From positions 80,765,072-80,829,071 of the forward strand of contig NC_052154.1 of assembly GCF_902713615.1 (NCBI RefSeq): a stretch of 64,000 nucleotides of DNA. Direction: 5' to 3'. Origin of the DNA: Scyliorhinus canicula (taxonomy: Eukaryota). A program made the translations under genes and the position numbers. Under the pieces are notes generated by a model. It was not told the origin of the DNA. It saw nothing but the letters and a program-made list of their open reading frames with translations, and did not search any database. Each line of letters begins with the position of its first letter. Positions within the stretch are counted from its first letter, which is position 1. Below, in pieces: positions 1 through 64,000 of this stretch.

Positions 1-1052
1 AAACTGCGCCGCTCCCTCAACAGCCCCTCCTCTGGTGTCTCCGCATATCTCCTGTCCACTTCTATAAGTTCCCCCACCAGTCTCTCCCTCTCCTGCCTCT
101 CCTTCCTTTCTCTGTGTGCCCTTATGGAGATCAGCTCTCCTCTGATCACTGCTTTCAGGGCCTCCCAGACTACCCCCACCTTCACCTCGCCCGTGTCGTT
201 CGTGCCCAGATATCTCTCAATGCCCTTCCGGACCCTTCCGCACACCTCATCGTCCGCCAGCAGCCCCACATCCAGGCGCCACAACGGGCGCTGGTCCCGT
301 GCTTCCCCCAGTTCTACCTCTACCCAGTGTGGTGCATGGTCCGAAATCGCAATGGCCGAGTACTCCGTGTCCTGCACTCTCGAAATCAGCCCCCTGCTCA
401 GTACAAAAAAGTCTATTCTGGAGTACACCCTGTGGACGTGGGAGAAAAAAGAATACTCCCTCGCCCTTGGCCTGCCAAATCTCCAAGGGTCTACCCCCCC
501 CATCTGCTCCATGAACCCCCTTAGCACCTCTGCCGCTGCCGGCCTCCTATTCGTCCTGGAACTCGATCTGTCCAGCCCAGGGTCGAGCACTGTATTGAAG
601 TCCCCCCCCATGATCAGGCCCCCTGCCTCCAGACCCGGAATGAGGCCCAACAGACGCCTCATAAAACCCGCGTCATCCCAATTCGGGGCATACACATTCA
701 CCAGCACCACATTCTCTCCCTGCAGCCTATCCTTCACCATCACGTACCTACCCTCCTTATCTGCTACCACCTGCGCCGCCACGAACGACACCCTCTTTCC
801 CACCAAAATCGCCACCCCCCGGTTCTTTGCGTCCAAGCCTGAGTGGAACACCTGTCCCACCCACCCCCTTCTCAGGCGTACCTGGTCTACTACTCTCAAG
901 TGAGTCTCCTGCAACATTGCCACATCCGCCTGCAGTCCCTTTAGGTGTGAAAAAACCCTTGATCTCTTGACCGGCCCATTCAGCCCCCTCACGTTCCAAG
1001 TAATCAACCGGGTCGCGGAGCGACCCGTCCCTTTCCCCTGTCTATTAGCCAT
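1..1052 (-). CDS. L1 ORF2 N-terminus (APE endonuclease), partial; absent from the ORF track because it runs off the window
   Basis: Manual translation: MANRQGKGTGRSATRLITWNVRGLNGPVKR...DVAMLQETH...LVNVYAPN...GGDFNTVLD...YSRIDFF...SDHAPH. No stop found down to base 1. Confidence 0.92.
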   Translation of the reverse strand, partial: MANRQGKGTGRSATRLITWNVRGLNGPVKRSRVFSHLKGLQADVAMLQETHLRVVDQVRLRRGWVGQVFHSGLDAKNRGVAILVGKRVSFVAAQVVADKEGRYVMVKDRLQGENVVLVNVYAPNWDDAGFMRRLLGLIPGLEAGGLIMGGDFNTVLDPGLDRSSSRTNRRPAAAEVLRGFMEQMGGVDPWRFGRPRAREYSFFSHVHRVYSRIDFFVLSRGLISRVQDTEYSAIAISDHAPHWVEVELGEARDQRPLWRLDVGLLADDEVCGRVRKGIERYLGTNDTGEVKVGVVWEALKAVIRGELISIRAHRERKERQERERLVGELIEVDRRYAETPEEGLLRERRS

Positions 1053-1998
1053 GTCCTGTCCCCTGTTCGCCCCGGGCCGACCCTCCCCTTCTGACCCGTT
1101 CCCCATGGCGATGGCCCCCCCCCCCTCTCTCCTCCCGTTCTTCCCTTCCCGTCCTCGGCCTTTCCAGCAGCAACCCGGTATCCCCCCCTAACCCCCCTTC
1201 CCCCCACCCCCCCCCTGGCTAGGACCCCTCCTAGCCGCGGTGTATCCACCATCGTACTCCCGAGAGTCAGCTGGTTTTCGCTGACCCGGCTGCCCCTGCC
1301 ACACTCCGACTCCTCCCGATGTGGGCGGGGAGGGGCCTCCCCCCCCCCCCTTGCCATCCCTCTCTGACCCCGCTTCAGCGCGGGAAAAGCCGCCATTGCT
1401 GGCCACACCCCACTCTTCTCTCCTCCCCCTTCCTCCGTCCCGCACGCGGGAAACAGGGGAAAGCCCGCGCTTTCGCCCGGCCACACCCTACCCCGCCATC
1501 TTCAATTCCACCCCCGTCCCCATCCAAGCCCCTAAAAAAGCCCCCTTAAAACGAGAGGAAGAAAAAAGAGAAAAAGAAAACACGCATAACCAACTTGCAC
1601 CCCCCCCGTCCCGCCTCCCCAACTTAACAATATAACAATATAAATAACAAATCTCAAATAAATACATAAATACATAACTATGCCTGCATAACTAAATAAC
1701 TACCCAATAATAACGTATTTAACCATCACCCTCCATCGAACAGAACAGTAACCATAACCCTTAAAGAACAGACCAAAAAACAGTAAAAAAGCCCCCCCTA
1801 CAACAACAATAATTAAGGGAAGTTGGCAACGGGAAGAGACACACACAAAGGAACAAAGAAACCCCCCATAACACAAGTTTCAAAGAAACCAAACGATCCA
1901 TCAACTTTAACCAAGTTCCGACCTGGCCTAAGAAAGACATGGGCCACTTGATCAGTCAAGGGTACTCGGGCGGCCTCGACCGCCGGCGTTCCCAAGTT

Positions 1999-2955
1999 CT
2001 AGTTCAGGTCCAGCTTTTCCTCCCGAACAAAAGTCCATGCCTCCTCTGGGGTCTCAAAGTAATGGTGCTGGTCCTTGTAGGTGACCCACAAGCGCGCTGG
2101 CTGCAGCATTCCGAACTTGATCCTCTTTGCGTGCAGCACCGCCTTCGTCCGGTTAAACCGGGCCCGCCGCTTTGCCACCTCCGCACTCCAGTCCTGATAT
2201 ATCCGCACCGTCGAATTCTCCCATTTGCTGCTTTTCTCCCTCTTGGCCCACCTCAGCACTTTCTCCCGATCACAGAAACGCTGGAATCGCACCAGCACCG
2301 CCCTCGGGGGCTCGTTCGCCCTAGGCCGCCTAGCCATGACCCGATATGCTTCTTCCAGCTCCAGGGGCGATGGACCGGCCCCCTCTCCCATCAGGGAGCT
2401 CAGCATCTCCGCTACATATTTCGGGAGATCAGGCCCCTCCAGGCCTTCTGCTAGGCCCAGGATCCTCAAGTTCTTCCGCCTCATTCGAGTGTCCAGCTCC
2501 TCAAAGCGGCTCTGCCATTTCAGGTGGAGTGCCTCGTGCCCCTCCACCTTTCCCACGAGGACCGTGGCCTCCTCCTCCCTTGCAGTCATCTCCTGCTGCA
2601 GCTCTCTTATCGACGCCTCTTGGGTCGCCTGGGCCCCCATCAGCCTTGTGGTCGTCGCGTTCATAGACTCTAAGAGTTCCACTTTCAGCTCCGTAAAACA
2701 CCGGAGGAGAGCGGCCTGCTGCTCCTCCGCCCATTTTCTCCAATCTTCTAGTGCGCCACCGGCCGCCATTTTGGTCCTCTTCCCCCGCTTTTTTCGGGGA
2801 GCTGCTGCCGCTTTTTTTGTCGCCCCACTCCGAGTACCGACCATAAAGTTGGTCTCACTCTCCTCAGGGAGCCTTCCCCCACCGGGATTCGTCTTTACAG
2901 TACCGTCGGGGCCCTCCAATCGGCCCTTAAACACCTTTGTCGCAGGAGCTGCCAA
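1999..2955 (-). CDS. L1 ORF1p (coiled coil plus RRM/CTD, transposase_22-like)
   Basis: 318-aa ORF with a heptad-rich region then RRKNLRILGLAEG, PRAVLVRF, VRIYQDWS and FGMLQPARLWVTY, typical of vertebrate L1 ORF1. Confidence 0.9.
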   Translation of the reverse strand: MAAPATKVFKGRLEGPDGTVKTNPGGGRLPEESETNFMVGTRSGATKKAAAAPRKKRGKRTKMAAGGALEDWRKWAEEQQAALLRCFTELKVELLESMNATTTRLMGAQATQEASIRELQQEMTAREEEATVLVGKVEGHEALHLKWQSRFEELDTRMRRKNLRILGLAEGLEGPDLPKYVAEMLSSLMGEGAGPSPLELEEAYRVMARRPRANEPPRAVLVRFQRFCDREKVLRWAKREKSSKWENSTVRIYQDWSAEVAKRRARFNRTKAVLHAKRIKFGMLQPARLWVTYKDQHHYFETPEEAWTFVREEKLDLN

Positions 2956-3029
2956 ATGTGCGACTTAGCTGGTCATAGCCGCAACCGGAAGTCCGGGTTC
3001 ATTGTTAACTACATCCTTCTACTACCCCT

Positions 3030-3330
3030 TAGAATCATAGAATCCCTACCGTGCAGAAGGAGGCCATTCAATCATCAGGTCTGCACCGACCGTCCGAAGA
3101 AGCACCCGACCTGCCCTCCCCCCCCCCCCCCCCCCCCCCCAACTCCATCTAGCCTTTGGACACTAAGGGGCAATTTAGCGTGGCCAATCCGCCTAACCTG
3201 CACATCTTTGGACTATGATAGGAAACCGGAGCGCCCAGCGGAAACCCACGCAGACACAGGGAGAAAGTGTAAACTCCACACAGTTACCCAAGGTCGGAAT
3301 CCAACCCGGGTCCCTGGCGCTGTGAGGCAA
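3030..3330 (-). mobile_element. HE1-like elasmobranch tRNA-derived SINE with CR1-type 3' tail
   Basis: Family core (ggcaatttagcgtggccaatccgcctaacctgcacatctttggac...ggaaaccggagcgcccagcggaaacccacgcagacac) recurs at least six times in the window. A B-box-like gggttggattcc is on the minus strand. Confidence 0.8.
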
Positions 3331-3823
3331 CCTTGTCCCGAACTTCACCTGGTCATTGTGCACCACTGAAAGGAGGAATGCAAATGACCATATGCGCTTT
3401 ACTCGGCCGCTGCCCAAAATTTTGTTTTCTCTTTGTGATAATTTGATCCTATGCCATTCGGGAGATTCCTATACCTCTATTTGCATTGTTTGTGAAGATC
3501 GGCACCCCACTGCCGTTTAATCTACACCCTCTTGCATTTAGAGATCTCTCCTGCAGCAACAGAGTGATCAGCTTCTCTGCCCATACGAAGTGCATAAGGC
3601 CCATCAATGCAGAATTGTGAGGCCTGAAGCATGTGTTTAGTGTGTTGCATTGAGTGTCAATAATAGGTCACGGTGCGCTGGTGGGACTCTGCTCTGTCTT
3701 GATGAACAAAACTGCTTCTTCTTGAGTCAACATTCACGGGCTGTCCAAATCTTGTTCATGCCATGGTGACCATGTTATATATGCAGGTCTGCCACCTTGT
3801 CATCATGCATGTCACGTGCCTTG

Positions 3824-4030
3824 CTTGCCAACCCTCACGATGACACTGAAGTGCTTCTGGCACCGCACTCATGTTTGTGTTATGATCCTGCAACAGCTCG
3901 CTTTGTCAGCCACTTCCAGCCGGGCCTTATTTGAGAAGCACGCTGGGTTGCTCCTTCCGCCCTCCAGAAATAGCCCCTTTCTCTCCTCCCACACTGCCTT
4001 GCAGAAACATCTCTTAGGGAATCATCCCCG
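3824..4030 (-). pseudogene. Degenerate Myb/SANT-like ORF remnant, probably from a PIF/Harbinger transposon
   Basis: Manual translation KAVWEERKGLFLEGGRSNPACFSNKARLEVADKASCCRIITQT*VRCQKHFSVIVRVGK resembles the Myb_DNA-bind_5/MSANTD pattern (AWxEVAxxV...RTxxQCRKxFxDL). It has a stop and upstream frameshifts. Confidence 0.5.
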
Positions 4031-4194
4031 GCTACATATTCTAGCCATCCCTCTACACTTTACCTTCTGCAGATTTCCTTGGGTGCGACCAGCACTGTAT
4101 TAAGCCCGCACATTGACATTTAAAAATGGCGCCATGAATATTGTTGCTTGCAGAAAACTCCGCCCATTATACATTACAGTATTAGTATTTTGAG

Positions 4195-4400
4195 GGGAGG
4201 CAGTGGCTGGACTAATAAACCAGAGACCCAGGAGAACATGGGTTCAAATTGAAAGCTGGTCTCAGTAATGGTGACCATGTCATATATCATCGAATGTTGT
4301 AAAAACCCATGTGGGTCACTAATGTAATTTAGGGAAGTAAAGGGAGTGCACGTGACTCCAAACCCATCGCAATCTGGCTGATTCTTCGGTGCCCTCAGTA
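4195..4400 (+). mobile_element. Deu/SacSINE1-like SINE fragment
   Basis: Motifs gggttcaaat, gtgaccatg, aaaaacccatgtgggtcactaatg and gtgactcca match the inverted copies at about 46.4 kb and 48.3 kb. Confidence 0.5.
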
Positions 4401-4404
4401 GGAC

Positions 4405-4905
4405 CATAAGACATAGGAGCAGAATTAGGCCACTCGGCCCATCGAGTCTGTTCTGCCATTCAATCATGGCTGATACATTTCTCATCCCCATTATCCTGCC
4501 TTGTCCCCATAACCCCTGATCCCCTCATTGATCAAAAACCTATCTATCTCTGTTTTAAAGACACTCAGTGATTTGACCTCCACAGCCTTCTGCGGCAAAG
4601 AGTTCCACAGATTCACCACCCACTGGCTGAAGAAATTCCTCCTCATCTCTGTTTTAAAGGATTGTCCCTTTAGTCTGAGATTGTGTCCTCTGCTTCTAGT
4701 TTTTCCTACAAGTGGAAACATTCTCTCCAAGTCCACTCTATCCAGGTCATGCAGTATCCTGTAAGTTTCAATAAGATCCACCCTCACCCTTTTAAACTCC
4801 AACAAGTACAGACCCAAAGTCCTCCACCGTTCCTCATACGACAAGTTCTTCATTCCAGTGATCATTTTTGTGAACCTCCTCGGGACCCTTTCCAAGGCCA
4901 GCACG
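4405..4905 (-). mobile_element. CR1 LINE 3' fragment (ORF2 C-terminus plus 3' UTR)
   Basis: ORF 4491-4904: LERVPRRFTKMI...SYEER...GHNLRL...RRNFFSQWVVNLWNSLP, the CR1 ORF2 C-terminal signature. Confidence 0.9.
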
Positions 4906-6982
4906 TAGGAGAGTCATATTCGGCTGCAACCTGTTTCCCTCTCCACAGCTGCTGTCTGACCTGCTGAATTTTCCAGCAATTTATATTTTTATTGCACGTT
5001 TCCAGCATCCGCAGCATGTGATTTTAATTGAAATGGCAGAAGTATATCCGGGATCGTTTAAATAAATAATTTCGTGTACAGGTGGGATGTTGTTTCGGAT
5101 CAGGTAAACGAAAGTGAACAATCAGGGAAGAAATTCTAACGATTTCTATTCTTTTTTGTTAATATACAGTCCACGTAATGGACAACTCAGGAAAACGAAC
5201 TTCTTTCTATTGCCTCTGAACATTAACTGGGGGTTCCTCAGGCCATTAACTTTGTACCCGAGGACGGATCGAATAAGGATAAAGTAAACGATGACCGTAT
5301 GCACAGAACAAGACAATTGTCACCACAGATATGTATTCAATTGCTATTTTGTTCAGGATAAGCCTCATTACAAGTTCACCTTCATGATTGTTCAAGTCGC
5401 ATCTTGTGTTCCTGCCGTATACTGTCTTCTGCATCGCAGTTACCGTGTTTGGACTAGAGATCCTGCAATGAAAAGGACTAGCTCGAATTACTGGAAATCT
5501 TATTGCGATCTCAAAATTAATTAATTGTTGAAAAATAAAGCAGATTCTTACATGTTCAGCAAAACCTGTGAATCTATTTGAAAAACAAAATAGTGGTACT
5601 GTCCAAAAGAAAACCTCACACAACGTTCGCTATTTATTGGACTAGCCTTGAGAAATCGATACTGTCAGGTATCTCAGGTGTTAACCCAGGGCGCTACGAT
5701 TCGACTGCTTTTCAAATTGCGCAGGTGTCTGTAAACCAAAGTAAATACATTATAGAAAAAAAGACCGGCTTTAACAAAACATGTATACTGTGCTGATATA
5801 AAAATACAAATGATAGTTATTTTCTTAAACAAAGCTTATCTTTCACGAGCATTAGATCAATGGTTGTTATTTTTATGGTTGCGAATTGCAAAGTGAACAA
5901 GCGAACTTGCACAATACTTTATCTCATTCAACTTGTTGCAGTGTCGGGGCGATTGTTTTACGGTCTGTTCAATTTAATTAGATACTTGAGTTATTTCTGT
6001 TCAGTAAAACGTATCCCAAAATAATGCCTATGTAATTAACCTTCTCTCCGTAAACAAAATAGGTTCATTTGGATTGGTCTGCCGGGTTGCGAGCATGAAC
6101 TTTACGAAGAGCGACATTGTGTTACCCGCAGAATACGAACCTGCCGCTATCTGAGCGAGGAGTTTTAATAGATATGGTAGCGTTGTGGTTTATATTGTAA
6201 GCAGCTTTCAAAGCAGCTTGAGATGGGGAAATTAGGTTAAATATAAACCCCATTAATTAGAGAGCATGCACTTACATTGCTGTGCAAAACAAAAAGTTTC
6301 AGTTAATTCTAATAATATGACTGACGGTGTGCAAACTCGGAATAGCAGCTTACTTTCTCACTCATTCTTCTTTCTCTGCAAAGTGAACTTTAACTGACAC
6401 CACTGCAGCACCATTGATCGAAATGACCATTCTTCATGCGACGATCCCAATGCGGATTCGGAGGCAGGATTCGGAGGCAGGGCTAGTTCTTAGAAAGACT
6501 TTGACATACCTTGTAGCAGAAGCTACGAGTGTATAGTAGATAGAGGTGAGAAAATAAACGTGAGCCCTGCCTCCTGGATAATCCTACTCTCCGGGCGGAG
6601 GATCCAAATATTTCCGAAATTGGTTCAGGGAATTCGCATAGCTGCTCATCTATCTGAATGTTCCTTCCATATGTTGACAATCACTGTGTGAAGATAACTC
6701 TTCCGGATATTAGTTTTAAAATATCTTGTACTCGTTTGCACTCGTCTCAAATTGCGCTACAGTCACCGTTGAACCACCAGTATTATTACGTTTATCATAC
6801 AGTTGAATACATAAAGCCTCATTTCGGTTGACTGCTCGAGATGTGTGTCAGACGTTGGCGCAATTATATAATTAATAAAGCTTAATTTATCAAATCATAC
6901 TGAACATTAGCTTAGTGATGAAACTTCTCAATTGGTATGTACTGTTGGGATAATTCGTGAATTTTTGTTAAGAAGTCTTAGA

Positions 6983-7262
6983 AGTCATAGAATCCCTACA
7001 GTGCAGATGGAGGCCATTCGGCTCATCGAGTCTGCACCGACCCTCTTAAAGAGTTCCAACCCCCCATCCTATCCTCCTCAGCCTACCTAACCTTTGGACA
7101 CTAAGGGGCAATTTTATCATGGCCAATCCATCCAGCCTGCACATTTTTGGGCTGTGGGAGGAAACTGGAGAACCCGGAGGAAACCCACACAGACACGAGG
7201 AGAATGTGCAAACACCACCCAAGGCCGGAATTGAACCCGCGTCCCTGGTGCTGTGAGGTAGC
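6983..7262 (-). mobile_element. HE1-like SINE
   Basis: Same core and tail as 3030-3330. Confidence 0.8.
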
Positions 7263-7721
7263 CTTGCCTCGTTTAAAGTGGGCATTTAGCTTTAAGAGCA
7301 AAAATACCTGAAGTAATGGTGAGGAAGGTGGTCAAAGCTACAGGTGTTCCAGGATTTCCTGTCAAAAAGATATACTTTGTAGTTCGTGTTTAGAAGGGAC
7401 ACAAGGGTTGGGAAGCTGATTGATTCAAAGAAGGTGGGGAAGCTAGTTCCTATTGGTTAAGAGTTGCAAATGTTTGGTTCCAAGTTGTTAGTTGTGTTGA
7501 CACATGGGGCTATGTATTGCAATACGATACGTAAAAAGGGCATAGAAAGAGGAGTGTATCACTTCATACTTCACACCACTCCACACTTGCCATGGGATAA
7601 CATTCATCTAACGACCCTTCTGAGGGCGGGGACAATGCATTTGTCGGGAGAATCAAAGTTAGAAGTAAGGCAATACTGTACCAGGAAAATAAAAGCACAT
7701 TACTGCGGATTCTGTAATATG

Positions 7722-7835
7722 AGACAAAAACAGAAAATGCTGGACAATCTCAGCAGGTCTGTCAGCATTTGTGGAGGGAAAAAGGAGCAAACGTTTCGAA
7801 TCTGGATGACTTTGTCAAAGAGTACCAGGAACGTT
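7722..7835 (+). repeat. Short Penelope-associated repeat remnant
   Basis: caaaaacagaaaatgctggacaatctcagcaggtctgtcagcatttgtggagg. Related remnants occur inverted at about 4920-5010 and direct at about 62035-62116. Confidence 0.4.
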
Positions 7836-9396
7836 GATCCAAATGACCAAATTTCATGAGACAATCCCAATGCTGATCGAAGGTAGAACTGGAGACAGAA
7901 ATAATTTTTGGAGTCTTTGACATGCACTCATACATTGGAGCAGGGAGTTAGCAATTGCATAGCAATTACCCAGTTAATGGGTAATTGACATAGACTGACG
8001 GATTGCCATAAAACCCAAGTGACTAAAGTAATTGTCACAGATTTATGGTTGACATAATCATTGTCGGGATCAGTTAAGTACAGTTTTAGACATTTTGGGA
8101 AAGCTGGTTTTTGTTCGAAAGAGGGAGAGAGAGAGAGACTCAGCAGCAGGCAGCGGTTAAACGTGTCATTAGAGTGAATTAGATGATTCAGCAGTTAAGG
8201 TTGACTTGGAAACTAGGATAGGAATGTTAGAGCTGCGATTTAAAAAAAATATATGTCAAAGATAAGTCGACTAAGTTAAATATCAATGGGTGTCGTTAGT
8301 CGAGATCAGTTTCAAGGAACCAAGAAGACCCCCGCGTCCCAGGATCCACAACAGGACAGTCTGACACATGTTGAACTGATGTATCATGCCACGCCTCTGT
8401 CAATGGAATGTAAGTATCAGTATTTGTTGAATGAACCTTTTTAGTTTGCATTCTAAATCAGTGATTGCCTTTTTTAAAATAATGTTATTCCTCGACAAGA
8501 ATTTTCTTACTCTGACGTTTAGTATGGAGCCAATATCGCAACATGTGGATAATGTGTCAAACTTAGTTGATGACTATTCTCCCCAGTGCAGAGAACTTAG
8601 TTTAATTGTGCTAATAATCTCATTGCTCTCTCGAAAATCTCATTGAGTAAAATAAGCCAAGCCGATACAATACCCTAAGACCATAAGAAAAAGTAGCAGA
8701 GCAGATCATTTGGTCCATCGAGCTTTCCACCATTCAGTTGGATCAGGAGTTCTCAACCTTTTTTAACCCATGGACCCCTTTTCCTCTTAATTTTTTTTGT
8801 GGACCCCCATAGCCATTCCACAGAAAAAAAAGCTTCTTATATGCGTGGTAAACTAATCCTAAAGTCCATCTACCTTACCGTGAGGGTTGGAAACGGATTA
8901 GCGGTATTTTCGTACGTTGCCAAACTTATTCTAATATGAAAAGTAATGAAAAAAACATTTACTGACTAAATTGAATTAAATTACTCTAAAAATAACCAAT
9001 TCATATCAAATATACACAGTTGCTAGTGATTACTGTGTTAAATCATTCATTTTTTTTATATAAATGTTTTTTTATTGAGTTTTCATATTTTATATATGAC
9101 AAATTACAAGTTATTAGAGAGAGAGAAAAAAAAAAGGAAAACACAAAAATTTAACATGAATATTTACAGGTAAGCATCTTCATAACAATAATTGTGGCCG
9201 CCCCCTTTAGCCAGCATACATATTTTACATTCCCCAATATGGCCGAGGCACATGTTTATAGGCATTTATTTATAGTTTGGTTTTGGGCCTTGGCTTGCCA
9301 TCAAACCCCCATACCGAGCCCGTAGCCCCCCCCCCCCTCCCCCCGGCTACCTTCCCCCGATTCCCGCCCATTTTCCCCTGGTTCTTGGCCACCCGA

Positions 9397-10509
9397 CTAT
9401 TCTTCCTCATGTACGTTGGCCACAAACAGGTCCCGGAACAGTTGCATGAATGGCTCCCACGTTCTGTGGAAGCCGTCGTCCGACCCTTGGATGGCGAATT
9501 TGATTTTCTCCATTTGGAGAGATTCCGAGAGGTCGGACAGCCAGTCTGCAGCTCTGGGTGGTGCTGCTGACCGCCAGCCAAACAGGATTCTACGGCGGGC
9601 AATCAGGGAGGCAAAGGCAAGGGCGTCCGCCCTCCTCCCCAGGAATAGATCTGGCTGGTCTGAAACGCCGAAGACCGCCACTATCGGGCATGGCTCCACC
9701 CTCACCCCCACCACTTTGGACATAGCCTCGAAGAAGGCTGTCCAGTACTCCACAAGTCTGGGGCAAGACCAGAACATGTGGGCGTGGTTTGCCGGGCCTC
9801 TCTGGCACCGCTCACATTTGTCCTCCACCTCCGGGAAGAACCTACTCATACGGTTTCTCGTTAAGTGGGCTCTCTGTACAACTTTTAGTTGCGTCAGGCT
9901 GAGCCTTGCGCACGTGGAGGTGGAGTTGACCCTATGCAGTGCTTCGCTCCAGAGTCCCCACCCTATCTCCATCCCCAGGTCGTCCTCCCATTTCCTTCTT
10001 GTTGCGTCCAGTACGGTGTCGTCCCTGTCTACCAGTCGGTCATACATGTCACTACAGTTCCCTTTCTCTAGGATACTTGCGTCCAGTAGGTCTTCCAATA
10101 ATGTCTGTCGTGGCGGTTGTGGGTACGTCCTTGTCTCCTTTCGTAGGAAGTTTTTGAGCTGCAGGTACCGTAGCTCGTTCCCCCCAGCTAGCTGAAATTT
10201 CTCTGTCAGTTCATCCAGTGTTGCGATCCTGTCGTCCGTGTATAGGTCCCTGACTGTCAGTGTCCCCCCGTCCTGCCTCCACCTTTTGAAGGTGGCGTCG
10301 GTCAGTGCTGGTTTGAACCTATGGTTGTTGCAGATGGGAGCCTTGTCCGACATTTTGTACAGGCCAAATTGCTGCCGCAGTTGGTTCCAGGATTGGAGGG
10401 TGGCTGTCACCACTGGGCTGGTGGAGTGTTTTTTGGGTGGGGATGGGAGTGCTGCCGTGGCGAGGGCCCGGAGGGAGGTTCCCACGCAGGAGGCCTCCTC
10501 CGCATGCAC
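9397..10509 (-). CDS. L1 ORF2 C-terminal region with zinc knuckle (fragment)
   Basis: 370-aa ORF with CERCQRGPANHAHMFWSCP and IARRRILFGW. Confidence 0.85.
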   Translation of the reverse strand: MHAEEASCVGTSLRALATAALPSPPKKHSTSPVVTATLQSWNQLRQQFGLYKMSDKAPICNNHRFKPALTDATFKRWRQDGGTLTVRDLYTDDRIATLDELTEKFQLAGGNELRYLQLKNFLRKETRTYPQPPRQTLLEDLLDASILEKGNCSDMYDRLVDRDDTVLDATRRKWEDDLGMEIGWGLWSEALHRVNSTSTCARLSLTQLKVVQRAHLTRNRMSRFFPEVEDKCERCQRGPANHAHMFWSCPRLVEYWTAFFEAMSKVVGVRVEPCPIVAVFGVSDQPDLFLGRRADALAFASLIARRRILFGWRSAAPPRAADWLSDLSESLQMEKIKFAIQGSDDGFHRTWEPFMQLFRDLFVANVHEEE

Positions 10510-10648
10510 CCACTCGGCTTCTGGCTCCTGGATCCATCCCCTTACTCGCTCGGCTGTTGCCGCCCAGTGGTAGAATTGTAGATTCGGGAGGGCTAGCCCC
10601 CCCCTGGATTTTGTTTTTTGTATGACCTTCTTTGGGATCCTAGCATTT

Positions 10649-11533
10649 TTACCCCCCCCATACGAATGCCATGATATGTTTGTCCAGCGCTTTGAAAAAG
10701 GCCTTGGGGATGTAGATCGGAATGGATCTAAACAGGAAAAGGAACCTGGGCAGTACGTTCATTTTGATCGTCTGGACTCTCCCCGCGAGGGAGAGCGGTA
10801 GTGTGTTCCATCTTTGCAGGTCCTTTTTAACTTCCTCCGTCAGGCTGGTGAGGTTCCATTTGTGGATCCCTTTCCAGTCATGGGCTATTTGGATCCCCAG
10901 GTAGCGGAATTTATTTCGGGCTTGTTTGAACGGCAGGCCCTTTAGTGCTGCCCCCCCCCCCCCCCCCCCTTGCGGGTGTACTGGGAAGATCTCACTTTTG
11001 CTCATGTTGAGTTTGTAGCCCGAGAAGGCTCCAAACTCTTTCAGGACCGCGAGGATTCCGTCCATGCTGCTTTGTGGGTCCGAGATATAGAGGAGCAGAT
11101 CATCCGCATAGAGTGAGACTCTGTCCTCTCTACCTCCCCTTCGAATCCCCCTCCAATTTTTTGCTGCCCTGAGCGCGATTGCTAGCGGTTCGATTGCTAG
11201 TGCGAACAGCAGCGGGGACAGTGGGCATCCTTGTCTGGTGCCCCTGTGCAGCTGGAAGTATTGGGAGTTGGTATTGTTGGTCCGTACACTCGCCATGGGA
11301 GCGTTGTATAGGAGCTTTACCCAAGCGGTGAACCCTGTTCCAAGCCCGAACCGCTCCAGTACCTCTATGAGGTATTTCCATTCGACTCTGTCGAAGGCCT
11401 TTTCTGCGTCCAGGGAGACGATCACCTCTTGTGTTCTCTCCCCGGAGGGGGTCATTATCACGTTCAGCAGGCGCCTGATGTTCGCGGTAAGCTGTCTACC
11501 TTTGACGAAGCCCGTCTGGTCCTCTGTGACCAC
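10649..11533 (-). CDS. L1 ORF2 reverse transcriptase domain (fragment)
   Basis: ORF track: DQTGFVKGRQ, QGCPLSPLLF, LYADDLLL, FRYLGI. Ends at a frameshift in a G run. Confidence 0.9.
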   Translation of the reverse strand: MVTEDQTGFVKGRQLTANIRRLLNVIMTPSGERTQEVIVSLDAEKAFDRVEWKYLIEVLERFGLGTGFTAWVKLLYNAPMASVRTNNTNSQYFQLHRGTRQGCPLSPLLFALAIEPLAIALRAAKNWRGIRRGGREDRVSLYADDLLLYISDPQSSMDGILAVLKEFGAFSGYKLNMSKSEIFPVHPQGGGGGGAALKGLPFKQARNKFRYLGIQIAHDWKGIHKWNLTSLTEEVKKDLQRWNTLPLSLAGRVQTIKMNVLPRFLFLFRSIPIYIPKAFFKALDKHIMAFVWGG

Positions 11534-12204
11534 CTCAGGTACACAGTCTTCTAGCCTTTTGGCTAGGATTTTGGCCAGTATTTTGGCGTCTGCGTTCAGC
11601 AGAGATATGGGTCTGTATGACCCACATTCAGTTGGGTCTTTGTCTTTCTTAGGTATCAGCGAGATTGAGGCCTGTGCTAACGTGGGTGGCAGTGTGCCCC
11701 TAGCTAGCGAGTCTGTGTTAAATCATTCATTAAACTTGTCAAGGAGAAACGTGGCATAAGCGTCAGGTCCACCGAGGGTATTTAATAAGTACAATAAACC
11801 CATTTGTCATCAACTGGTATGGATTTTTTTTTCTCAGAATACAGTACCACAAAACTAAACACAGCAAATGCACCTTTTTGGTTCTGAGCCCCTTCAGCCC
11901 TCAAGGTAAATTAGATAGATTATAATCTCTCTTTGACCTTTGTCAGTGCGAGAGAGAGAGAGAGAAAGGTGAATATTCATCATGAAAACAAACATTGTTT
12001 TCTTCTACTTGATTCTCAGTAATAACAATTGTTCTGAAGTAGAATTGCTCGATGGACCACTAAAATATCACCGTGGACCCCCAATTCGATATTTTTTTTG
12101 TGTGGACCCACAGTAATGTTACATGGACCCCCAGGGTCCATGTGGACCCCGGTTGAGAACCACTGAGTTAGATCATGGTTGATTTGACTTAACTTCACAT
12201 CCAT

Positions 12205-15200
12205 ACAAAAAAATAATAAGGCATTTATAAATAAACATCAAACGCAATCACAGCTAAGGTCAAGAAAGAAATCAAACAGGAGATCACATCATAACTAAAT
12301 AAGTAACCAACAACCACAACCCGCCCTCTCTGCCATGCACCCCTCTCTTCCTCCACCGTTATTTGTTAGCCCCAACCCCCCCTCCCCCCGCTCAACACCC
12401 TGCTGACTTAGCTGTCCTGGAAGAAGTCAATGAATAGTTTGCATCTCCAGGTGAACCCTTCCATCGACCCCTTTAAGGCAAACTTAATTTTCTCCAGCCT
12501 AAGGAAATCTGCGTGGTCACTCACCCACACCCCTGGGTTCGGTGGCTCCGAGTCCCCCCACCCCAACAGTATCTGACTCCAGGCTACCAGAGAGGCAAAT
12601 GCGAGAATATCGGCCTCTCTCGCCCCCTGGACTCCCGGGTCAGGCCCTTCCGCACACTGCCCACAACCATCCTCCACCCCCTCAAAGAACCTGCTCATTC
12701 TAGCCACCATCATATGCGCTCTGTGGACTACTTTAAATTGACTGAGACTCAGCCTGGCACATGAAGAGTGCGCATTGACCCTCCTCATAGACTCCTCGCA
12801 GCCTCCAACTCACCCCGAGCTCTTCCCCCAATTCCACTTAACTACTCCTAATGGGGCACCCTCCCAATCTATTAATTCTTTATATATATATCTCTGACAC
12901 TCTGCCCTCACTAACCCCTGTTTTCGACAGCACCTTGTCCTGAAATCCCAGGGACGGCAGATCAGGAAAGGATGGCACCCGTTTTCTCACATAAAACCTG
13001 TACGTATCGGAACCCGTTTCTGCTGGCCAACTCATACTCCTCTACCAGTCCCTCCAAGCTCTGGAAGCTGCCACCGATGAATACATCCCCAAACTGCTCA
13101 ATCCCCACCCACTGCAACCCTTAAACCCCGCGACAAGCCTCACACCCCCCCAGAACAAACCTGTGATTACCACAGATAGGAGCCCACACCGAGGCCCCTT
13201 CACCCTCTCCTTCCCTCTCGCCAAATTGGGAGACCTCATTCTTTCCCATGTTTAATTTGTACCCCGAAAACCAGCCAAATTCCACCAGTATTTCCATAAT
13301 ATCCCCTGTTTTCCAATGGGTCCGATATATACAGCAACAGGTTGTCAGCTTATAGCATAACCCTATCCCGCCCCCCCACCCCCCCCCCCCCACCCCGCAA
13401 TATCCATTTCCAACCCCTTGATGCTCTAAGCATCATAAGCAGTGGCTCTATCACCAAGGTGAAGAGCAATGGCGAGAGTGGGCATCCCTACCTCATCCCA
13501 GAATACAGCCTAAAGTACTCGAAACTCACTCGATTCATTATTACACTCGCTACTGGCCCCGGTACAACAACCAAATCCAATCCACAAACCTTTGCCCAAA
13601 CCCAAACTTCCCCAATATCTCCCACTATTTCTCCCACTCTACCCTATTAAAGGCCTGCTCTGCATCCATTGCGACCTCCGCCTCCACATTCCATCCCTCC
13701 CGGGGCAACATTACGACATTTAGTAGACGCCTGATGTTAGCCGGCATATGTCTCCCTTTTGGAAAATGCCGCATTTCCTCCCCCCCCCCCGGTCGGGGGA
13801 TCTGATTCATAAAGCCTCCTGTAGAATTTCTCAAATGCCCCATTCACCCCCACTGGATCCAATACCACTCCACCCTTGCCATCCTTCACCCTACCAATCT
13901 CCCTCGTCCTACCAACCTTCTCCCTGAACTCATGCACTACCCCCTTGGCCCTTCGCAACTGCCCTACTGCCTTCCTTCTGGACACCAGCCCAAACTCCAT
14001 CTGGCACTTCTGCTTCTCCTTCAACAATCCCAGCCCTGGGGTCTCTGGGTACCTCCTATCCACCAACCTTGCCATCTCTGCTCCCCCTTCCCCCTGTGCA
14101 CCTGAATCGATATAAACTCCCCCCCTAATCACTGCCTTGTGTTCCTCCCACTGTGTGGCGGACGAGACCTCACCCGTGTTTCTTAGTTCCACGTATCTCT
14201 GGATGGCGGCCTCCACCGCCAACAATCCTCTTCATCCAGCCTCCACTATGGGCTCCACCCCTCCCCCCCCCCCCGGCGATGGGACCCCACCCTCCCGGGC
14301 GATGGGACCCCCCCACCTCAATTCACTTGCAAATACACTTAATGCGGCGTGTGGTCTGATACCAGGATCGCCGAGTATCCCGAACCCATCACCCACCAGC
14401 AATGACTTACCCAGCACAAAAAAATCAATCCGAGCGTACACCCTACAAAAATTATGAAAACTCTTTCACCCTCAGCCTCCCAAACCTTCACGGGTCCACT
14501 CCCCCCATGTGCTACATAAACCTCGTCAGCTCCTTCGCCACCACCAATGCCCTCTCCAACCTTGGGCTCGACCGGTCCAACCCCAGATCAATGTGTTAAA
14601 GTCCCCACCCATAATCAGCTGGGGCCAGTCCAGGTCCGGGATCTTCTCCAATACTCACTGCATAAATTCCACATCGTCCCAGTTTGGGGCATAAACATTT
14701 ACCAGGACCTCAGGCATCCCCTCCAATTTTCCACTTACCATCACGAACCTCACCCTGAATCTGCTACTATATTCCCAACCTCAAACACCACATGCTTATT
14801 CACCAGCACCGCCACCCCCGCGCCTTCATATCTAACACCGAATGGAAAACGTGCCCTACACCCTTTCCTTAGCCTTGTCTGGTCCCCGATCCTCAAATGT
14901 GTCTCTTGTAGAAAGGCCACATCTGCCTTCAAACTCACCAAGTGCGTGAAAACACATAACCGTTTGACTGGCCCATTCAGCCCCCTAACGTTCCATGTGA
15001 CCAGCCTAGTTGCAGGGCGGGGTGGGGGTACCCTGCCCCCTCCCCTGCCATTCAGCCATATCCATTCTTAGGCCAGTCCCCGGCCCATGCCACGCGACCC
15101 TCCAGGTCCACCCCTGGATGCCTACCATTGCCACTCCCTCCATAGAAGGCCACAGCAACAACACCTTTGTCAGCAGGACCCCTCCTCCATTCCTCTTGCC

Positions 15201-16165
15201 CTAAACAAAACAATCCTATCCCCCTCTACTTCACTAACCATCTGCTCACCCCCCACAGTGCTCCCATTAACTAGCCCGCCCAGCTAGTCTGGCAGCATCT
15301 GCCCAATGTGCCTAAACCTCCTACCCCACATTGATTCCCCTCCGCCCCTCTTGCACACCTCACAACAAACAGTGCAACAATAAAAAGCAAATGAGAAAGA
15401 AAACCCAAAAACACAAAAGGTGCACTCGCCCCCTCATTGCCTCGCAACATCTCAGAGGAGAAAAGTTCCCCAACCGCCAATAGAACAACATCAGGGACCA
15501 AAAAACAGGAAAAAAGACCCTACATTCATCTCTAGACCCTCCCCCACAGTTCAATGTCCACCTGAAACCTACCAGTCCATTGTCTCTCAAAAATTCCATC
15601 AATTCTCAAGCTCTACCTCTGGGAGCGGTTCTCAAGGTCCTCTACCTTCTCCTGCAGCCACCACTGGTTATCTAGCATTACTCCCACATCGGCCGCCAAC
15701 AAAGCCAACTGCTCCTTACGCTCCCCCACCGCCTCCTCCACTTTCAGGGTAGCTTGGCCCTGGGACTCCAGCCTCTGCTCCACTCAATCGATTCCCAACT
15801 TCAGCAGATCTACAGCCTTGGCTAGGTCCTCATTGGCCTCTCTCCTCTGCTGTCTCAACTTCTATTTCAAGAATTCCACCAGTTGATCCATCGACCATTG
15901 GGTAGGCAGCACAGGACCTTTATCCTCCGTCATCTTGAGCTGCGAAGATTCTCCTGCTGCATCTGCTCCCGTCTCCTCGACCCACTTCTGGTCCATGGAC
16001 TCATCCACCAGTCCCACCAGTGGAGTCAGACATTCCTCTGGCCAGCCGTACACCTTCTTGAACCACATATCCACCCTCTGAACGGGGAAGAGGTTCGAAA
16101 GTAACAACCTCGAGCGGGAGCTGCCAAATGTGCGACCGCTCACACCATGGCGGCCACCGGAATTC
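12205..16165 (-). mobile_element. Older, degenerate and internally deleted L1 retaining both ends
   Basis: 5' motif at about 16156-16165. EN remnants (ADVAFLQETHL; YARIDFFVLG), RT remnant (MDAEQAFNRVEW) and C-terminus (12408-12788), with many stops and frameshifts. Confidence 0.85.
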
Positions 16166-16194
16166 CCCACATTCATTTTTAAAAAACAAATTTA

Positions 16195-16395
16195 AAGTAC
16201 CCAATTATTTTTTTCGAATTAAGGGGCAATTTAGCATGGCCAATCCACCTACCTGCACGTCTTTGGGTTGTGGGGGTGAGATCCGCACAGACACAGGGAG
16301 AATGTGCAAATTCCACACACCCAGTGATCCGGGGCCGGGTTTGAACCCGGGTCCTCGATGCTATGAGGCAGCATTGCTAACCACTGCACCACCAT
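16195..16395 (-). mobile_element. HE1-like SINE
   Basis: Same core; B-box-like gggttcaaacc on the minus strand. Confidence 0.75.
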
Positions 16396-16544
16396 GCCTC
16401 CCATAACTGCACATTTGTAGCATCGCACCTCCCCCACATACCCCTCACTCAGCCTTGTAGATGCGTAGTCATCCAGCCTCCACTGATTACTGGGAAAGAG
16501 AATCCCAGATTAACCACCCAATAAGGGAAACAAATCTTCCTCCC

Positions 16545-16950
16545 CTAGAATCATCGAGTCATCCAGTACAGAAGGGGCCTTTCGACCCACCGAGTCTGCA
16601 CCAACAAAACTACACTATATCTACACTTATCCCACTCTACAGAACGTGGCCCACAGCCTTGAATGTTATTACTTTCCAAATGCGTTTCCACATACTTTTT
16701 AAAGATTGTGATGTTTCCCACCTCTACTACTCTCTCAGGCTGTGCATTCCAGACTTCCACCATACTCTGCCCTCAAGACCGATCTAAACATCCTTCCTCC
16801 ACCTTAAAATTATGCCCTCTCGTTATTCATCCTTCAACTAAGGGAAACAACTGCTCCCTATCCACCCTGTCCATACTCAAAATCTTATACACCTCAATCA
16901 GGTCCCACTCAGCATTTTCTCTTCTAAAGAAATAGAGCCTATCCAGCATC
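16545..16950 (-). mobile_element. CR1 3' fragment
   Basis: ORF 16551-16763 (VEVWNAQPERVVEVGNITIFKKY) and tail. Confidence 0.75.
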
Positions 16951-17540
16951 TCTTCTGCAGCTCAACCAAGTTGCATGATGGGAAATTTGTTTGAGTAAAG
17001 AAATGTTCTGACTCAAGCTAAAAACACAAAATGCACAATGATGAAAACCACAGGCTTCCCAGCACAAGGCCTGCCGTGGTAAACCACAAGGAAGGTTATG
17101 AACAAAACAGGAGTTAGTAGCGAACAGTGGGAAGGGACATTGGAACCAGACAGCCACAGACATTTGCAGACCCCGAGAAAGAGGGCCTATTGGCCTTTAT
17201 GTTTGCAAAGGTTATTAAGATGGAAATCTGCTTGGGGAACAATTAAACAGATGTGTCCTATTTACCAGACTCTTTGGAAGGATAACCACAACCACATGGG
17301 AGTCTTACACATACATCATTGAACATTCCAGAAGGGGAACAAATGGAATAAAGGCACATGAGATCAATGCCTCAGGAGTGACAACTCTGGAGCGAAAACC
17401 CTAGGAACAACCATTGCAGAAGAAGACGCCGAGTTAGTGACTTGGAGATCAGTGAAGTACCAACTGGAAGTGCATGACCAGGTATTCTGCTAGGGTAATA
17501 CTTGAGTTCGATTCATGAGTTGACTAATGGATATTAGTGC

Positions 17541-17652
17541 ATTGAGTTATAGAGTCTGTGTGACATATATTGAGTTAAAGCGTCTGTGTGACATTCATTG
17601 AGTTAAAGAGTCTGTGTGACTTTTATCAAGTATACAGTCTATGTGACATATT
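17541..17652. repeat. 28-bp minisatellite, four imperfect units
   Basis: Units of the form attgagttatagagtctgtgtgacatat begin at 17541, 17569, 17597 and 17625. Confidence 0.85.
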
Positions 17653-17714
17653 AGTACAAATAATGATAGTATTAAGTGAATACTATCAGTCTTGCTGAGT
17701 TTGTATGTTGTGTC

Positions 17715-18900
17715 AGTTGAATTCCTTCGAGGAGTAGGGGTGTAGCACTTCATAGCTCAAATGCTCCTTTCTGGGTAACATCCTGGAGAATGACCTCTGG
17801 ACTCTCTCATATTTCCTATAGTGAGGGCCCAGAACTTCACACAAAACAAAACAGGAGTTAGTAGCGAACATTGGGAAGGGGCATTGGAACCAGACAGCAA
17901 CAGACATGTACAACAAAATGTTGTACAGCTGCAACATAACCTCCCTACTCTTATTATTAATATCACAGCTGATAAAGGCAAAGGTCCCGTATGTCTTCAT
18001 AACTACCCTATTAACCTGTCGTGCTGCCATCAGAGATCCAAGGATAAGCACCCAAGATCCGTCTGTTTCTCTGAGCTCTCACGGGTTCTGTCACTCAATT
18101 AGTACTCCATTATTTCATTCCTCTTTCAAAGTGCATCAGCTCGCCTTTTTAGGGTCAAATTCCATCTGCCACTGAGCTGCTGATCTGACCAACCCGTCTA
18201 AACCTTACTACAACCTAAGACCTTCAGCGCACTATGAACCAATATGCTAAGCTTCATGTCATCCAGAAATATACGTATCATCGCCCCTCACATTCTCATC
18301 TATGACATTTATATCGTAAATGGAAGAAACCTTATTCTTGTTCTAGATTCCACCATGACAGTTAAATATCTTTTCGGCATCCTTCCCTGTCAAGGAACAC
18401 CAAGTCAAACAGCGTCCCCCCTCCCCACCCCCCCCCCCCCCCCACCACCGCGAAATCGTACGCTGTTCCATAAGATCACATGCCAAAATCCATTGTGTCT
18501 AGGCCCAACCTGCTCAACCTTTCCTCATTATCAGGCCCTTTAATTCCAGAAATCAGTTTGATAAACTTTCTCTGAATTGCTTCAATGCAATAGAGCTCAA
18601 TCCCTCCCCTCTGCCCCTATCTTACCGAAGATGACCATAGCTGCACACAATACTTGAGGTCCAGTCTCACCAATGCTCCCTACCGTTGGAACAAGACATT
18701 GCCATTTGTATACCTCATCCGTCTTGCAATAAAAAAACATTCCATTAGGCTAACTACTTGCTGTGCCTGCATTGGAACTTCTTGGGATTCATGTACATGG
18801 ACAGTCAGATCCATCTGCACTTCAGCGCTATGCAGACTCCCCCCATTAAAATACAATTCTGCATTTCTATTCTTACAATAATTATGGACAATCACATTTC
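17715..18900 (-). mobile_element. Two degenerate CR1 ORF2 fragments (about 17715-18230 and 18560-18900)
   Basis: Translations include REVMLQLY, QRSFSRMLP and VHVHESQEVPMQAQQVV. Confidence 0.7.
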
Positions 18901-19089
18901 GTATATTATACTCCAGCTCCAAAGTGTTTGCCCAGTTACATTTTTTATTATTAATTCAAGGGATAAGGATTTTGACCAGCATTTATTGTCCACCTCTAAT
19001 TGTCCTCGAGAAGGTGGTGCTGTACTTCTGGTGGTGGCATGTGAAGGAGAGGTCGCTCATTATGTAGCAACAAGGGTTCACGTTTTTTA

Positions 19090-20735
19090 GGTCTTTTTCC
19101 CGATTTGTCGGGAGACATTTGCAGGAAAACACTTTGGACCAGTACTACAGGGTTCCCGCACCGAACACATGCCAAAAAGAAAAGGGAAATGAATCAAAAA
19201 CCCCAGAGTGAATAATTCTGCGGTCGTCTTGGAAGCTTCACGCTGTTCCTCAGCCGAGAAAATGGTGGCAGCAGCATTGCTGATGAAAGCCACTCCGATA
19301 ACAGAAGACATGCTCTCGGGTCCAGCAACTCAAAACAGCCCATGAGGGGCTGTGGGCCATCAGCAGTGGCAGAATTGTATTCATCTGCAATCTGCAACCT
19401 CATGGCCCGACATACCATACGCTACCATTACCGTCAAGTCAGGGGATCAACCTTGGTTCATTGAGGAGTGCAGGCTAGCATGCCAGGTGCAATGCCAGGT
19501 ACACCATAAATGAGGTGTCGACCTGGTGAAGCTACAACACAGGACTATTCGTCTGCGAAACAGCATAAGCAGCAAGTAATTGGCAGAGTTAAGTGATTCC
19601 ACAACTAATGCATCAGATCTAAGCATTGCAATCCTGCCACATTCAGTCATCAATGGTGGTGGACTATTCAACAACTCACTGGTGGAAGAGGCTCCACAAA
19701 TATCCCCATCCTCAATGATGGAGGAGCCCAGCACACATGTGCAAAAGGCAAGGCTGAGGCATTCACAGCAATCTTCAACCAGAAGTGCCGAGTGGATGAT
19801 CCATCTCGGTCTCCTCCAGAAGTCCCCAGCATCACAGATGTCAGTCTTCGGCCAATGCAGTTCACTCAACGTGACATCAAGAAACGGCTGAAGGCACTGG
19901 ATGCTGCAAAGGCTATGGGCCCTGACAATATTCCGGCCATAGTACTGAAGACTTGTGCTCCAGAACTTGCCGCACTCCTAGCCATGCTGTTCCAGTACAG
20001 CAACAACACTGACATCTACCCGGCAATGTGGAAAATTGCCCAGGTGCGTTGTGTACACAAGAAACAGGACAAATCCAACCCAGGCAATTACTGCCCTATC
20101 AGTCTACTATCCATCATCAGCAAAGTGATGGAAGGAGTCATCAACAGTGCTATCAAGTGACATTTTATCTGCAATAACCTGCTCATGGACACTCAGTTTT
20201 TGTTCTGCCAGGGTCACTCAGCTCCTGACCTCATTACAGCCTTGGTTCAAACATGGCCAAAAACGCTGAATGCCAGAGGTGAGGTAAAAGTGACTGCACT
20301 TGACATCAAGTCAACATTTGGCCGACTGTGAAATCAAGGAGCCCTAGCTAAACTGGAGTCAATGGGAAACAGGGGGGAAACTCTCTGCTGGTTGGAGTCA
20401 CACCTGGCACAAAGGAAGATGGTTGTGGTGGGCGGAGGTTAATTATCTTGGTGCAAGACATCACTGCAAGGGTTGTTCAGGGTAGTGACCTAGACCCAAA
20501 CGTCTTCAGTTGATTCATTAATGACCTACCTTCCATCATAAGGCCAGACGTGGGGATGTTTGTGGATGACTGCACAATGTTCAGCATCATTCATAACTCC
20601 TCAGATTATGAAGCAGTCCATGTCCAAATGCAGCAAGACGTGGACAATATCCAGGCTTCGGCTGACAAGTGGTAAGTTACATTTGTGCCACACAGATGAC
20701 AATCTCCTACAAGAGAGGATCTAACCATCGCCCCT
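19090..20735 (+). mobile_element. Degenerate CR1/L2/Jockey-group LINE (EN linker plus RT)
   Basis: ORF 19792-20160: KAMGPDNIPAIVLK...KKQDKSNPGNYCPISLLSIISKVME. Downstream FVDD-like RT remnant. Confidence 0.8.
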
Positions 20736-20739
20736 AATG

Positions 20740-21725
20740 GTAACCCCTAGGATGTTGATAATGGGGAATACAGCGATGGTAATGGCATTTAATGTCACAG
20801 GGTGATGGCTAGATTCTCTCTTGCAGGCAACGGTCATTGCCTGACACTTGTGTGGTGTGAATGTTACTTGCCAATTGTCAGCCAAGCCTGGGTATTGTCC
20901 AGGACCTGCTGCATTTGGACATCAGAAAACACAAATGGCGTTGAATCTTTGGCGATCACTCGGTACAAGTATGATTGTCCACTTAAAAAACTTGGTGTTC
21001 CTGATCATGGGTTCTGTGTGTGCTTTTGCATGGCTGATGGGCATGATCCAAGAGTCACATCTTTGACCGCATACTTGACAGGCGTTCCTGGGAGGTAGGA
21101 TCGGTCCTTGTGTTGAATATTGTGCAAACATCAATGAACATCCCCACTTTTAATCTTCTGATGGAAGGAAGGCCATTGATGAAGCTACTGAAGATGGTTA
21201 GGCCTAGAACTCTATTTTGAGGAATTTCTGCCATGATGTCCTGGAGCTGAGATGACTGACCTCCAAAAACAGCAACCATCTTCCCAGGTGCTAGGTACTG
21301 TTCCAACCAGAGGAGAGTTTTCCACCTGATTCACGTTGGCTCCAGTTTTGCTTGGGCTCCTTGATGTCACCTCACCTCTGGAGTTCAGCTCTTTTGTCAC
21401 TGTTTGAACCAAGGCGATAATGAGGTCAGGAACTACGTGGCCTGATTGAACCAAAACTGAGAGTCAGTGATAGATAATTGCTAAGCTTGTTAGCTGTGTT
21501 GACACCCTTTTCGTCACTTCATTGATGATTGAGAATAGCTTTATTGATAGTAGTTAGCCGGGCTGGATTGGTCTTGCTTTTGTGTGCAGGGCATACCTGG
21601 ACAATATTTCAGACTGCTGCGTAGATGCCAGTGTTCTAGCTTGACCAGATAGTTGGTCAGTTCTAGAGAAGAAGTCTTCAGTACTATTGCCGAAATATTG
21701 TCAGGGTCCATAGCCTCGACCAATC
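20740..21725 (-). mobile_element. Inverted second copy of the same LINE family, degenerate
   Basis: ORF 21541-21723 (AMDPDNISAIVLKT...KQDQSSPANY) parallels 19792-20160. Confidence 0.75.
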
Positions 21726-22814
21726 CATATCCCTGTACAAATTCTGTGCCTTCGTTGCAATTTGTCTTCCTACCTATATTTATCTCAGCAGCACATCTGG
21801 CTCTATTACAAGTTACTACTATAGAGTATAAGTAGTTGAGGGCCTAGCACTGAACCCTGTGGCACGCCACGAGTTGCAGTTTGCCAACCTGAGAATTACC
21901 CATTTATGCTGATTTTTGTTTACTTTTAAATAACAAATCCGATATCCATGCTTATATACTACTCCCAACAGTATCAGAAGTAACATTGCAATCTAAAGCA
22001 ATTAATTGAATGAGTTTGATGGCAGAATTAATGTACACTGAATGTCCATATGTAACTCAAACACACATAGATATTGTTTGTTTCGAGGCCACTCCTAATG
22101 GTGTGCTGTTAAATTGTGATTGACATTGCAACAATTTGTTAGATCAGCATATGTAAATTCAGGTAATCTGAAAACTCCGATCAGTCAGCGGATGGTGGGA
22201 TTCTCAATCGCACCCAAAAGACGTTCATAGGAAACAGGATCGTAAGGTTAATAAGTGAGGTCAGCCAATAAATCCATCTGACATGTAACGATCATATCCC
22301 AATCAGATTTGCACAACCATGGACCAAACAGGCTCTTATACATATAGCAGTTTGTGTTTCACTGGGTCTTGATATATGCATTTAACGTTTTTAAGATGGC
22401 AAACTCAATTAGTTAGCACATGGTTCACCGGCACTCATTACATACGCTTGGTTTTTTTCATTACACTGATCACGATGTTCTGTTGGTAAATGCGGAACCA
22501 AATCCATTAGGCAAATCAATAACACTTTATCATCGCAAAAACAGAATGGGACAGTTACAGTCCAGTGTTGTGCCCAGACCGATGTGCAACGTCGCCATTT
22601 ATGAACAAGTAGAGGTCATTTAGCGTCTCTAGCAGGTTTTCTGGTCAGTGAGCGCATGTCTAATCCATCAGCTAACTCCATATACCCGTGTCTGCCAATA
22701 TCATTTCACATTGTTGATAGAAAAAGTCTATCAATATCAGATTTAAAATTAGCAATTGATCTAGTTCAAAAAAGCAAAATACTACCGATACTGGGTAGCT
22801 GAAATAAAAACAAA

Positions 22815-23060
22815 ATGTGCAATGTTCTCCCCATGTCTAAGTGGGTTTCCTCCGGGTGCTCCGGTTTCCTCCCACAGTCCAAAGGTGTGCAGGTTAGGTG
22901 GATTGGCCATAATAAATTGCTCTTAGTGTCCAAAAAGGTTAAGTGGGGGTTACTGGGTTACGGGGACAGGGTGGGGGAGGGGTTTGAGTACGGTTCTTTT
23001 CCAAGGGCCGGTGCAGACTCGATGGGCCGAATGGCCTCCTTCAGCATTCTCGGATTCTAT
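22815..23060 (+). mobile_element. HE1-like SINE (5'-truncated)
   Basis: gggtttcctccgggtgctccggtttcctcccacagtccaaag core and tail. Confidence 0.8.
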
Positions 23061-24014
23061 GCTTTCCTTCACCAGCTGGTTCAAAAGCTGCCACTGAAAC
23101 CGGGCATTAAACTCTTCTAACCCAGAGCCTCGAGCAGGAGCCACGAAACGTGCTACATGCCATCACCTACATGCCGTCACCGGAAATCTTCACCCAACAC
23201 TAGGTTTTGATCTTTACTGATTGTTTGTTGCAGCCTCATTATCAACTTCTCTGTCCTGTGTTTTCACCGATTTCCTTGGAACCAAAATAATAGTATTTCA
23301 CACGTGAATGACGGGCTATTTTCTATTAAAATTTCCCCCCGACATTGAGTGTATCTTTGCTGTCCGTTTCCGTAACATTACAATTCTTTATTTTTAACCT
23401 TAACGTTTGGGAAGCTAATGGAATCGCGATCTTTCTCATTGGTCGGGATTTTCTGATAATCCTGGTGCCGACAGACATTCTTCTGGAGTACAAAGTCAAC
23501 TTCTGCTAATGATGAAATGGCGAATAATTAATTCAAGAAATCGCCATTAAAATAGTTATTTGCTTCACCAATTTCCCCCAGGCCTCGCGGCTCCATTGCA
23601 GAATTCAGGAAGTCATCCGAAAGGTTCAAGTGACAACCACGCCAATGACGTTGAGCTATCGTCATTCGTCATTGAATATATTAATTACAGATGCAATCAT
23701 GAGCTGGAACGTTAAATGCAATCCATACAAAGTCAAAGGTCGTCTAAAACAATTAGATTGTTGGCAATTCCTGGGCTGGAGGGGATTATTAAGTCAGTGC
23801 CACCGTATCAGTACTACGTGGTTCGACTTGTCTGGCGAGTAATTCAAAATCTTGGCAGTAATAGCACCGATAATATCGACCAAATGTCGATCCCCAGAAG
23901 GGATCTGAATGAGCTGTGTATAGAATATGTGGAATATGCGTAAAGGACAGAGGCTGCACTTTCGAATGGTACTCGGATAAGCAAATTGGCCGAATGTAAA
24001 TCAGAATCGTGTTA

Positions 24015-24340
24015 ACATAGAACAGTACAGCACAGAACAGGCCCTCCGGCCCTCGATGTTGTGCCGAGCAATGATCACCCTACTTAAACCCACGTAACCC
24101 GTATACCCGTAACCCAACAATCCCCCCATTAACCTTACACTACGGGCAATTTAGCATGGCCAATCCACCTAACCCGCACATCTTTGGACTGTGGGAGGAA
24201 ACCGGAGCACCCGGAGGAAACCCACGCACACAGGGGGAGGACGTGCAGACTCCACACAGACAGTGACCCAGCCGGGAATCAAACCTGGGACCCTGGAGCT
24301 GTGAAGCATTGATGCTAACCACCATGCTACCGTGAGGCCC
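24015..24340 (-). mobile_element. HE1-like SINE
   Basis: Full core plus (aacatag) tail. Confidence 0.8.
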
Positions 24341-24961
24341 CTAAACTTATCTCAATAGTGCATAGTAACTAATCTCTAACAACTGTTATCAAAAGACCCA
24401 GAGAACCCATTTCCTCAATAATTCCCAGCTTACCTTCCGTTTGCACCATTCTGACCCCTCCTACATCGTACAATTTCATATTGTGATGAAGGTTATCTCT
24501 GTGTGTCTTGCAGCTCCGCTCTATTGCTTCATCCTCGTCCCGTCTCCTACAGCCCCAGGTCTCCTCACTGCGGCGACATTGGTCTCAGTCCTGTTAAGGT
24601 GCAACCCTTACGCTGAAGGAATAAAGACAGCTAAAAAGGAAATAAATTAATTATGAAAAAAAAACCAATTTTGCAGTACATTTACGGCAATTTAGTGTCT
24701 CACCTGAAATTCAATCTCCGACAGTTCTGCATTCCCTCAGGATACTACCGGGTTAGCTATCTAGATTATATATTTAAGTGGCTTGTGTTCTACATGAACT
24801 CACAATCGATTGAGATGAAAGAATACTACCAGTGAGAACGAAGGAGACCTAACAGCACTCTGGTTGAAGGTTGCAGTCTCAAATATGCTTCGCCTATTAG
24901 CCTTCTCCGCGTCCATCTACCTCCTGGCACTCCGAGGACATCATAATAACGTTAAGTAAAG

Positions 24962-25126
24962 TTAATCATCATCATGATCGATTGGGAAAAATATGTCGTG
25001 CTCCTCTAGTAGCGTGAGGAAGCTCTTGCTGATCTGAGTGCCCATGTACAGAAGCGGGATGACCACTACAAAGACTTTCATGAGGTCAAAGGAAGACTTG
25101 AAGGGCCTGGATAAAATGGCTCCGGA
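24962..25126 (-). pseudogene. SMDT1: 5'-truncated copy of EMRE (essential MCU regulator), probably a processed retrocopy
   Basis: Translation SGAILSRPFKSSFDLMKVFVVVIPLLYMGTQISKSFLTLLEEHDIFFPIDHDDD* closely matches the vertebrate EMRE C-terminal half (SGAILPKP...VIPFLYVGTLISKNF...LEEHDIFVP...DDDD). No N-terminal targeting sequence is present. Confidence 0.85.
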
Positions 25127-25196
25127 CAACTGTCTTTCCTTCCCAAAACATGTCTGATCCTCTCCTGTCACCCCTGGCACATAGTCCCTAAGCCTT

Positions 25197-25366
25197 GACT
25201 GGGCTAAATCGCTGGCATTTAAAGCAGACCAAGGCAGGCCAGCAGCATGGTTCAATTCCCGTACCAGCCTCCCCGAACAGGCGCCGGAATGTGGTGACTA
25301 GGGGCTTTTCACAGTAAATTCATTGAAGCCTACTCGTGACAATAAGCGATTTTCATTTCATTTTCA
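25197..25366 (+). mobile_element. tRNA-derived SINE with (TTTCA)n tail
   Basis: B box ggttcaattccc and tail ttttcatttcattttca. A near-identical copy lies at 40012-40203. Confidence 0.8.
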
Positions 25367-25379
25367 TTGCAAGTACCTT

Positions 25380-28300
25380 CGCCAAGAGCTTTCGATTGCG
25401 ATATCAGGCAGTATGATCCACACTATTTCGGGTCCTAATCATTCTTTCAAATCAGGGAGATGGAAGCCTGTGACAGTGTGGGGGGGGGGGGGGGGGGAGA
25501 TCCCCCCCCTTCCTTTCCTCATTGTACATCCTCACCAGCAGTGGTACCAGCTCTGCCCCAAACATTTTATAAAACTCTACTGGAACCCATCCGGCCCTGG
25601 AGCCTTCCCTGCCTGCATCGCACCCATTCCATCCATCACCTCGCTCTTCCCAATTGGGGCCCGTAGACCAACAACCTGTCCCTCCCTCATTTTGGGAAAC
25701 CCCAACACATCCAGGAATCTCTCCATCCCTCCTTCACCTGTTGTGGGCTACGACTCATACAGCCTGCGATAAAAGATCTCAGATGCCCAATTCACCCCCT
25801 CTGGATCCATCACCTCCTTGTCCCTCTCATCGCTCACCTTACCAATCTCTCTCGCTGCTGCTTGCTTCCTTAGCTCATGGTCCAGCATCCTACTCACCTT
25901 CTCCCCATACTCATACGCTGCCCCTCTGGTCCACCACAACTGCCTGACCACCTTCCCCATAGGCACTAACACAAACTCCATCTTGAGCCTCTGCCTCTCC
26001 TTCAACATCACCTCTTCCAGAGCCACTGGGTACCACCGATCCACCCTCAGAATCTTGTCTACCGGTCTTTCCCTCCCCTCCTGCTCCTTGTGTGCCCAAA
26101 TCAAATTAAACTCCTGCCCAACTAAAGCCTTGAGTGCCTCCCAAAGCATGGCAGCTTTGGCCTCTCCCATGTCATTTAATTTCACATAGCCGCGAAAGGC
26201 AGCCCTTACCCACTCACACACACCCTCATTCACCAACAACCCTACATTCAGCCTCCACTGCGGCCTTGGGCCTCCACCTGAACTATCCACAACTGCACCC
26301 AATGCGGCATGTGATGAGAAAACATAATCGGCAAGTATTCTGAGTCAGCCACCCCTGCCAGCAGCACCTTGTCCATCATGATAAAAATCAATCCGGGAAT
26401 ACCCCGCTGCATATGGAAGAAGTATAAAATCTCCTTCATCCTCGGCCTGTTAAACCACCACACGTCAGCTCTCCCCATGCGCGCCATGAACCCCTTCAGC
26501 TCTCTCGCTGCTGCCGATACCCTCAATGGCTTCGGACTCGAACGGTCCAGACCCGGGTTCAGACCATACGACAATACCCCAAATAATCAGCCAGGAATCT
26601 GTCCCAACATCCGCCTCAAAATATCCACATCACTCCAGTTCAGGGCATAAACGTTTTCCAGGACTACTGTTATCCCCTCGAGCTTCCCACTGACCATCAC
26701 GTACCTACACCCAGGTTTGGTCACAGCGCTCCCCACCTCGAACATCACACTCTTATTAACCAACACCGCCATCCTGCTCATCTTCATATCCAGCCCCGAG
26801 TGGAACACGTGCTTGCCCGACTCAAACTTCCTCAGGCTCGTAACATCCCCCAAATTCTGCTGCGATCTTGTAAAAACACCACATCCACCTTCAGGCTCCT
26901 CAAATGTGACCGTTTAACCAGCCCATTCAACCCTCACACGTTCTACGTGACCAGACGGCTCAGGGAACTCCTGCACACCTAACCTGCCAATCAGCCATAC
27001 CTCTTTTTGAGCCCCCCCCCTCCCGTCACGCGCCTCTCCAGGCCTGCCCTCAGATGTCCGCCTCCATCTCTCCCTTCCCAACTGCACCACACCAACCACT
27101 CCCATGTCAGCAAACCTCCCCCCTCACCTCCCCCCTCCACCCCCAAATAAAGAACCAACCCCTCCCCACGCCTTCATCCTGGAAACCCCCCACATCACTC
27201 TCATTTACTAGCCCGCCCAGCTAGCATGGTGGTCCCCACCCAAGGCCTCGAACTTCCACTCACCCCTCCAGCCCACCCCTCCCCCACCCAACCACCAAAC
27301 AAATAAAGAAAACAAATGGCACACTCACCATCGCTGCTCCCTGTCGAAACCCACCACAGACTACCCACCCCATACACTTTACAATTAACACAAAATTCCT
27401 CTCCAAAGTTCAATGTCCTCATGCTCCTCCCAGTCCACAGTTCCTCATAAAGTTCATCACCTCCTCTGGCGAGTCAAAATCATACTCCTGTTTCTGATGT
27501 GTCACCCAGGAGTGGGCAGGGTATAAAAAAACAAACACCATCATTGTCATAAAGACGGCAGCCTATATCTGGCTGAACCCGGCCCTCTTATTTTCCAGCT
27601 CTGCACCCAATTCCTGGTTGACCCGCAGCTCACTTCCTTCCGAGGTGCATTTCCAGGCCTGTCTCGCCCATTTCAAGATCTTTTCTTTGTCAAAGAATTG
27701 ATGCAACCACACCACCTTCGCCCTCAGCGGCTCCCCAACTGCAGCCTCCTGCTGTGCATTGGATCCAATTCAGGGGGTCGGTCGAAGGCCCCACTCCCCA
27801 CAACATCTCCAGCATACTCGCCACATACCTGGTGGCCTCCACTCTCTCAATGTCCTCAGGCATCCTGACAATCCTCATGTTCCCAGATCCTCCAATTTCT
27901 CTCTCAGTCTTTTCTGGCTGTCCAAAACCAACTCCAACACTGTTTCCAATGAGACCACCTGCTGCTCATGCTCCCCCACTCTCTCCTCCACCTTCTGAAT
28001 CGCCAGGCCCTGAGCCTCTCGTCTCTGCTCCACTCTCTCAGTCACAGCTCTGAGCAGCTGCATCATCTTAGCTCTGTTCCAAAGCCTCTCTCCTCTGTTG
28101 CTGGAATTTGCCATTGAAAAACTCCACTAGCTGTTCTGTCGCCTCTGGGTGGACAATGCTGCCCCCTTGCCCTCCGCCATCTTGACATGTGGCGCACCAC
28201 AAAACCTTTCCTGTTCCAGCTGCACTCTATTTCTCGTAGCACTTCACATCCTCTGATCCATGCATCAGACTCACCAGAGTAGTATTACCTTCCCTGGACA

Positions 28301-28420
28301 TTCGCACACCTTTTGACCTCAGAAAGCCCACTATACGGGTGTGGAAGGACGAACAAAATCCACCTTCACTGGGAGCCACCAAATGTTCTACCACTCACTC
28401 CATGGTCGCCACCGGAAGTC
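25380..28420 (-). mobile_element. Degenerate L1 (5' end, ORF1 and EN remnants)
   Basis: 5' terminus GACTTCCGGT at 28420-28411. ORF1 remnants (RIVRMPEDIE) and EN remnants (VLENVYALNW). Confidence 0.85.
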
Positions 28421-28429
28421 CCGAGGGTG

Positions 28430-31000
28430 CAGAATTCTTAAACCGCATCCTGAAGATCCACCTTAATTTAAGACAGTAAGGTGCAAACGCCAAATAGAAA
28501 ATGGTAGATTTGGAATTAATTTTATGAAATAAATCGGGCAGGTGAAATGAATGTCAGTGGGTGAAAGGTTTGGCAGTGGTAACCACAATTAGATTTGGGT
28601 CGTTATGGAAAAGGTGCAAGATCGACCAAGAGTGAAAGCTTCACATCTGGGAAAGGCCCATTTGAAAAAGGTGGACTGGAAACAGCTTACTGAATGTAAA
28701 TAGGTGTTTGAGCTGTAGGATGCATTCACGGAGGAGTTACAAATGATTCAAAACAACTACATTCCCATTAAAAAAATGACTCCCAGATGTAGGTCTCCCA
28801 CATCATCCCGTTCTCCCGATGTCAAAGAGCACACAGTGCAGGATAAGGCGAAATAAGTGATGTCACTTATGGAAAGGTCTGTACTGCAGAAAGCCGGGAA
28901 GAGTGTGGATAATGCCTGAGTGAAAGATAAAAGGAAATTAAATAAGTAATAAGAGGGCATGCAAAATATTGACGCGTATTATTTAGGAAACCCGAAAAAG
29001 GCGTTATGAACACACAGATAACTTCGGAATGAGACAGACAAGAGAACAAAAACAGTGTTGTGGCCGAAGACCAGAACATGAGTCTCAATTAATATTTTTC
29101 AGTTGTCTTTACAAAAGGTAGGGTTTATATCGACGTGTAGTTAAGGAGGAAGAGTGCGAAATATTGGATGCTATAAGCAGTGTTATCTTTGAAAGTGGAT
29201 AGATAGCTAAGCCCGGAAGAAATGTATGCCGGACTGCTCAGAGAATCAAGGTTGGAAATAATGCGAACTCCGGGTATCACCTTCAACTCTATTTGGTTAC
29301 AGCCCTGGTGCCAGCGGACTACTAAAATTGTCTCATTGTTTAAAAAGGGGGAAGGATAGAGCTAGTAATTACAGACAAGACAGACTAACCGTGGCTGGAG
29401 TGGGGGGGGGGGGGGGGTAATTTACTGAAAAAAATCTGACAATTGTATAAATCTTCAATAAAAAATGCCCTTAATAATCAATGAGAACCCCGTGACATAC
29501 AAAAGGAAGGATGTGCCTGACTAAACTGATTGGTTCTCCTTGCTACCTCCTCAAATAAATCAATGAGGGTGACACGTTTAATCTAGTCGACATGGATTTT
29601 AGCAAGGCCTTTGGCAGACTGGTCAGTAAAATAAGAGCCCCTGAGGATCCAAGGGCAAGTAGCAAGTTGGGGCCAAAATTAGATTAGTAGGAAAGAGTAA
29701 TTGGTAACAAGTGACTTTTGTGTGTTTTGCAGACGGATTCCACAGGGTCCCTTGCTTTTTGTGGTAAATGTCAATAATCAAGTGTTTTTCAGGCATGATA
29801 ATAGGTTTTCCGATTACATAAATAGTTTCTCGTGTTGGTCGCAAGAAAGGGCACTGTAGGCGTCAGGAATATATCAGTGGATTGGTTAGGTGGGAGAAAG
29901 GTCGTATGAGGAACGTTTGAGGACTCTGGGTCTGTACTCGTTGAGTGGACATGGAGAGGATGTTTCCATTTGTAGGAAAAACAAGAAGCAGAGGACACAA
30001 TCTCAGGCTAAAGGGACGATCCTTTAAAACAGAGATGAGGGGGAATTTCTTCAGCAGAGGGTGGTGAATCTGTGGAACTATTTGCCGCAGAAGGCTGTGG
30101 AGGCCAATTTACTGAATATCATTAAGACAGAGATAGATAGGTTCTTGATTACTAAGGGGATCAGGGGTTATGGGGAGAAGGCAGGAGAATGGAGATGGGA
30201 AAATATCAGCCATGATTGAATGGCGGAGCAGACTCAATGGGCCAAGTGGCCTAATTCTGCTCCTATGTCTTATATTCTAAAGGTGACAGATGGCATTCAG
30301 TCTGGAGATATATGCGTTAATGTATTTGGGGAGGGGGAGACAAGGCAAGGGAATACAGAATAAATGATAGGACATTGAGAGGTGTAAACGAATAATCGAA
30401 TGCGTGTCCACGGATTGGTAAAAGTAGCAGGTTGGGTAGATAAAGTAGTTAAGATGTATATGGGATACTTTGCTTTGTTAGGCCAGGAAGCAAGTACAAG
30501 GATAAGGAGGTAATGTTAGAACTGTACTAAACACTAGTTAGGCCTAAGTCAGAGTTCTGGTTAATACATACACCAAGGATGCGATCTAGTAAAGAAGATG
30601 CAGTGGCGATTTACTTAAGTGTTATCAGGAATTGAGAATTTCAACTGTGATGAAAACCAGGCTGGTGTTGGTTTCTTAGTAACGGATGAGACTGAGTTAC
30701 ATTTCGATTGATATGTGGAAAATTATGAGGGCTTTTTTCGAATGTATATGAAGGAGCTATTTCCCCGAGCAGATAAGTCAATCAGCACGGTGCATAGATT
30801 CAAAGTATTGGCACTGCTCGAAAAGGCAATACATACAACAAAAAACAATCTCAGTTCAAAAAGCACTTGGATATACATTTAAAACATTGTAACCCGCGGG
30901 GTTACGGACCAAGAGCTCCAACGTGAGCTTCGGCGTGATGGCTCATTTTCGGACGGCACATATAAATGAATAGCCTTAGTGTGTCTTCGATGTTTCATGT
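28430..31000 (+). mobile_element. Old degenerate CR1 fragments (duplicated at about 34336-36910)
   Basis: RT remnants (gacatggattttagcaaggcc), ORF2 C-terminus and 3' UTR at about 29950-30275. Confidence 0.7.
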
Positions 31001-31165
31001 TTATTTGCCATGAACTTACGGTATCTTTACCTGGAACCATGATGCACCATCTCTTTCTCTTGTTCTCAACCTCTCTGTAACCTTTACTAAGGCCAACCGA
31101 ATCAGTTTTCTCCTACACTTCCCCCCTCATTATCCAGCATGCTTTGACTGCAGTTACCTGGCAGG

Positions 31166-31961
31166 TGCCAGGGTCCGAGATGTCTCGGATCGTGGCTTTG
31201 GGATCCTTAACGGGGAGAGGGAGCAGCCCCAAGTCGTGGTCCACATAGGTACCAACGACATAGGAAGGAAAAGGGATAGGGATGTAAGGCAGGAATTCAG
31301 GGAGCTAGGGTGGAAACTTAGATCTAGGACAAACAGAGTTATTATCTCTGGGTTGTTACCCGTGCCACGTGCTGACGAGACGAGGAATAGGGAGAGAGAG
31401 CACATGAACACATGGCTACAGGGATGGTACAGGAAGAAGGGTTTCAGATTCCTGGATAATTGGGGCTCATTCTGGGGTAGGTGGGAACTCTACAAACGGG
31501 ATGGTCCACACCTGGACCAGAGGGGTACTAATGTCCTGGGGGGGGGGGGGGGGGGAGGTTTGCTAATGCTCTTCGGGAGGGTTTAAACTAGTTAAGCAGG
31601 GGATTGGGAACCTGAATTGTAGCTCCAGCATACAGGAGGTTGAGAGTAGTGAGGTCATGAGTAAGGTTTCAAAGTTGCAGGAGTGTACAGACAGGAAGGA
31701 AGATGGTTTAAAGTGCGTCTACTTCAATGCCAGGAGCATCCGGAATAAGGTGGGCGAACGTGCGGCATGGCTTGGTACCTGGGACTTCGATGTTATGGCC
31801 ATTTTGGAGACATGGATAGAGCAGGGACAGGAATGGTTGTTGCAGGTGCCGGGGTTTAGATATTTCAGGAAGCTCAGGGAAGGTGGTAAGAGAGGGGGAG
31901 TAGTGGCATTGTTAGCCAAGGACAGTATTACGGTGGCAGAAAGGACGTTTGATGAGGACTC
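31166..31961 (+). mobile_element. Duplicated 5' piece of the CR1 at 37075 (ORF1 esterase end plus EN start), cut at the duplication junction
   Basis: ORFs 31236-31586 and 31657-32031 match 37145 and 37569 up to the breakpoint. Confidence 0.9.
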
Positions 31962-34900
31962 TTTGATGAGGTCTTTCCCTCCCCTCCTGCTCCTTGTGTG
32001 CCCAAATCAAATTAAACTCCTGCCCAACTAAAGCCTTGAGTGCCTCCCAAAGCATGGCAGCTTTGGCCTCTCCCATGTCATTTAATTTCACATAGCCGCG
32101 AAAGGCAGCCCTTACCCACTCACACACACCCTCATTCACCAACAACCCTACATTCAGCCTCCACTGCGGCCTTGGGCCTCCACCTGAACTATCCACAACT
32201 GCACCCAATGCGGCATGTGATGAGAAAACATAATCGGCAAGTATTCTGAGTCAGCCACCCCTGCCAGCAGCACCTTGTCCATCATGATAAAAATCAATCC
32301 GGGAATACCCCGCTGCATATGGAAGAAGTATAAAATCTCCTTCATCCTCGGCCTGTTAAACCACCACACGTCAGCTCTCCCCATGCGCGCCATGAACCCC
32401 TTCAGCTCTCTCGCTGCTGCCGATACCCTCAATGGCTTCGGACTCGAACGGTCCAGACCCGGGTTCAGACCATACGACAATACCCCAAATAATCAGCCAG
32501 GAATCTGTCCCAACATCCGCCTCAAAATATCCACATCACTCCAGTTCAGGGCATAAACGTTTTCCAGGACTACTGTTATCCCCTCGAGCTTCCCACTGAC
32601 CATCACGTACCTACACCCAGGTTTGGTCACAGCGCTCCCCACCTCGAACATCACACTCTTATTAACCAACACCGCCATCCTGCTCATCTTCATATCCAGC
32701 CCCGAGTGGAACACGTGCTTGCCCGACTCAAACTTCCTCAGGCTCGTAACATCCCCCAAATTCTGCTGCGATCTTGTAAAAACACCACATCCACCTTCAG
32801 GCTCCTCAAATGTGACCGTTTAACCAGCCCATTCAACCCTCACACGTTCTACGTGACCAGACGGCTCAGGGAACTCCTGCACACCTAACCTGCCAATCAG
32901 CCATACCTCTTTTTGAGCCCCCCCCCTCCCGTCACGCGCCTCTCCAGGCCTGCCCTCAGATGTCCGCCTCCATCTCTCCCTTCCCAACTGCACCACACCA
33001 ACCACTCCCATGTCAGCAAACCTCCCCCCTCACCTCCCCCCTCCACCCCCAAATAAAGAACCAACCCCTCCCCACGCCTTCATCCTGGAAACCCCCCACA
33101 TCACTCTCATTTACTAGCCCGCCCAGCTAGCATGGTGGTCCCCACCCAAGGCCTCGAACTTCCACTCACCCCTCCAGCCCACCCCTCCCCCACCCAACCA
33201 CCAAACAAATAAAGAAAACAAATGGCACACTCACCATCGCTGCTCCCTGTCGAAACCCACCACAGACTACCCACCCCATACACTTTACAATTAACACAAA
33301 ATTCCTCTCCAAAGTTCAATGTCCTCATGCTCCTCCCAGTCCACAGTTCCTCATAAAGTTCATCACCTCCTCTGGCGAGTCAAAATCATACTCCTGTTTC
33401 TGATGTGTCACCCAGGAGTGGGCAGGGTATAAAAAAACAAACACCATCATTGTCATAAAGACGGCAGCCTATATCTGGCTGAACCCGGCCCTCTTATTTT
33501 CCAGCTCTGCACCCAATTCCTGGTTGACCCGCAGCTCACTTCCTTCCGAGGTGCATTTCCAGGCCTGTCTCGCCCATTTCAAGATCTTTTCTTTGTCAAA
33601 GAATTGATGCAACCACACCACCTTCGCCCTCAGCGGCTCCCCAACTGCAGCCTCCTGCTGTGCATTGGATCCAATTCAGGGGGTCGGTCGAAGGCCCCAC
33701 TCCCCACAACATCTCCAGCATACTCGCCACATACCTGGTGGCCTCCACTCTCTCAATGTCCTCAGGCATCCTGACAATCCTCATGTTCCCAGATCCTCCA
33801 ATTTCTCTCTCAGTCTTTTCTGGCTGTCCAAAACCAACTCCAACACTGTTTCCAATGAGACCACCTGCTGCTCATGCTCCCCCACTCTCTCCTCCACCTT
33901 CTGAATCGCCAGGCCCTGAGCCTCTCGTCTCTGCTCCACTCTCTCAGTCACAGCTCTGAGCAGCTGCATCATCTTAGCTCTGTTCCAAAGCCTCTCTCCT
34001 CTGTTGCTGGAATTTGCCATTGAAAAACTCCACTAGCTGTTCTGTCGCCTCTGGGTGGACAATGCTGCCCCCTTGCCCTCCGCCATCTTGACATGTGGCG
34101 CACCACAAAACCTTTCCTGTTCCAGCTGCACTCTATTTCTCGTAGCACTTCACATCCTCTGATCCATGCATCAGACTCACCAGAGTAGTATTACCTTCCC
34201 TGGACATTCGCACACCTTTTGACCTCAGAAAGCCCACTATACGGGTGTGGAAGGACGAACAAAATCCACCTTCACTGGGAGCCACCAAATGTTCTACCAC
34301 TCACTCCATGGTCGCCACCGGAAGTCCCGAGGGTGCAGAATTCTTAAACCGCATCCTGAAGATCCACCTTAATTTAAGACAGTAAGGTGCAAACGCCAAA
34401 TAGAAAATGGTAGATTTGGAATTAATTTTATGAAATAAATCGGGCAGGTGAAATGAATGTCAGTGGGTGAAAGGTTTGGCAGTGGTAACCACAATTAGAT
34501 TTGGGTCGTTATGGAAAAGGTGCAAGATCGACCAAGAGTGAAAGCTTCACATCTGGGAAAGGCCCATTTGAAAAAGGTGGACTGGAAACAGCTTACTGAA
34601 TGTAAATAGGTGTTTGAGCTGTAGGATGCATTCACGGAGGAGTTACAAATGATTCAAAACAACTACATTCCCATTAAAAAAATGACTCCCAGATGTAGGT
34701 CTCCCACATCATCCCGTTCTCCCGATGTCAAAGAGCACACAGTGCAGGATAAGGCGAAATAAGTGATGTCACTTATGGAAAGGTCTGTACTGCAGAAAGC
34801 CGGGAAGAGTGTGGATAATGCCTGAGTGAAAGATAAAAGGAAATTAAATAAGTAATAAGAGGGCATGCAAAATATTGACGCGTATTATTTAGGAAACCCG

Positions 34901-37074
34901 AAAAAGGCGTTATGAACACACAGATAACTTCGGAATGAGACAGACAAGAGAACAAAAACAGTGTTGTGGCCGAAGACCAGAACATGAGTCTCAATTAATA
35001 TTTTTCAGTTGTCTTTACAAAAGGTAGGGTTTATATCGACGTGTAGTTAAGGAGGAAGAGTGCGAAATATTGGATGCTATAAGCAGTGTTATCTTTGAAA
35101 GTGGATAGATAGCTAAGCCCGGAAGAAATGTATGCCGGACTGCTCAGAGAATCAAGGTTGGAAATAATGCGAACTCCGGGTATCACCTTCAACTCTATTT
35201 GGTTACAGCCCTGGTGCCAGCGGACTACTAAAATTGTCTCATTGTTTAAAAAGGGGGAAGGATAGAGCTAGTAATTACAGACAAGACAGACTAACCGTGG
35301 CTGGAGTGGGGGGGGGGGGGGGGGGGTAATTTACTGAAAAAAATCTGACAATTGTATAAATCTTCAATAAAAAATGCCCTTAATAATCAATGAGAACCCC
35401 GTGACATACAAAAGGAAGGATGTGCCTGACTAAACTGATTGGTTCTCCTTGCTACCTCCTCAAATAAATCAATGAGGGTGACACGTTTAATCTAGTCGAC
35501 ATGGATTTTAGCAAGGCCTTTGGCAGACTGGTCAGTAAAATAAGAGCCCCTGAGGATCCAAGGGCAAGTAGCAAGTTGGGGCCAAAATTAGATTAGTAGG
35601 AAAGAGTAATTGGTAACAAGTGACTTTTGTGTGTTTTGCAGACGGATTCCACAGGGTCCCTTGCTTTTTGTGGTAAATGTCAATAATCAAGTGTTTTTCA
35701 GGCATGATAATAGGTTTTCCGATTACATAAATAGTTTCTCGTGTTGGTCGCAAGAAAGGGCACTGTAGGCGTCAGGAATATATCAGTGGATTGGTTAGGT
35801 GGGAGAAAGGTCGTATGAGGAACGTTTGAGGACTCTGGGTCTGTACTCGTTGAGTGGACATGGAGAGGATGTTTCCATTTGTAGGAAAAACAAGAAGCAG
35901 AGGACACAATCTCAGGCTAAAGGGACGATCCTTTAAAACAGAGATGAGGGGGAATTTCTTCAGCAGAGGGTGGTGAATCTGTGGAACTATTTGCCGCAGA
36001 AGGCTGTGGAGGCCAATTTACTGAATATCATTAAGACAGAGATAGATAGGTTCTTGATTACTAAGGGGATCAGGGGTTATGGGGAGAAGGCAGGAGAATG
36101 GAGATGGGAAAATATCAGCCATGATTGAATGGCGGAGCAGACTCAATGGGCCAAGTGGCCTAATTCTGCTCCTATGTCTTATATTCTAAAGGTGACAGAT
36201 GGCATTCAGTCTGGAGATATATGCGTTAATGTATTTGGGGAGGGGGAGACAAGGCAAGGGAATACAGAATAAATGATAGGACATTGAGAGGTGTAAACGA
36301 ATAATCGAATGCGTGTCCACGGATTGGTAAAAGTAGCAGGTTGGGTAGATAAAGTAGTTAAGATGTATATGGGATACTTTGCTTTGTTAGGCCAGGAAGC
36401 AAGTACAAGGATAAGGAGGTAATGTTAGAACTGTACTAAACACTAGTTAGGCCTAAGTCAGAGTTCTGGTTAATACATACACCAAGGATGCGATCTAGTA
36501 AAGAAGATGCAGTGGCGATTTACTTAAGTGTTATCAGGAATTGAGAATTTCAACTGTGATGAAAACCAGGCTGGTGTTGGTTTCTTAGTAACGGATGAGA
36601 CTGAGTTACATTTCGATTGATATGTGGAAAATTATGAGGGCTTTTTTCGAATGTATATGAAGGAGCTATTTCCCCGAGCAGATAAGTCAATCAGCACGGT
36701 GCATAGATTCAAAGTATTGGCACTGCTCGAAAAGGCAATACATACAACAAAAAACAATCTCAGTTCAAAAAGCACTTGGATATACATTTAAAACATTGTA
36801 ACCCGCGGGGTTACGGACCAAGAGCTCCAACGTGAGCTTCGGCGTGATGGCTCATTTTCGGACGGCACATATAAATGAATAGCCTTAGTGTGTCTTCGAT
36901 GTTTCATGTTTATTTGCCATGAACTTACGGTATCTTTACCTGGAACCATGATGCACCATCTCTTTCTCTTGTTCTCAACCTCTCTGTAACCTTTACTAAG
37001 GCCAACCGAATCAGTTTTCTCCTACACTTCCCCCCTCATTATCCAGCATGCTTTGACTGCAGTTACCTGGCAGG

Positions 37075-40000
37075 TGCCAGGGTCCGAGATGTCTCGGATC
37101 GTGGCTTTGGGATCCTTAACGGGGAGAGGGAGCAGCCCCAAGTCGTGGTCCACATAGGTACCAACGACATAGGAAGGAAAAGGGATAGGGATGTAAGGCA
37201 GGAATTCAGGGAGCTAGGGTGGAAACTTAGATCTAGGACAAACAGAGTTATTATCTCTGGGTTGTTACCCGTGCCACGTGCTGACGAGACGAGGAATAGG
37301 GAGAGAGAGCACATGAACACATGGCTACAGGGATGGTACAGGAAGAAGGGTTTCAGATTCCTGGATAATTGGGGCTCATTCTGGGGTAGGTGGGAACTCT
37401 ACAAACGGGATGGTCCACACCTGGACCAGAGGGGTACTAATGTCCTGGGGGGGAGGGGGGGGGGGGGAGGTTTGCTAATGCTCTTCGGGAGGGTTTAAAC
37501 TAGTTAAGCAGGGGATTGGGAACCTGAATTGTAGCTCCAGCATACAGGAGGTTGAGAGTAGTGAGGTCATGAGTAAGGTTTCAAAGTTGCAGGAGTGTAC
37601 AGACAGGAAGGAAGATGGTTTAAAGTGCGTCTACTTCAATGCCAGGAGCATCCGGAATAAGGTGGGCGAACGTGCGGCATGGCTTGGTACCTGGGACTTC
37701 GATGTTATGGCCATTTTGGAGACATGGATAGAGCAGGGACAGGAATGGTTGTTGCAGGTGCCGGGGTTTAGATATTTCAGGAAGCTCAGGGAAGGTGGTA
37801 AGAGAGGGGGAGTAGTGGCATTGTTAGCCAAGGACAGTATTACGGTGGCAGAAAGGACGTTTGATGAGGACTCGTCTACTGAGGTAGTATGGGCTGAGGT
37901 TAGAAACAGGAAAGGAGAGGTCACCCTGTTAGGGGTTTTCTATAGGCCTCCGAAAAGTTTCAGAGATGTAGAGGAAAGGATTGCAAAGATGATTCTGGAT
38001 AGGAGCGAAAGTAATAGGGTAGTTGTTAAAGGGGACTTTAACTTTCCAAATGTTGACTGGAAACACTATAGTTCGAGTACTTTAGATGGGTCAGCTTTTA
38101 TCCAATGTGTGCAGGAGGGTTTCCTGACGCAATATGTAGATAGGCCAACGAGAGGCGAGGCCGTATTGGATTTGGTACTGGGTAATGAACGAGGACAGGT
38201 TTTAGATTTGGAGGTAGGTGAGCACTTTGGTGATAGTGACCACAATTCGATTATGTTTACTTTAGTGATGGAAAGGGATAGGTATATACCGCAGGGCAAG
38301 AGTTATATCTTGGGGAAAGGCAATTATGATGCGATGAGGCAAGACTTAGGATGCATCGGATGAAGAGGAACACTGCAGGGGGATGGGCACAATGGAAATG
38401 TGGAGCATGTTCAAGGAACAGCTACTGCGTGTCCTTGATAAGTATGACCTGTCAGGCAGGGAGGAAGTAGTCGAGCAAGGGAACCATGGTTTACTAAAGC
38501 AGTTGAAACACTTGTCAAGAGGAAGAAGGAGGCTTATGTAAAGATGAGATGTGAAGGTTCAGTTAGGGCGCTCGAGAGTTACATGTTAGCTAGGAAGGAT
38601 CTAAAGAGAGAGCTAAGAAGAGCCAGGAGGGGACATGAGAAGTCTTTGGCAGGTAGAATTAAGGATAACCCTAAATCTTTCTATAGATATGTCAGGAATA
38701 AAAGAATGACTAGGGTAAGAGTAGGGCCAGTCAAGGACAGTAGTGGGAAGTTGTGCGTGGAGTCCGAGGAGATAGGAGAGGTGCTAAATGAATACTTTTC
38801 GTCAGTATTCACACAGGAAAAAGACAATGTTGTCGAGGAGAATTGTCGAGGAGAATACTGAGATACAGGCTACTAGACTAGAAGGGCTTGAGGTTCGTAA
38901 GGAGGCGGTGTTAGCGATTCTGGAAAGTGTTAAAGTAGATAAGACCCCTGGGCCGGATGGGATTTATCCTAGGATTCTCTGGGAAGCTAGGGAGGGGATT
39001 GCTGAGCCTTTGGCTTTGATCTTTAAGTCATCTTTGTCTACAGGAATAGTGCCAGAAGACTGGAGGATAGCAAATGTTATCCCCTTGTTCAAGAAGGGGA
39101 GTAGAGACAACCCCGGTAACTATAGACCAGCGAGCCTTACTTCTGTTGTGGGAAAAGTATTGGAAAGGTTTATAAGATATAAGATGTACAATCACCTGGA
39201 AAGGAATAATTTGATTAGAGATAGTCAACATGGTTTTGTGAAGGATAGGTCGTGCCTCACAAACCTTATTGAGTTCTTTGAGAAAGTGACCAAACAGGTG
39301 GATGAGGGTAAAGTAGTTGATGTTGTATATGGATTTCAGTAAAGCGTTTGATAAGGTTCCCCACGGTAGGCTATTGCAGAAAATACGGAGGCATGGGATT
39401 CAGGGTGATTTAGCAGTTTGGATCAGAAATTGGCAAGCTGGAAGAAGACAAAGGGTGTTGGTTGATGGGAAATGTTCAGACTTGAGTCCAGTTACTAGTG
39501 GTGTACCACAAGGATCTGTTTTGGGGCCACTGCTGTTTGTCATTTTTATAAATGACTTGGAGGAGGGCGTAGAAGGTTGGGTGAGTAAATTTGCAGATGC
39601 CACTAAAGTCGGTGGAGTTGTGGACAGTGCAGAAGGATGTTACAAGTTACAGAGGGACATAGATAAGCTGCAGCGCTTGGCTGACAGGTGGAAAATGGAG
39701 TTTAATGCAGAAAAGTGTGAGGTGATTCATTTTGGAAGGAATAGCAGGAAGACAGAGTTCTGGGCTAATGGTAAGATTCTTGTTAGTGTGGATGAGCAGA
39801 GAGATCTCGGTGTCCATGTACATAGATCCCTGAAAGTTGCCATCCAGGTTGAGAGGGTTGTTAAGAAGGTGTATGGCGTGTTAGCTTTTATTGGTAGAGG
39901 AATTGAGTTTCGGAGCCATGAGGTCATGTTGCAGTTGTACAAAACTCTGGTGCGGCCGCATTTGGAGTATTGCATGCAGTTCTGGTTGCTGCATTATAGG

Positions 40001-40681
40001 AAGGATGTGGACGTGGAGAAGGAAGGGGGCTGGTTTAGCTCACCAGACTAAATCGCTGGCTTTTAAAGCAGACCAAGCAGGCCAGCAGCACGGTTCGATT
40101 CCCGTACCAGCCTCCCCGGACAGGCGCCGGAATGTGGCGACTAGGGTCTTTTCACAGTAACTTCATTGAGGCCTACTCGTGACAATAAGCGATTTTCATT
40201 TCATGGAAGCATTGGAAAGGGTGCAGAGAAGATTTACCAGGATGTTGCCTGGTATGGAGGGACGAACTTATGAGGAAAGACTGAGGGACGTAAGGCTGTT
40301 TTCGTTAGAGGGAAGAAGGTTAAGAGGTTACTTAATTGCGGCATACAAGATGATCAAAGGATTAGATAGGGTGGAGAGTGAGAGCCTTTTTCCTCGGATG
40401 GTGATGTCCAGCACGAGGGGACATAGCTTTAAATTGAGGGGAGATAGATATAGGACAGATATCAGAGGTAGGTTCTTTACTCAGAGAGTAGTAAGGGCAT
40501 GTAATGCCCTGCCTGCAACTGCAGTGGACTCGCCAACACGAAGGGCATTCAGATGGTCATTGGATAGACATATGGACGAGAAGGGAATAGTGTAGATGGG
40601 CTTTGGCGTGGTTTCACAGGTCGGCGCAACATCGAGGGCCGAAGGACCTGTACTGCGCTGTAATGTTCTATGTTCTATGTT
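37075..40681 (+). mobile_element. 5'-truncated CR1 LINE: SGNH-esterase ORF1 end plus near-complete, disrupted ORF2 (EN-RT)
   Basis: ORF1 has HIGTND and DGPHL. EN has YFNARSI, GDFNFP and SDHN. RT has DFSKAFDKVPH, VPQGSVLGP and FADAT. (ATGTTCT)n tail. Candidate 8-bp TSD ctggcagg at 37067-37074 and 40682-40689. Confidence 0.95.
40012..40203 (+). mobile_element. tRNA-derived SINE inserted into CR1 ORF2
   Basis: A-box-like ggtttagctca, B box ggttcgattccc, tttca tail. It interrupts the CR1 KDV|EALE sequence with a 4-bp tgga duplication. Confidence 0.85.
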
Positions 40682-40788
40682 CTGGCAGGAAACAATACTG
40701 TTCACTTGTCACGTCTGTCCATGAAAATCAAACCTTCTGCTTACTCTTTTTGTCCGAACAGACGACGCTTAATTTCTGAACCCGTAGT

Positions 40789-40809
40789 CACAGGACGGCA
40801 AACGTCATT
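40789..40809 (+). promoter_or_regulatory. Conserved proximal promoter element with CRE half-site
   Basis: cacaggacggcaaacgtcatt, 19/21 identical to 61205-61225, and at equivalent distance from the leader ATG (114 vs 116 bp). Confidence 0.65.
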
Positions 40810-40902
40810 AGAATCTAACGCGGAAAATAAACCGCAAACTATTCATAAGAGTTGCACAACTGACAGCTAATGTCGAGTCATCAGTTGGATCAGTTGCTAA
40901 GA

Positions 40903-40957
40903 ATGACAGCGAGTATGTTTTTTCTGTGTCTGATCCTCCGAGGGATTATTCACACAG
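40903..40957 (+). CDS. IgSF receptor gene 1, exon 1 (leader)
   Basis: MTASMFFLCLILRGIIHT, phase-1 donor G|gtagc. An in-frame upstream ATG lies at 40870. Similar to the leaders at 61321 and 63058. Confidence 0.8.
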
Positions 40958-41079
40958 GTAGCAGCTCGTTCATTTTCCCAATTTCATGATTTAGCAAACG
41001 TTACTTCCTCTGGATTATGTTTTAATCATCCACCTTCATGCTCATGCGATTAACCAGTATTTGTCTATATTTCTGACAG

Positions 41080-41400
41080 CTGCGGACCGCGTTTCTTTCA
41101 GTGTGTCTCAAGCACCAGAAGAAGTGACTATATCCAGAGGGGGGAACGTCACCTTCTACTGCATATTCCCCATTTTTAAAGAACAATCCTGGGTCCGGAT
41201 ATTATGGTGGAAGCATGGTGAGAATGAATACCTTCGTTCAAGCGCAGACAGGAGAAAACGGTTTGGTCAGGAAGGTAAAGTGAGCGGGTTCTTTCAGTTG
41301 CTGGGCGCGACATTGGGAGACGCTGGAATCTATCACTGCTCTGTGATCCGTCATGGACTACTTGGAAGAAATGGAACCGGATCGCATCTAATTGTGCATG
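41080..41400 (+). CDS. IgSF receptor gene 1, exon 2: germline-joined VJ-type domain (NCR3/NKp30-like)
   Basis: tttctgacag acceptor and G|gtaaat donor, 321 bp, phase 1/1. B-strand TFYC, C-strand LWW, DAGIYHC and J-like GTGSHLIV all in one exon. Confidence 0.93.
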
Positions 41401-41509
41401 GTAAATATCAAATACATTTTTCAGATGTACACGGAATCTTTTGACTGTTTTACCGTACCGATTTTGAATTGCTATTTAAACATACAATGTCAAGCGCATA
41501 GTGCTGCTG

Positions 41510-41642
41510 CCGAAGGTGGGGTTACTGGGTTACGAGGAAAGGGTGGAGCTGTGGCCTTAAATTGAGTGTTCTTTCCGAGGGCCGGTGCAGACTCGATGGG
41601 CCGAATGGCCTCCTTCTGCACTGTAAATTCTATGATTCTATG
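41510..41642 (+). mobile_element. HE1-like SINE 3' fragment in intron 2 of gene 1
   Basis: gggccggtgcagactcgatgggccgaatggcctccttctgcactgtaaattctatgattctatga tail. Confidence 0.75.
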
Positions 41643-42421
41643 AATCAATGAAGGCAATCTGTACGACAATTGAAGGATAGTGGCCACACATAATAGTTGA
41701 CAGCATGCAACTGAATAAAAATCGGTTTATGTTAATACGCATCTTTCAATAAGTACACTATTCATGCTCATTTCAAATTTATTTTCTGCCCCTATCACTG
41801 TCTTGGCGGTTCAATATTCCTGAAGTTAAATCCACACAATGATCTCCTTGCGGGTTTCAATGCCATTGTGCAGCTCAGCGCGAAGGAACGGGTACATTCA
41901 ACAAGCTAAAGTTCGAATCACCTCACTAACCTCCAATTAAAGCAGATCTGTGTTGCTGAAAGCTCCTGAAGTTCAATTGTCAGTAATTTATTTCACTTAT
42001 TTTCATGCTTCACTTGTGGGTTATTCTGGTACTGATGAAGCCCCTCATTTTATCATCAAGAGCGCGTCTATTATTCCTCACTGTCTCTGCGTATCAGGAT
42101 CCGCAAACCACCTTGCTCCCAGGGCACACTTGCTTAATTCTTTGGAGTATGAAAACTAAACACCGATTAATAAATCAGTCCGACTTGCTTGCCGAGAAAT
42201 TCAAAGTCTTGGCGTCAATAGCACAGATAGCATTGACCGCATGTCAAAGCTCATGAGAGATATGGATGAGGTGTGTATAGCATATGTGGAATATTAAAAT
42301 GACAGAAGGCTGAGCTTCTGACTGATGCTATTGTAAGAAAATGGATCGAACGTAAATCAGAATCATGTATTTTTTCCAAATCGCCCAGAATAACTCGACT
42401 TTGTCCATTTGTGTTCCGCAG

Positions 42422-42733
42422 TGGCCCCGACACCATTGAAGCTGGTCTCCAAGACATCTGAATGGGATTCATCTGTGCCTCTGATCCTAGTTTGTGAAAC
42501 AGCTGCGTTTTCCCCGGAAAATTTCACCCTCACTTGGTATAAGAATGGCGTCAAAGCAGCATCCGGAATAATCACCAGAACAGTGCAGAACAGTGAGGGA
42601 CTGTATGAAGTTTGTAGCTCTTTGTCTGAGATGCGGCCTGTCCTGAGCGACGCCAGTTATACATGTTCCGTATCTCATGTCTCCCTCAAGACCCCAGCTA
42701 TTGCCACCCTTAATACTTCTGACTCCAAGCAAG
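42422..42733 (+). CDS. IgSF receptor gene 1, exon 3: C1-set domain
   Basis: ttgtgttccgcag acceptor and G|gtacga donor, 312 bp, phase 1/1. LVCETAAFSPENFTLTWYKNG and YTCSVSHVSL are C1-set motifs (C-x4-F-x-P, W-x-K-N-G, Y-x-C-x-V-x-H). Confidence 0.92.
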
Positions 42734-43419
42734 GTACGACGACAGGAATCCAAAAAATATTGAATTCGTGGAGGGATGTAATGTACAGTTTGCACATATA
42801 AGTAATCGTGGCGCTAGTTCGTGGAAATCCAATGGGAAATATCAACGGAAACATTAGATTTAAATTAATAATATATTTCAACCTAATGTTGTGTAAAACC
42901 GGGTTATGGCAGTCGCCACACAAATATGTTCAGTTAAGCCTTGTCTATTGACAAATTCCTCTCTTACATGTATAAAATATATACAACAGGACATAGGAAA
43001 TAAATGCACGGGTTCGCCATAGGGACTGCTGAACCTGTTTGGTCATCCAGTAAGATCATTATTAACTTTCGAGATCAAATCCACTTTCCAATCCATACCA
43101 ACCGACTGCAGCCTTGAATATGCTCAGAGACTCAGCATTCATAGACCTCTGGGGTAGAGAATTCCTAAGATTCGGACCCCGTGAATGAAAAAATCCCTCC
43201 TGATCTCAGCCTTTTATTGTGACCTTTATCCGCAGTTCTTGACTTGCAGCCAGGAACATCAGTCTTGACGATCCACTTTATGCAAATAAATCCTATGTTG
43301 TCCGTTCTTTATTGTGGAGCTACTCCAAGCACTGTGAGTTTAACGAATAACCTGCCCCATTTACAAAAACAAACTGCAATTTTGCTTAACCTATATCTGT
43401 GCTCATATTAATTTTACAG

Positions 43420-43526
43420 ATTATGTGGGTATGTCCCGTTACTACTCGGGTTTCAGATACACGGTAGGCGGACTGGCGTTTCTACTGCTCCTGATTATCG
43501 CTGGGGCGCGCTACAAGAGCAGATAA
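43420..43526 (+). CDS. IgSF receptor gene 1, exon 4: stalk, transmembrane helix and short tail
   Basis: ttaattttacag acceptor, phase 1 in frame. DYVGMSRYYSGFRYTVGGLAFLLLLIIAGARYKSR*, stop at 43524-43526. Confidence 0.85.
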
Positions 43527-46424
43527 AGAGCGGTAAGATCTGATGTATGCGTTTGATTTTAATTCAAAACATAAGAGAGAGAGAGAGCGTGTGTGTCTCC
43601 CATGAATACAGGGAAAGGGCGGTTCTATTGTAGTCATTGTTTTCTGGTCACAGGTTTCCCCAAACAATTATAAATTATTTATTCAAGACACAATAATTAT
43701 CGTAAAATCATATCACAAATAGATCGGATTAAGTGTGTATCTGCTACTGAAATGTTTCACTTTGCGGCAAGTGCGAAAAGAAATGTGTCCTTCCGCGCAG
43801 TTTTCAATCAGCCTGTTGTGAGACCCCAATTAGTTTGTGTGAAGCCTTATAAAAGCTCAGGCCCGAAATGGTTACAAGTCACTGTTGCTCTCTACGGGGG
43901 CTGCATTTCCAACTTCTGTGGAGAAATCAGATATAGAAATGCATGTTCGATTGCGTGCCTCCGTGAGTAAGGACTTTGCAACAATTGACATTCAAACTAA
44001 GTGAATACTTTAAAAACTCATATCTAAATTGGAGCAATTCATATGAACAACGGCAGCACCTTGAAGGACTGAGACATTCATTCGTGCATCTCGGGAAAAG
44101 TTTGCACTGGGGAAAGAAGTGTTGCCGTAATGAGCAATTATCTATTGATGGGAATATTTGTCCACGAGAAATAAATCACACCGGGAGCTTGGGAATTAAA
44201 CCGTTTTTCCGAAAACAAAATCGGGCGTGTGATAAACTGGTTGCTGATTCGCTCTTGTCATCCACCGCGCTATCGTCGAAGACCAATTCCTCCTCCAGTG
44301 TGTTCGTGCTAAAAATCGATACAGAGCAGAAAACAAAACTGACGGTTTTGTTGAAATCTAGGTAATCATTTGTGTATAGCTTTACCTACATTTGGAAATA
44401 AAAGCCTATCGAATCTGTGTTCTAGCACAGCTGGAACTTGACGAATTTGTGTAACTGTGCTGTAGCGAAGAAATCGACATGTTTAAATATTAGTAACAAT
44501 TGCTACTTGTAATTAACCACCCGTCAGATTTCTATTTACTTAAAATTATTCAGCCTGGTTTCTGCGCCTTCCATCTAGCCATCCTGCCTAGTATTTCAGC
44601 AATAGTATTTAAAATAATTAGGGGCAAAGAAATAGGCACGCAACAATTGTTTGACAATATGTAAGACACAGAGGCTGAAATCGCTAATATGCTGCAGCAC
44701 ATTTAAGCGGAACGATGTAAACTCCATAATTTATACTTGAAACGGAGAGGCCCGGGCACCCCCAGTCGGCGTGGAGAACTGAATCAGCGATCACCACTGG
44801 AGCACTAATATTCAGGTGTTAGCGAACACTAAATAAAAGATTGGCCGTCCGCTAGCATAGAATGTTACAGTGCAAAAATGGCCTTTCGGCCCATCGAGAC
44901 TGATCATACATTGTAACTCCGGTTCTCTGCGGTTTTTTTCCCACCTGAGGAATGCTTTGTGTAGAAGCCAATAAAACTGATAAAATTACCAATTAATAAT
45001 ATTTCTAAACATCAATTTGCAGACCAGCAAGACACCTGCGCGACTCTAGAACTGTCAAGCTCCAAAAAAATGATGAAGAAAATGTAAAATAACAACTGAG
45101 ACCGGAGTAATGCATGACATTATTATCTCATTGAATATATAGTGTAAGTGTTTGGTTTTGCTTAACCATTTGTGGGAATTCCTCTGAATTGCCAATGATA
45201 GAACCTCCTTGTTTACTTTGGCGAATCGGTAATATTTCACGGTCGAATAGGCTATAGATCTCGCTTTTATTAATTAAGCATTCTTATTTTTGTGAGTAAA
45301 ATTGCAGAGCCTGGTCTTTGAAATCCGCCTTGCGTATTCTGACCCCAAGAGCCGATGCTTCTTTAGACAGGGACTCTGCAATCCATGGGCTCATGGGCAA
45401 AAGCCCCTGAACACCGTCATTTAATTGATCAGGAGGTGCATCGCTCTAAATTCCCAAATGACTTTACATTTCCATTCGAAACAATGCGTCCAAAAAATAC
45501 AAATCTCCTGTAAACGGAAGACCTGTGAATTCTGCTTATTGGGGTTTGTCTTCACAACGAACACATTTTAAAGACTTCTCAATAATGATGAATCTTGATA
45601 AATGCTGACGTTATGAAAAATAATTCCTCCAGAGTTGAAGACCTTTTTTTATTAGAGATTAAGTCCTATTTGTACCGTGGCTGCGCCGTGAGATTAAAGA
45701 AAGCTACTAATTATCGTGGTTACATGATGAGTTATTTAGGATGTACCTCACTTGGATTACAGCTTCTCAGCCTTAACACTGAACTTGAAGATGACACACG
45801 ACAAAATGATTCCGCATTCTTCTAACTATTCTGGTTTGATGATTGTGTCCATTAACAAACATTGGGAGCCTTGAATTTTGCAGTATCAGATTCAGGTCGG
45901 ACGTATTAAATAGTCTATACTCTACTCTCAATAGAGGTCACTTAGAGGTCACTTAATTCTGTCTTATTTTCCAAAGAAGTAATTCTTTCTAAAATAATTT
46001 GTGGTTTTCATTCAACAACATTTTGCAGCAAAGACCACCAATTTATTTTTTAGCCAGCTTCTGTGGTAAGAACATCCCCCCCCCCCCCCCCCCCCCCTCA
46101 ATGCACATTTATGTTTTGCGATAACGTTAACGTTCTCCTGGGCGGTGGAAATATTTTGCCGCTTTTCACTTTCTATAACACCCATATGTTTGAAAACCTC
46201 TTGTCTTGGCACTGTTTAATCTTTTTAACACCAATGTGGGAGGGGGCACTGCTCGCAAATAATAACCTTCAATTCTTTGCCAATTATGTGGCTCCTTTTA
46301 ATTTATTCTCGCTATCTTCCACAGTTTGCGCAAGTTCTTACATCTTCTGAATATTACTTCCGTGTTACTGTACGTGATGCTTCTAAATATTAAACGAAGG
46401 TCATTCCTTTGCACTTTTTAAAAG

Positions 46425-46755
46425 ATTAATTTATGGGATGTGTGCATCGCAGGCTGGGCCAGCATTTGTTGTCCATCCCTCTTTGCCCTCCTTTTCAGAG
46501 ATCATTTGAGAGTCAACCGCATTACTGTGAATCTGGAGTCACCTGTAGGTGAGGCCAGATTTCTTTCCCGAAAGAAGATCAGTGAACCAGATGGGTTGTT
46601 AGAACAATCGACAATGGTTTTATAGTCATCATTAGACTTTACTTAAATTCCAAAAGTCAAATTTCACCATCTGTTGTGGATTTGAATCCAGTTTCCCAGA
46701 TCTTGCTCTAAGAATGTGGATTACTGGTCCAAAGACACTACCACTGTGCCACCAC
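46425..46755 (-). mobile_element. Deu/SacSINE1-like SINE
   Basis: Minus strand: gtggcacagtggtagtg...ggattcaaatcc...catctggttcactgat...gtgactccag. Confidence 0.6.
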
Positions 46756-48269
46756 AGGGTAATGGAATTTTGTCACTCAGGTCCCTCTGCTCCTCGGCAC
46801 TGCTAAAACTCCTACTATTCAAGAAGCATTTCCTGGTTATATTTTGCCTGGCAAAACACAATCTTTTCTCGTTCTCTGCCTGCTGCATCAAGCTGTTCTC
46901 TGTCCTTGGAACTGCCACTGTCGTCTGCAGCATTTCACCATCAACATCAGAATTGCTTTCACAGCTTCCCGTTTCACCTTCAGTTTGTGAAGATGCTGTC
47001 TCAATTTCCTGGAAAAGATTATTGATCTTTCGAGAAAATAGCAGTAGCCGAGTACGGAATGTGTAACATGATTCGGCACATCCAACCATTCTGAGACGCA
47101 ATTATTTTCCTCCTTAAATTTTTGTTTGTATCCATCGGGGCACGTTGCTCTTAGTGTAATGTATCCATATTGTAAGTGGTTCTAGATCAGATGTACTTGG
47201 ATGTACGCATAAACTGCACCTACTGCATTTAATTAATTTATTCTCTCCGCGATTTCCTCGGTGCATTTGTTAAGACAATCTGTTTTTCTGTAAATTTGAC
47301 CAGGTTTGAGTAACTCACGATTCTTTGTTTAAGAGATGACTAGTTTATTGCAGAGGCTTGGAGTGATATAAGTTAAAGCACAACTAATATCTTATCGTTA
47401 TGTTGCAAGCAATGTCACGTTTTATTTTCTCACCTAAAAATAACATTTGGCTTCGAGATTAAGTTTAAGTGAACATGTTGTAAACGTTTGATAATTCGGT
47501 ATTGAAAAGTAAAACAAAATTTAAAAAAATGAACATTTGGTGTTTGATCATTGCTGGTTCTGGAAAATATGTCGGATATCAACAAGATGTAAAGCAATCT
47601 ATTTTAAATATCTGAAATATTTTGCTGAATATTGACACATGCGTATAGCTTTCCTGAATTGAGTAAACAACAAAGTTACGTTTTAAGTTTAAAACACTTA
47701 ATGTTCAAAATTTTAATCCCGTTGAATGACGTCCATTTCAGAACACCTTGTTTCAGATTTGACAGATTTAATTTGCCATTATAACATCTCCCCCTCGCCA
47801 GTTATACAGTCTTCATCACTTAATCTATTTACGGCGCCTATATTACTCAGTTGTTTTTATTTTTATATTATACATTAAACGTCAAGCAAGCAGTAGCAAT
47901 TAGATGCGATTTTTTCATTGAGCGCATTGATTGGCAAATTTCCGCTCTGCATACGATTTGACTAAGATACAAATACTGCTAAATAATTCTCATGCCATTT
48001 AATCGCCCCACCTTGAATAAATATTCAGGAGATAGGTACAAATTCAGTTGCAAACAAATTCTAATGCTCTACCTGTGAAACTAAGTTCCTCAGATCAATT
48101 CTGAACTTGTTAAAAAGCTGCAAATTTTATTTATTCAGCGATGTGCAGCTTCAATTAATCGGTATTGGTTCAACGGCGAACTTGATATCAATGTTCGTTT
48201 GGCTCAGTGATGCTATATTGATAGCATCAGGTCAGAAAGTTGTACCTTCTGGAGAAGTTTATAAAACCT

Positions 48270-48590
48270 AACATTTTTTTATTCGTTCATGTGATGCGCA
48301 GGCCGCTGCGAAGGGCAGCATTTGTTCACCGTGCCTAATTGCCCTTGAAGTAAGTGGCTCACTCGGTCATTTCAGAGGGCAGTTAAGAATCTCGCTCTGG
48401 AGTCACATGTAGGCCAGTCCGGGGAAGGGGATATATTTCTTATATAAAAGGGCAACTTGGTCATGGTTTATGGTCACCTTTATTTCGTTCAATTTCAATT
48501 CCACTAGCAGCCGTGGCTGAAATTTCAATCCAGGTCCCCAAAGCATTAGCGTGTATCTCTGGATTACTCGCCCAGTGACATTACCACTCC
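48270..48590 (-). mobile_element. Deu/SacSINE1-like SINE
   Basis: Same motif set as 46425-46755. Confidence 0.55.
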
Positions 48591-48859
48591 GCGAACATTT
48601 CTCCCATTCTGGCAGCGCGACCAGCAAAGCACAAAGTGCCAATTTATGCATTACTGAGCGAACTTTGTTGGCCTTGAACATTTGCCAAGTATTTGCAACG
48701 TTTTCGGGAAAACACGGTGTTTTACGCATTAGAAATAACAATTGGAGCTACCAAAGGGTATAGTTTCAAAGGACTGCAGCATTAAACTGTCCAGCTTCAA
48801 CCATCCCAGGACCAGAGGAAAGAGGGGGAAACCACTGCAAATTTTTATCAGGGACAGTC

Positions 48860-50500
48860 AGCGTGGCTTTGTTTGTGTGGGTGTGTGTGTTTGGGGAGGG
48901 GGGGGGGGGGGGCGGTCATGCCTAAATAACTTGATTGACTCTTTTGAGGAGGTGACGAGGTGTGTAAATGAGGGCAGCGCAGTTGACGTAGTTCATATGG
49001 ATTTCAGCAAAGCCTTTGACAATTTCCACATGGGAGACTGAGAAAGAAGGTAAAAGCACATGGGATCCAGGGTGACGTGCAAGTTGGATCCAAAATTGGC
49101 TTAGTGATAGGAGACAGACGGTGGTGATAGGAGGCTGTTTGTGGGACTGAAGACTTGTTTCCAGTGGCAACAGGATCAGTGGCGAGTCCCTTACTGTTGT
49201 GATATATATGAACGATATATGAGGAAATGTGGGTTGGGGGGGAGGGAGAGGGACAGGGATGGCAGTTGACACGAATATTGGCAGCGTGGTTGCACGTGAA
49301 GAAGAAGGTCTTGGGTTACAGGAGGATATGGACGGATTGACCAGATGGGCAGACCAGTGACAGATAGAAGTTGACCTTGATAAGTGTGAGGTGATGCACA
49401 TTTGAAGGAGTAACACGACATGGGATTAATCAATGAATGGCGGGACACTAGTAAGCTGAGAGGAACAGAGTGATCTTCGAGAGATTGTCCACAGATCCCT
49501 AAAACCTGCCAGACAGGTTAGTTGGGTACTTAAGAGGGCATGTGGGATACTTGCCTTTATCAGTCGTGGCATAGATCGTAAGAGCCGGGAGGTTCTGTTG
49601 GCACTGTACAGGACTTTGGTTCGGCCACAGCTGGAGTACTGTATTCAGTTCTGGTCACTGCACTATAGGAATAATGTGATTGCACGAGAGAGCGTGTAGT
49701 AGATTCGTCAGAATGTTGCATGGGATGGAGCATTTTAGCTATGTAGAGAAGCTGGACGAGCTTGGATTGTTTTCTTTGGAGCAGTGAAGGCTCAGAGGGG
49801 ACTTCATTGAAGTGTATAAAATTGACTGATATGGAGAGGGTGTATAAAAACAGTTGTTCCTTTTAGTTGAACAGTCAATAACAAGTTGGAATAATTCTAA
49901 GGCGAAAAGTGTGAGATTTAGAGATATTTCAAAGTCTTTTTCACCCAGACGGTTATAACAATCTGTAGTGTACTGTCTCAAGGGTAGTTGAGGCACGAAA
50001 CTTCACAATATGAACACTTGAAACGTCATTATATTCTAGGCTATGGGCCAAGTGCTGAGAACTGGGATTAGTGTACAAAGGAGTATTTCTTGTCGTCGAT
50101 CCAGGCTTGATGGATCGAAGGGCCTCTTCTGTACATTTTCTGATTCTGTGATTCTATTTCCTGCAAGGAAATAGATTTAATGCAAGGATGTTTGAAGCTT
50201 TACATTCGGCTGTGAAGGAGGCAATTTAAAATAAAGGTGCAGAAGCAGAAGGTCAAGGCGTACATGTGGGCAAATCTTTGAAGGTGACAAGGCAGGTTCA
50301 GAAAGTGGTTCATGAAATATACAGGATCCTGGGCTGTAATAATTGGGGCCTAGAGCACATGCACCAGGAAGTAAGAACAAATCTGTACGCAATTACCGGC
50401 TGCAGCGATGCGGTGAGCAATTGCGTGCAAGGTGTCTCCCATTCAGCGACACACTTTTGGTCCTTATCACCGGATTTACGGGTGTAATTTTAAAAAAGCA
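48860..50500 (+). mobile_element. Degenerate CR1 RT and 3' fragments
   Basis: VVHMDFSKAFD (ORF 48742-49041) and downstream gttcggccacagctggagtac. Confidence 0.75.
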
Positions 50501-50509
50501 AGCAAATTT

Positions 50510-51110
50510 GCACTTACTGGTCTCTCCTCCGAGGCGGGACGACTGCAGGGGTAAAACCTGGCAGAAGACTCGTCGACGTTCCACATCTGATTCCGCAGTA
50601 ACTGGTGGTGAGGGGAAAAAAACGTGGCGGATCACCCGAGATCGTCAAGTCCTTCCCTGGAGCCAACAGATAAAGTGATGGAATTCCTTGCGGAGCAGTT
50701 CCATAAGCAGAGGTAGTTGATGATGGAAATTCTTTCAAAGCAATCGAGGGAGTGGTGGCCCCTCCTTCGGTTAACTTGGGAGAGGTAGAGCAGCAGATGG
50801 AGGTACAAGCCATGAAGATCCCTGAGATGGAAGGGGCGGTCTCGTATCATTGTGACCGGATTGCCTCTTTGGGCCCTGAGGTTTTTGTTGATGGTGAGAC
50901 CCATAAGGTTTTAAGAGCCAAGTTTGAAGACCAAGGGAGCAGGTCCAGCGACCAGAATCTGGGCTACCACATGACCTCCCGAGGTTGACTGGGCCCACCG
51001 GTCACTGTGGCATAAGTTGAAATCCAGGGAAGCACCGCTGATGGCCATAGTCCACCTTCATAGATTTCTCCGTAAAGAGTGGGTCTTGAAATGGGCGAAA
51101 GTCACAACGG
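50510..51110 (+). mobile_element. L1 ORF1 remnant
   Basis: LRAKFEDQGSRSSDQNL (ORF 50752-50988) resembles ORF1 'LEDLENRSRRxNL'. Confidence 0.55.
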
Positions 51111-51924
51111 AAAGTTATCGGGGAGGGCACCGTATTCGTGTTTACCAGGACATCGGTGTCGAACTGGCAAAGCGCTGAGCTGGGGACAACAAGGCAAAGG
51201 CAAAAATGAGGTGCAAGTTGGAATCGTGTAAGCAGTTCGACTGTGGGTCATGTTTAAAACAAGAACACTGGGCAGGATTGCCCTTTCTTTCCCCATGCTC
51301 GCTGGAAGACAGGCGAGAATCACTGTGGACTTTTTCCTCGAGGCCCGGGGTGATTTCAAGTGGGCTAGCAGGGCCCCGATGTGCATCCCGCAACTCTGGC
51401 TGCCTGAGGGGCCCCACAGGTATGCCCAGGCGGCCACGCATGCGCATGGCGGCTGGCCGCGGGTCCGCACATTCGCGTGGCAGCCACGTTCGTGCCGGCA
51501 CCCACGCAACATGGCAAAGCCCTACAGGGACCCGGCGCGGAGGAACATAGCACCCCGGAATGATCGGTAGCCCCAGACCGTGGGCATGGCCATTGTGGAG
51601 GCCCCCCTGGAGTTGGATCCCCTCTGCCCCCCACAAGGATGGCCCCCGCAACCAGAACGCCGAGGTCCCACCGGGTGGGACCACATGTGAATCACGTCGG
51701 TGGGACTCAGCGGCCACTCAGCCCAACGAGCGAGGAGATTCGCTGCGAGGGCCACTTTCAACGGCACCTGACTGGTGGCGCATCACTCGCACATGTGTTC
51801 CTGGCGGGTCAACGGAGAATCGCGGAGCGCAGTCACGCTGGGCAAAATTCTCTGCAAATGCGGAGAGTCATATAGGCTGCCGTGAAACTAGCTGTGTTTC
51901 ACGGCAGCCTTCATGCCCGTTCCC

Positions 51925-52452
51925 GGGACCCGATTCTCCACCCCCCCAATCGGGGCTAGGAGCGGGACCCCGGGAATCACGGCGTTGCGGCCTTAACGAC
52001 CATGCGCGGGTGATGTCATCACACCATTGACGGAACCCGCGCATGCGCGGTTCCGCATTTCTCCACCACCGCCCGACAAGATGTGGCGGCTTGATCTTGT
52101 CGGGCGGCGGAGGGGAAATAGTGCATCCCTTTTGGACGCAGGCCTGACGATTGGTGGGCACCGATCACGGGCATGTCCCCTCCTGAGCACAATGGTGGTG
52201 CTCCCACCCCAAACGGGCCTCTGGATGCCCCAAACGGGCATGCAGTGCCCGTTTGTACGACGGCAGCAAGCAAGTATGTTTGCTGCTGTGAAAAAACGGG
52301 CGTAATGACCGGCCGCTCGGCCCATCGGCCGCGAAGAATCGTGTCGTGGATCGGGCGGGGGGGGGGGGGGAGAATAGCGGGAGGGCGCAAAAAATGCCGG
52401 GATGTCCTCCCGCTATTCTCTCAACCAGCGTGGGGGGCGGAGAATCGCGCCC
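51925..52452. mobile_element. GC-rich MITE with terminal inverted repeats
   Basis: Left gggacccgattctccacccccc, right ggggggcggagaatcgcgccc. Internal palindrome. Confidence 0.65.
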
Positions 52453-52706
52453 AGGATTTCCGGCATGAATGGCTATTCTCTCCCCCCACACTGGGCGAGA
52501 TTCCAGCGCAGAGGCTCGGAGAATCCCGCCCCATTACCTTAAAATGCTGGAGAAGGCGAATGACTTCATGAGGAGGAGTGGACGAGGAGAGATATGATTG
52601 TGATTTATTTTGGAGATTTTCGAATTTTGCCCGTTCATGATTATAGTTCCTGTCACTGTTTCCTGTTTTAGCTATTTGGGGTTCCGTTTGCTTCTTCTTG
52701 TGTATA

Positions 52707-53020
52707 GGCAGCACGGTAGCATTGTGGATAGCACAATTGCTTCACAGCTCCAGGGTCCCAGGTTTAATTCTGGCTTGGTCACTGTCTGTGCGGAGTCTGC
52801 ACATCCTCCCGGTGTGTGCGTGGGTTTCCTCCGGGTGCTCCGGTTTCCTCCCACAGTCCAAAGATGTGCAGATTAGATGGATTGTCCATGATAAATTTCC
52901 CTTAGTGTTGGGTGGGGTTGCTGGGTTCTGGGGATTGGGTGGAGGTGTTGACCTTGGGTAGGGTGCTCTTTCCAAGAGCCAGTGCAGACTCGAATGGCCT
53001 CCTTCTGTACTGTCAATTCT
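52707..53020 (+). mobile_element. HE1-like SINE, full length
   Basis: ggcagcacggtagcattgtggatagcac head, core and tail. Confidence 0.85.
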
Positions 53021-53059
53021 ATGATAAACTATGATGATAGTATGAAATAGTTTCATTTG

Positions 53060-56000
53060 TCAATGAACGGTGTGGACACTCTTTTTTGCCTAATGTGCAC
53101 TTTTGTTTTGGTTTGGATAAAGGACTGGAGTAAGTGGATGTCTGTCTCTTTCTGGTTGGGATTTGACACTTGCTTTCTCTCTTTCTGACTTGCTGGATGA
53201 TAGCCGCTTGACTAATAGTTTTGCTAGTTAATGGAAGCAACGTGGGGTGGGGGCTGCGGCTAGATGCTTGGGGTGGGAACGGTTTCTGTTTTGTTTGTTG
53301 GCTGAGGTAATGGGTTTAGGTTGGTTGGGGTTTCTGTGTGGGAGGTGGAAGGAGGAATGAGTGGGTGCCTATTGGAGCTGAGAGGGATAGGTATCAGATG
53401 TCTGGAGGGTGAGGGTTGGAAGGGTGTTTGCTGGATGTGGGCGGGGGGTCAGAAGAGGCGGTAGGTATAATGCTGGCAACGAGGGTATTTTTCTGTATTT
53501 GCTTATGTTAGGTTGGAGGCAGTATCCATCTTAGATGAGTCTGGATTCGAGGTAGGTTGAGGCCCAGTTGGAGGTCCTCATGGAGGGAATATGGTTGACT
53601 CTACTCGAAGGAGGTTCCAAGGCCCCCACTGGATTGATGATGTGGAAGTGTAGCCACCAAAGTTGGCCATTCCCTGAATACAAAATGGAGGAATGCAAAG
53701 CATATAGGATAAAATGGACAATGTTTGCAGCGCCAGCAGGCTGCACCTAGCAGGTATGGATTCTGTCTGCTAAGAAAGCAGACAGCACCGAAACGAACAT
53801 TCCGCATACTAATGAGGCAATCACCGGGATAATTAGCATGTTAATGGAACGATTCCAGATACAATGGACACAATTGGGGAAGCAACTGCAACATTGTAAA
53901 GGGTACCAGACACTCAGGCACCAGCAAGGTTCGAAAACAAAGAGCCTGGAAGCCCGCCCAGTAGCTAAGGGACAGCCTCAGTATTGGGGTGATTCAAACA
54001 TATCGATTGGGAAGAGACCCAATCGATTCCAAGCAGGTAAGGGAGTCTGCCCAAAGGGGCACGGATCCCTGGGACCTATGAAAGACAGGTCCCACACATG
54101 CTTCAGTCTTCTCCTCCAGCCCTCCTCTCTCTTTGACTAGCACTCCTCCATGGACCAGCACCTCGACCAGCTTTTGCCAAGAAGACCTTGAACGAGAGAG
54201 AGGAGAGGGTTCGGACAGCAGCTGCCAGCAAATAAGTGCCTCACAATGATCGCTACCAGAGATAGACACTCCTGGCCCCTTTTAACTTATATCAACTTGA
54301 AGTCTGCAGAGCGGGGGCGAAATTCTCCGACGCCCAGCAGGGTCGGAGAATTGCCTGGGGGCACCTAAAATCCCGCCCCCGCCGTGGCAGAGATTCTCCG
54401 CCACCCGGGAAGTGGCGGAGGCAGGAATCTCGCCCCGCCGATCGGAGAGGCCCCTGCGGCGATTCTCCGGCCCAGATGGGCCGAGGTTCCGCCGCTGGGA
54501 GGCCTCTCCCGCCGCCGAGGTTTAAACCACCTCTGGAACGGCGGGCCCAGCGGCGCGAGCAGGCCCCTGGGGTCCTGGGGGGGTGGGGGGCGATCGGACC
54601 CCGGGGGGGTGCCCCCACGGTGGCCTGCCCGCGATCGGGGCCCCCCGATCAGGGGCCGGGCCAGTGCCCTGGGTGCACTATGTTCCTCCGCGACCGCCAT
54701 GGCGGAGGCGGAAGGGAACACCACATCGCGCCTGCGCCGGCAGTGACATCAGCGGCCAGCCCCGCTGCCGGGGGCGCCGGGTGTTTGCGCCGGTCTTCTG
54801 GTGCAAACCGCTCCGGCGCGGGGTGCGACCCCTGAGTGGTTGGCGCCACTCCCCTACTCCGGCACCCTCCGTCACGCCGGGTAGGGGAGAATGCCGCCCC
54901 AGAGCAGAGCAAGAGGCCTTGTTCCCTCGAGATAAGTATTAGTTTATTTAGCGGTAGGAATAAGTTTAATCCTTTTAGCGTGTGCATGGGTAGTTATTAT
55001 AATTGTATTATAATAAACTCAGTTGATTGGACTTACTAATTGATGTATGGTTTTATTGCTTTGAACTTCACCTTGAACTTGTGGCGGTGTCTTAACGATA
55101 CCAGGCGACTCCAGAGCTAAGTAAAGAAACAGAGCCAAATTGAGTGTTATGCACACTCACCCAGAACGGCCAACAGTTGGGGCCCAGTTGGAGGTCCTCA
55201 TGGAGGGAATATGGCTGACTCTACTCGAAGGAGGTTCCAAGGCCCCTACTGGATTGGTGATGTGGAATGTATGGGGACTTAATTGACCGGTTAAAAGATC
55301 CCGGATATTTCCTAGTTTGAGGACTTTGAATGCAGAAATACTCTTCTTGCAGGAGACACATTTGGAAATTAGTGATCCGATGAACAGAGGAAAATGTGAG
55401 TGGGGCAGGTATTGCACTTGAATCTTGATTCCAGGTTGGTAGATCCGTGGAGAATTAGTCACTCAAGTGAGCGGAAGTTTTTCTTCTTCTCTCACTGTGC
55501 CAGGTCTACTCCACAATAGATTACTTAATTGTGGGAAAGGTGTTCCTCCTGGGTATGGTCAGAGCTGGGTATTTGACAATTGTAAAATCGGAACATGCTT
55601 CACACTATGTGGATGTGCGATTCGAGATGGGCCGAGCTCAGTGCCCACCATGGAGATTGGACACGTGACTTTTCGCAAATGAGGGGTTTTGTGAAGTATT
55701 GCTTCGGCCATAGAGAATTATGTAGATTCCAGCCAGAATGGAGAGGTCTCGCCTTCCACGTTCTCGGAAGAGTTGAAGGTGGTGATCAGAAGAGAAATAA
55801 TATTGTCCAAGGCGCACAAGAATGAGGCTGGCAGGGCTAAAAGGCAGAGCTTGGCGGACTTAATCTTAGAGGTACATCGACAGAATTCCACAGCCGCTAC
55901 TGAAGAGTTGTTGGCAGAGAGAAAGGGACTATAAATTATGGTTGAGCTTGAATCGATGGGGAATGCGGTGAGCTAGATTCACCATTTGCGAGGGCCATTT

Positions 56001-56407
56001 TATGAGCATGGGGATAAAGCCAGAGGAGTGTTGGCTCACCAATTGAGACGGCAGACAGCCACACGGGTGTCCAGGTTAACATCAGGGGGCTGAGCTTGTT
56101 ATTGCCCTGGACAAGGTTAATGGAGTTTTTTAGTTTATTTATCGAGGACTGTACAAGTCTGAACTGCCGGAGGATGGCTCAAAGATGGAACAATCTTTGA
56201 ACGGATTGGATGTCCCGATGATAGAAAGGATGAAGAGGGAAGGATCGGAGGCATGGTTGAGGTTGGAGCAAGTTACCGACAGTATTGCTTCCATGCAATT
56301 GGGTAAAGCACCAGGGCTGGATGGTTTTCCTGTAGAATGTTACAAACAGTTTGCGGCACTGTTGGCACCGCAGTTACTTGGAATGTTCAATCACTCTCTG
56401 CTGAGGT

Positions 56408-56440
<33 letters not shown>

Positions 56441-57180
56441 CGGTTTGCTGTCAGCCGCGATGATGCAGGCCCAACTTCTTTAATCCAGAGCAAGGCCAAA
56501 TATTCTCTTGAGTGTGGGTCTTATGGCCTATTTAGCTATCAATTTCAAAAATGAAAATACTAGCTACGGTTCTGGTGAAATGTTTGGAGGGGGGTTTACC
56601 AGGAGTCATCTCTGAGGACCAGACAGGGTTTATAAGGGGCATACAGTTGTCGTCCAATATTAGGTGGCTTTTGTATGTGGCCATGTCGTCCTCCGTGTAG
56701 CATGTGCCCGAGGTAATCATCTCCATGAATGCAGAGAAAGTGTTTGCCTGTATGGAGTGCAACTACCTCTTCGAGTTCTTGGAGAGATTTGGGTTTGGTC
56801 GTACTTTTATTTCATGGGTGAAACTATTATATAATGCCTTACAGCTAGTGCCCGGACCAATGCTGTGAACTCAAGATATTTCTGACAGCAAAGGGGCACA
56901 AGACAGGAATGACCGCTGTCTCCAATATTTTTTGCACTAGTGATGGAACCATTGGCTATTGCACTTAGATTGTTAGGGGGAATGAAAAGGAATTGAGATT
57001 GGGGGTGGGGGTGAAACACATAGCATGTCCCTTTATGCAGACAATTTGTGATCCTCTCACAGGACTGGGAGAAATTATGGCACTGTTGAAACATTTGGAT
57101 CCTTTTCAAGGTACAGATTGAATATAATCAAGAGCGAAATATTCTCAGTAAGTTCCCTGGGGAAGAGGACAGATCTGTGG
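53060..57180 (+). mobile_element. Fragmented degenerate L1 (spacer, EN start at about 53560 and 55180, RT at about 56180-57100)
   Basis: VMWNVWGLN*PVKRS at about 55260, GKAPGLDGFPVECYK (ORF 56185), and DQTGF/AEKVF remnants. Confidence 0.75.
54314..54900. mobile_element. GC-rich MITE related to 51925-52452
   Basis: Termini ggggcgaaattctcc and ggagaatgccgcccc, with subterminal gattctcc/ggagaat repeats. Confidence 0.65.
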
Positions 57181-57189
57181 AGGCGAGGA

Positions 57190-59300
57190 ACTGTTTCATC
57201 CCCGAGTCCCTTGGTGTGGGTTCCGAGGTGTACAGTCCCTGGTAAAAGGCCTCGAAGGTTTAGTTGACATTTTCTGGGTCTGTCTCCAATGTGCCTCTGT
57301 TGTCTCTAATTTGCGCGATCTCTCTAGTACCTTCCTGCTTTCTTAGCTGGTCTGCCAGCAGGCAGCTGGCTTTGTCTCCGTGTTTGTATAGGGTCCCCCG
57401 TGCCTGGTAGAGTTGGTGCATTGCTTTCCTCATGGAGAGTAGGTCAAAGTCCATTTGTAGCTTTTTCCTCTTCGGCGTGGGCTCTACGGTGAGGACCTCA
57501 GAATATTTATGATCTACCTCCAGTATGGAGTCGACCAACTGCTGCCTAGCAGCCCTTTCCTGCCTGTCTCTTTGCTCTTTGTAGGCGCTAAGTTACTCTC
57601 TAATCATGACCTTTAGTGCCTCCCAGAACAACCCCATTTACCCTCAGCTGTGGCCTGTGATACCCTCTCGCTGAAAGCCATGTCAGCTAGTGGGGCAGTG
57701 TCCAACCTTAATGTGGGGTGTTGGGCCTTGTCCGTCTCCAACCTCACATCTATATAATGTGGAGTGTGGGCAGAGATTACGATTACGGAGTATTCCGCTT
57801 CGACCAGCCCTGGAAGAACCAATTTCCCCATCACAAAGAGGTTGATCCTAGAGCATACGTAGTGCACTGGGGAGAAGAAGGAGAACTCTTTCTCCCCTGG
57901 GTGGGTGAACCTCCATGGGCCCACTGTCCCCGTCTGCTTCATAATCCGACCGAGTTTATTTGCCATATTTGAAGTCGTCCCCGTTCTGGGGTTCGATCTG
58001 TCTGCTCATGAGTCCTGTACACAGTTAAAGTCCCCCCCCCCCTCATGCACCCTCCCCACCCCCCATGATCAATCAGTGCGTGTCTCTATGTCGGGGATTT
58101 CTGCCATGATCTTTTTAATGAATTTTGCGTCGCCTCAGTTGGGAGTGTACATTTTGACGAGTCCTACCGGTGCCCCATCTATGGCCCCGCTGACAATGGC
58201 GTACTGTGCCCCTGGGTCCGTAACCATCTTTGTCGCCTGAAACATCCTCTTACTGATCAGTATTGCCACCCTCTTGGCCGTCGTCCTGTAACAGGAACGG
58301 CAGGTCTGTCTCGCCCAGCCATTCCTTACCTGCAGTCGGTCCTGCTCTCTCAGGTGTGACTCTTGAAGGAAGATTATGTCAGCTTTCATGTTTCTTAAGT
58401 GGGTGAAGACTCTGGATCTTTTCGCTGGGCCATTGAGTCCCCTGACGTTCCAGGTGACTTTCCTGGTGGACTGTTTTTGTCCCGCTGCTCCTGTGGGATT
58501 AACCATACTTTTCTCGTGAACGTGTCGCTGCACTCTGGGGTTTGCCTTTTTTAGGGGGCCATCCAAGACGGCCACAGTTACTGCTCTCCTCCATGCGGTC
58601 AGGTCCCTGTGTGCTGGGGTTTCCCTTTGTCCAGGAGGCATGCAACCTGGCCGCCAACTGTGCGTCTGCCATGTGGATCTGCCCCTGCACTCTGGGGTTT
58701 CCCTTTTTGCAGGGTGTGCCAGACATGACGGCCAACTGTGCATCCACCATGTGGGTAGGTTCTTGTACTCTGGGGTCTCCCTTCGCTCAGAGACCGTACT
58801 GGGTGGTTGCTTGCAATGCTTCCTTCCTCTGGGCCCCTGGTTGTGGCCCTTTGTAGCCATCTTGCTGAGCTCACTGTGCTCCTATTTTACCCCCTATCCT
58901 TATGCCCCCCATCTCCCCTTCCCCCCTTATCTCCCTTTTCTCTGCGTCCACCTTGGCAGGAGCTCTAAAGAAGTTCCTTGCCATCATATGTGACCCAGAG
59001 CATTGCTGGGTACAGCATACCAAAGTGTACGCCGTTCTTGTACAGAGCTGCTTTTGCCCTGTTGAATTCCACCCCTCTCCTGGGCAGGTTAGCCCCAATG
59101 TTCTGATATAGCCTTATTCTATGTCCTCACCAGCTACAGTTCTTGGACTGCCTGGCCCAGCGCAGGATTCTTTACTGGTCCTGATACCGGTGTAGTTTGC
59201 CTATTACTGCCCTTGGTTGTTCCCCAGCTTTGGGTTTTGGGCACAGCGACCAATGTTCCCTGTCTATTTCTGGTGGGTTCGGAAAAGTGTCAACTGGGCA
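57190..59300 (-). mobile_element. Degenerate L1 (ORF1 end, spacer, EN and linker), tail-to-tail with the preceding L1
   Basis: ORF 58135-58860 contains TWNVRGLNGPAKRSRVF...FLQESHL. ORFs 57613 and 57260 are EN and linker remnants. Confidence 0.85.
58535..58850. repeat. ~78-bp minisatellite, four diverged units
   Basis: ctgggg anchors at 58535, 58614, 58692 and 58770 (spacing 79, 78, 78). Confidence 0.8.
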
Positions 59301-60690
59301 GTCCAGGAAGAGCAAGCACGCTGTGCAGGAGTCCCATGGGATCCCGCTCACAAATCGTAATTCCATTTTGGAAGACGATGAGGGCACTGGTATCTCAGAG
59401 GAGTGCAGTCAGAGCCTGAGTTCTGGCACCACAAAGCGGCTTGACTGTGCAAGGGTGAGGGGGAGGGGGAGGTGGAGGAAGAGGAAAGGAAGTACAATAG
59501 TAATAGGGGATTCATTAGTCAGGGGAGTTTAACGTGCGTTTCTGTGGCCAGAAACGTGACTCCAGGATAGCGTGTTGCCTCCCTGGTGCCAGAGTTAGGG
59601 ATATCACTGAACGGTTGCAGGGCATCCTAAAGTGTGCATATGTGTGGGGTTGGGGGGGGGGGGGGGGGTTGAAAAGCCAGAGGTCGGGGTACATGTTGAT
59701 ACCAGCAATACAGGTAGAATGCAGGATGAGATTTTGCATCAAGAATTCTGGGAGGTAGAGATTAGATTAAAAAGCAGGACCTCTGAGGTTGTAATTTCTG
59801 GATTACTCCTGTTGCCAGGTGCTAGTGAGTATAGAAATTGGAAAATAGGGCAGAAGAACGCATGGCTCAAGAGTTTGTGCAGAACGAAGGGTTTGACATT
59901 ATTTGATTCCTGGGACCATTTCTCGTGAAGGAGCGACATGCACAAGAGGTACGTCTGCACCTGAACAACATTGGGACCAATATCCTTGCAGATAGGTTTG
60001 CTAGTGCTGTTGGGAAGAGTTTAGTTGGGCAGGGGGAAAGGACACAGAATATTATTAAAATAGAGACACATCATGCTATAGTAAAGGAAGCAAGTCAGAG
60101 TGCATTCAGCTATGTTGAATGTCAAGAGAGTAAATCAAGACTGGATGGTCTTTACTTTAAATCTATGAGTGCAATAGGTAAGGCAGATGAGTTAAGCATG
60201 TGGATTGACACATGGAATTGTGACAAAGTTGCCATCACAGAGACATAGTTAAGGAAAGGCCAGGACTGGCAATTTAACATTCTGTGCTTGAAGATCTTTA
60301 GGTGAGACCGAGGAGGGTGTAATTATACGAGAGGATTTCAACTTCCACAACATAACAGAATTGCTGGATCTGGTTCTGGGAACGAAGCCGTACAAGTCCA
60401 CCATGGCAGCGGGGAAGCTTTTTAGTGATAGGGTCCACAATATGGTATGGTTCAAGTTTGTTATGGATTACAAAAAAGGTGACCTTCAAAGATGCCTTTG
60501 GAGGGGCAAGGCAGATTTTACTAAAATAAGGCATTTTCTGGCCAACGTTGACTTTGAACAGCTTCTTTACGGAAAATCTACAGCGGAGCAGGGGAGGGCT
60601 TTCGAAAATGAAAGGGGGTGATTACAGTTCCAAATGTTCCCCAAAGGTGGAAAGGTAAGAGTAATACGTTCAGGGAATCGTGCGTGTCTA
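59300..60690 (+). mobile_element. Old CR1 with SGNH-esterase ORF1 and EN remnants
   Basis: VIGDSLVRG, CCLPGARVRDITERL, LHLNNIGTNILA, and EN remnant VAITET. Confidence 0.8.
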
Positions 60691-61204
60691 GAACAACCCG
60701 GAACTGATGCAGATATATGGTCAGAATGTCACCCAGCATTCAAGCATAACATCAAGTTTGCAAACAATCTGGCTCACTACAGGCAGTTGCCTAAGAGAGG
60801 CGTGGAGTATACGCTTAGGGATTAATTTTGATACAGAGACGTGTTTTCCGCTGACAGAGTGGTATGTGTGGAAAGCATTCACATAGTTAAACCCGGGCTT
60901 CATATAGAGGTGCAAGTTTTCATTGGAAGCTGTTCTCAGTTTCCAATGAAAACCGGAAAAAAATCTATTTGTATCAATCGCGATGGTTTTCAGCCCTTTA
61001 TGGGGTTTGGTGTTTCGAAAGGTTCCGTGATGCTCGCTGGAGCATTTTATTGCGTGAAAGGCACGATATAAATACTGTACAAGCTAATATTGTACAGAAA
61101 CCTTTGGAAAATATTTTTAAACCCTTGTTTTTTGTTGGCCATGCTGCAGTTGAGTTCAAAAGCTGCCGAACGTTCACAACGAAACCTATTTTGGAACAAA
61201 CGGA

Positions 61205-61225
61205 CACAGGATGTCAAACGTCATT
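61205..61225 (+). promoter_or_regulatory. Conserved promoter element with CRE half-site (cassette 1)
   Basis: cacaggatgtcaaacgtcatt, followed by RUNX-type TGCGGT (61287-61292) and E-box CAGCTG (61300-61305). Confidence 0.65.
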
Positions 61226-61320
61226 GCGCTGGTTTTCAGATTAAATATTCAGCAGACACTTAACATAGCGGCAAACTCACGGCCAGTGCGGTCAGACATC
61301 AGCTGAACCTTTATCCGGGA

Positions 61321-61381
61321 ATGATGTCGCGTGTGGCCCCTGTGTTCATATTCCTGTGTCTCCCGAGGATCATTTCAACAG
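61321..61381 (+). CDS. Cassette 1 leader exon
   Basis: MMSRVAPVFIFLCLPRIIST, phase-1 donor G|gtatct. Confidence 0.85.
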
Positions 61382-61573
61382 GTATCTGGATATTCTCTAC
61401 CCTAGATGTCTTATTAAAAAATAAATATTTCGGAGTTCTCACGGCAATTGAACCAAATATAGTTCGTCCGTCAAAATCTCTTTTGCATTTCCATGCATTA
61501 TTATGTTCTAAAGTCTCTAGTTTCGCATTGAATACAATTAATTAATAAAAACCTTAAATATATTTGATAACAG

Positions 61574-61894
61574 GCGCTCCAGCAACTTCGATCAGTGTGT
61601 CTCAAAGTCCCAAACAGGTATCTATATTAAGGGGGACAAACATCACCTTCTACTGCATAATCCCACTTTCTCATGATAATGTCGGTGTCGAAGTGCGTTG
61701 GTGGAAACAAGGTGAGAATAAATACCTCGCAAATGGAGTCGATGGAAGAAAACGATTTGATCTCAAAAGCAAAGGAGGTGGTGTATTTGAGCTGCGAAAC
61801 GCTACTCTCCAGGACTCAGGAACCTATCACTGCGGAGTGATCCGTGACGGAAAATATAGTGGAAATGGGACAGGATCCAGTTTAACTGTTTGGG
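61574..61894 (+). CDS. Cassette 1 germline-joined VJ-type Ig exon (NCR3/NKp30-like)
   Basis: ataacag acceptor and G|gtaagt donor, 321 bp. TFYC, RWW, DSGTYHC and GTGSSLTV. 55/107 identical to the gene 1 V domain without gaps (hand count). Confidence 0.93.
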
Positions 61895-62346
61895 GTAAGT
61901 GAGCGGAATGGCGGGGAACATCAGACACTCTATGGTGTCATGTTCTTTTGTACCGCATTTGATGTTATAAAACATGGTGCACAACGTCAAGTTATGCAGC
62001 AGAACGTGATATTTAATTCGCTGTGTTATTCCAAACTGCTGGAAATACTGAGCAATTCAGGGAATGTCTGTGGAGAGGGAGACAATGTTAAAGCCTCAGG
62101 CCTGTGACCTTTTCAGTGGTATATTACCGAATTCATTCAAAAGGCAATGTTTACATTAGATTTAATAGTTTGTGGGTGCTCCACCATAGATACCCCAGCC
62201 AGAGGAACCAACCTCGCCGTGTCTACCCTGGCAATCTTGTACATTCCAAAGAAATCACACCTCCGATTCTTCGAAATTCCTCACTCTCCACTTGTGGAAG
62301 CTTCCAGAAATTACTATAACTTTGCTCTTCTTATCAGTAAAAAGTC

Positions 62347-62425
62347 TTATAATACCAGGTTAAAGTCCAACAGGTCTGTTTCGAATCACTAGCTTTCGGA
62401 GCACAGCTCCTTCCTCAGATGTTGA
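62347..62425 (+). repeat. Penelope-like element tail fragment
   Basis: accaggttaaagtccaacaggtctgtttcgaatcactagctttcggagcacagctccttcctcag, a common shark PLE terminus. Confidence 0.5.
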
Positions 62426-62941
62426 AAAGGTGATCGTGGACTGATGCAGATATATGGTCAGAATGTCACCCAGCATTCAAGCATAACATCAAGTTTGCAA
62501 ACAATCTGGCTCACTACAGGCAGTTGCCTAAGAGAGGCGTGGAGTCTACGCTTAGGGATGAATTTTGATACAGAGACGTGTTTTCCGCTGACAGAGTGGT
62601 ATGTGTGGAAACCATTCACATAGTTAAACCCGGGCTTCATATAGAGGTGCAAGTTTTCATTGGAAGCTGTTCTCAGTTTCCAATGAAAACCGGAAAAAAA
62701 TCTATTTGTATCAATCGCGATGATTTTCAGCCCTTTATGGGGTTTGGTGTTTCGAAAGGTTCCGTGATGCTCGCTGGAGCATTTTATTGCGTGAAAGGCA
62801 CGATATAAATACTGTACAAGCTAATATTGTACAGAAACCTTTGGAAAATATTTTTAAACCCTTGTTTTTTGTTGGTCATGCTGCAGTTGAGTTCAAAAGC
62901 TGCCGAACGTTCACAACGAAACCTATTTTGGAACAAACGGA

Positions 62942-62962
62942 CACAGGATGTCAAACGTCATT
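62942..62962 (+). promoter_or_regulatory. Conserved promoter element (cassette 2)
   Basis: Identical to 61205-61225. Confidence 0.65.
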
Positions 62963-63057
62963 GCGCTGGTTTTCAGATTAAATATTCAGCAGACACTTAA
63001 CATAGCGGCAAACTCACGGCCAGTGCGGTCAGACATCAGCTGAACCTTTATCCGGGA

Positions 63058-63118
63058 ATGTTGTCGCGTGTGACCCCTGTGTTCATATTCCTGTTTCTCC
63101 CGAGGATCATTTCAACAG
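63058..63118 (+). CDS. Cassette 2 leader exon
   Basis: MLSRVTPVFIFLFLPRIIST, phase-1 donor intact. Confidence 0.85.
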
Positions 63119-63310
63119 GTATCTGGATATTCTCTACCCTAGATGTCTTATTAAAAAATAAATATTTCGGAGTTCTCACGGCAATTGAACCAAATATAGT
63201 TCGTCCGTCAAAATCTCTTTTGCATTTCCATGCATTATTATGTTCTAAAGTCTCTAGTTTCTCATTGAATACAATTAATTAATAAAAACCTTAAATATAT
63301 TTGATAACAG

Positions 63311-63631
63311 GCGCTCCAGCAACTTCGATCAGCGTGTCTCAAAGTCCCAAACAGGTATCTATATTAAGGGGGACAAACATCACCTTCTACTGCATAATCC
63401 CACTTTCTCATGATAATGTCGGGGTCGAAGTGCGTTGGTGGAAACAAGGTGAGAATAAATATCTCGCAAATGGAGTCGATGGAAGAAAACGATTTGATCT
63501 CAAAAGCAAAGGAGGTGGTTTATTTGAGCTGCGAAACGCTACTCTCCAGGACTCAGGAACCTATCACTGCGGAGTGATCCGTGACGGAAAATATAGTGGA
63601 AATGGGACAGGATCCAGTTTAACTGTTTGGG
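63311..63631 (+). CDS. Cassette 2 germline-joined VJ-type Ig exon
   Basis: Differs from cassette 1 by 3 synonymous changes and one V>L change. Splice sites intact. Confidence 0.93.
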
Positions 63632-64000
63632 GTAAGTGAGCGGAATGGCGGGGAACATCAGACACTCTATGGTGTCATGTTCTTTTGTACCGCATTTGAT
63701 GTTATAAAACATGGTGCACAACGTCAAGTTATGCAGCAGAACGTGATATTTAATTCGCTGTGTTATTCCAAACTGCTGGAAATACTGAGCAATTCAGGGA
63801 ATGTCTGTGGAGAGGGAGACAATGTTAAAGCCTCAGGCCTGTGACCTTTTCAGTGGTATATTACCGAATTCATTCAAAAGGCAATGTTTACATCAGATTT
63901 AATAGTTTGTGGGTGCTCCACCATAGACACCCCAGCCAGAGGAACCAACCTCGCCGTGTCTACCCTGGCAATCTTGTACATTCCAAAGAAATCACACCTC

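What the first reader, a model, noticed from the sequence alone, without database searches (positions are those of the whole stretch)
40903..43526. Complete non-rearranging VJ-C1-TM receptor: a germline 'TCR-like chain'
Seen: four in-frame exons with phase-1 junctions encode a protein of about 265 aa: leader, a V domain whose J-like G strand (GTGSHLIV) is in the same exon with no RSS, a C1-set domain, and a TM. Established: C1-set domains are largely restricted to Ig, TCR, MHC, beta2m, tapasin and SIRP-type proteins. Mammalian NKp30/NCR3 has a germline VJ domain but no C domain, and shark NCR3-family genes are a divergent MHC-linked family. Inference: an NCR3-like V fused to C1 has the architecture proposed for the pre-RAG antigen-receptor ancestor. 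Whether this gene is already described cannot be determined here.
Basis: partly seen in the sequence, partly recalled or inferred. Interest (0 to 1): 0.85.

Follow-up and report, generated by a model that had tools for sequence, protein, structure and literature searches.

The report
Tail-less shark VJ-C1 immune receptor gene
This is a real, transcribed catshark gene for a small antibody-like surface receptor whose variable domain is ready-made in the germline. It is one tail-less copy in a large shark, ray and chimaera family of paired inhibitory and tail-less receptors, and RefSeq already annotates it automatically.

Summary
Window 40903-43526 (+) carries leader, VJ, C1-set and TM exons, all phase 1 with AG/GT sites, giving 264 aa. 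Pfam calls V-set and C1-set (6.4e-11). RNA contigs from four runs join V to C1 to TM. Two corrections: the TM exon runs to 43532 (stop 43524-26) and splices to a 3'UTR exon at 45023, and no RNA contig covers the leader.

The genome is Scyliorhinus canicula. RefSeq already models the gene (XP_038661932.1, "SIRP-alpha-like") with an N-terminus taken from 8286-8409.

The gene is not unique. It belongs to a family of VJ-C1-TM receptors found only in cartilaginous fish. Most members have ITIM tails, some are tail-less, and C1-skipping isoforms are predicted. This scan has already noted many such genes on other DNA of this genome.

This copy has a six-residue tail and an Arg in the outer TM. Its nearest relatives carry ITIMs, so it is probably an activating or decoy derivative of an inhibitory receptor.

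It is not on the MHC chromosome. Specific kinship with NKp30 is not shown.

Verdict: a new member of a known kind, of moderate interest.

The parts
40789..40809 (+). Conserved promoter-proximal block CACAGGAyGkCAAACGTCATT, which contains an ACGTCA core, about 95 bp upstream of the ATG
   Evidence: Nearly invariant (19 of 21 positions, the two variable ones written y and k) in the alignment with the two paralogous leader-VJ cassettes at about 61.2 and 62.9 kb, although the flanks have diverged. Promoter function is inferred, not tested.
40903..40957 (+). Leader exon (18 codons + 1 nt, split leader), encoding MTASMFFLCLILRGIIHT
   Evidence: ATG and GT donor. Closely similar to the N-termini of orthologue proteins in Heptranchias (MSASMVFLCLTLRGIIYTAAD) and Heterodontus (MSASMICLCLTLRGIIHAAA). 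Aligns with the paralogue leaders. Not covered by any RNA contig in X1-X5, and there were no reads in X7.
41080..41400 (+). VJ exon: V-set domain with the J-like G strand NGTGSHLIV in the same exon
   Evidence: Pfam V-set 27.9 bits. Cys-Trp-DxGxYxC-GxG hallmarks are conserved across 28 family members. AF2 V model has pLDDT 88. No RSS heptamer. RNA contigs cover it fully.
42422..42733 (+). C1-set constant-domain exon
   Evidence: Pfam C1-set E 6.4e-11. The family profile hits Ig heavy-chain constant domains and UrIg2 at up to 2.5e-37. FYPE...WYKNG...YTCxVSH signature. Seven-strand A-G topology in the AF2 model. Joined to the V and TM exons in RNA contigs.
43420..43532 (+). Connecting peptide, TM and 6-residue tail. 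Stop TAA at 43524-43526; the exon ends 6 nt later at a GT donor
   Evidence: Sequence. Joint 43529/32>45022/23 in X3 and X4. The two letters 'AC' that the tool placed between the sides are read here as a G43530A allele plus the true junction 43532|45023 (inference). The TM has Arg (FRYTVGG) at a column where ITIM-bearing relatives have Gly, Val or Ile, and Tyr where most relatives have a juxtamembrane Cys.
45023..45254 (+). Start of the 3'UTR exon, which continues beyond 45254
   Evidence: X3 and X4 contigs run from exon 4 into 45022-45254 and on. The reading frame after the stop closes again after 9 codons. There is no homology to relatives' cytoplasmic tails.
39740..39770 (+). 3' end of an alternative 5' exon inside a sense-oriented LINE reverse-transcriptase ORF. 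A cryptic GT donor at 39771 is spliced to the V exon
   Evidence: The X3 contig (depth 74) carries 84 nt upstream of 41080. Its last 30 nt match 39740-39769 exactly. The ORF 39317-40048 is RVT_1, E 1.4e-19.
8286..8409 (+). First coding exon of the RefSeq model XP_038661932.1. It has no signal peptide and is probably a cytoplasmic-tail exon of an upstream relic paralogue joined by read-through
   Evidence: tblastn of P0001 residues 1-41 gives 100% identity. GT donor. The gene span of 35,241 bp matches 8286-43526. The 'relic' reading is inference, helped by scan note s1-249271.

Best explanation
The locus is a genuine, spliced and transcribed Scyliorhinus canicula gene. It encodes a type I membrane glycoprotein of 264 aa: split leader, germline-joined VJ domain, one C1-set domain, a TM segment and a six-residue tail.

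It belongs to a large multigene family found only in sharks, rays and chimaeras. Typical members carry one to several ITIM or ITSM-like tyrosine motifs. Tail-less members arise repeatedly in the same clades. This is the pattern of paired innate immune receptors such as SIRP-alpha/beta, KIR and LILR.

This copy most likely descends from an ITIM-bearing ancestor. A stop codon six nucleotides before the TM-exon donor removed the tail and left the downstream exon as 3'UTR. It also carries an Arg in the outer part of the TM helix.

Shown: gene structure, domain types, splicing, family membership, the tail-less state, and location off the MHC chromosome.

Inferred: the V domain binds a germline-specified ligand. 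The protein either signals through an ITAM adaptor recruited by the TM Arg (activating partner of its inhibitory neighbours) or acts as a non-signalling decoy.
For: Gene structure and domains.

Splicing of V-C1-TM-3'UTR in RNA contigs of four runs from three studies.

Identity with RefSeq XP_038661932.1 of S. canicula.

Family: 67 representative proteins match the V exon at E<=1e-10. All those examined that also have the C1 domain are chondrichthyan. ITIM motifs occur in most tails.

Tree: ITIM-bearing and short-tailed members are intermixed. This gene sits in a 99/93-supported clade with Mustelus (ITIM), Heterodontus (ITIM and short) and Stegostoma (no TM modelled) proteins. Heptranchias (ITIM) proteins come next and the ray clade (ITIM and short) after that.

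TM Arg: it is shared with the short-tailed ray relatives P0004 and P0141, and is seen in only 1 of about 17 ITIM-bearing members aligned.

Signs of constraint: the leader closely matches orthologue leaders. A promoter block is conserved with paralogues. Exon SNP density is 0.54% against 1.6% in intron and flank in the same run (Fisher p=0.026). Within the coding sequence there are two synonymous changes and one K>R change.

Structure: the whole V-C1 model superposes best as a rigid body on SIRP-beta1 and SIRP-alpha D1-D2 (rmsd about 4 A over about 220 residues, TM 0.65).

Precedent for activating receptors arising from inhibitory ones: PMC2213150 (title and abstract as listed).
Against: No RNA contig covers the leader exon. 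The only 5' exons seen (a LINE RT-derived exon, and RefSeq's exon 32 kb upstream) encode no signal peptide, so a productive mRNA has not been demonstrated.

The leader donor GTAGCA is weak by my own reading; no splice-site scoring was run.

The Arg lies only about two residues before the hydrophobic core, so membrane burial is uncertain.

The juxtamembrane Cys conserved in most relatives is Tyr here. An extra Cys appears in C1 strand E.

The gene has the longest branch in its clade (0.31).

The S. torazame counterpart is modelled only as a V exon fused to another gene.

No ligand, adaptor or cell type is known.
Confidence: 0.6

Rival explanations
1. A decaying copy, a pseudogene in the making. 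The V, C1 and TM exons are still open, but the gene has lost its signalling tail and its own promoter activity. It appears in RNA only because read-through or LINE-driven transcripts from upstream splice into the first available acceptor, that of the V exon.
For: The leader exon is absent from all RNA contigs, while exon 2 reaches depth 74 in X3. The dominant X3 contig starts in a LINE RT ORF. RefSeq's model starts 32 kb upstream in what looks like a relic tail exon. The stop lies immediately before a still-used donor. The conserved juxtamembrane Cys is lost, an odd Cys is gained, and the branch is the longest in the clade. A LINE insertion ends about 100-200 bp upstream of the conserved promoter block.
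Against: All four coding exons are intact, with every canonical Ig residue and the N-glycosylation sites. Exon diversity is a third of intron diversity. The leader and promoter block are conserved. Tail-less members with the same Arg exist in rays, so a short tail is a recurrent family state and not by itself decay. Contigs show presence, not absence, and a first exon cannot be picked up by read-through splicing.
Confidence: 0.3
2. A member of the shark NCR3 (NKp30) family that keeps a C1 domain. On this view it is a direct relative of mammalian NKp30, which would then have lost the C1.
For: NKp30 of macaque, rat and human are among the 30 closest Swiss-Prot structures to the V model (TM 0.75-0.77, rmsd about 3.2 A, 20-22% identity). 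Like NKp30, the protein has a germline VJ domain, a short tail and an Arg at the outer TM boundary. Sharks have a divergent multigene NCR3 family; I know this only from the title of Kinlein et al. 2021 (seen) and from memory of its abstract. C1-skipping V-TM isoforms are predicted in this family.
Against: Ig kappa V, CD79b, TCR alpha V and CD8 beta score equally well. Human NKp30 chains are not among the 60 best PDB sequence matches of the V exon, where PD-L1 V leads. None of the names read (about 100 proteins) is 'natural cytotoxicity triggering receptor 3-like'; the names are SIRP-, tapasin-related-, B7H6-, IgL- or TCR-beta-like. The loci that Verissimo et al. label NCR3 lie in the MHC (white shark chr19; catshark chr13 at 30.4 Mb), whereas this gene is on another chromosome.
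Confidence: 0.25
3. One reading: a relic 'germline TCR-like chain', a direct descendant of the pre-RAG antigen-receptor ancestor that pairs with a partner chain through V-V and C1-C1 contacts.
For: VJ + C1 + TM is the architecture of an antigen-receptor chain. Ig light chains are the best PDB structural matches (Foldseek E 3.5e-16; VIA Z 15.9). The leader is split as in antigen-receptor genes (PMC12227049).
Against: The light-chain superpositions have rmsd about 9 A, so the two domains match separately rather than as one rigid unit. Most family members carry ITIM tails. This copy has no interchain Cys. By my own reading of the sequence, and not by any run comparison, the WYQQ-type Gln of the V-V interface is absent (WWKHG). 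The published candidates UrIg and UrIg2 have the linkage that this gene lacks (PMC12227049).
Confidence: 0.07

Closest known systems
SIRP family (SIRP-alpha, -beta, -gamma)
   Same: Germline V domain with a J-like G strand followed by C1-set domain(s) and a TM. The family is paired: ITIM-bearing members alongside tail-less members with a basic TM residue. It gives the best rigid-body structural match (rmsd 3.9-4.1 A). SIRP-alpha D2 is among the best PDB sequence matches of the C1 exon. RefSeq names the gene SIRP-alpha-like.
   Different: One C1 domain instead of two. Identity is only 20-23%. RefSeq names across the family are inconsistent, so orthology is not indicated. No synteny evidence was obtained.
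NKp30 / NCR3 and the shark NCR3 family
   Same: Non-rearranging VJ domain, short tail and Arg at the outer TM boundary. NKp30 is among the closest V structures. Sharks have many divergent NCR3-type genes.
   Different: NKp30 has no C domain and is MHC-linked. This gene has a C1 and lies on a non-MHC chromosome. Sequence similarity to human NKp30 is not above that to other V domains. The key paper (Kinlein 2021) could not be read, so overlap with its eight subtypes is unknown.
UrIg / UrIg2 (non-rearranging shark antigen-receptor-like genes)
   Same: Single-exon VJ with split leader, C1-type constant domains, found only in cartilaginous fish. UrIg2 (PDB 9dmx) is the second-best PDB match of the C1 exon and of the family C1 profile.
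   Different: UrIg has three C domains and is secreted. UrIg2 has nine or more C domains. Both are linked to the MHC or to the Ig/TCR complex, and neither is described with ITIM tails (PMC12227049). This gene has one C1 and belongs to a large family with ITIM tails, on another chromosome.
PRARP (non-rearranging VJ-type genes of chicken and other non-mammals)
   Same: A non-rearranging gene with a VJ domain, discussed as a remnant of the antigen-receptor precursor (cited in PMC10751288).
   Different: Not compared here because no PRARP sequence was available from the tools. No bony-vertebrate protein appeared among the V+C1 hits examined. PRARP's domain make-up and tail are known to me only from memory.
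Activating KIR and Ly49 derived from inhibitory homologues
   Same: The proposed origin: loss of the ITIM tail combined with a basic TM residue, recurring within clades of inhibitory receptors (PMC2213150; tree).
   Different: An unrelated ectodomain type. Here the adaptor and ligand are unknown and the activating function is only inferred.
Ig light chain / TCR chain
   Same: The V + C1 two-domain ectodomain; best PDB matches by Foldseek and VIA-align.
   Different: No V/J split, no RSS and no interchain Cys. Superposition needs each domain fitted separately (rmsd about 9 A).

Membership tests
Non-rearranging VJ-C1 IgSF receptors (the kind that includes SIRP and UrIg) | V domain and J-like G strand (GxGxxLxV) encoded in one exon, with no RSS | tested here: met
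   The ORF is continuous through NGTGSHLIV in exon 41080-41400. There is no CACAGTG/CACTGTG heptamer in or beside that exon. RNA contigs are colinear with the genome.
Non-rearranging VJ-C1 IgSF receptors (the kind that includes SIRP and UrIg) | Membrane-proximal domain of the C1 set | tested here: met
   Pfam C1-set 42.9 bits against C2-set_2 18.2 bits. The family profile matches Ig constant domains and UrIg2. The AF2 model has seven strands A-G.
Chondrichthyan VJ-C1 family with ITIM-bearing and tail-less members (unnamed; RefSeq 'SIRP-alpha-like', 'tapasin-related-like' and others) | V and C1 both align with family members, and the gene clusters within the family tree | tested here: met
   60-63% identity over the V-C1-TM part to Mustelus, Heterodontus and Heptranchias proteins. 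Sits in a 99/93-supported clade. The leader closely matches orthologue leaders.
Chondrichthyan VJ-C1 family with ITIM-bearing and tail-less members (unnamed; RefSeq 'SIRP-alpha-like', 'tapasin-related-like' and others) | Cytoplasmic ITIM or ITSM-like motifs (inhibitory subtype) | tested here: not met
   The tail is ARYKSR followed by a stop. No tail homology was found downstream. The gene therefore belongs to the tail-less subtype.
SIRP family (orthology) | V-C1-C1 ectodomain | tested here: not met
   There is only one C1 exon between the V and TM exons, and RNA contigs join them directly.
SIRP family (orthology) | Conserved synteny or a phylogenetic grouping with tetrapod SIRPs | not tested
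   No tetrapod SIRP sequences or flanking-gene data were available from the tools. Only structural similarity was obtained.
NKp30 / NCR3 | Single VJ domain without a C domain | tested here: not met
   A C1 exon is present and retained in transcripts.
NKp30 / NCR3 | Location in the MHC (class III region) | tested here: not met
   The gene lies on a 198,790,641-bp chromosome. The catshark MHC chromosome 13 has its last gene at 163.4 Mb, and its NCR3-labelled locus is at 30.4 Mb.
NKp30 / NCR3 | V domain specifically closest to NKp30 | tested here: inconclusive
   NKp30 entries rank 4, 9, 13 and 18 in the structural search, but level with Ig kappa V, CD79b and TCR alpha V. NKp30 is not in the top 60 PDB sequence matches.
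UrIg / UrIg2 | VJ followed by three or more C1 domains, with linkage to the MHC or to the Ig/TCR complex | tested here: not met
   There is one C1. The chromosome is larger than chr13, so it is not chr13, and by size not chr16 or chr17 either.
Rearranging antigen receptor chain (Ig/TCR) | Separate V and J segments with RSS | tested here: not met

The most novel reading that the evidence does not exclude
The gene is one visible piece of a family that may not yet be described as such: germline VJ-C1 paired receptors (ITIM-bearing, tail-less with a TM Arg, and C1-skipping isoforms), present across Chondrichthyes and located outside the MHC and the Ig/TCR complex. On this reading the family would be the cartilaginous-fish counterpart of KIR, LILR and SIRP-type receptors. 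It would also be an independent set of surviving single-exon VJ + C1 + TM genes for reconstructing the receptor that the RAG transposon invaded. This tail-less copy would be an activating partner that signals through an ITAM adaptor.
Probability: 0.3. Interest if true: 0.7.

Novelty: new member of a known kind. Interest (0 to 1): 0.4.

Why it matters
Single-exon VJ genes joined to C1 domains are what immunologists look for when reconstructing the receptor invaded by the RAG transposon (PMC12227049). Innate paired receptors of sharks are also poorly catalogued.

For this gene the work gives three practical results. The RefSeq N-terminus is probably wrong. The gene is the tail-less type. It sits in a cluster with ITIM-bearing neighbours.

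The family matters more than this copy. It spans sharks, rays and chimaeras, lies off the MHC, carries a mix of unrelated automatic names, and has ITIM-bearing and tail-less members side by side. That makes it a concrete set of candidates for shark NK-cell or myeloid receptors.

It does not displace UrIg and UrIg2 as the best candidates for the ancestor, because it lacks their linkage to the MHC or the Ig/TCR complex.

Tried and rejected
(1) The full 264-aa protein could not be submitted as one reference. Exons were searched separately, and RefSeq protein P0001 residues 43-287 stood in for the mature protein.

(2) PDB profile searches with the V alignment were dominated by multi-Ig proteins such as titin, Robo and pIgR, because per-domain scores add up. 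They were not useful for finding the nearest V family.

(3) Five key papers are not held and could not be read: Kinlein 2021 on the shark NCR3 family (by DOI and by PMC8273117), PMC3709836 (listed as Flajnik et al. 2012, B7 family and NKp30), PMC10530332 (UrIg, J Immunol 2023) and PMC4594805 (listed as Ohta and Flajnik 2015).

(4) tblastn of relatives' cytoplasmic tails against the window found no relic ITIM exons downstream. The only hit is weak, at 44707-44805 (E 0.48), and is not claimed.

(5) Raw-read run X7 gave no reads on the 5' region, so it is not a test.

(6) MHC linkage is rejected on chromosome length. Membership of an MHC paralogous chromosome (4, 16, 17, 21, 25) is judged unlikely only from size order and gene-ID range, and is not proven.

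(7) An RSS was looked for and not found.

(8) I considered whether the in-frame LINE-RT-to-V junction is meaningful. I rejected it as a chance 1-in-3 phase match with no signal peptide.
Full report
**What is there.** The exons are 40903-40957, 41080-41400, 42422-42733 and 43420-43526. Each internal boundary is AG/GT and every junction is phase 1. Pfam scores exon 2 as V-set (27.9 bits, cutoff 26). It scores exon 3 as C1-set (42.9 bits, E 6.4e-11), against 18.2 bits for C2-set_2 and no I-set hit. The C1 exon alone matches Ig heavy-chain constant domains, shark UrIg2 (PDB 9dmx) and SIRP-alpha/gamma D2 in the PDB. A profile of 28 family C1 domains matches more than 10,000 distinct PDB sequences, led by Ig constant domains and UrIg2. 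An AlphaFold2 model of residues V to tail (pLDDT 84.6) shows a V domain, a seven-strand C1 domain and a TM helix. No RSS heptamer lies in or beside the V exon.

**Transcription and splicing.** Five runs labelled with the same organism (two marked 'RNA?', three of unrecorded kind) hold 10-37% of the locus's sampled words, about the exon share. Their contigs, laid on 40300-45300, carry the joints 41400>42422 (X1, X3, X4) and 42733>43420 (X1-X4), both GT..AG. No joint that skips the C1 exon was listed.

- **A further 3' exon.** X3 and X4 contigs continue from the TM exon to 45022/23. From the sequence, the TM exon ends at 43532 (donor GT at 43533), six nucleotides after the TAA, and the next exon begins at 45023 after a CAG acceptor. 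I read the two 'extra' letters reported by the tool as a G43530A allele. So the stop sits just upstream of a donor that is still used, and the downstream exon is 3'UTR. Read past the stop, the frame closes again after nine codons.
- **No RNA over the leader.** No contig covers the leader exon. The X3 contig (depth 74) instead carries 84 nt whose last 30 match 39740-39769 exactly, and these are followed in the genome by G|GTAAG. This lies inside a sense-oriented LINE reverse-transcriptase ORF (RVT_1, E 1.4e-19, with the endonuclease domain upstream).

**Which genome, and what is annotated.** A full HMMER scan with the V exon returned a 100% match, P0001. P0001 is RefSeq XP_038661932.1 of Scyliorhinus canicula, named 'tyrosine-protein phosphatase non-receptor type substrate 1-like' (SIRP-alpha-like), on a 198,790,641-bp chromosome. 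Its first 41 residues come from window 8286-8408 and contain no signal peptide. The RefSeq gene spans 35,241 bp, which is exactly 8286-43526.

It also aligns with the leaders of two paralogous cassettes in the same window, together with a nearly invariant upstream block CACAGGAyGkCAAACGTCATT. I conclude that 40903-40957 is the authentic first coding exon. The RefSeq and LINE 5' exons are best explained by read-through transcripts. Such transcripts can only splice into the V exon, because a first exon has no acceptor. Whether the native promoter is active in any tissue remains open.

**The family.**
- **Size and range.** The V exon finds 67 cluster representatives at E<=1e-10. All of those looked up that also have the C1 domain are from cartilaginous fish: Scyliorhinus, Mustelus, Heterodontus, Heptranchias, Chiloscyllium, Hemiscyllium, Stegostoma, Cetorhinus, Hypanus, Hemitrygon, Mobula, Narcine, Pristis, Amblyraja and Callorhinchus. 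The non-chondrichthyan hits that were checked lack the C1 and are generic Ig matches.
- **Names.** RefSeq names for the family are inconsistent: SIRP-alpha-like, SIRP-beta1-like, tapasin-related-like, CD276 homolog, B7H6-like, Ig lambda-like, TCR-beta-like, MHC class II-like and PD-L1-like. The automatic pipeline evidently has no orthologue to name them after.
- **Tails and isoforms.** Most members with a TM have tails carrying one to four (S/I/V/L)xYxx(I/V/L) motifs. Others have short tails. Several genes also have predicted V-TM isoforms that skip C1, for example catshark LOC119970986 X1/X2 and Heterodontus XP_067905922-25.
- **Conserved residues.** The family alignment shows the V hallmarks and a typical C1 signature, FYPE...LTWYKNG...GLYEVSSSL...YTCxVSH.
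- **Earlier notes of this scan.** They list many similar VJ-C1-TM-ITIM genes on other pieces of this genome, and relatives immediately up- and downstream of this window. These notes are unchecked leads, but they agree with the database picture.

**Where this copy sits.** In a maximum-likelihood tree of 92 V-C1 ectodomains, ITIM-bearing and short-tailed members are intermixed throughout. This gene lies in a 99/93-supported clade with Mustelus P0002 (ITIM), Heterodontus P0137 (ITIM) and P0139 (short), and two Stegostoma proteins with no TM modelled. Heptranchias ITIM forms come next, and a ray clade containing both ITIM (P0140) and short-tailed (P0004, P0141) forms comes after that. Parsimony therefore suggests an ITIM-bearing ancestor.

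The TM alignment shows three things:
- This protein, P0004 and P0141 share an Arg at a column where ITIM-bearing members have Gly, Val or Ile. Only 1 of about 17 ITIM-bearing members has the Arg.
- The Cys that follows that column in most members is Tyr here.
- The tail is six residues long.

The AF2 helix (model residues 216-244) includes the Arg. These features match the usual anatomy of activating or decoy partners in paired receptor families. Recurrent origin of such partners from inhibitory homologues is documented for KIR and Ly49 (PMC2213150).

**Functional or decaying?**
- **For function.** All exons are open and every canonical residue is present. Four N-glycosylation sites are present. 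V-C1-TM splicing is correct in several runs. The leader and a promoter block are conserved. In run X3 there are 4 differences in 746 exon bases against 34 in 2134 intron and flank bases (p=0.026). Within the coding sequence these are two synonymous changes and one K>R.
- **Against function.** There is no RNA evidence for the leader. The 5' exons that are seen are non-productive. The leader donor GTAGCA is weak by my reading of the sequence. The juxtamembrane Cys is lost and an unpaired Cys is gained in C1 strand E. The branch is the longest in the clade. The S. torazame counterpart is modelled as a chimera.
- **Weighting.** I put about 0.6 on a working tail-less receptor and about 0.3 on a decaying copy.

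**Comparison with known families.**
- **Whole ectodomain.** It matches V-C1 proteins of many families at similar Foldseek E-values: PD-L1, B7H6, SIRP, TAPBPL, CD276, butyrophilins, TCR beta and Ig light chains. The tightest rigid superpositions are on SIRP-beta1 and SIRP-alpha D1-D2, at rmsd 3.9-4.1 A. In the PDB, Ig light chains lead (E 3.5e-16, Z 15.9), but at rmsd about 9 A, so the two domains match separately.
- **V domain alone.** The V model (pLDDT 88) is closest to Ig kappa V, CD79b, NKp30 (ranks 4, 9, 13, 18), TCR alpha V and CD8 beta, all near E 1e-6. By sequence against the PDB, PD-L1 V leads and NKp30 is not in the top 60. 'NCR3-like V' is therefore possible but not specific.
- **Linkage.** Verissimo et al. 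place the catshark MHC on chr13. The last gene in their table ends at 163.4 Mb, and one locus labelled NCR3 is at 30.4 Mb. This gene is on a 198.79-Mb chromosome, so it is not MHC-linked in this assembly. Their MHC-paralogous chromosomes are 4, 16, 17, 21 and 25. From size order and gene-ID range (LOC119970986 on this chromosome, against 1199754xx-1199770xx on chr13), this chromosome is probably one of about 8 to 10. That is an inference.
- **UrIg and UrIg2.** These are the published non-rearranging shark antigen-receptor-like genes. They differ in having three or more C domains and in their linkage to the MHC or to the Ig/TCR complex (PMC12227049).

**Verdict.** The sequence observation is right and now has RNA support. 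The gene is real and already present in RefSeq, with a doubtful 5' end. It is a tail-less member of a large family of germline VJ-C1 receptors, found only in cartilaginous fish, that behaves like an innate paired-receptor family. It is not a unique TCR-like relic. I could not determine whether the family as a whole equals the 'shark NCR3 family' of Kinlein et al. 2021, because that paper is not held. If it does not, the family itself would deserve description.

Noticed in passing
window 61558-61899 and 63295-63636 (+), with leaders near 61321 and 63058: Two nearly identical leader + VJ-exon cassettes about 1737 bp apart. Their V domains are about 51% identical to this gene's V. They probably belong to the next family gene, whose later exons lie beyond the window end.
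   Followed up: partly
window 26064-37749: Direct tandem duplication with a period of about 5.9 kb (spacings 5906-5912). The sampled 300-nt blocks are 100% identical. It includes LINE fragments. It is either a very recent duplication or an assembly artefact.
   Followed up: partly
window 37479-40592 (+): A sense-oriented LINE (endonuclease plus RVT_1 ORFs, interrupted) ends a few hundred bp upstream of the gene's promoter block. A cryptic donor at 39770|GT inside its RT ORF is spliced to the V exon, by chance in frame (phase 1).
   Followed up: yes
window 8286-8409 (+): The exon that RefSeq uses as the gene's first coding exon encodes ...THVELMYHATPLSME. This resembles a degenerate ITIM-type cytoplasmic exon of the family. 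A scan note reports a relic VJ-C1 gene 19 kb before the window start.
   Followed up: partly
window 40300-40800 and 41469-41802: High-copy interspersed repeats, one of them inside intron 2. Summed contig depth in the same runs reaches 1e4 to 5e5, far above the gene's depth of 3-78.
   Followed up: no
window 1-4000, 12000-16000, 26000-28000, 32000-34000: GC-rich blocks (52-57% GC) with strong negative GC skew (-0.4 to -0.45), unlike the rest of the window. They look like satellite or strand-biased repeats.
   Followed up: no
window 44707-44805 (+): A weak tblastn match (33% identity, E 0.48) to the membrane-proximal cytoplasmic segment of a Heptranchias relative, in the intron between the TM exon and the 3'UTR exon. 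It may be a relic of a lost tail exon, or chance.
   Followed up: partly
window 46076-46097: A run of about 22 C within or near the 3'UTR exon.
   Followed up: no
P0135 (S. torazame RefSeq protein, 413 aa): This model fuses a V domain 83% identical to this gene's V onto a second, different V-C1-TM. It is probably a chimeric prediction across two neighbouring family genes.
   Followed up: partly
window 9400-11722 (-): A second LINE-type element on the minus strand (RVT_1, E 7e-44, and a zf-RVT match).
   Followed up: partly

Follow-up and report, generated by a model that had tools for sequence, protein, structure and literature searches.

A young partial tandem duplication as the probable origin of twin promoter-leader-V cassettes in a catshark SIRP-like receptor gene

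The right end of a 64,000-nucleotide stretch of Scyliorhinus canicula DNA (the window) carries repeated cassettes of promoter, leader and VJ exon, and it raises the question of whether they represent a new mode of receptor diversification or an ordinary duplication. The earlier note had described a tandem array of 1737-bp units, each with a promoter element, an intact leader, an intact VJ exon and a gtaagt donor. All of these elements were confirmed, and the donor was placed correctly. A period of 1737 escapes Tandem Repeats Finder; a direct-repeat search and a script showed that a 1737-bp unit occurs 1.9 times in tandem in 60703-64000, with a start-to-start spacing of 1737. The duplication is tandem, but with 1.9 copies visible the word "array" was overstated. 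Unit homology breaks off sharply to the left of 60703, and the window contains 0 assembly gaps. The features of the two units, and of a paralogue elsewhere in the window, are as follows.

40903..43526, + strand: paralogue with the full exon plan of the family (leader 40903-40957, V 41080-41400, C1 42422-42733, TM and short tail 43420-43526)
60703..62439, + strand: tandem unit 1 (1737 bp), made up of the upstream region and leader exon, a 192-nt intron, the VJ exon, and 545 nt from the start of the V-C1 intron; 99.0% identity with unit 2
61205..61225, + strand: conserved promoter-proximal element CACAGGATGTCAAACGTCATT of unit 1; the leader ATG follows 116 nt downstream
61321..61381, + strand: leader exon 1 (MMSRVAPVFIFLCLPRIISTG), with ATG, 61 nt, phase 1, donor GTATCT; exact RNA contig in run X1
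61574..61894, + strand: VJ exon 1, 321 nt, 107 codons, phase 1-1, acceptor ...aacag, J-like GNGTGSSLTV, donor G|GTAAGT; Pfam V-set 3e-10
62354..62421, strand not assigned: SINE-like fragment of high copy number, ending shortly before the unit 1/unit 2 junction at 62439|62440; every run has a word depth of 10^4 to 10^5 here and numerous distinct loose ends
62440..64000, + strand: tandem unit 2, truncated to 1561 of its 1737 nt by the end of the window; the cassette of RefSeq XP_038662970.1
62942..62962, + strand: conserved promoter-proximal element of unit 2, the same element as in unit 1
63058..63118, + strand: leader exon 2 (MLSRVTPVFIFLFLPRIISTG), 61 nt, phase 1, donor GTATCT; RNA contigs of X13, X5 and X12 show its splicing to V2
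63311..63631, + strand: VJ exon 2, 321 nt, phase 1-1, acceptor ...aacag, donor G|GTAAGT; joined in RNA to a C1 exon past the window end

Over the 1561 bp that they share, the two units differ by 15 substitutions (Ts:Tv = 7:8) and 0 indels, an identity of 99.0%. The substitution counts given previously are exact: the V exon has three synonymous changes and one replacement (GTA Val / TTA Leu), and the leader has three replacements (M2L, A6T and C13F). Both letters at nine of the 15 variant sites are present in independent runs. The differences are therefore real sequence and not consensus noise. The 21-nt element CACAGGAYGKCAAACGTCATT has three matches in 64 kb (0 expected), one in each unit and one in the paralogue at 40.9 kb, and it always lies 114-116 nt upstream of the leader ATG. 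The V domain with its J-like G strand (Pfam V-set; GNGTGSSLTV) sits in a single 321-nt exon. A motif search found no RSS heptamer or nonamer in 60703-64000, and tblastn and ORF searches found nothing resembling C1 or TM coding sequence in the 545-nt spacer (61895-62439), which bears out the claim that neither an RSS nor a C-domain or TM exon lies between one V and the next promoter. An Rfam search of 58000-64000 gave no match.

The gene to which the cassettes belong is annotated. XP_038662970.1 (P0177) is a 328-aa V-C1-TM receptor with an ITIM and an ITSM, automatically named SIRP-alpha-like. Its leader and V match unit 2 at 100% (63058-63120 and 63307-63630), and all four residues that distinguish unit 2 are present in it; unit 1 matches at 85.7% in the leader and 99.1% in the V. 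After the V, the protein continues with VAPTPLKILLK..., a TM segment, and the motifs VTYAAV and TAYAQI, by which it is a predicted inhibitory SIRP-like receptor. Pfam finds a V-set and a single C1-set domain (1e-11), the exon of the latter lying outside the window. The RefSeq gene spans 6671 nt, and the model does not start before about 62058, so the exons of unit 1 are excluded from it. No leader1-V1 isoform exists in RefSeq within the 90% cluster of P0177. Copy number in the reference is two units, or three at most, as there is space for no more than one further unit between V2 and C1.

Four public runs yielded RNA contigs in which either leader 2 is spliced to V2 or V is spliced to the C1 exon beyond the window. 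A single X13 contig covers 62910-63113, passes through a GT..AG joint to 63306-63631, and continues for 313 nt into C1. Contigs of X5 and X12 have an identical leader2-V2 joint, and loose ends leading into C1 occur at 63631 in X1, X5 and X13. The loose end of VJ exon 2, TTGCACCAAC(A/T)CCGTTAAAGATTCTCCTGA, reads VAPTPLKILL and matches P0177 from residue 128 on. The C1-proximal copy, unit 2, thus yields the annotated mRNA leader2-V2-C1.

RNA was also found for unit 1. In X1, a contig at 61294-61382 matches leader 1 exactly and stops at the donor, where spliced and unspliced forms diverge; the leader-2 contig of the same run likewise stops at 63119, with depths of 15.3 for leader 1 and 33.4 for leader 2. 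This exact leader-1 contig was seen in one run only and might in theory represent one allele of a leader that has a single copy. Further contigs, at 61865-62371 and at 62392-63060/63113, lie over the spacer and extend through the 62439/62440 junction. Together, these contigs show or strongly suggest that unit 1 is transcribed, with a primary transcript running through the spacer into unit 2. No RNA contig covers the left flank or the boundary between flank and unit 1, a search for short transcript-derived ORFs with leader 1 or V1 gave no candidates, and the raw-read RNA runs X22 and X23 have no coverage except over the SINE. Logan contigs lose minor variants, and the absence of V1-specific contigs is uninformative. 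Since V1 and V2 do not differ over their last 111 nt, a V1-C1 joint looks the same as a V2-C1 joint in 31-mer contigs. Loose ends at 62033/62037 and 63770/63774 were considered as splice joints and rejected: from run to run they switch between the units, and they match further copies of a repeat fragment.

These observations are probably best explained by a young 1737-bp partial tandem duplication at the 5' end of a catshark SIRP-like inhibitory receptor gene, an ordinary event and not a new mode of diversification. One breakpoint would lie 618 bp upstream of the start codon; the other would fall within the V-C1 intron, 545 bp from its start and shortly beyond the SINE fragment. The gene would thereby have two copies of its proximal promoter, leader exon and VJ exon but a single set of C1, TM and tail exons, located downstream of the window; the distal copy (unit 1) retains an apparently intact promoter element, ORF and splice sites. 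Non-allelic homologous recombination between flanking repeats was ruled out as the mechanism, as the left flank has no SINE copy. Because leader 2 lacks an acceptor, and because the acceptor of V2 would be consumed by the short leader2-V2 intron, transcripts from unit 1 should have three possible fates. The spacer may be retained, in which case the ORF would stop two codons past V1; V1 may be joined to C1, so that the receptor is unchanged except for one Val/Leu replacement; or V1 may be joined, in frame, to V2. The mature V domains differ by this one residue, so no real receptor diversity results. Among the options raised by the earlier note, a partial duplication with the C-proximal cassette in use fits best, given the residues of XP_038662970.1 and the leader2-V2 and V-C1 RNA; that only the last cassette is used does not agree with the leader-1 contig and the read-through RNA over the spacer and junction.

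An unlikely alternative is that the units serve as alternative cassettes, as in clustered protocadherins or UGT1A, with the promoters active in separate cells, every V reaching the common C1/TM exons by splicing, and promoter choice thereby creating receptor variants. Like those systems, the locus has tandem cassettes with their own upstream elements before one set of constant exons, found only downstream, and the proximal cassette is spliced there; the upstream element, ORF and splice sites are kept in both units, and both leader types occur in X1 RNA, each stopping at its donor. However, the variable exons of protocadherins and UGT1A are first exons that have a donor but no acceptor, which prevents the splicing-in of downstream variable exons. 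The catshark cassette has two exons, and its variable exon (exon 2) is internal and symmetric in phase, with its own AG acceptor, such that the V1 donor meets the V2 acceptor before C1. There are two near-identical units rather than many divergent ones, and with mature V domains one conservative residue apart, nothing is diversified. The lack of a leader1-V1 isoform in the RefSeq cluster and the variant sites that are not unit-fixed across individuals also argue against alternative cassettes. The shared C1/TM exons downstream, as proposed in the earlier note, are supported, but the RAG-independent V-to-C diversification built on them is not. A form of the idea in which the cassettes are an incipient variable-exon cluster, with both promoters used in different cells or states, both V exons reaching the shared C1/TM, and unit number varying through unequal crossing-over, is a long shot; if true, it would show the origin of a protocadherin-like layout of one constant region and several V cassettes in a non-rearranging VJ-C1 receptor.

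It is also rather unlikely that the second unit is an assembly artefact, with two haplotypes of a single-copy 5' region stacked, or that the duplication exists on one haplotype only as a copy-number polymorphism. A divergence of 1% is within the allelic range at immune loci, and the Ts:Tv of 7:8 among the 15 differences points the same way. The two DNA runs (X2 and X4) show neither two separate copies nor a clear twofold depth: the unit stands at 7.7 against 6.25 for the flank in X2, and at 4.8 against 3.1-4.6 in X4, and neither run has a separate upstream contig for unit 2. Single contigs in both runs are mosaics of unit-1 and unit-2 letters, and the one in X2 runs unbroken from the left flank through 60703. 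On the other side, the window has no gaps, and long reads should easily span a 1.7-kb unit. RNA contigs of X1 and X5 at 62392-63060/63113 hold the novel junction (SINE end, 18 nt and unit start), X2 DNA has the other context, from flank to unit start, and a DNA contig of X4 has its first base precisely at 60703, the break that two different sequences ahead of the unit start would produce. Copy number possibly varies outside the reference individual.

A receptor of the form leader1-V1-V2-C1-TM, made by splicing V1 to V2, appears quite improbable. Such an isoform would be permitted by the symmetric V exon (phase 1-1, 321 nt), by a stop-free leader1-V1-V2 frame with the junction ...LTVWGAPATS..., and by the first acceptor downstream of the V1 donor being that of V2, but rapid splicing of the 192-nt leader2-V2 intron would be in competition for this acceptor. 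The V1-V2 joint is absent from the joints and loose ends listed for eight runs, and no S. canicula protein among the database matches has this architecture. Longer database relatives (414-514 aa) were rejected as V-V forms, being N-terminal mispredictions, and the multi-V proteins P0005, P0008, P0012, P0026 and P0053 are members of another family. Least probable of all, and at most a by-product, is a secreted single-V decoy from unit 1 with the V1 donor unused: read-through of this donor gives ...TVWGK-stop, and spacer RNA is fairly abundant (depth 28.7 in X5, with no contig on the leader-V intron there), but contig depth poorly reflects expression, the spacer has no polyadenylation evidence, and the mRNA would keep exon junctions downstream of the stop, which makes an mRNA a target of NMD.

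A young partial duplication would be one outcome of the fast duplication and gene conversion that characterise this paired-receptor cluster. The V-C1-TM of the paralogue at 40903..43526 is identical to XP_038661932.1 (P0007). In the sister genes P0162, P0176 and P0178, the V domains are ~99% identical (1-3 residue differences), with a different leader, an Arg in the TM and a short tail; the TM segment of P0162 and P0178 reads AIRCTVGG..., with a basic residue. Near-identical V domains joined to different leaders, TM segments and tails indicate that ectodomain homogenisation is active in the cluster. Duplications in the KIR, LILR and CEACAM clusters are similarly young and local, with non-coding breakpoints next to a repeat, gene conversion that homogenises paralogues, and copy number that may vary, whereas the catshark case duplicates only a promoter-leader-V module inside one transcription unit.

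The best solved-structure relatives of P0177 are human SIRP-alpha (8e-18) and shark UrIg2 (2e-17), followed by SIRP-gamma; the score of UrIg2 is close to that of SIRP-alpha. As in the SIRP family (SIRP-alpha/PTPNS1, SIRP-beta and SIRP-gamma), an N-terminal VJ-type V precedes a C1-set domain, RefSeq names the catshark genes SIRP-alpha/beta-like, and a putative inhibitory member with tyrosine motifs stands beside sisters predicted to have a near-identical ectodomain, a basic TM residue and a short tail. Unlike mammalian SIRPs, which have two C1 domains, the catshark gene has one, and its tail carries an ITIM and an ITSM, the PD-1 arrangement, in place of the four tyrosines of SIRP-alpha. A germline-joined VJ exon without RSS is shared with UrIg/UrIg2, NCR3/NKp30 and teleost NITRs. 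The V-C1 of UrIg2 is the second-best solved match to the catshark receptor, but UrIg and UrIg2 (PMC12227049) are antibody-like V-C1-C2-C3 dimers and not V-C1-TM receptors with signalling motifs, and NITRs are teleost genes with V and I domains. In the literature, we found no description of the catshark SIRP-like VJ-C1 family.

The duplication itself is minor: a structural variant in a RefSeq-annotated gene that brings essentially no new receptor specificity. For annotation, it is a warning that unit-1 transcripts can give long 5' leaders or odd isoforms. It illustrates the fast remodelling of the catshark SIRP-like VJ-C1 paired-receptor cluster, and the family is of more interest than the duplication: non-rearranging VJ-C1 receptors, from chimaeras to sharks, with SIRP-alpha and UrIg2 as their closest solved relatives.

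The window contains a direct repeat whose units start 1737 bp apart (60703-64000), and repeat and exon analysis bore out the central observation of the earlier note, tandem promoter-leader-VJ units. Over their overlap the units are 99.0% identical, with 15 substitutions and no indels, and similarity is lost abruptly left of 60703. The features are as follows.

60703-62439, + strand: unit 1, from repeat comparison
62440 to window end, + strand: unit 2 (first 1561 nt), from repeat comparison
ATG at 61321 (unit 1) and 63058 (unit 2), + strand: leader exon, 61 nt, phase 1, GT donor
61574-61894 (unit 1) and 63311-63631 (unit 2), + strand: V exon, 321 nt, AG acceptor, phase 1-1, donor G/GTAAGT
62354-62421: very high-copy SINE-like fragment from run contigs, at the spacer end, 18 nt before the unit junction
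40903-40957 (leader), 41080-41400 (V), 42422-42733 (C1), 43420-43526 (TM): second family member in the window

The leader-V intron is 192 nt in either unit. Pfam assigns the V exon to V-set (3e-10); the exon ends in a J-like strand (GNGTGSSLTV), and its top solved matches are V domains of amphioxus IgVJ-C2, TCR V-alpha and shark NAR. The conserved promoter element reported upstream (CACAGGAYGKCAAACGTCATT) is real: it has three copies in 64 kb, with none expected, each 114-116 nt 5' of a leader ATG. The substitution counts proved exact, with three synonymous changes and one replacement (Val/Leu) in the V exon and three changes in the leader, all replacements. As also claimed, no RSS was found in either unit, and the 545 nt that follow V1 (the spacer, 61895-62439) encode nothing resembling C1 or TM. 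V1 and V2 do not differ over their final 111 nt. The leader exon (61321-61381 vs. 63058-63118) holds 3 of the 15 differences in 61 nt, against 0.6 expected (Poisson P ~0.02), and the transition:transversion ratio over all 15 is 7:8, unusually transversion-rich.

With the V domain as query, an exhaustive protein search found a V-C1-TM family in chimaeras, rays and sharks, automatically named in RefSeq 'SIRP-beta-1-like', 'tyrosine-protein phosphatase non-receptor type substrate 1-like' or 'tapasin-related-like'; a second search gave an S. canicula cluster with XP_038662970.1 (P0177, 328 aa). Its leader (MLSRVTPVFIFLFL...) and V domain (...GGGLFEL...) match unit 2 at 100%, and unit 1 at 85.7% and 99.1%, respectively. 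V is followed by a C1-set domain (VAPTPLKILLK..., Pfam C1-set 1e-11) and then by a TM segment, and the tail carries an ITIM (VTYAAV) and an ITSM (TAYAQI); among solved structures the protein is closest to human SIRP-alpha (8e-18), shark UrIg2 V-C1-C2-C3 (2e-17) and SIRP-gamma. The RefSeq gene spans 6671 nt, and the model starts not before ~62058, so it begins in unit 2 and excludes the unit 1 exons. By available space, one further unit could precede C1. Three sister proteins (P0162, P0176, P0178) have V domains ~99% identical to that of P0177 (1-3 residue differences) but differ in their leader, carry Arg within the TM and have short tails; judged from sequence, near-identical V with contrasting leader, TM and tail is the classical paired-receptor layout. 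V and C1 domains are ~97-99% identical at the protein level between these activating sisters and inhibitory P0177, while leaders, TM segments and tails differ, a pattern characteristic of paired receptors whose ectodomains undergo gene conversion.

The 40.9-kb paralogue is identical in V-C1-TM to S. canicula XP_038661932.1. The first 41 residues of that protein are encoded at 8286-8408, 32 kb upstream, lack a signal peptide and bypass a good leader exon at 40903-40957 (MTASMFFLCLILRGIIHT), 114 nt 3' of the conserved promoter element; at its 5' end the RefSeq model is probably either mispredicted or a read-through chimera.

Transcript evidence came from public runs, mostly as Logan contigs. Run contigs are 31-mer based and minor variants are dropped by the assembler; since V1 and V2 have like 3' ends, joints made by the V1 donor are indistinguishable from those made by the V2 donor. 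In RNA run X13, an 843-nt contig covers 62910-63113, crosses a GT..AG joint to 63306-63631, and continues for 313 nt that start TTGCACCAACTCCGTTAAAG... and read VAPTPLKILL, the C1 exon of P0177. The leader 2-V2 joint is also present in RNA runs X5 (1048-nt contig) and X12 (522-nt contig), and C1 loose ends occur at 63631 in X1, X5 and X13. Unit 2 is spliced as annotated, and these contigs and loose ends show a V2-type exon joined to a C1 exon that lies past the window end. The RNA contigs (62910-63057) begin 5' of the unit 2 conserved element (62942-62962), which is thus itself transcribed, at the least in read-through RNA.

For unit 1, RNA run X1 yielded an exact 89-nt leader 1 contig (61294-61382, depth 15.3) and the corresponding leader 2 contig (63031-63119, depth 33.4). 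Both end where spliced and unspliced forms part, a k-mer graph structure suggesting that the leader 1 donor is in use. Spacer RNA contigs (61865-62371) have depths of 11.2 (X1) and 28.7 (X5). Contigs run from the SINE over the 62439/62440 junction, spanning the whole unit 2 upstream region in X1 (62392-63060) and joined to V2 in X5 (62392-63113). The left flank and the flank/unit 1 boundary gave no RNA in the runs examined; taken together, transcription passes from unit 1 into unit 2. Two raw-read RNA runs gave no coverage. In three runs, RNA contigs show a fragment (ctgctggaaatactgagcaattcaggg...; 62033-62120 and 63770-63857) with either of two different sequences on its 5' side; it is probably a dispersed repeat transcribed elsewhere.

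In DNA run X4 the first base of a contig is precisely 60703, which would be expected were the unit start preceded by two different sequences, and in DNA run X2 one is unbroken from the left flank (60504) across 60703 to 61605. The contigs of both runs are mosaics of reference unit 1 and unit 2 letters, nearly exact complements over 60809-61525, so the 15 differences, which are real variants, are unreliable as unit tags across individuals. Such mosaics could come from bubble popping where a graph collapsed two copies, from gene conversion, from polishing that left mosaics in the reference, or from real copy-number variation. Neither run has a separate contig on the unit 2 upstream region, and unit depth is near flank depth in both. 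In X2, moreover, leader positions 61324, 61336 and 61358 read T, A and G, a third leader type, and one nucleotide is deleted at 61114.

The simplest history would be one non-homologous tandem duplication within a single gene, copying everything from the promoter through the leader and V exon to the first part of the V-C1 intron; no repeat common to both breakpoints was found. The left flank (59300-60702) resembles a stretch of LINE ORF from the endonuclease side, in + orientation, and breaks off sharply where unit 1 begins. Truncation at the 3' end is unusual for LINEs, so there may have been an older rearrangement at 60702/60703. Unit 2 functions as before the duplication. In a transcript initiated at unit 1, leader 2 would offer no acceptor and the short leader 2-V2 intron would compete for the V2 acceptor, often leaving the V1 donor without a partner, which would account for the comparatively abundant spacer RNA. 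Spacer-retaining RNA would encode leader 1-V1-Gly-Lys-stop, a likely NMD target; possible, unobserved V1-C1 and V1-V2-C1 joints would give, respectively, the same receptor with Val in place of Leu and an in-frame product. None of the three yields a repertoire.

The earlier suggestion of a partial duplication with only the last cassette in use holds in that unit 2 makes the annotated mRNA, but the upstream unit is not silent. That the tandem units are purely an assembly artefact is unlikely, because two runs have the unit junction in RNA and the window is gap-free. Diversification of the protocadherin or UGT1A type, also proposed, fails on the three points that define such arrays: unit number, unit diversity and an acceptor-less variable first exon, whereas the catshark units are few and near-identical, with an internal V exon that has an acceptor. 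The tandem units are best read as a young partial duplication of an ordinary kind, within a receptor family already known and annotated automatically, with unit 1 as an active though probably unproductive upstream copy.
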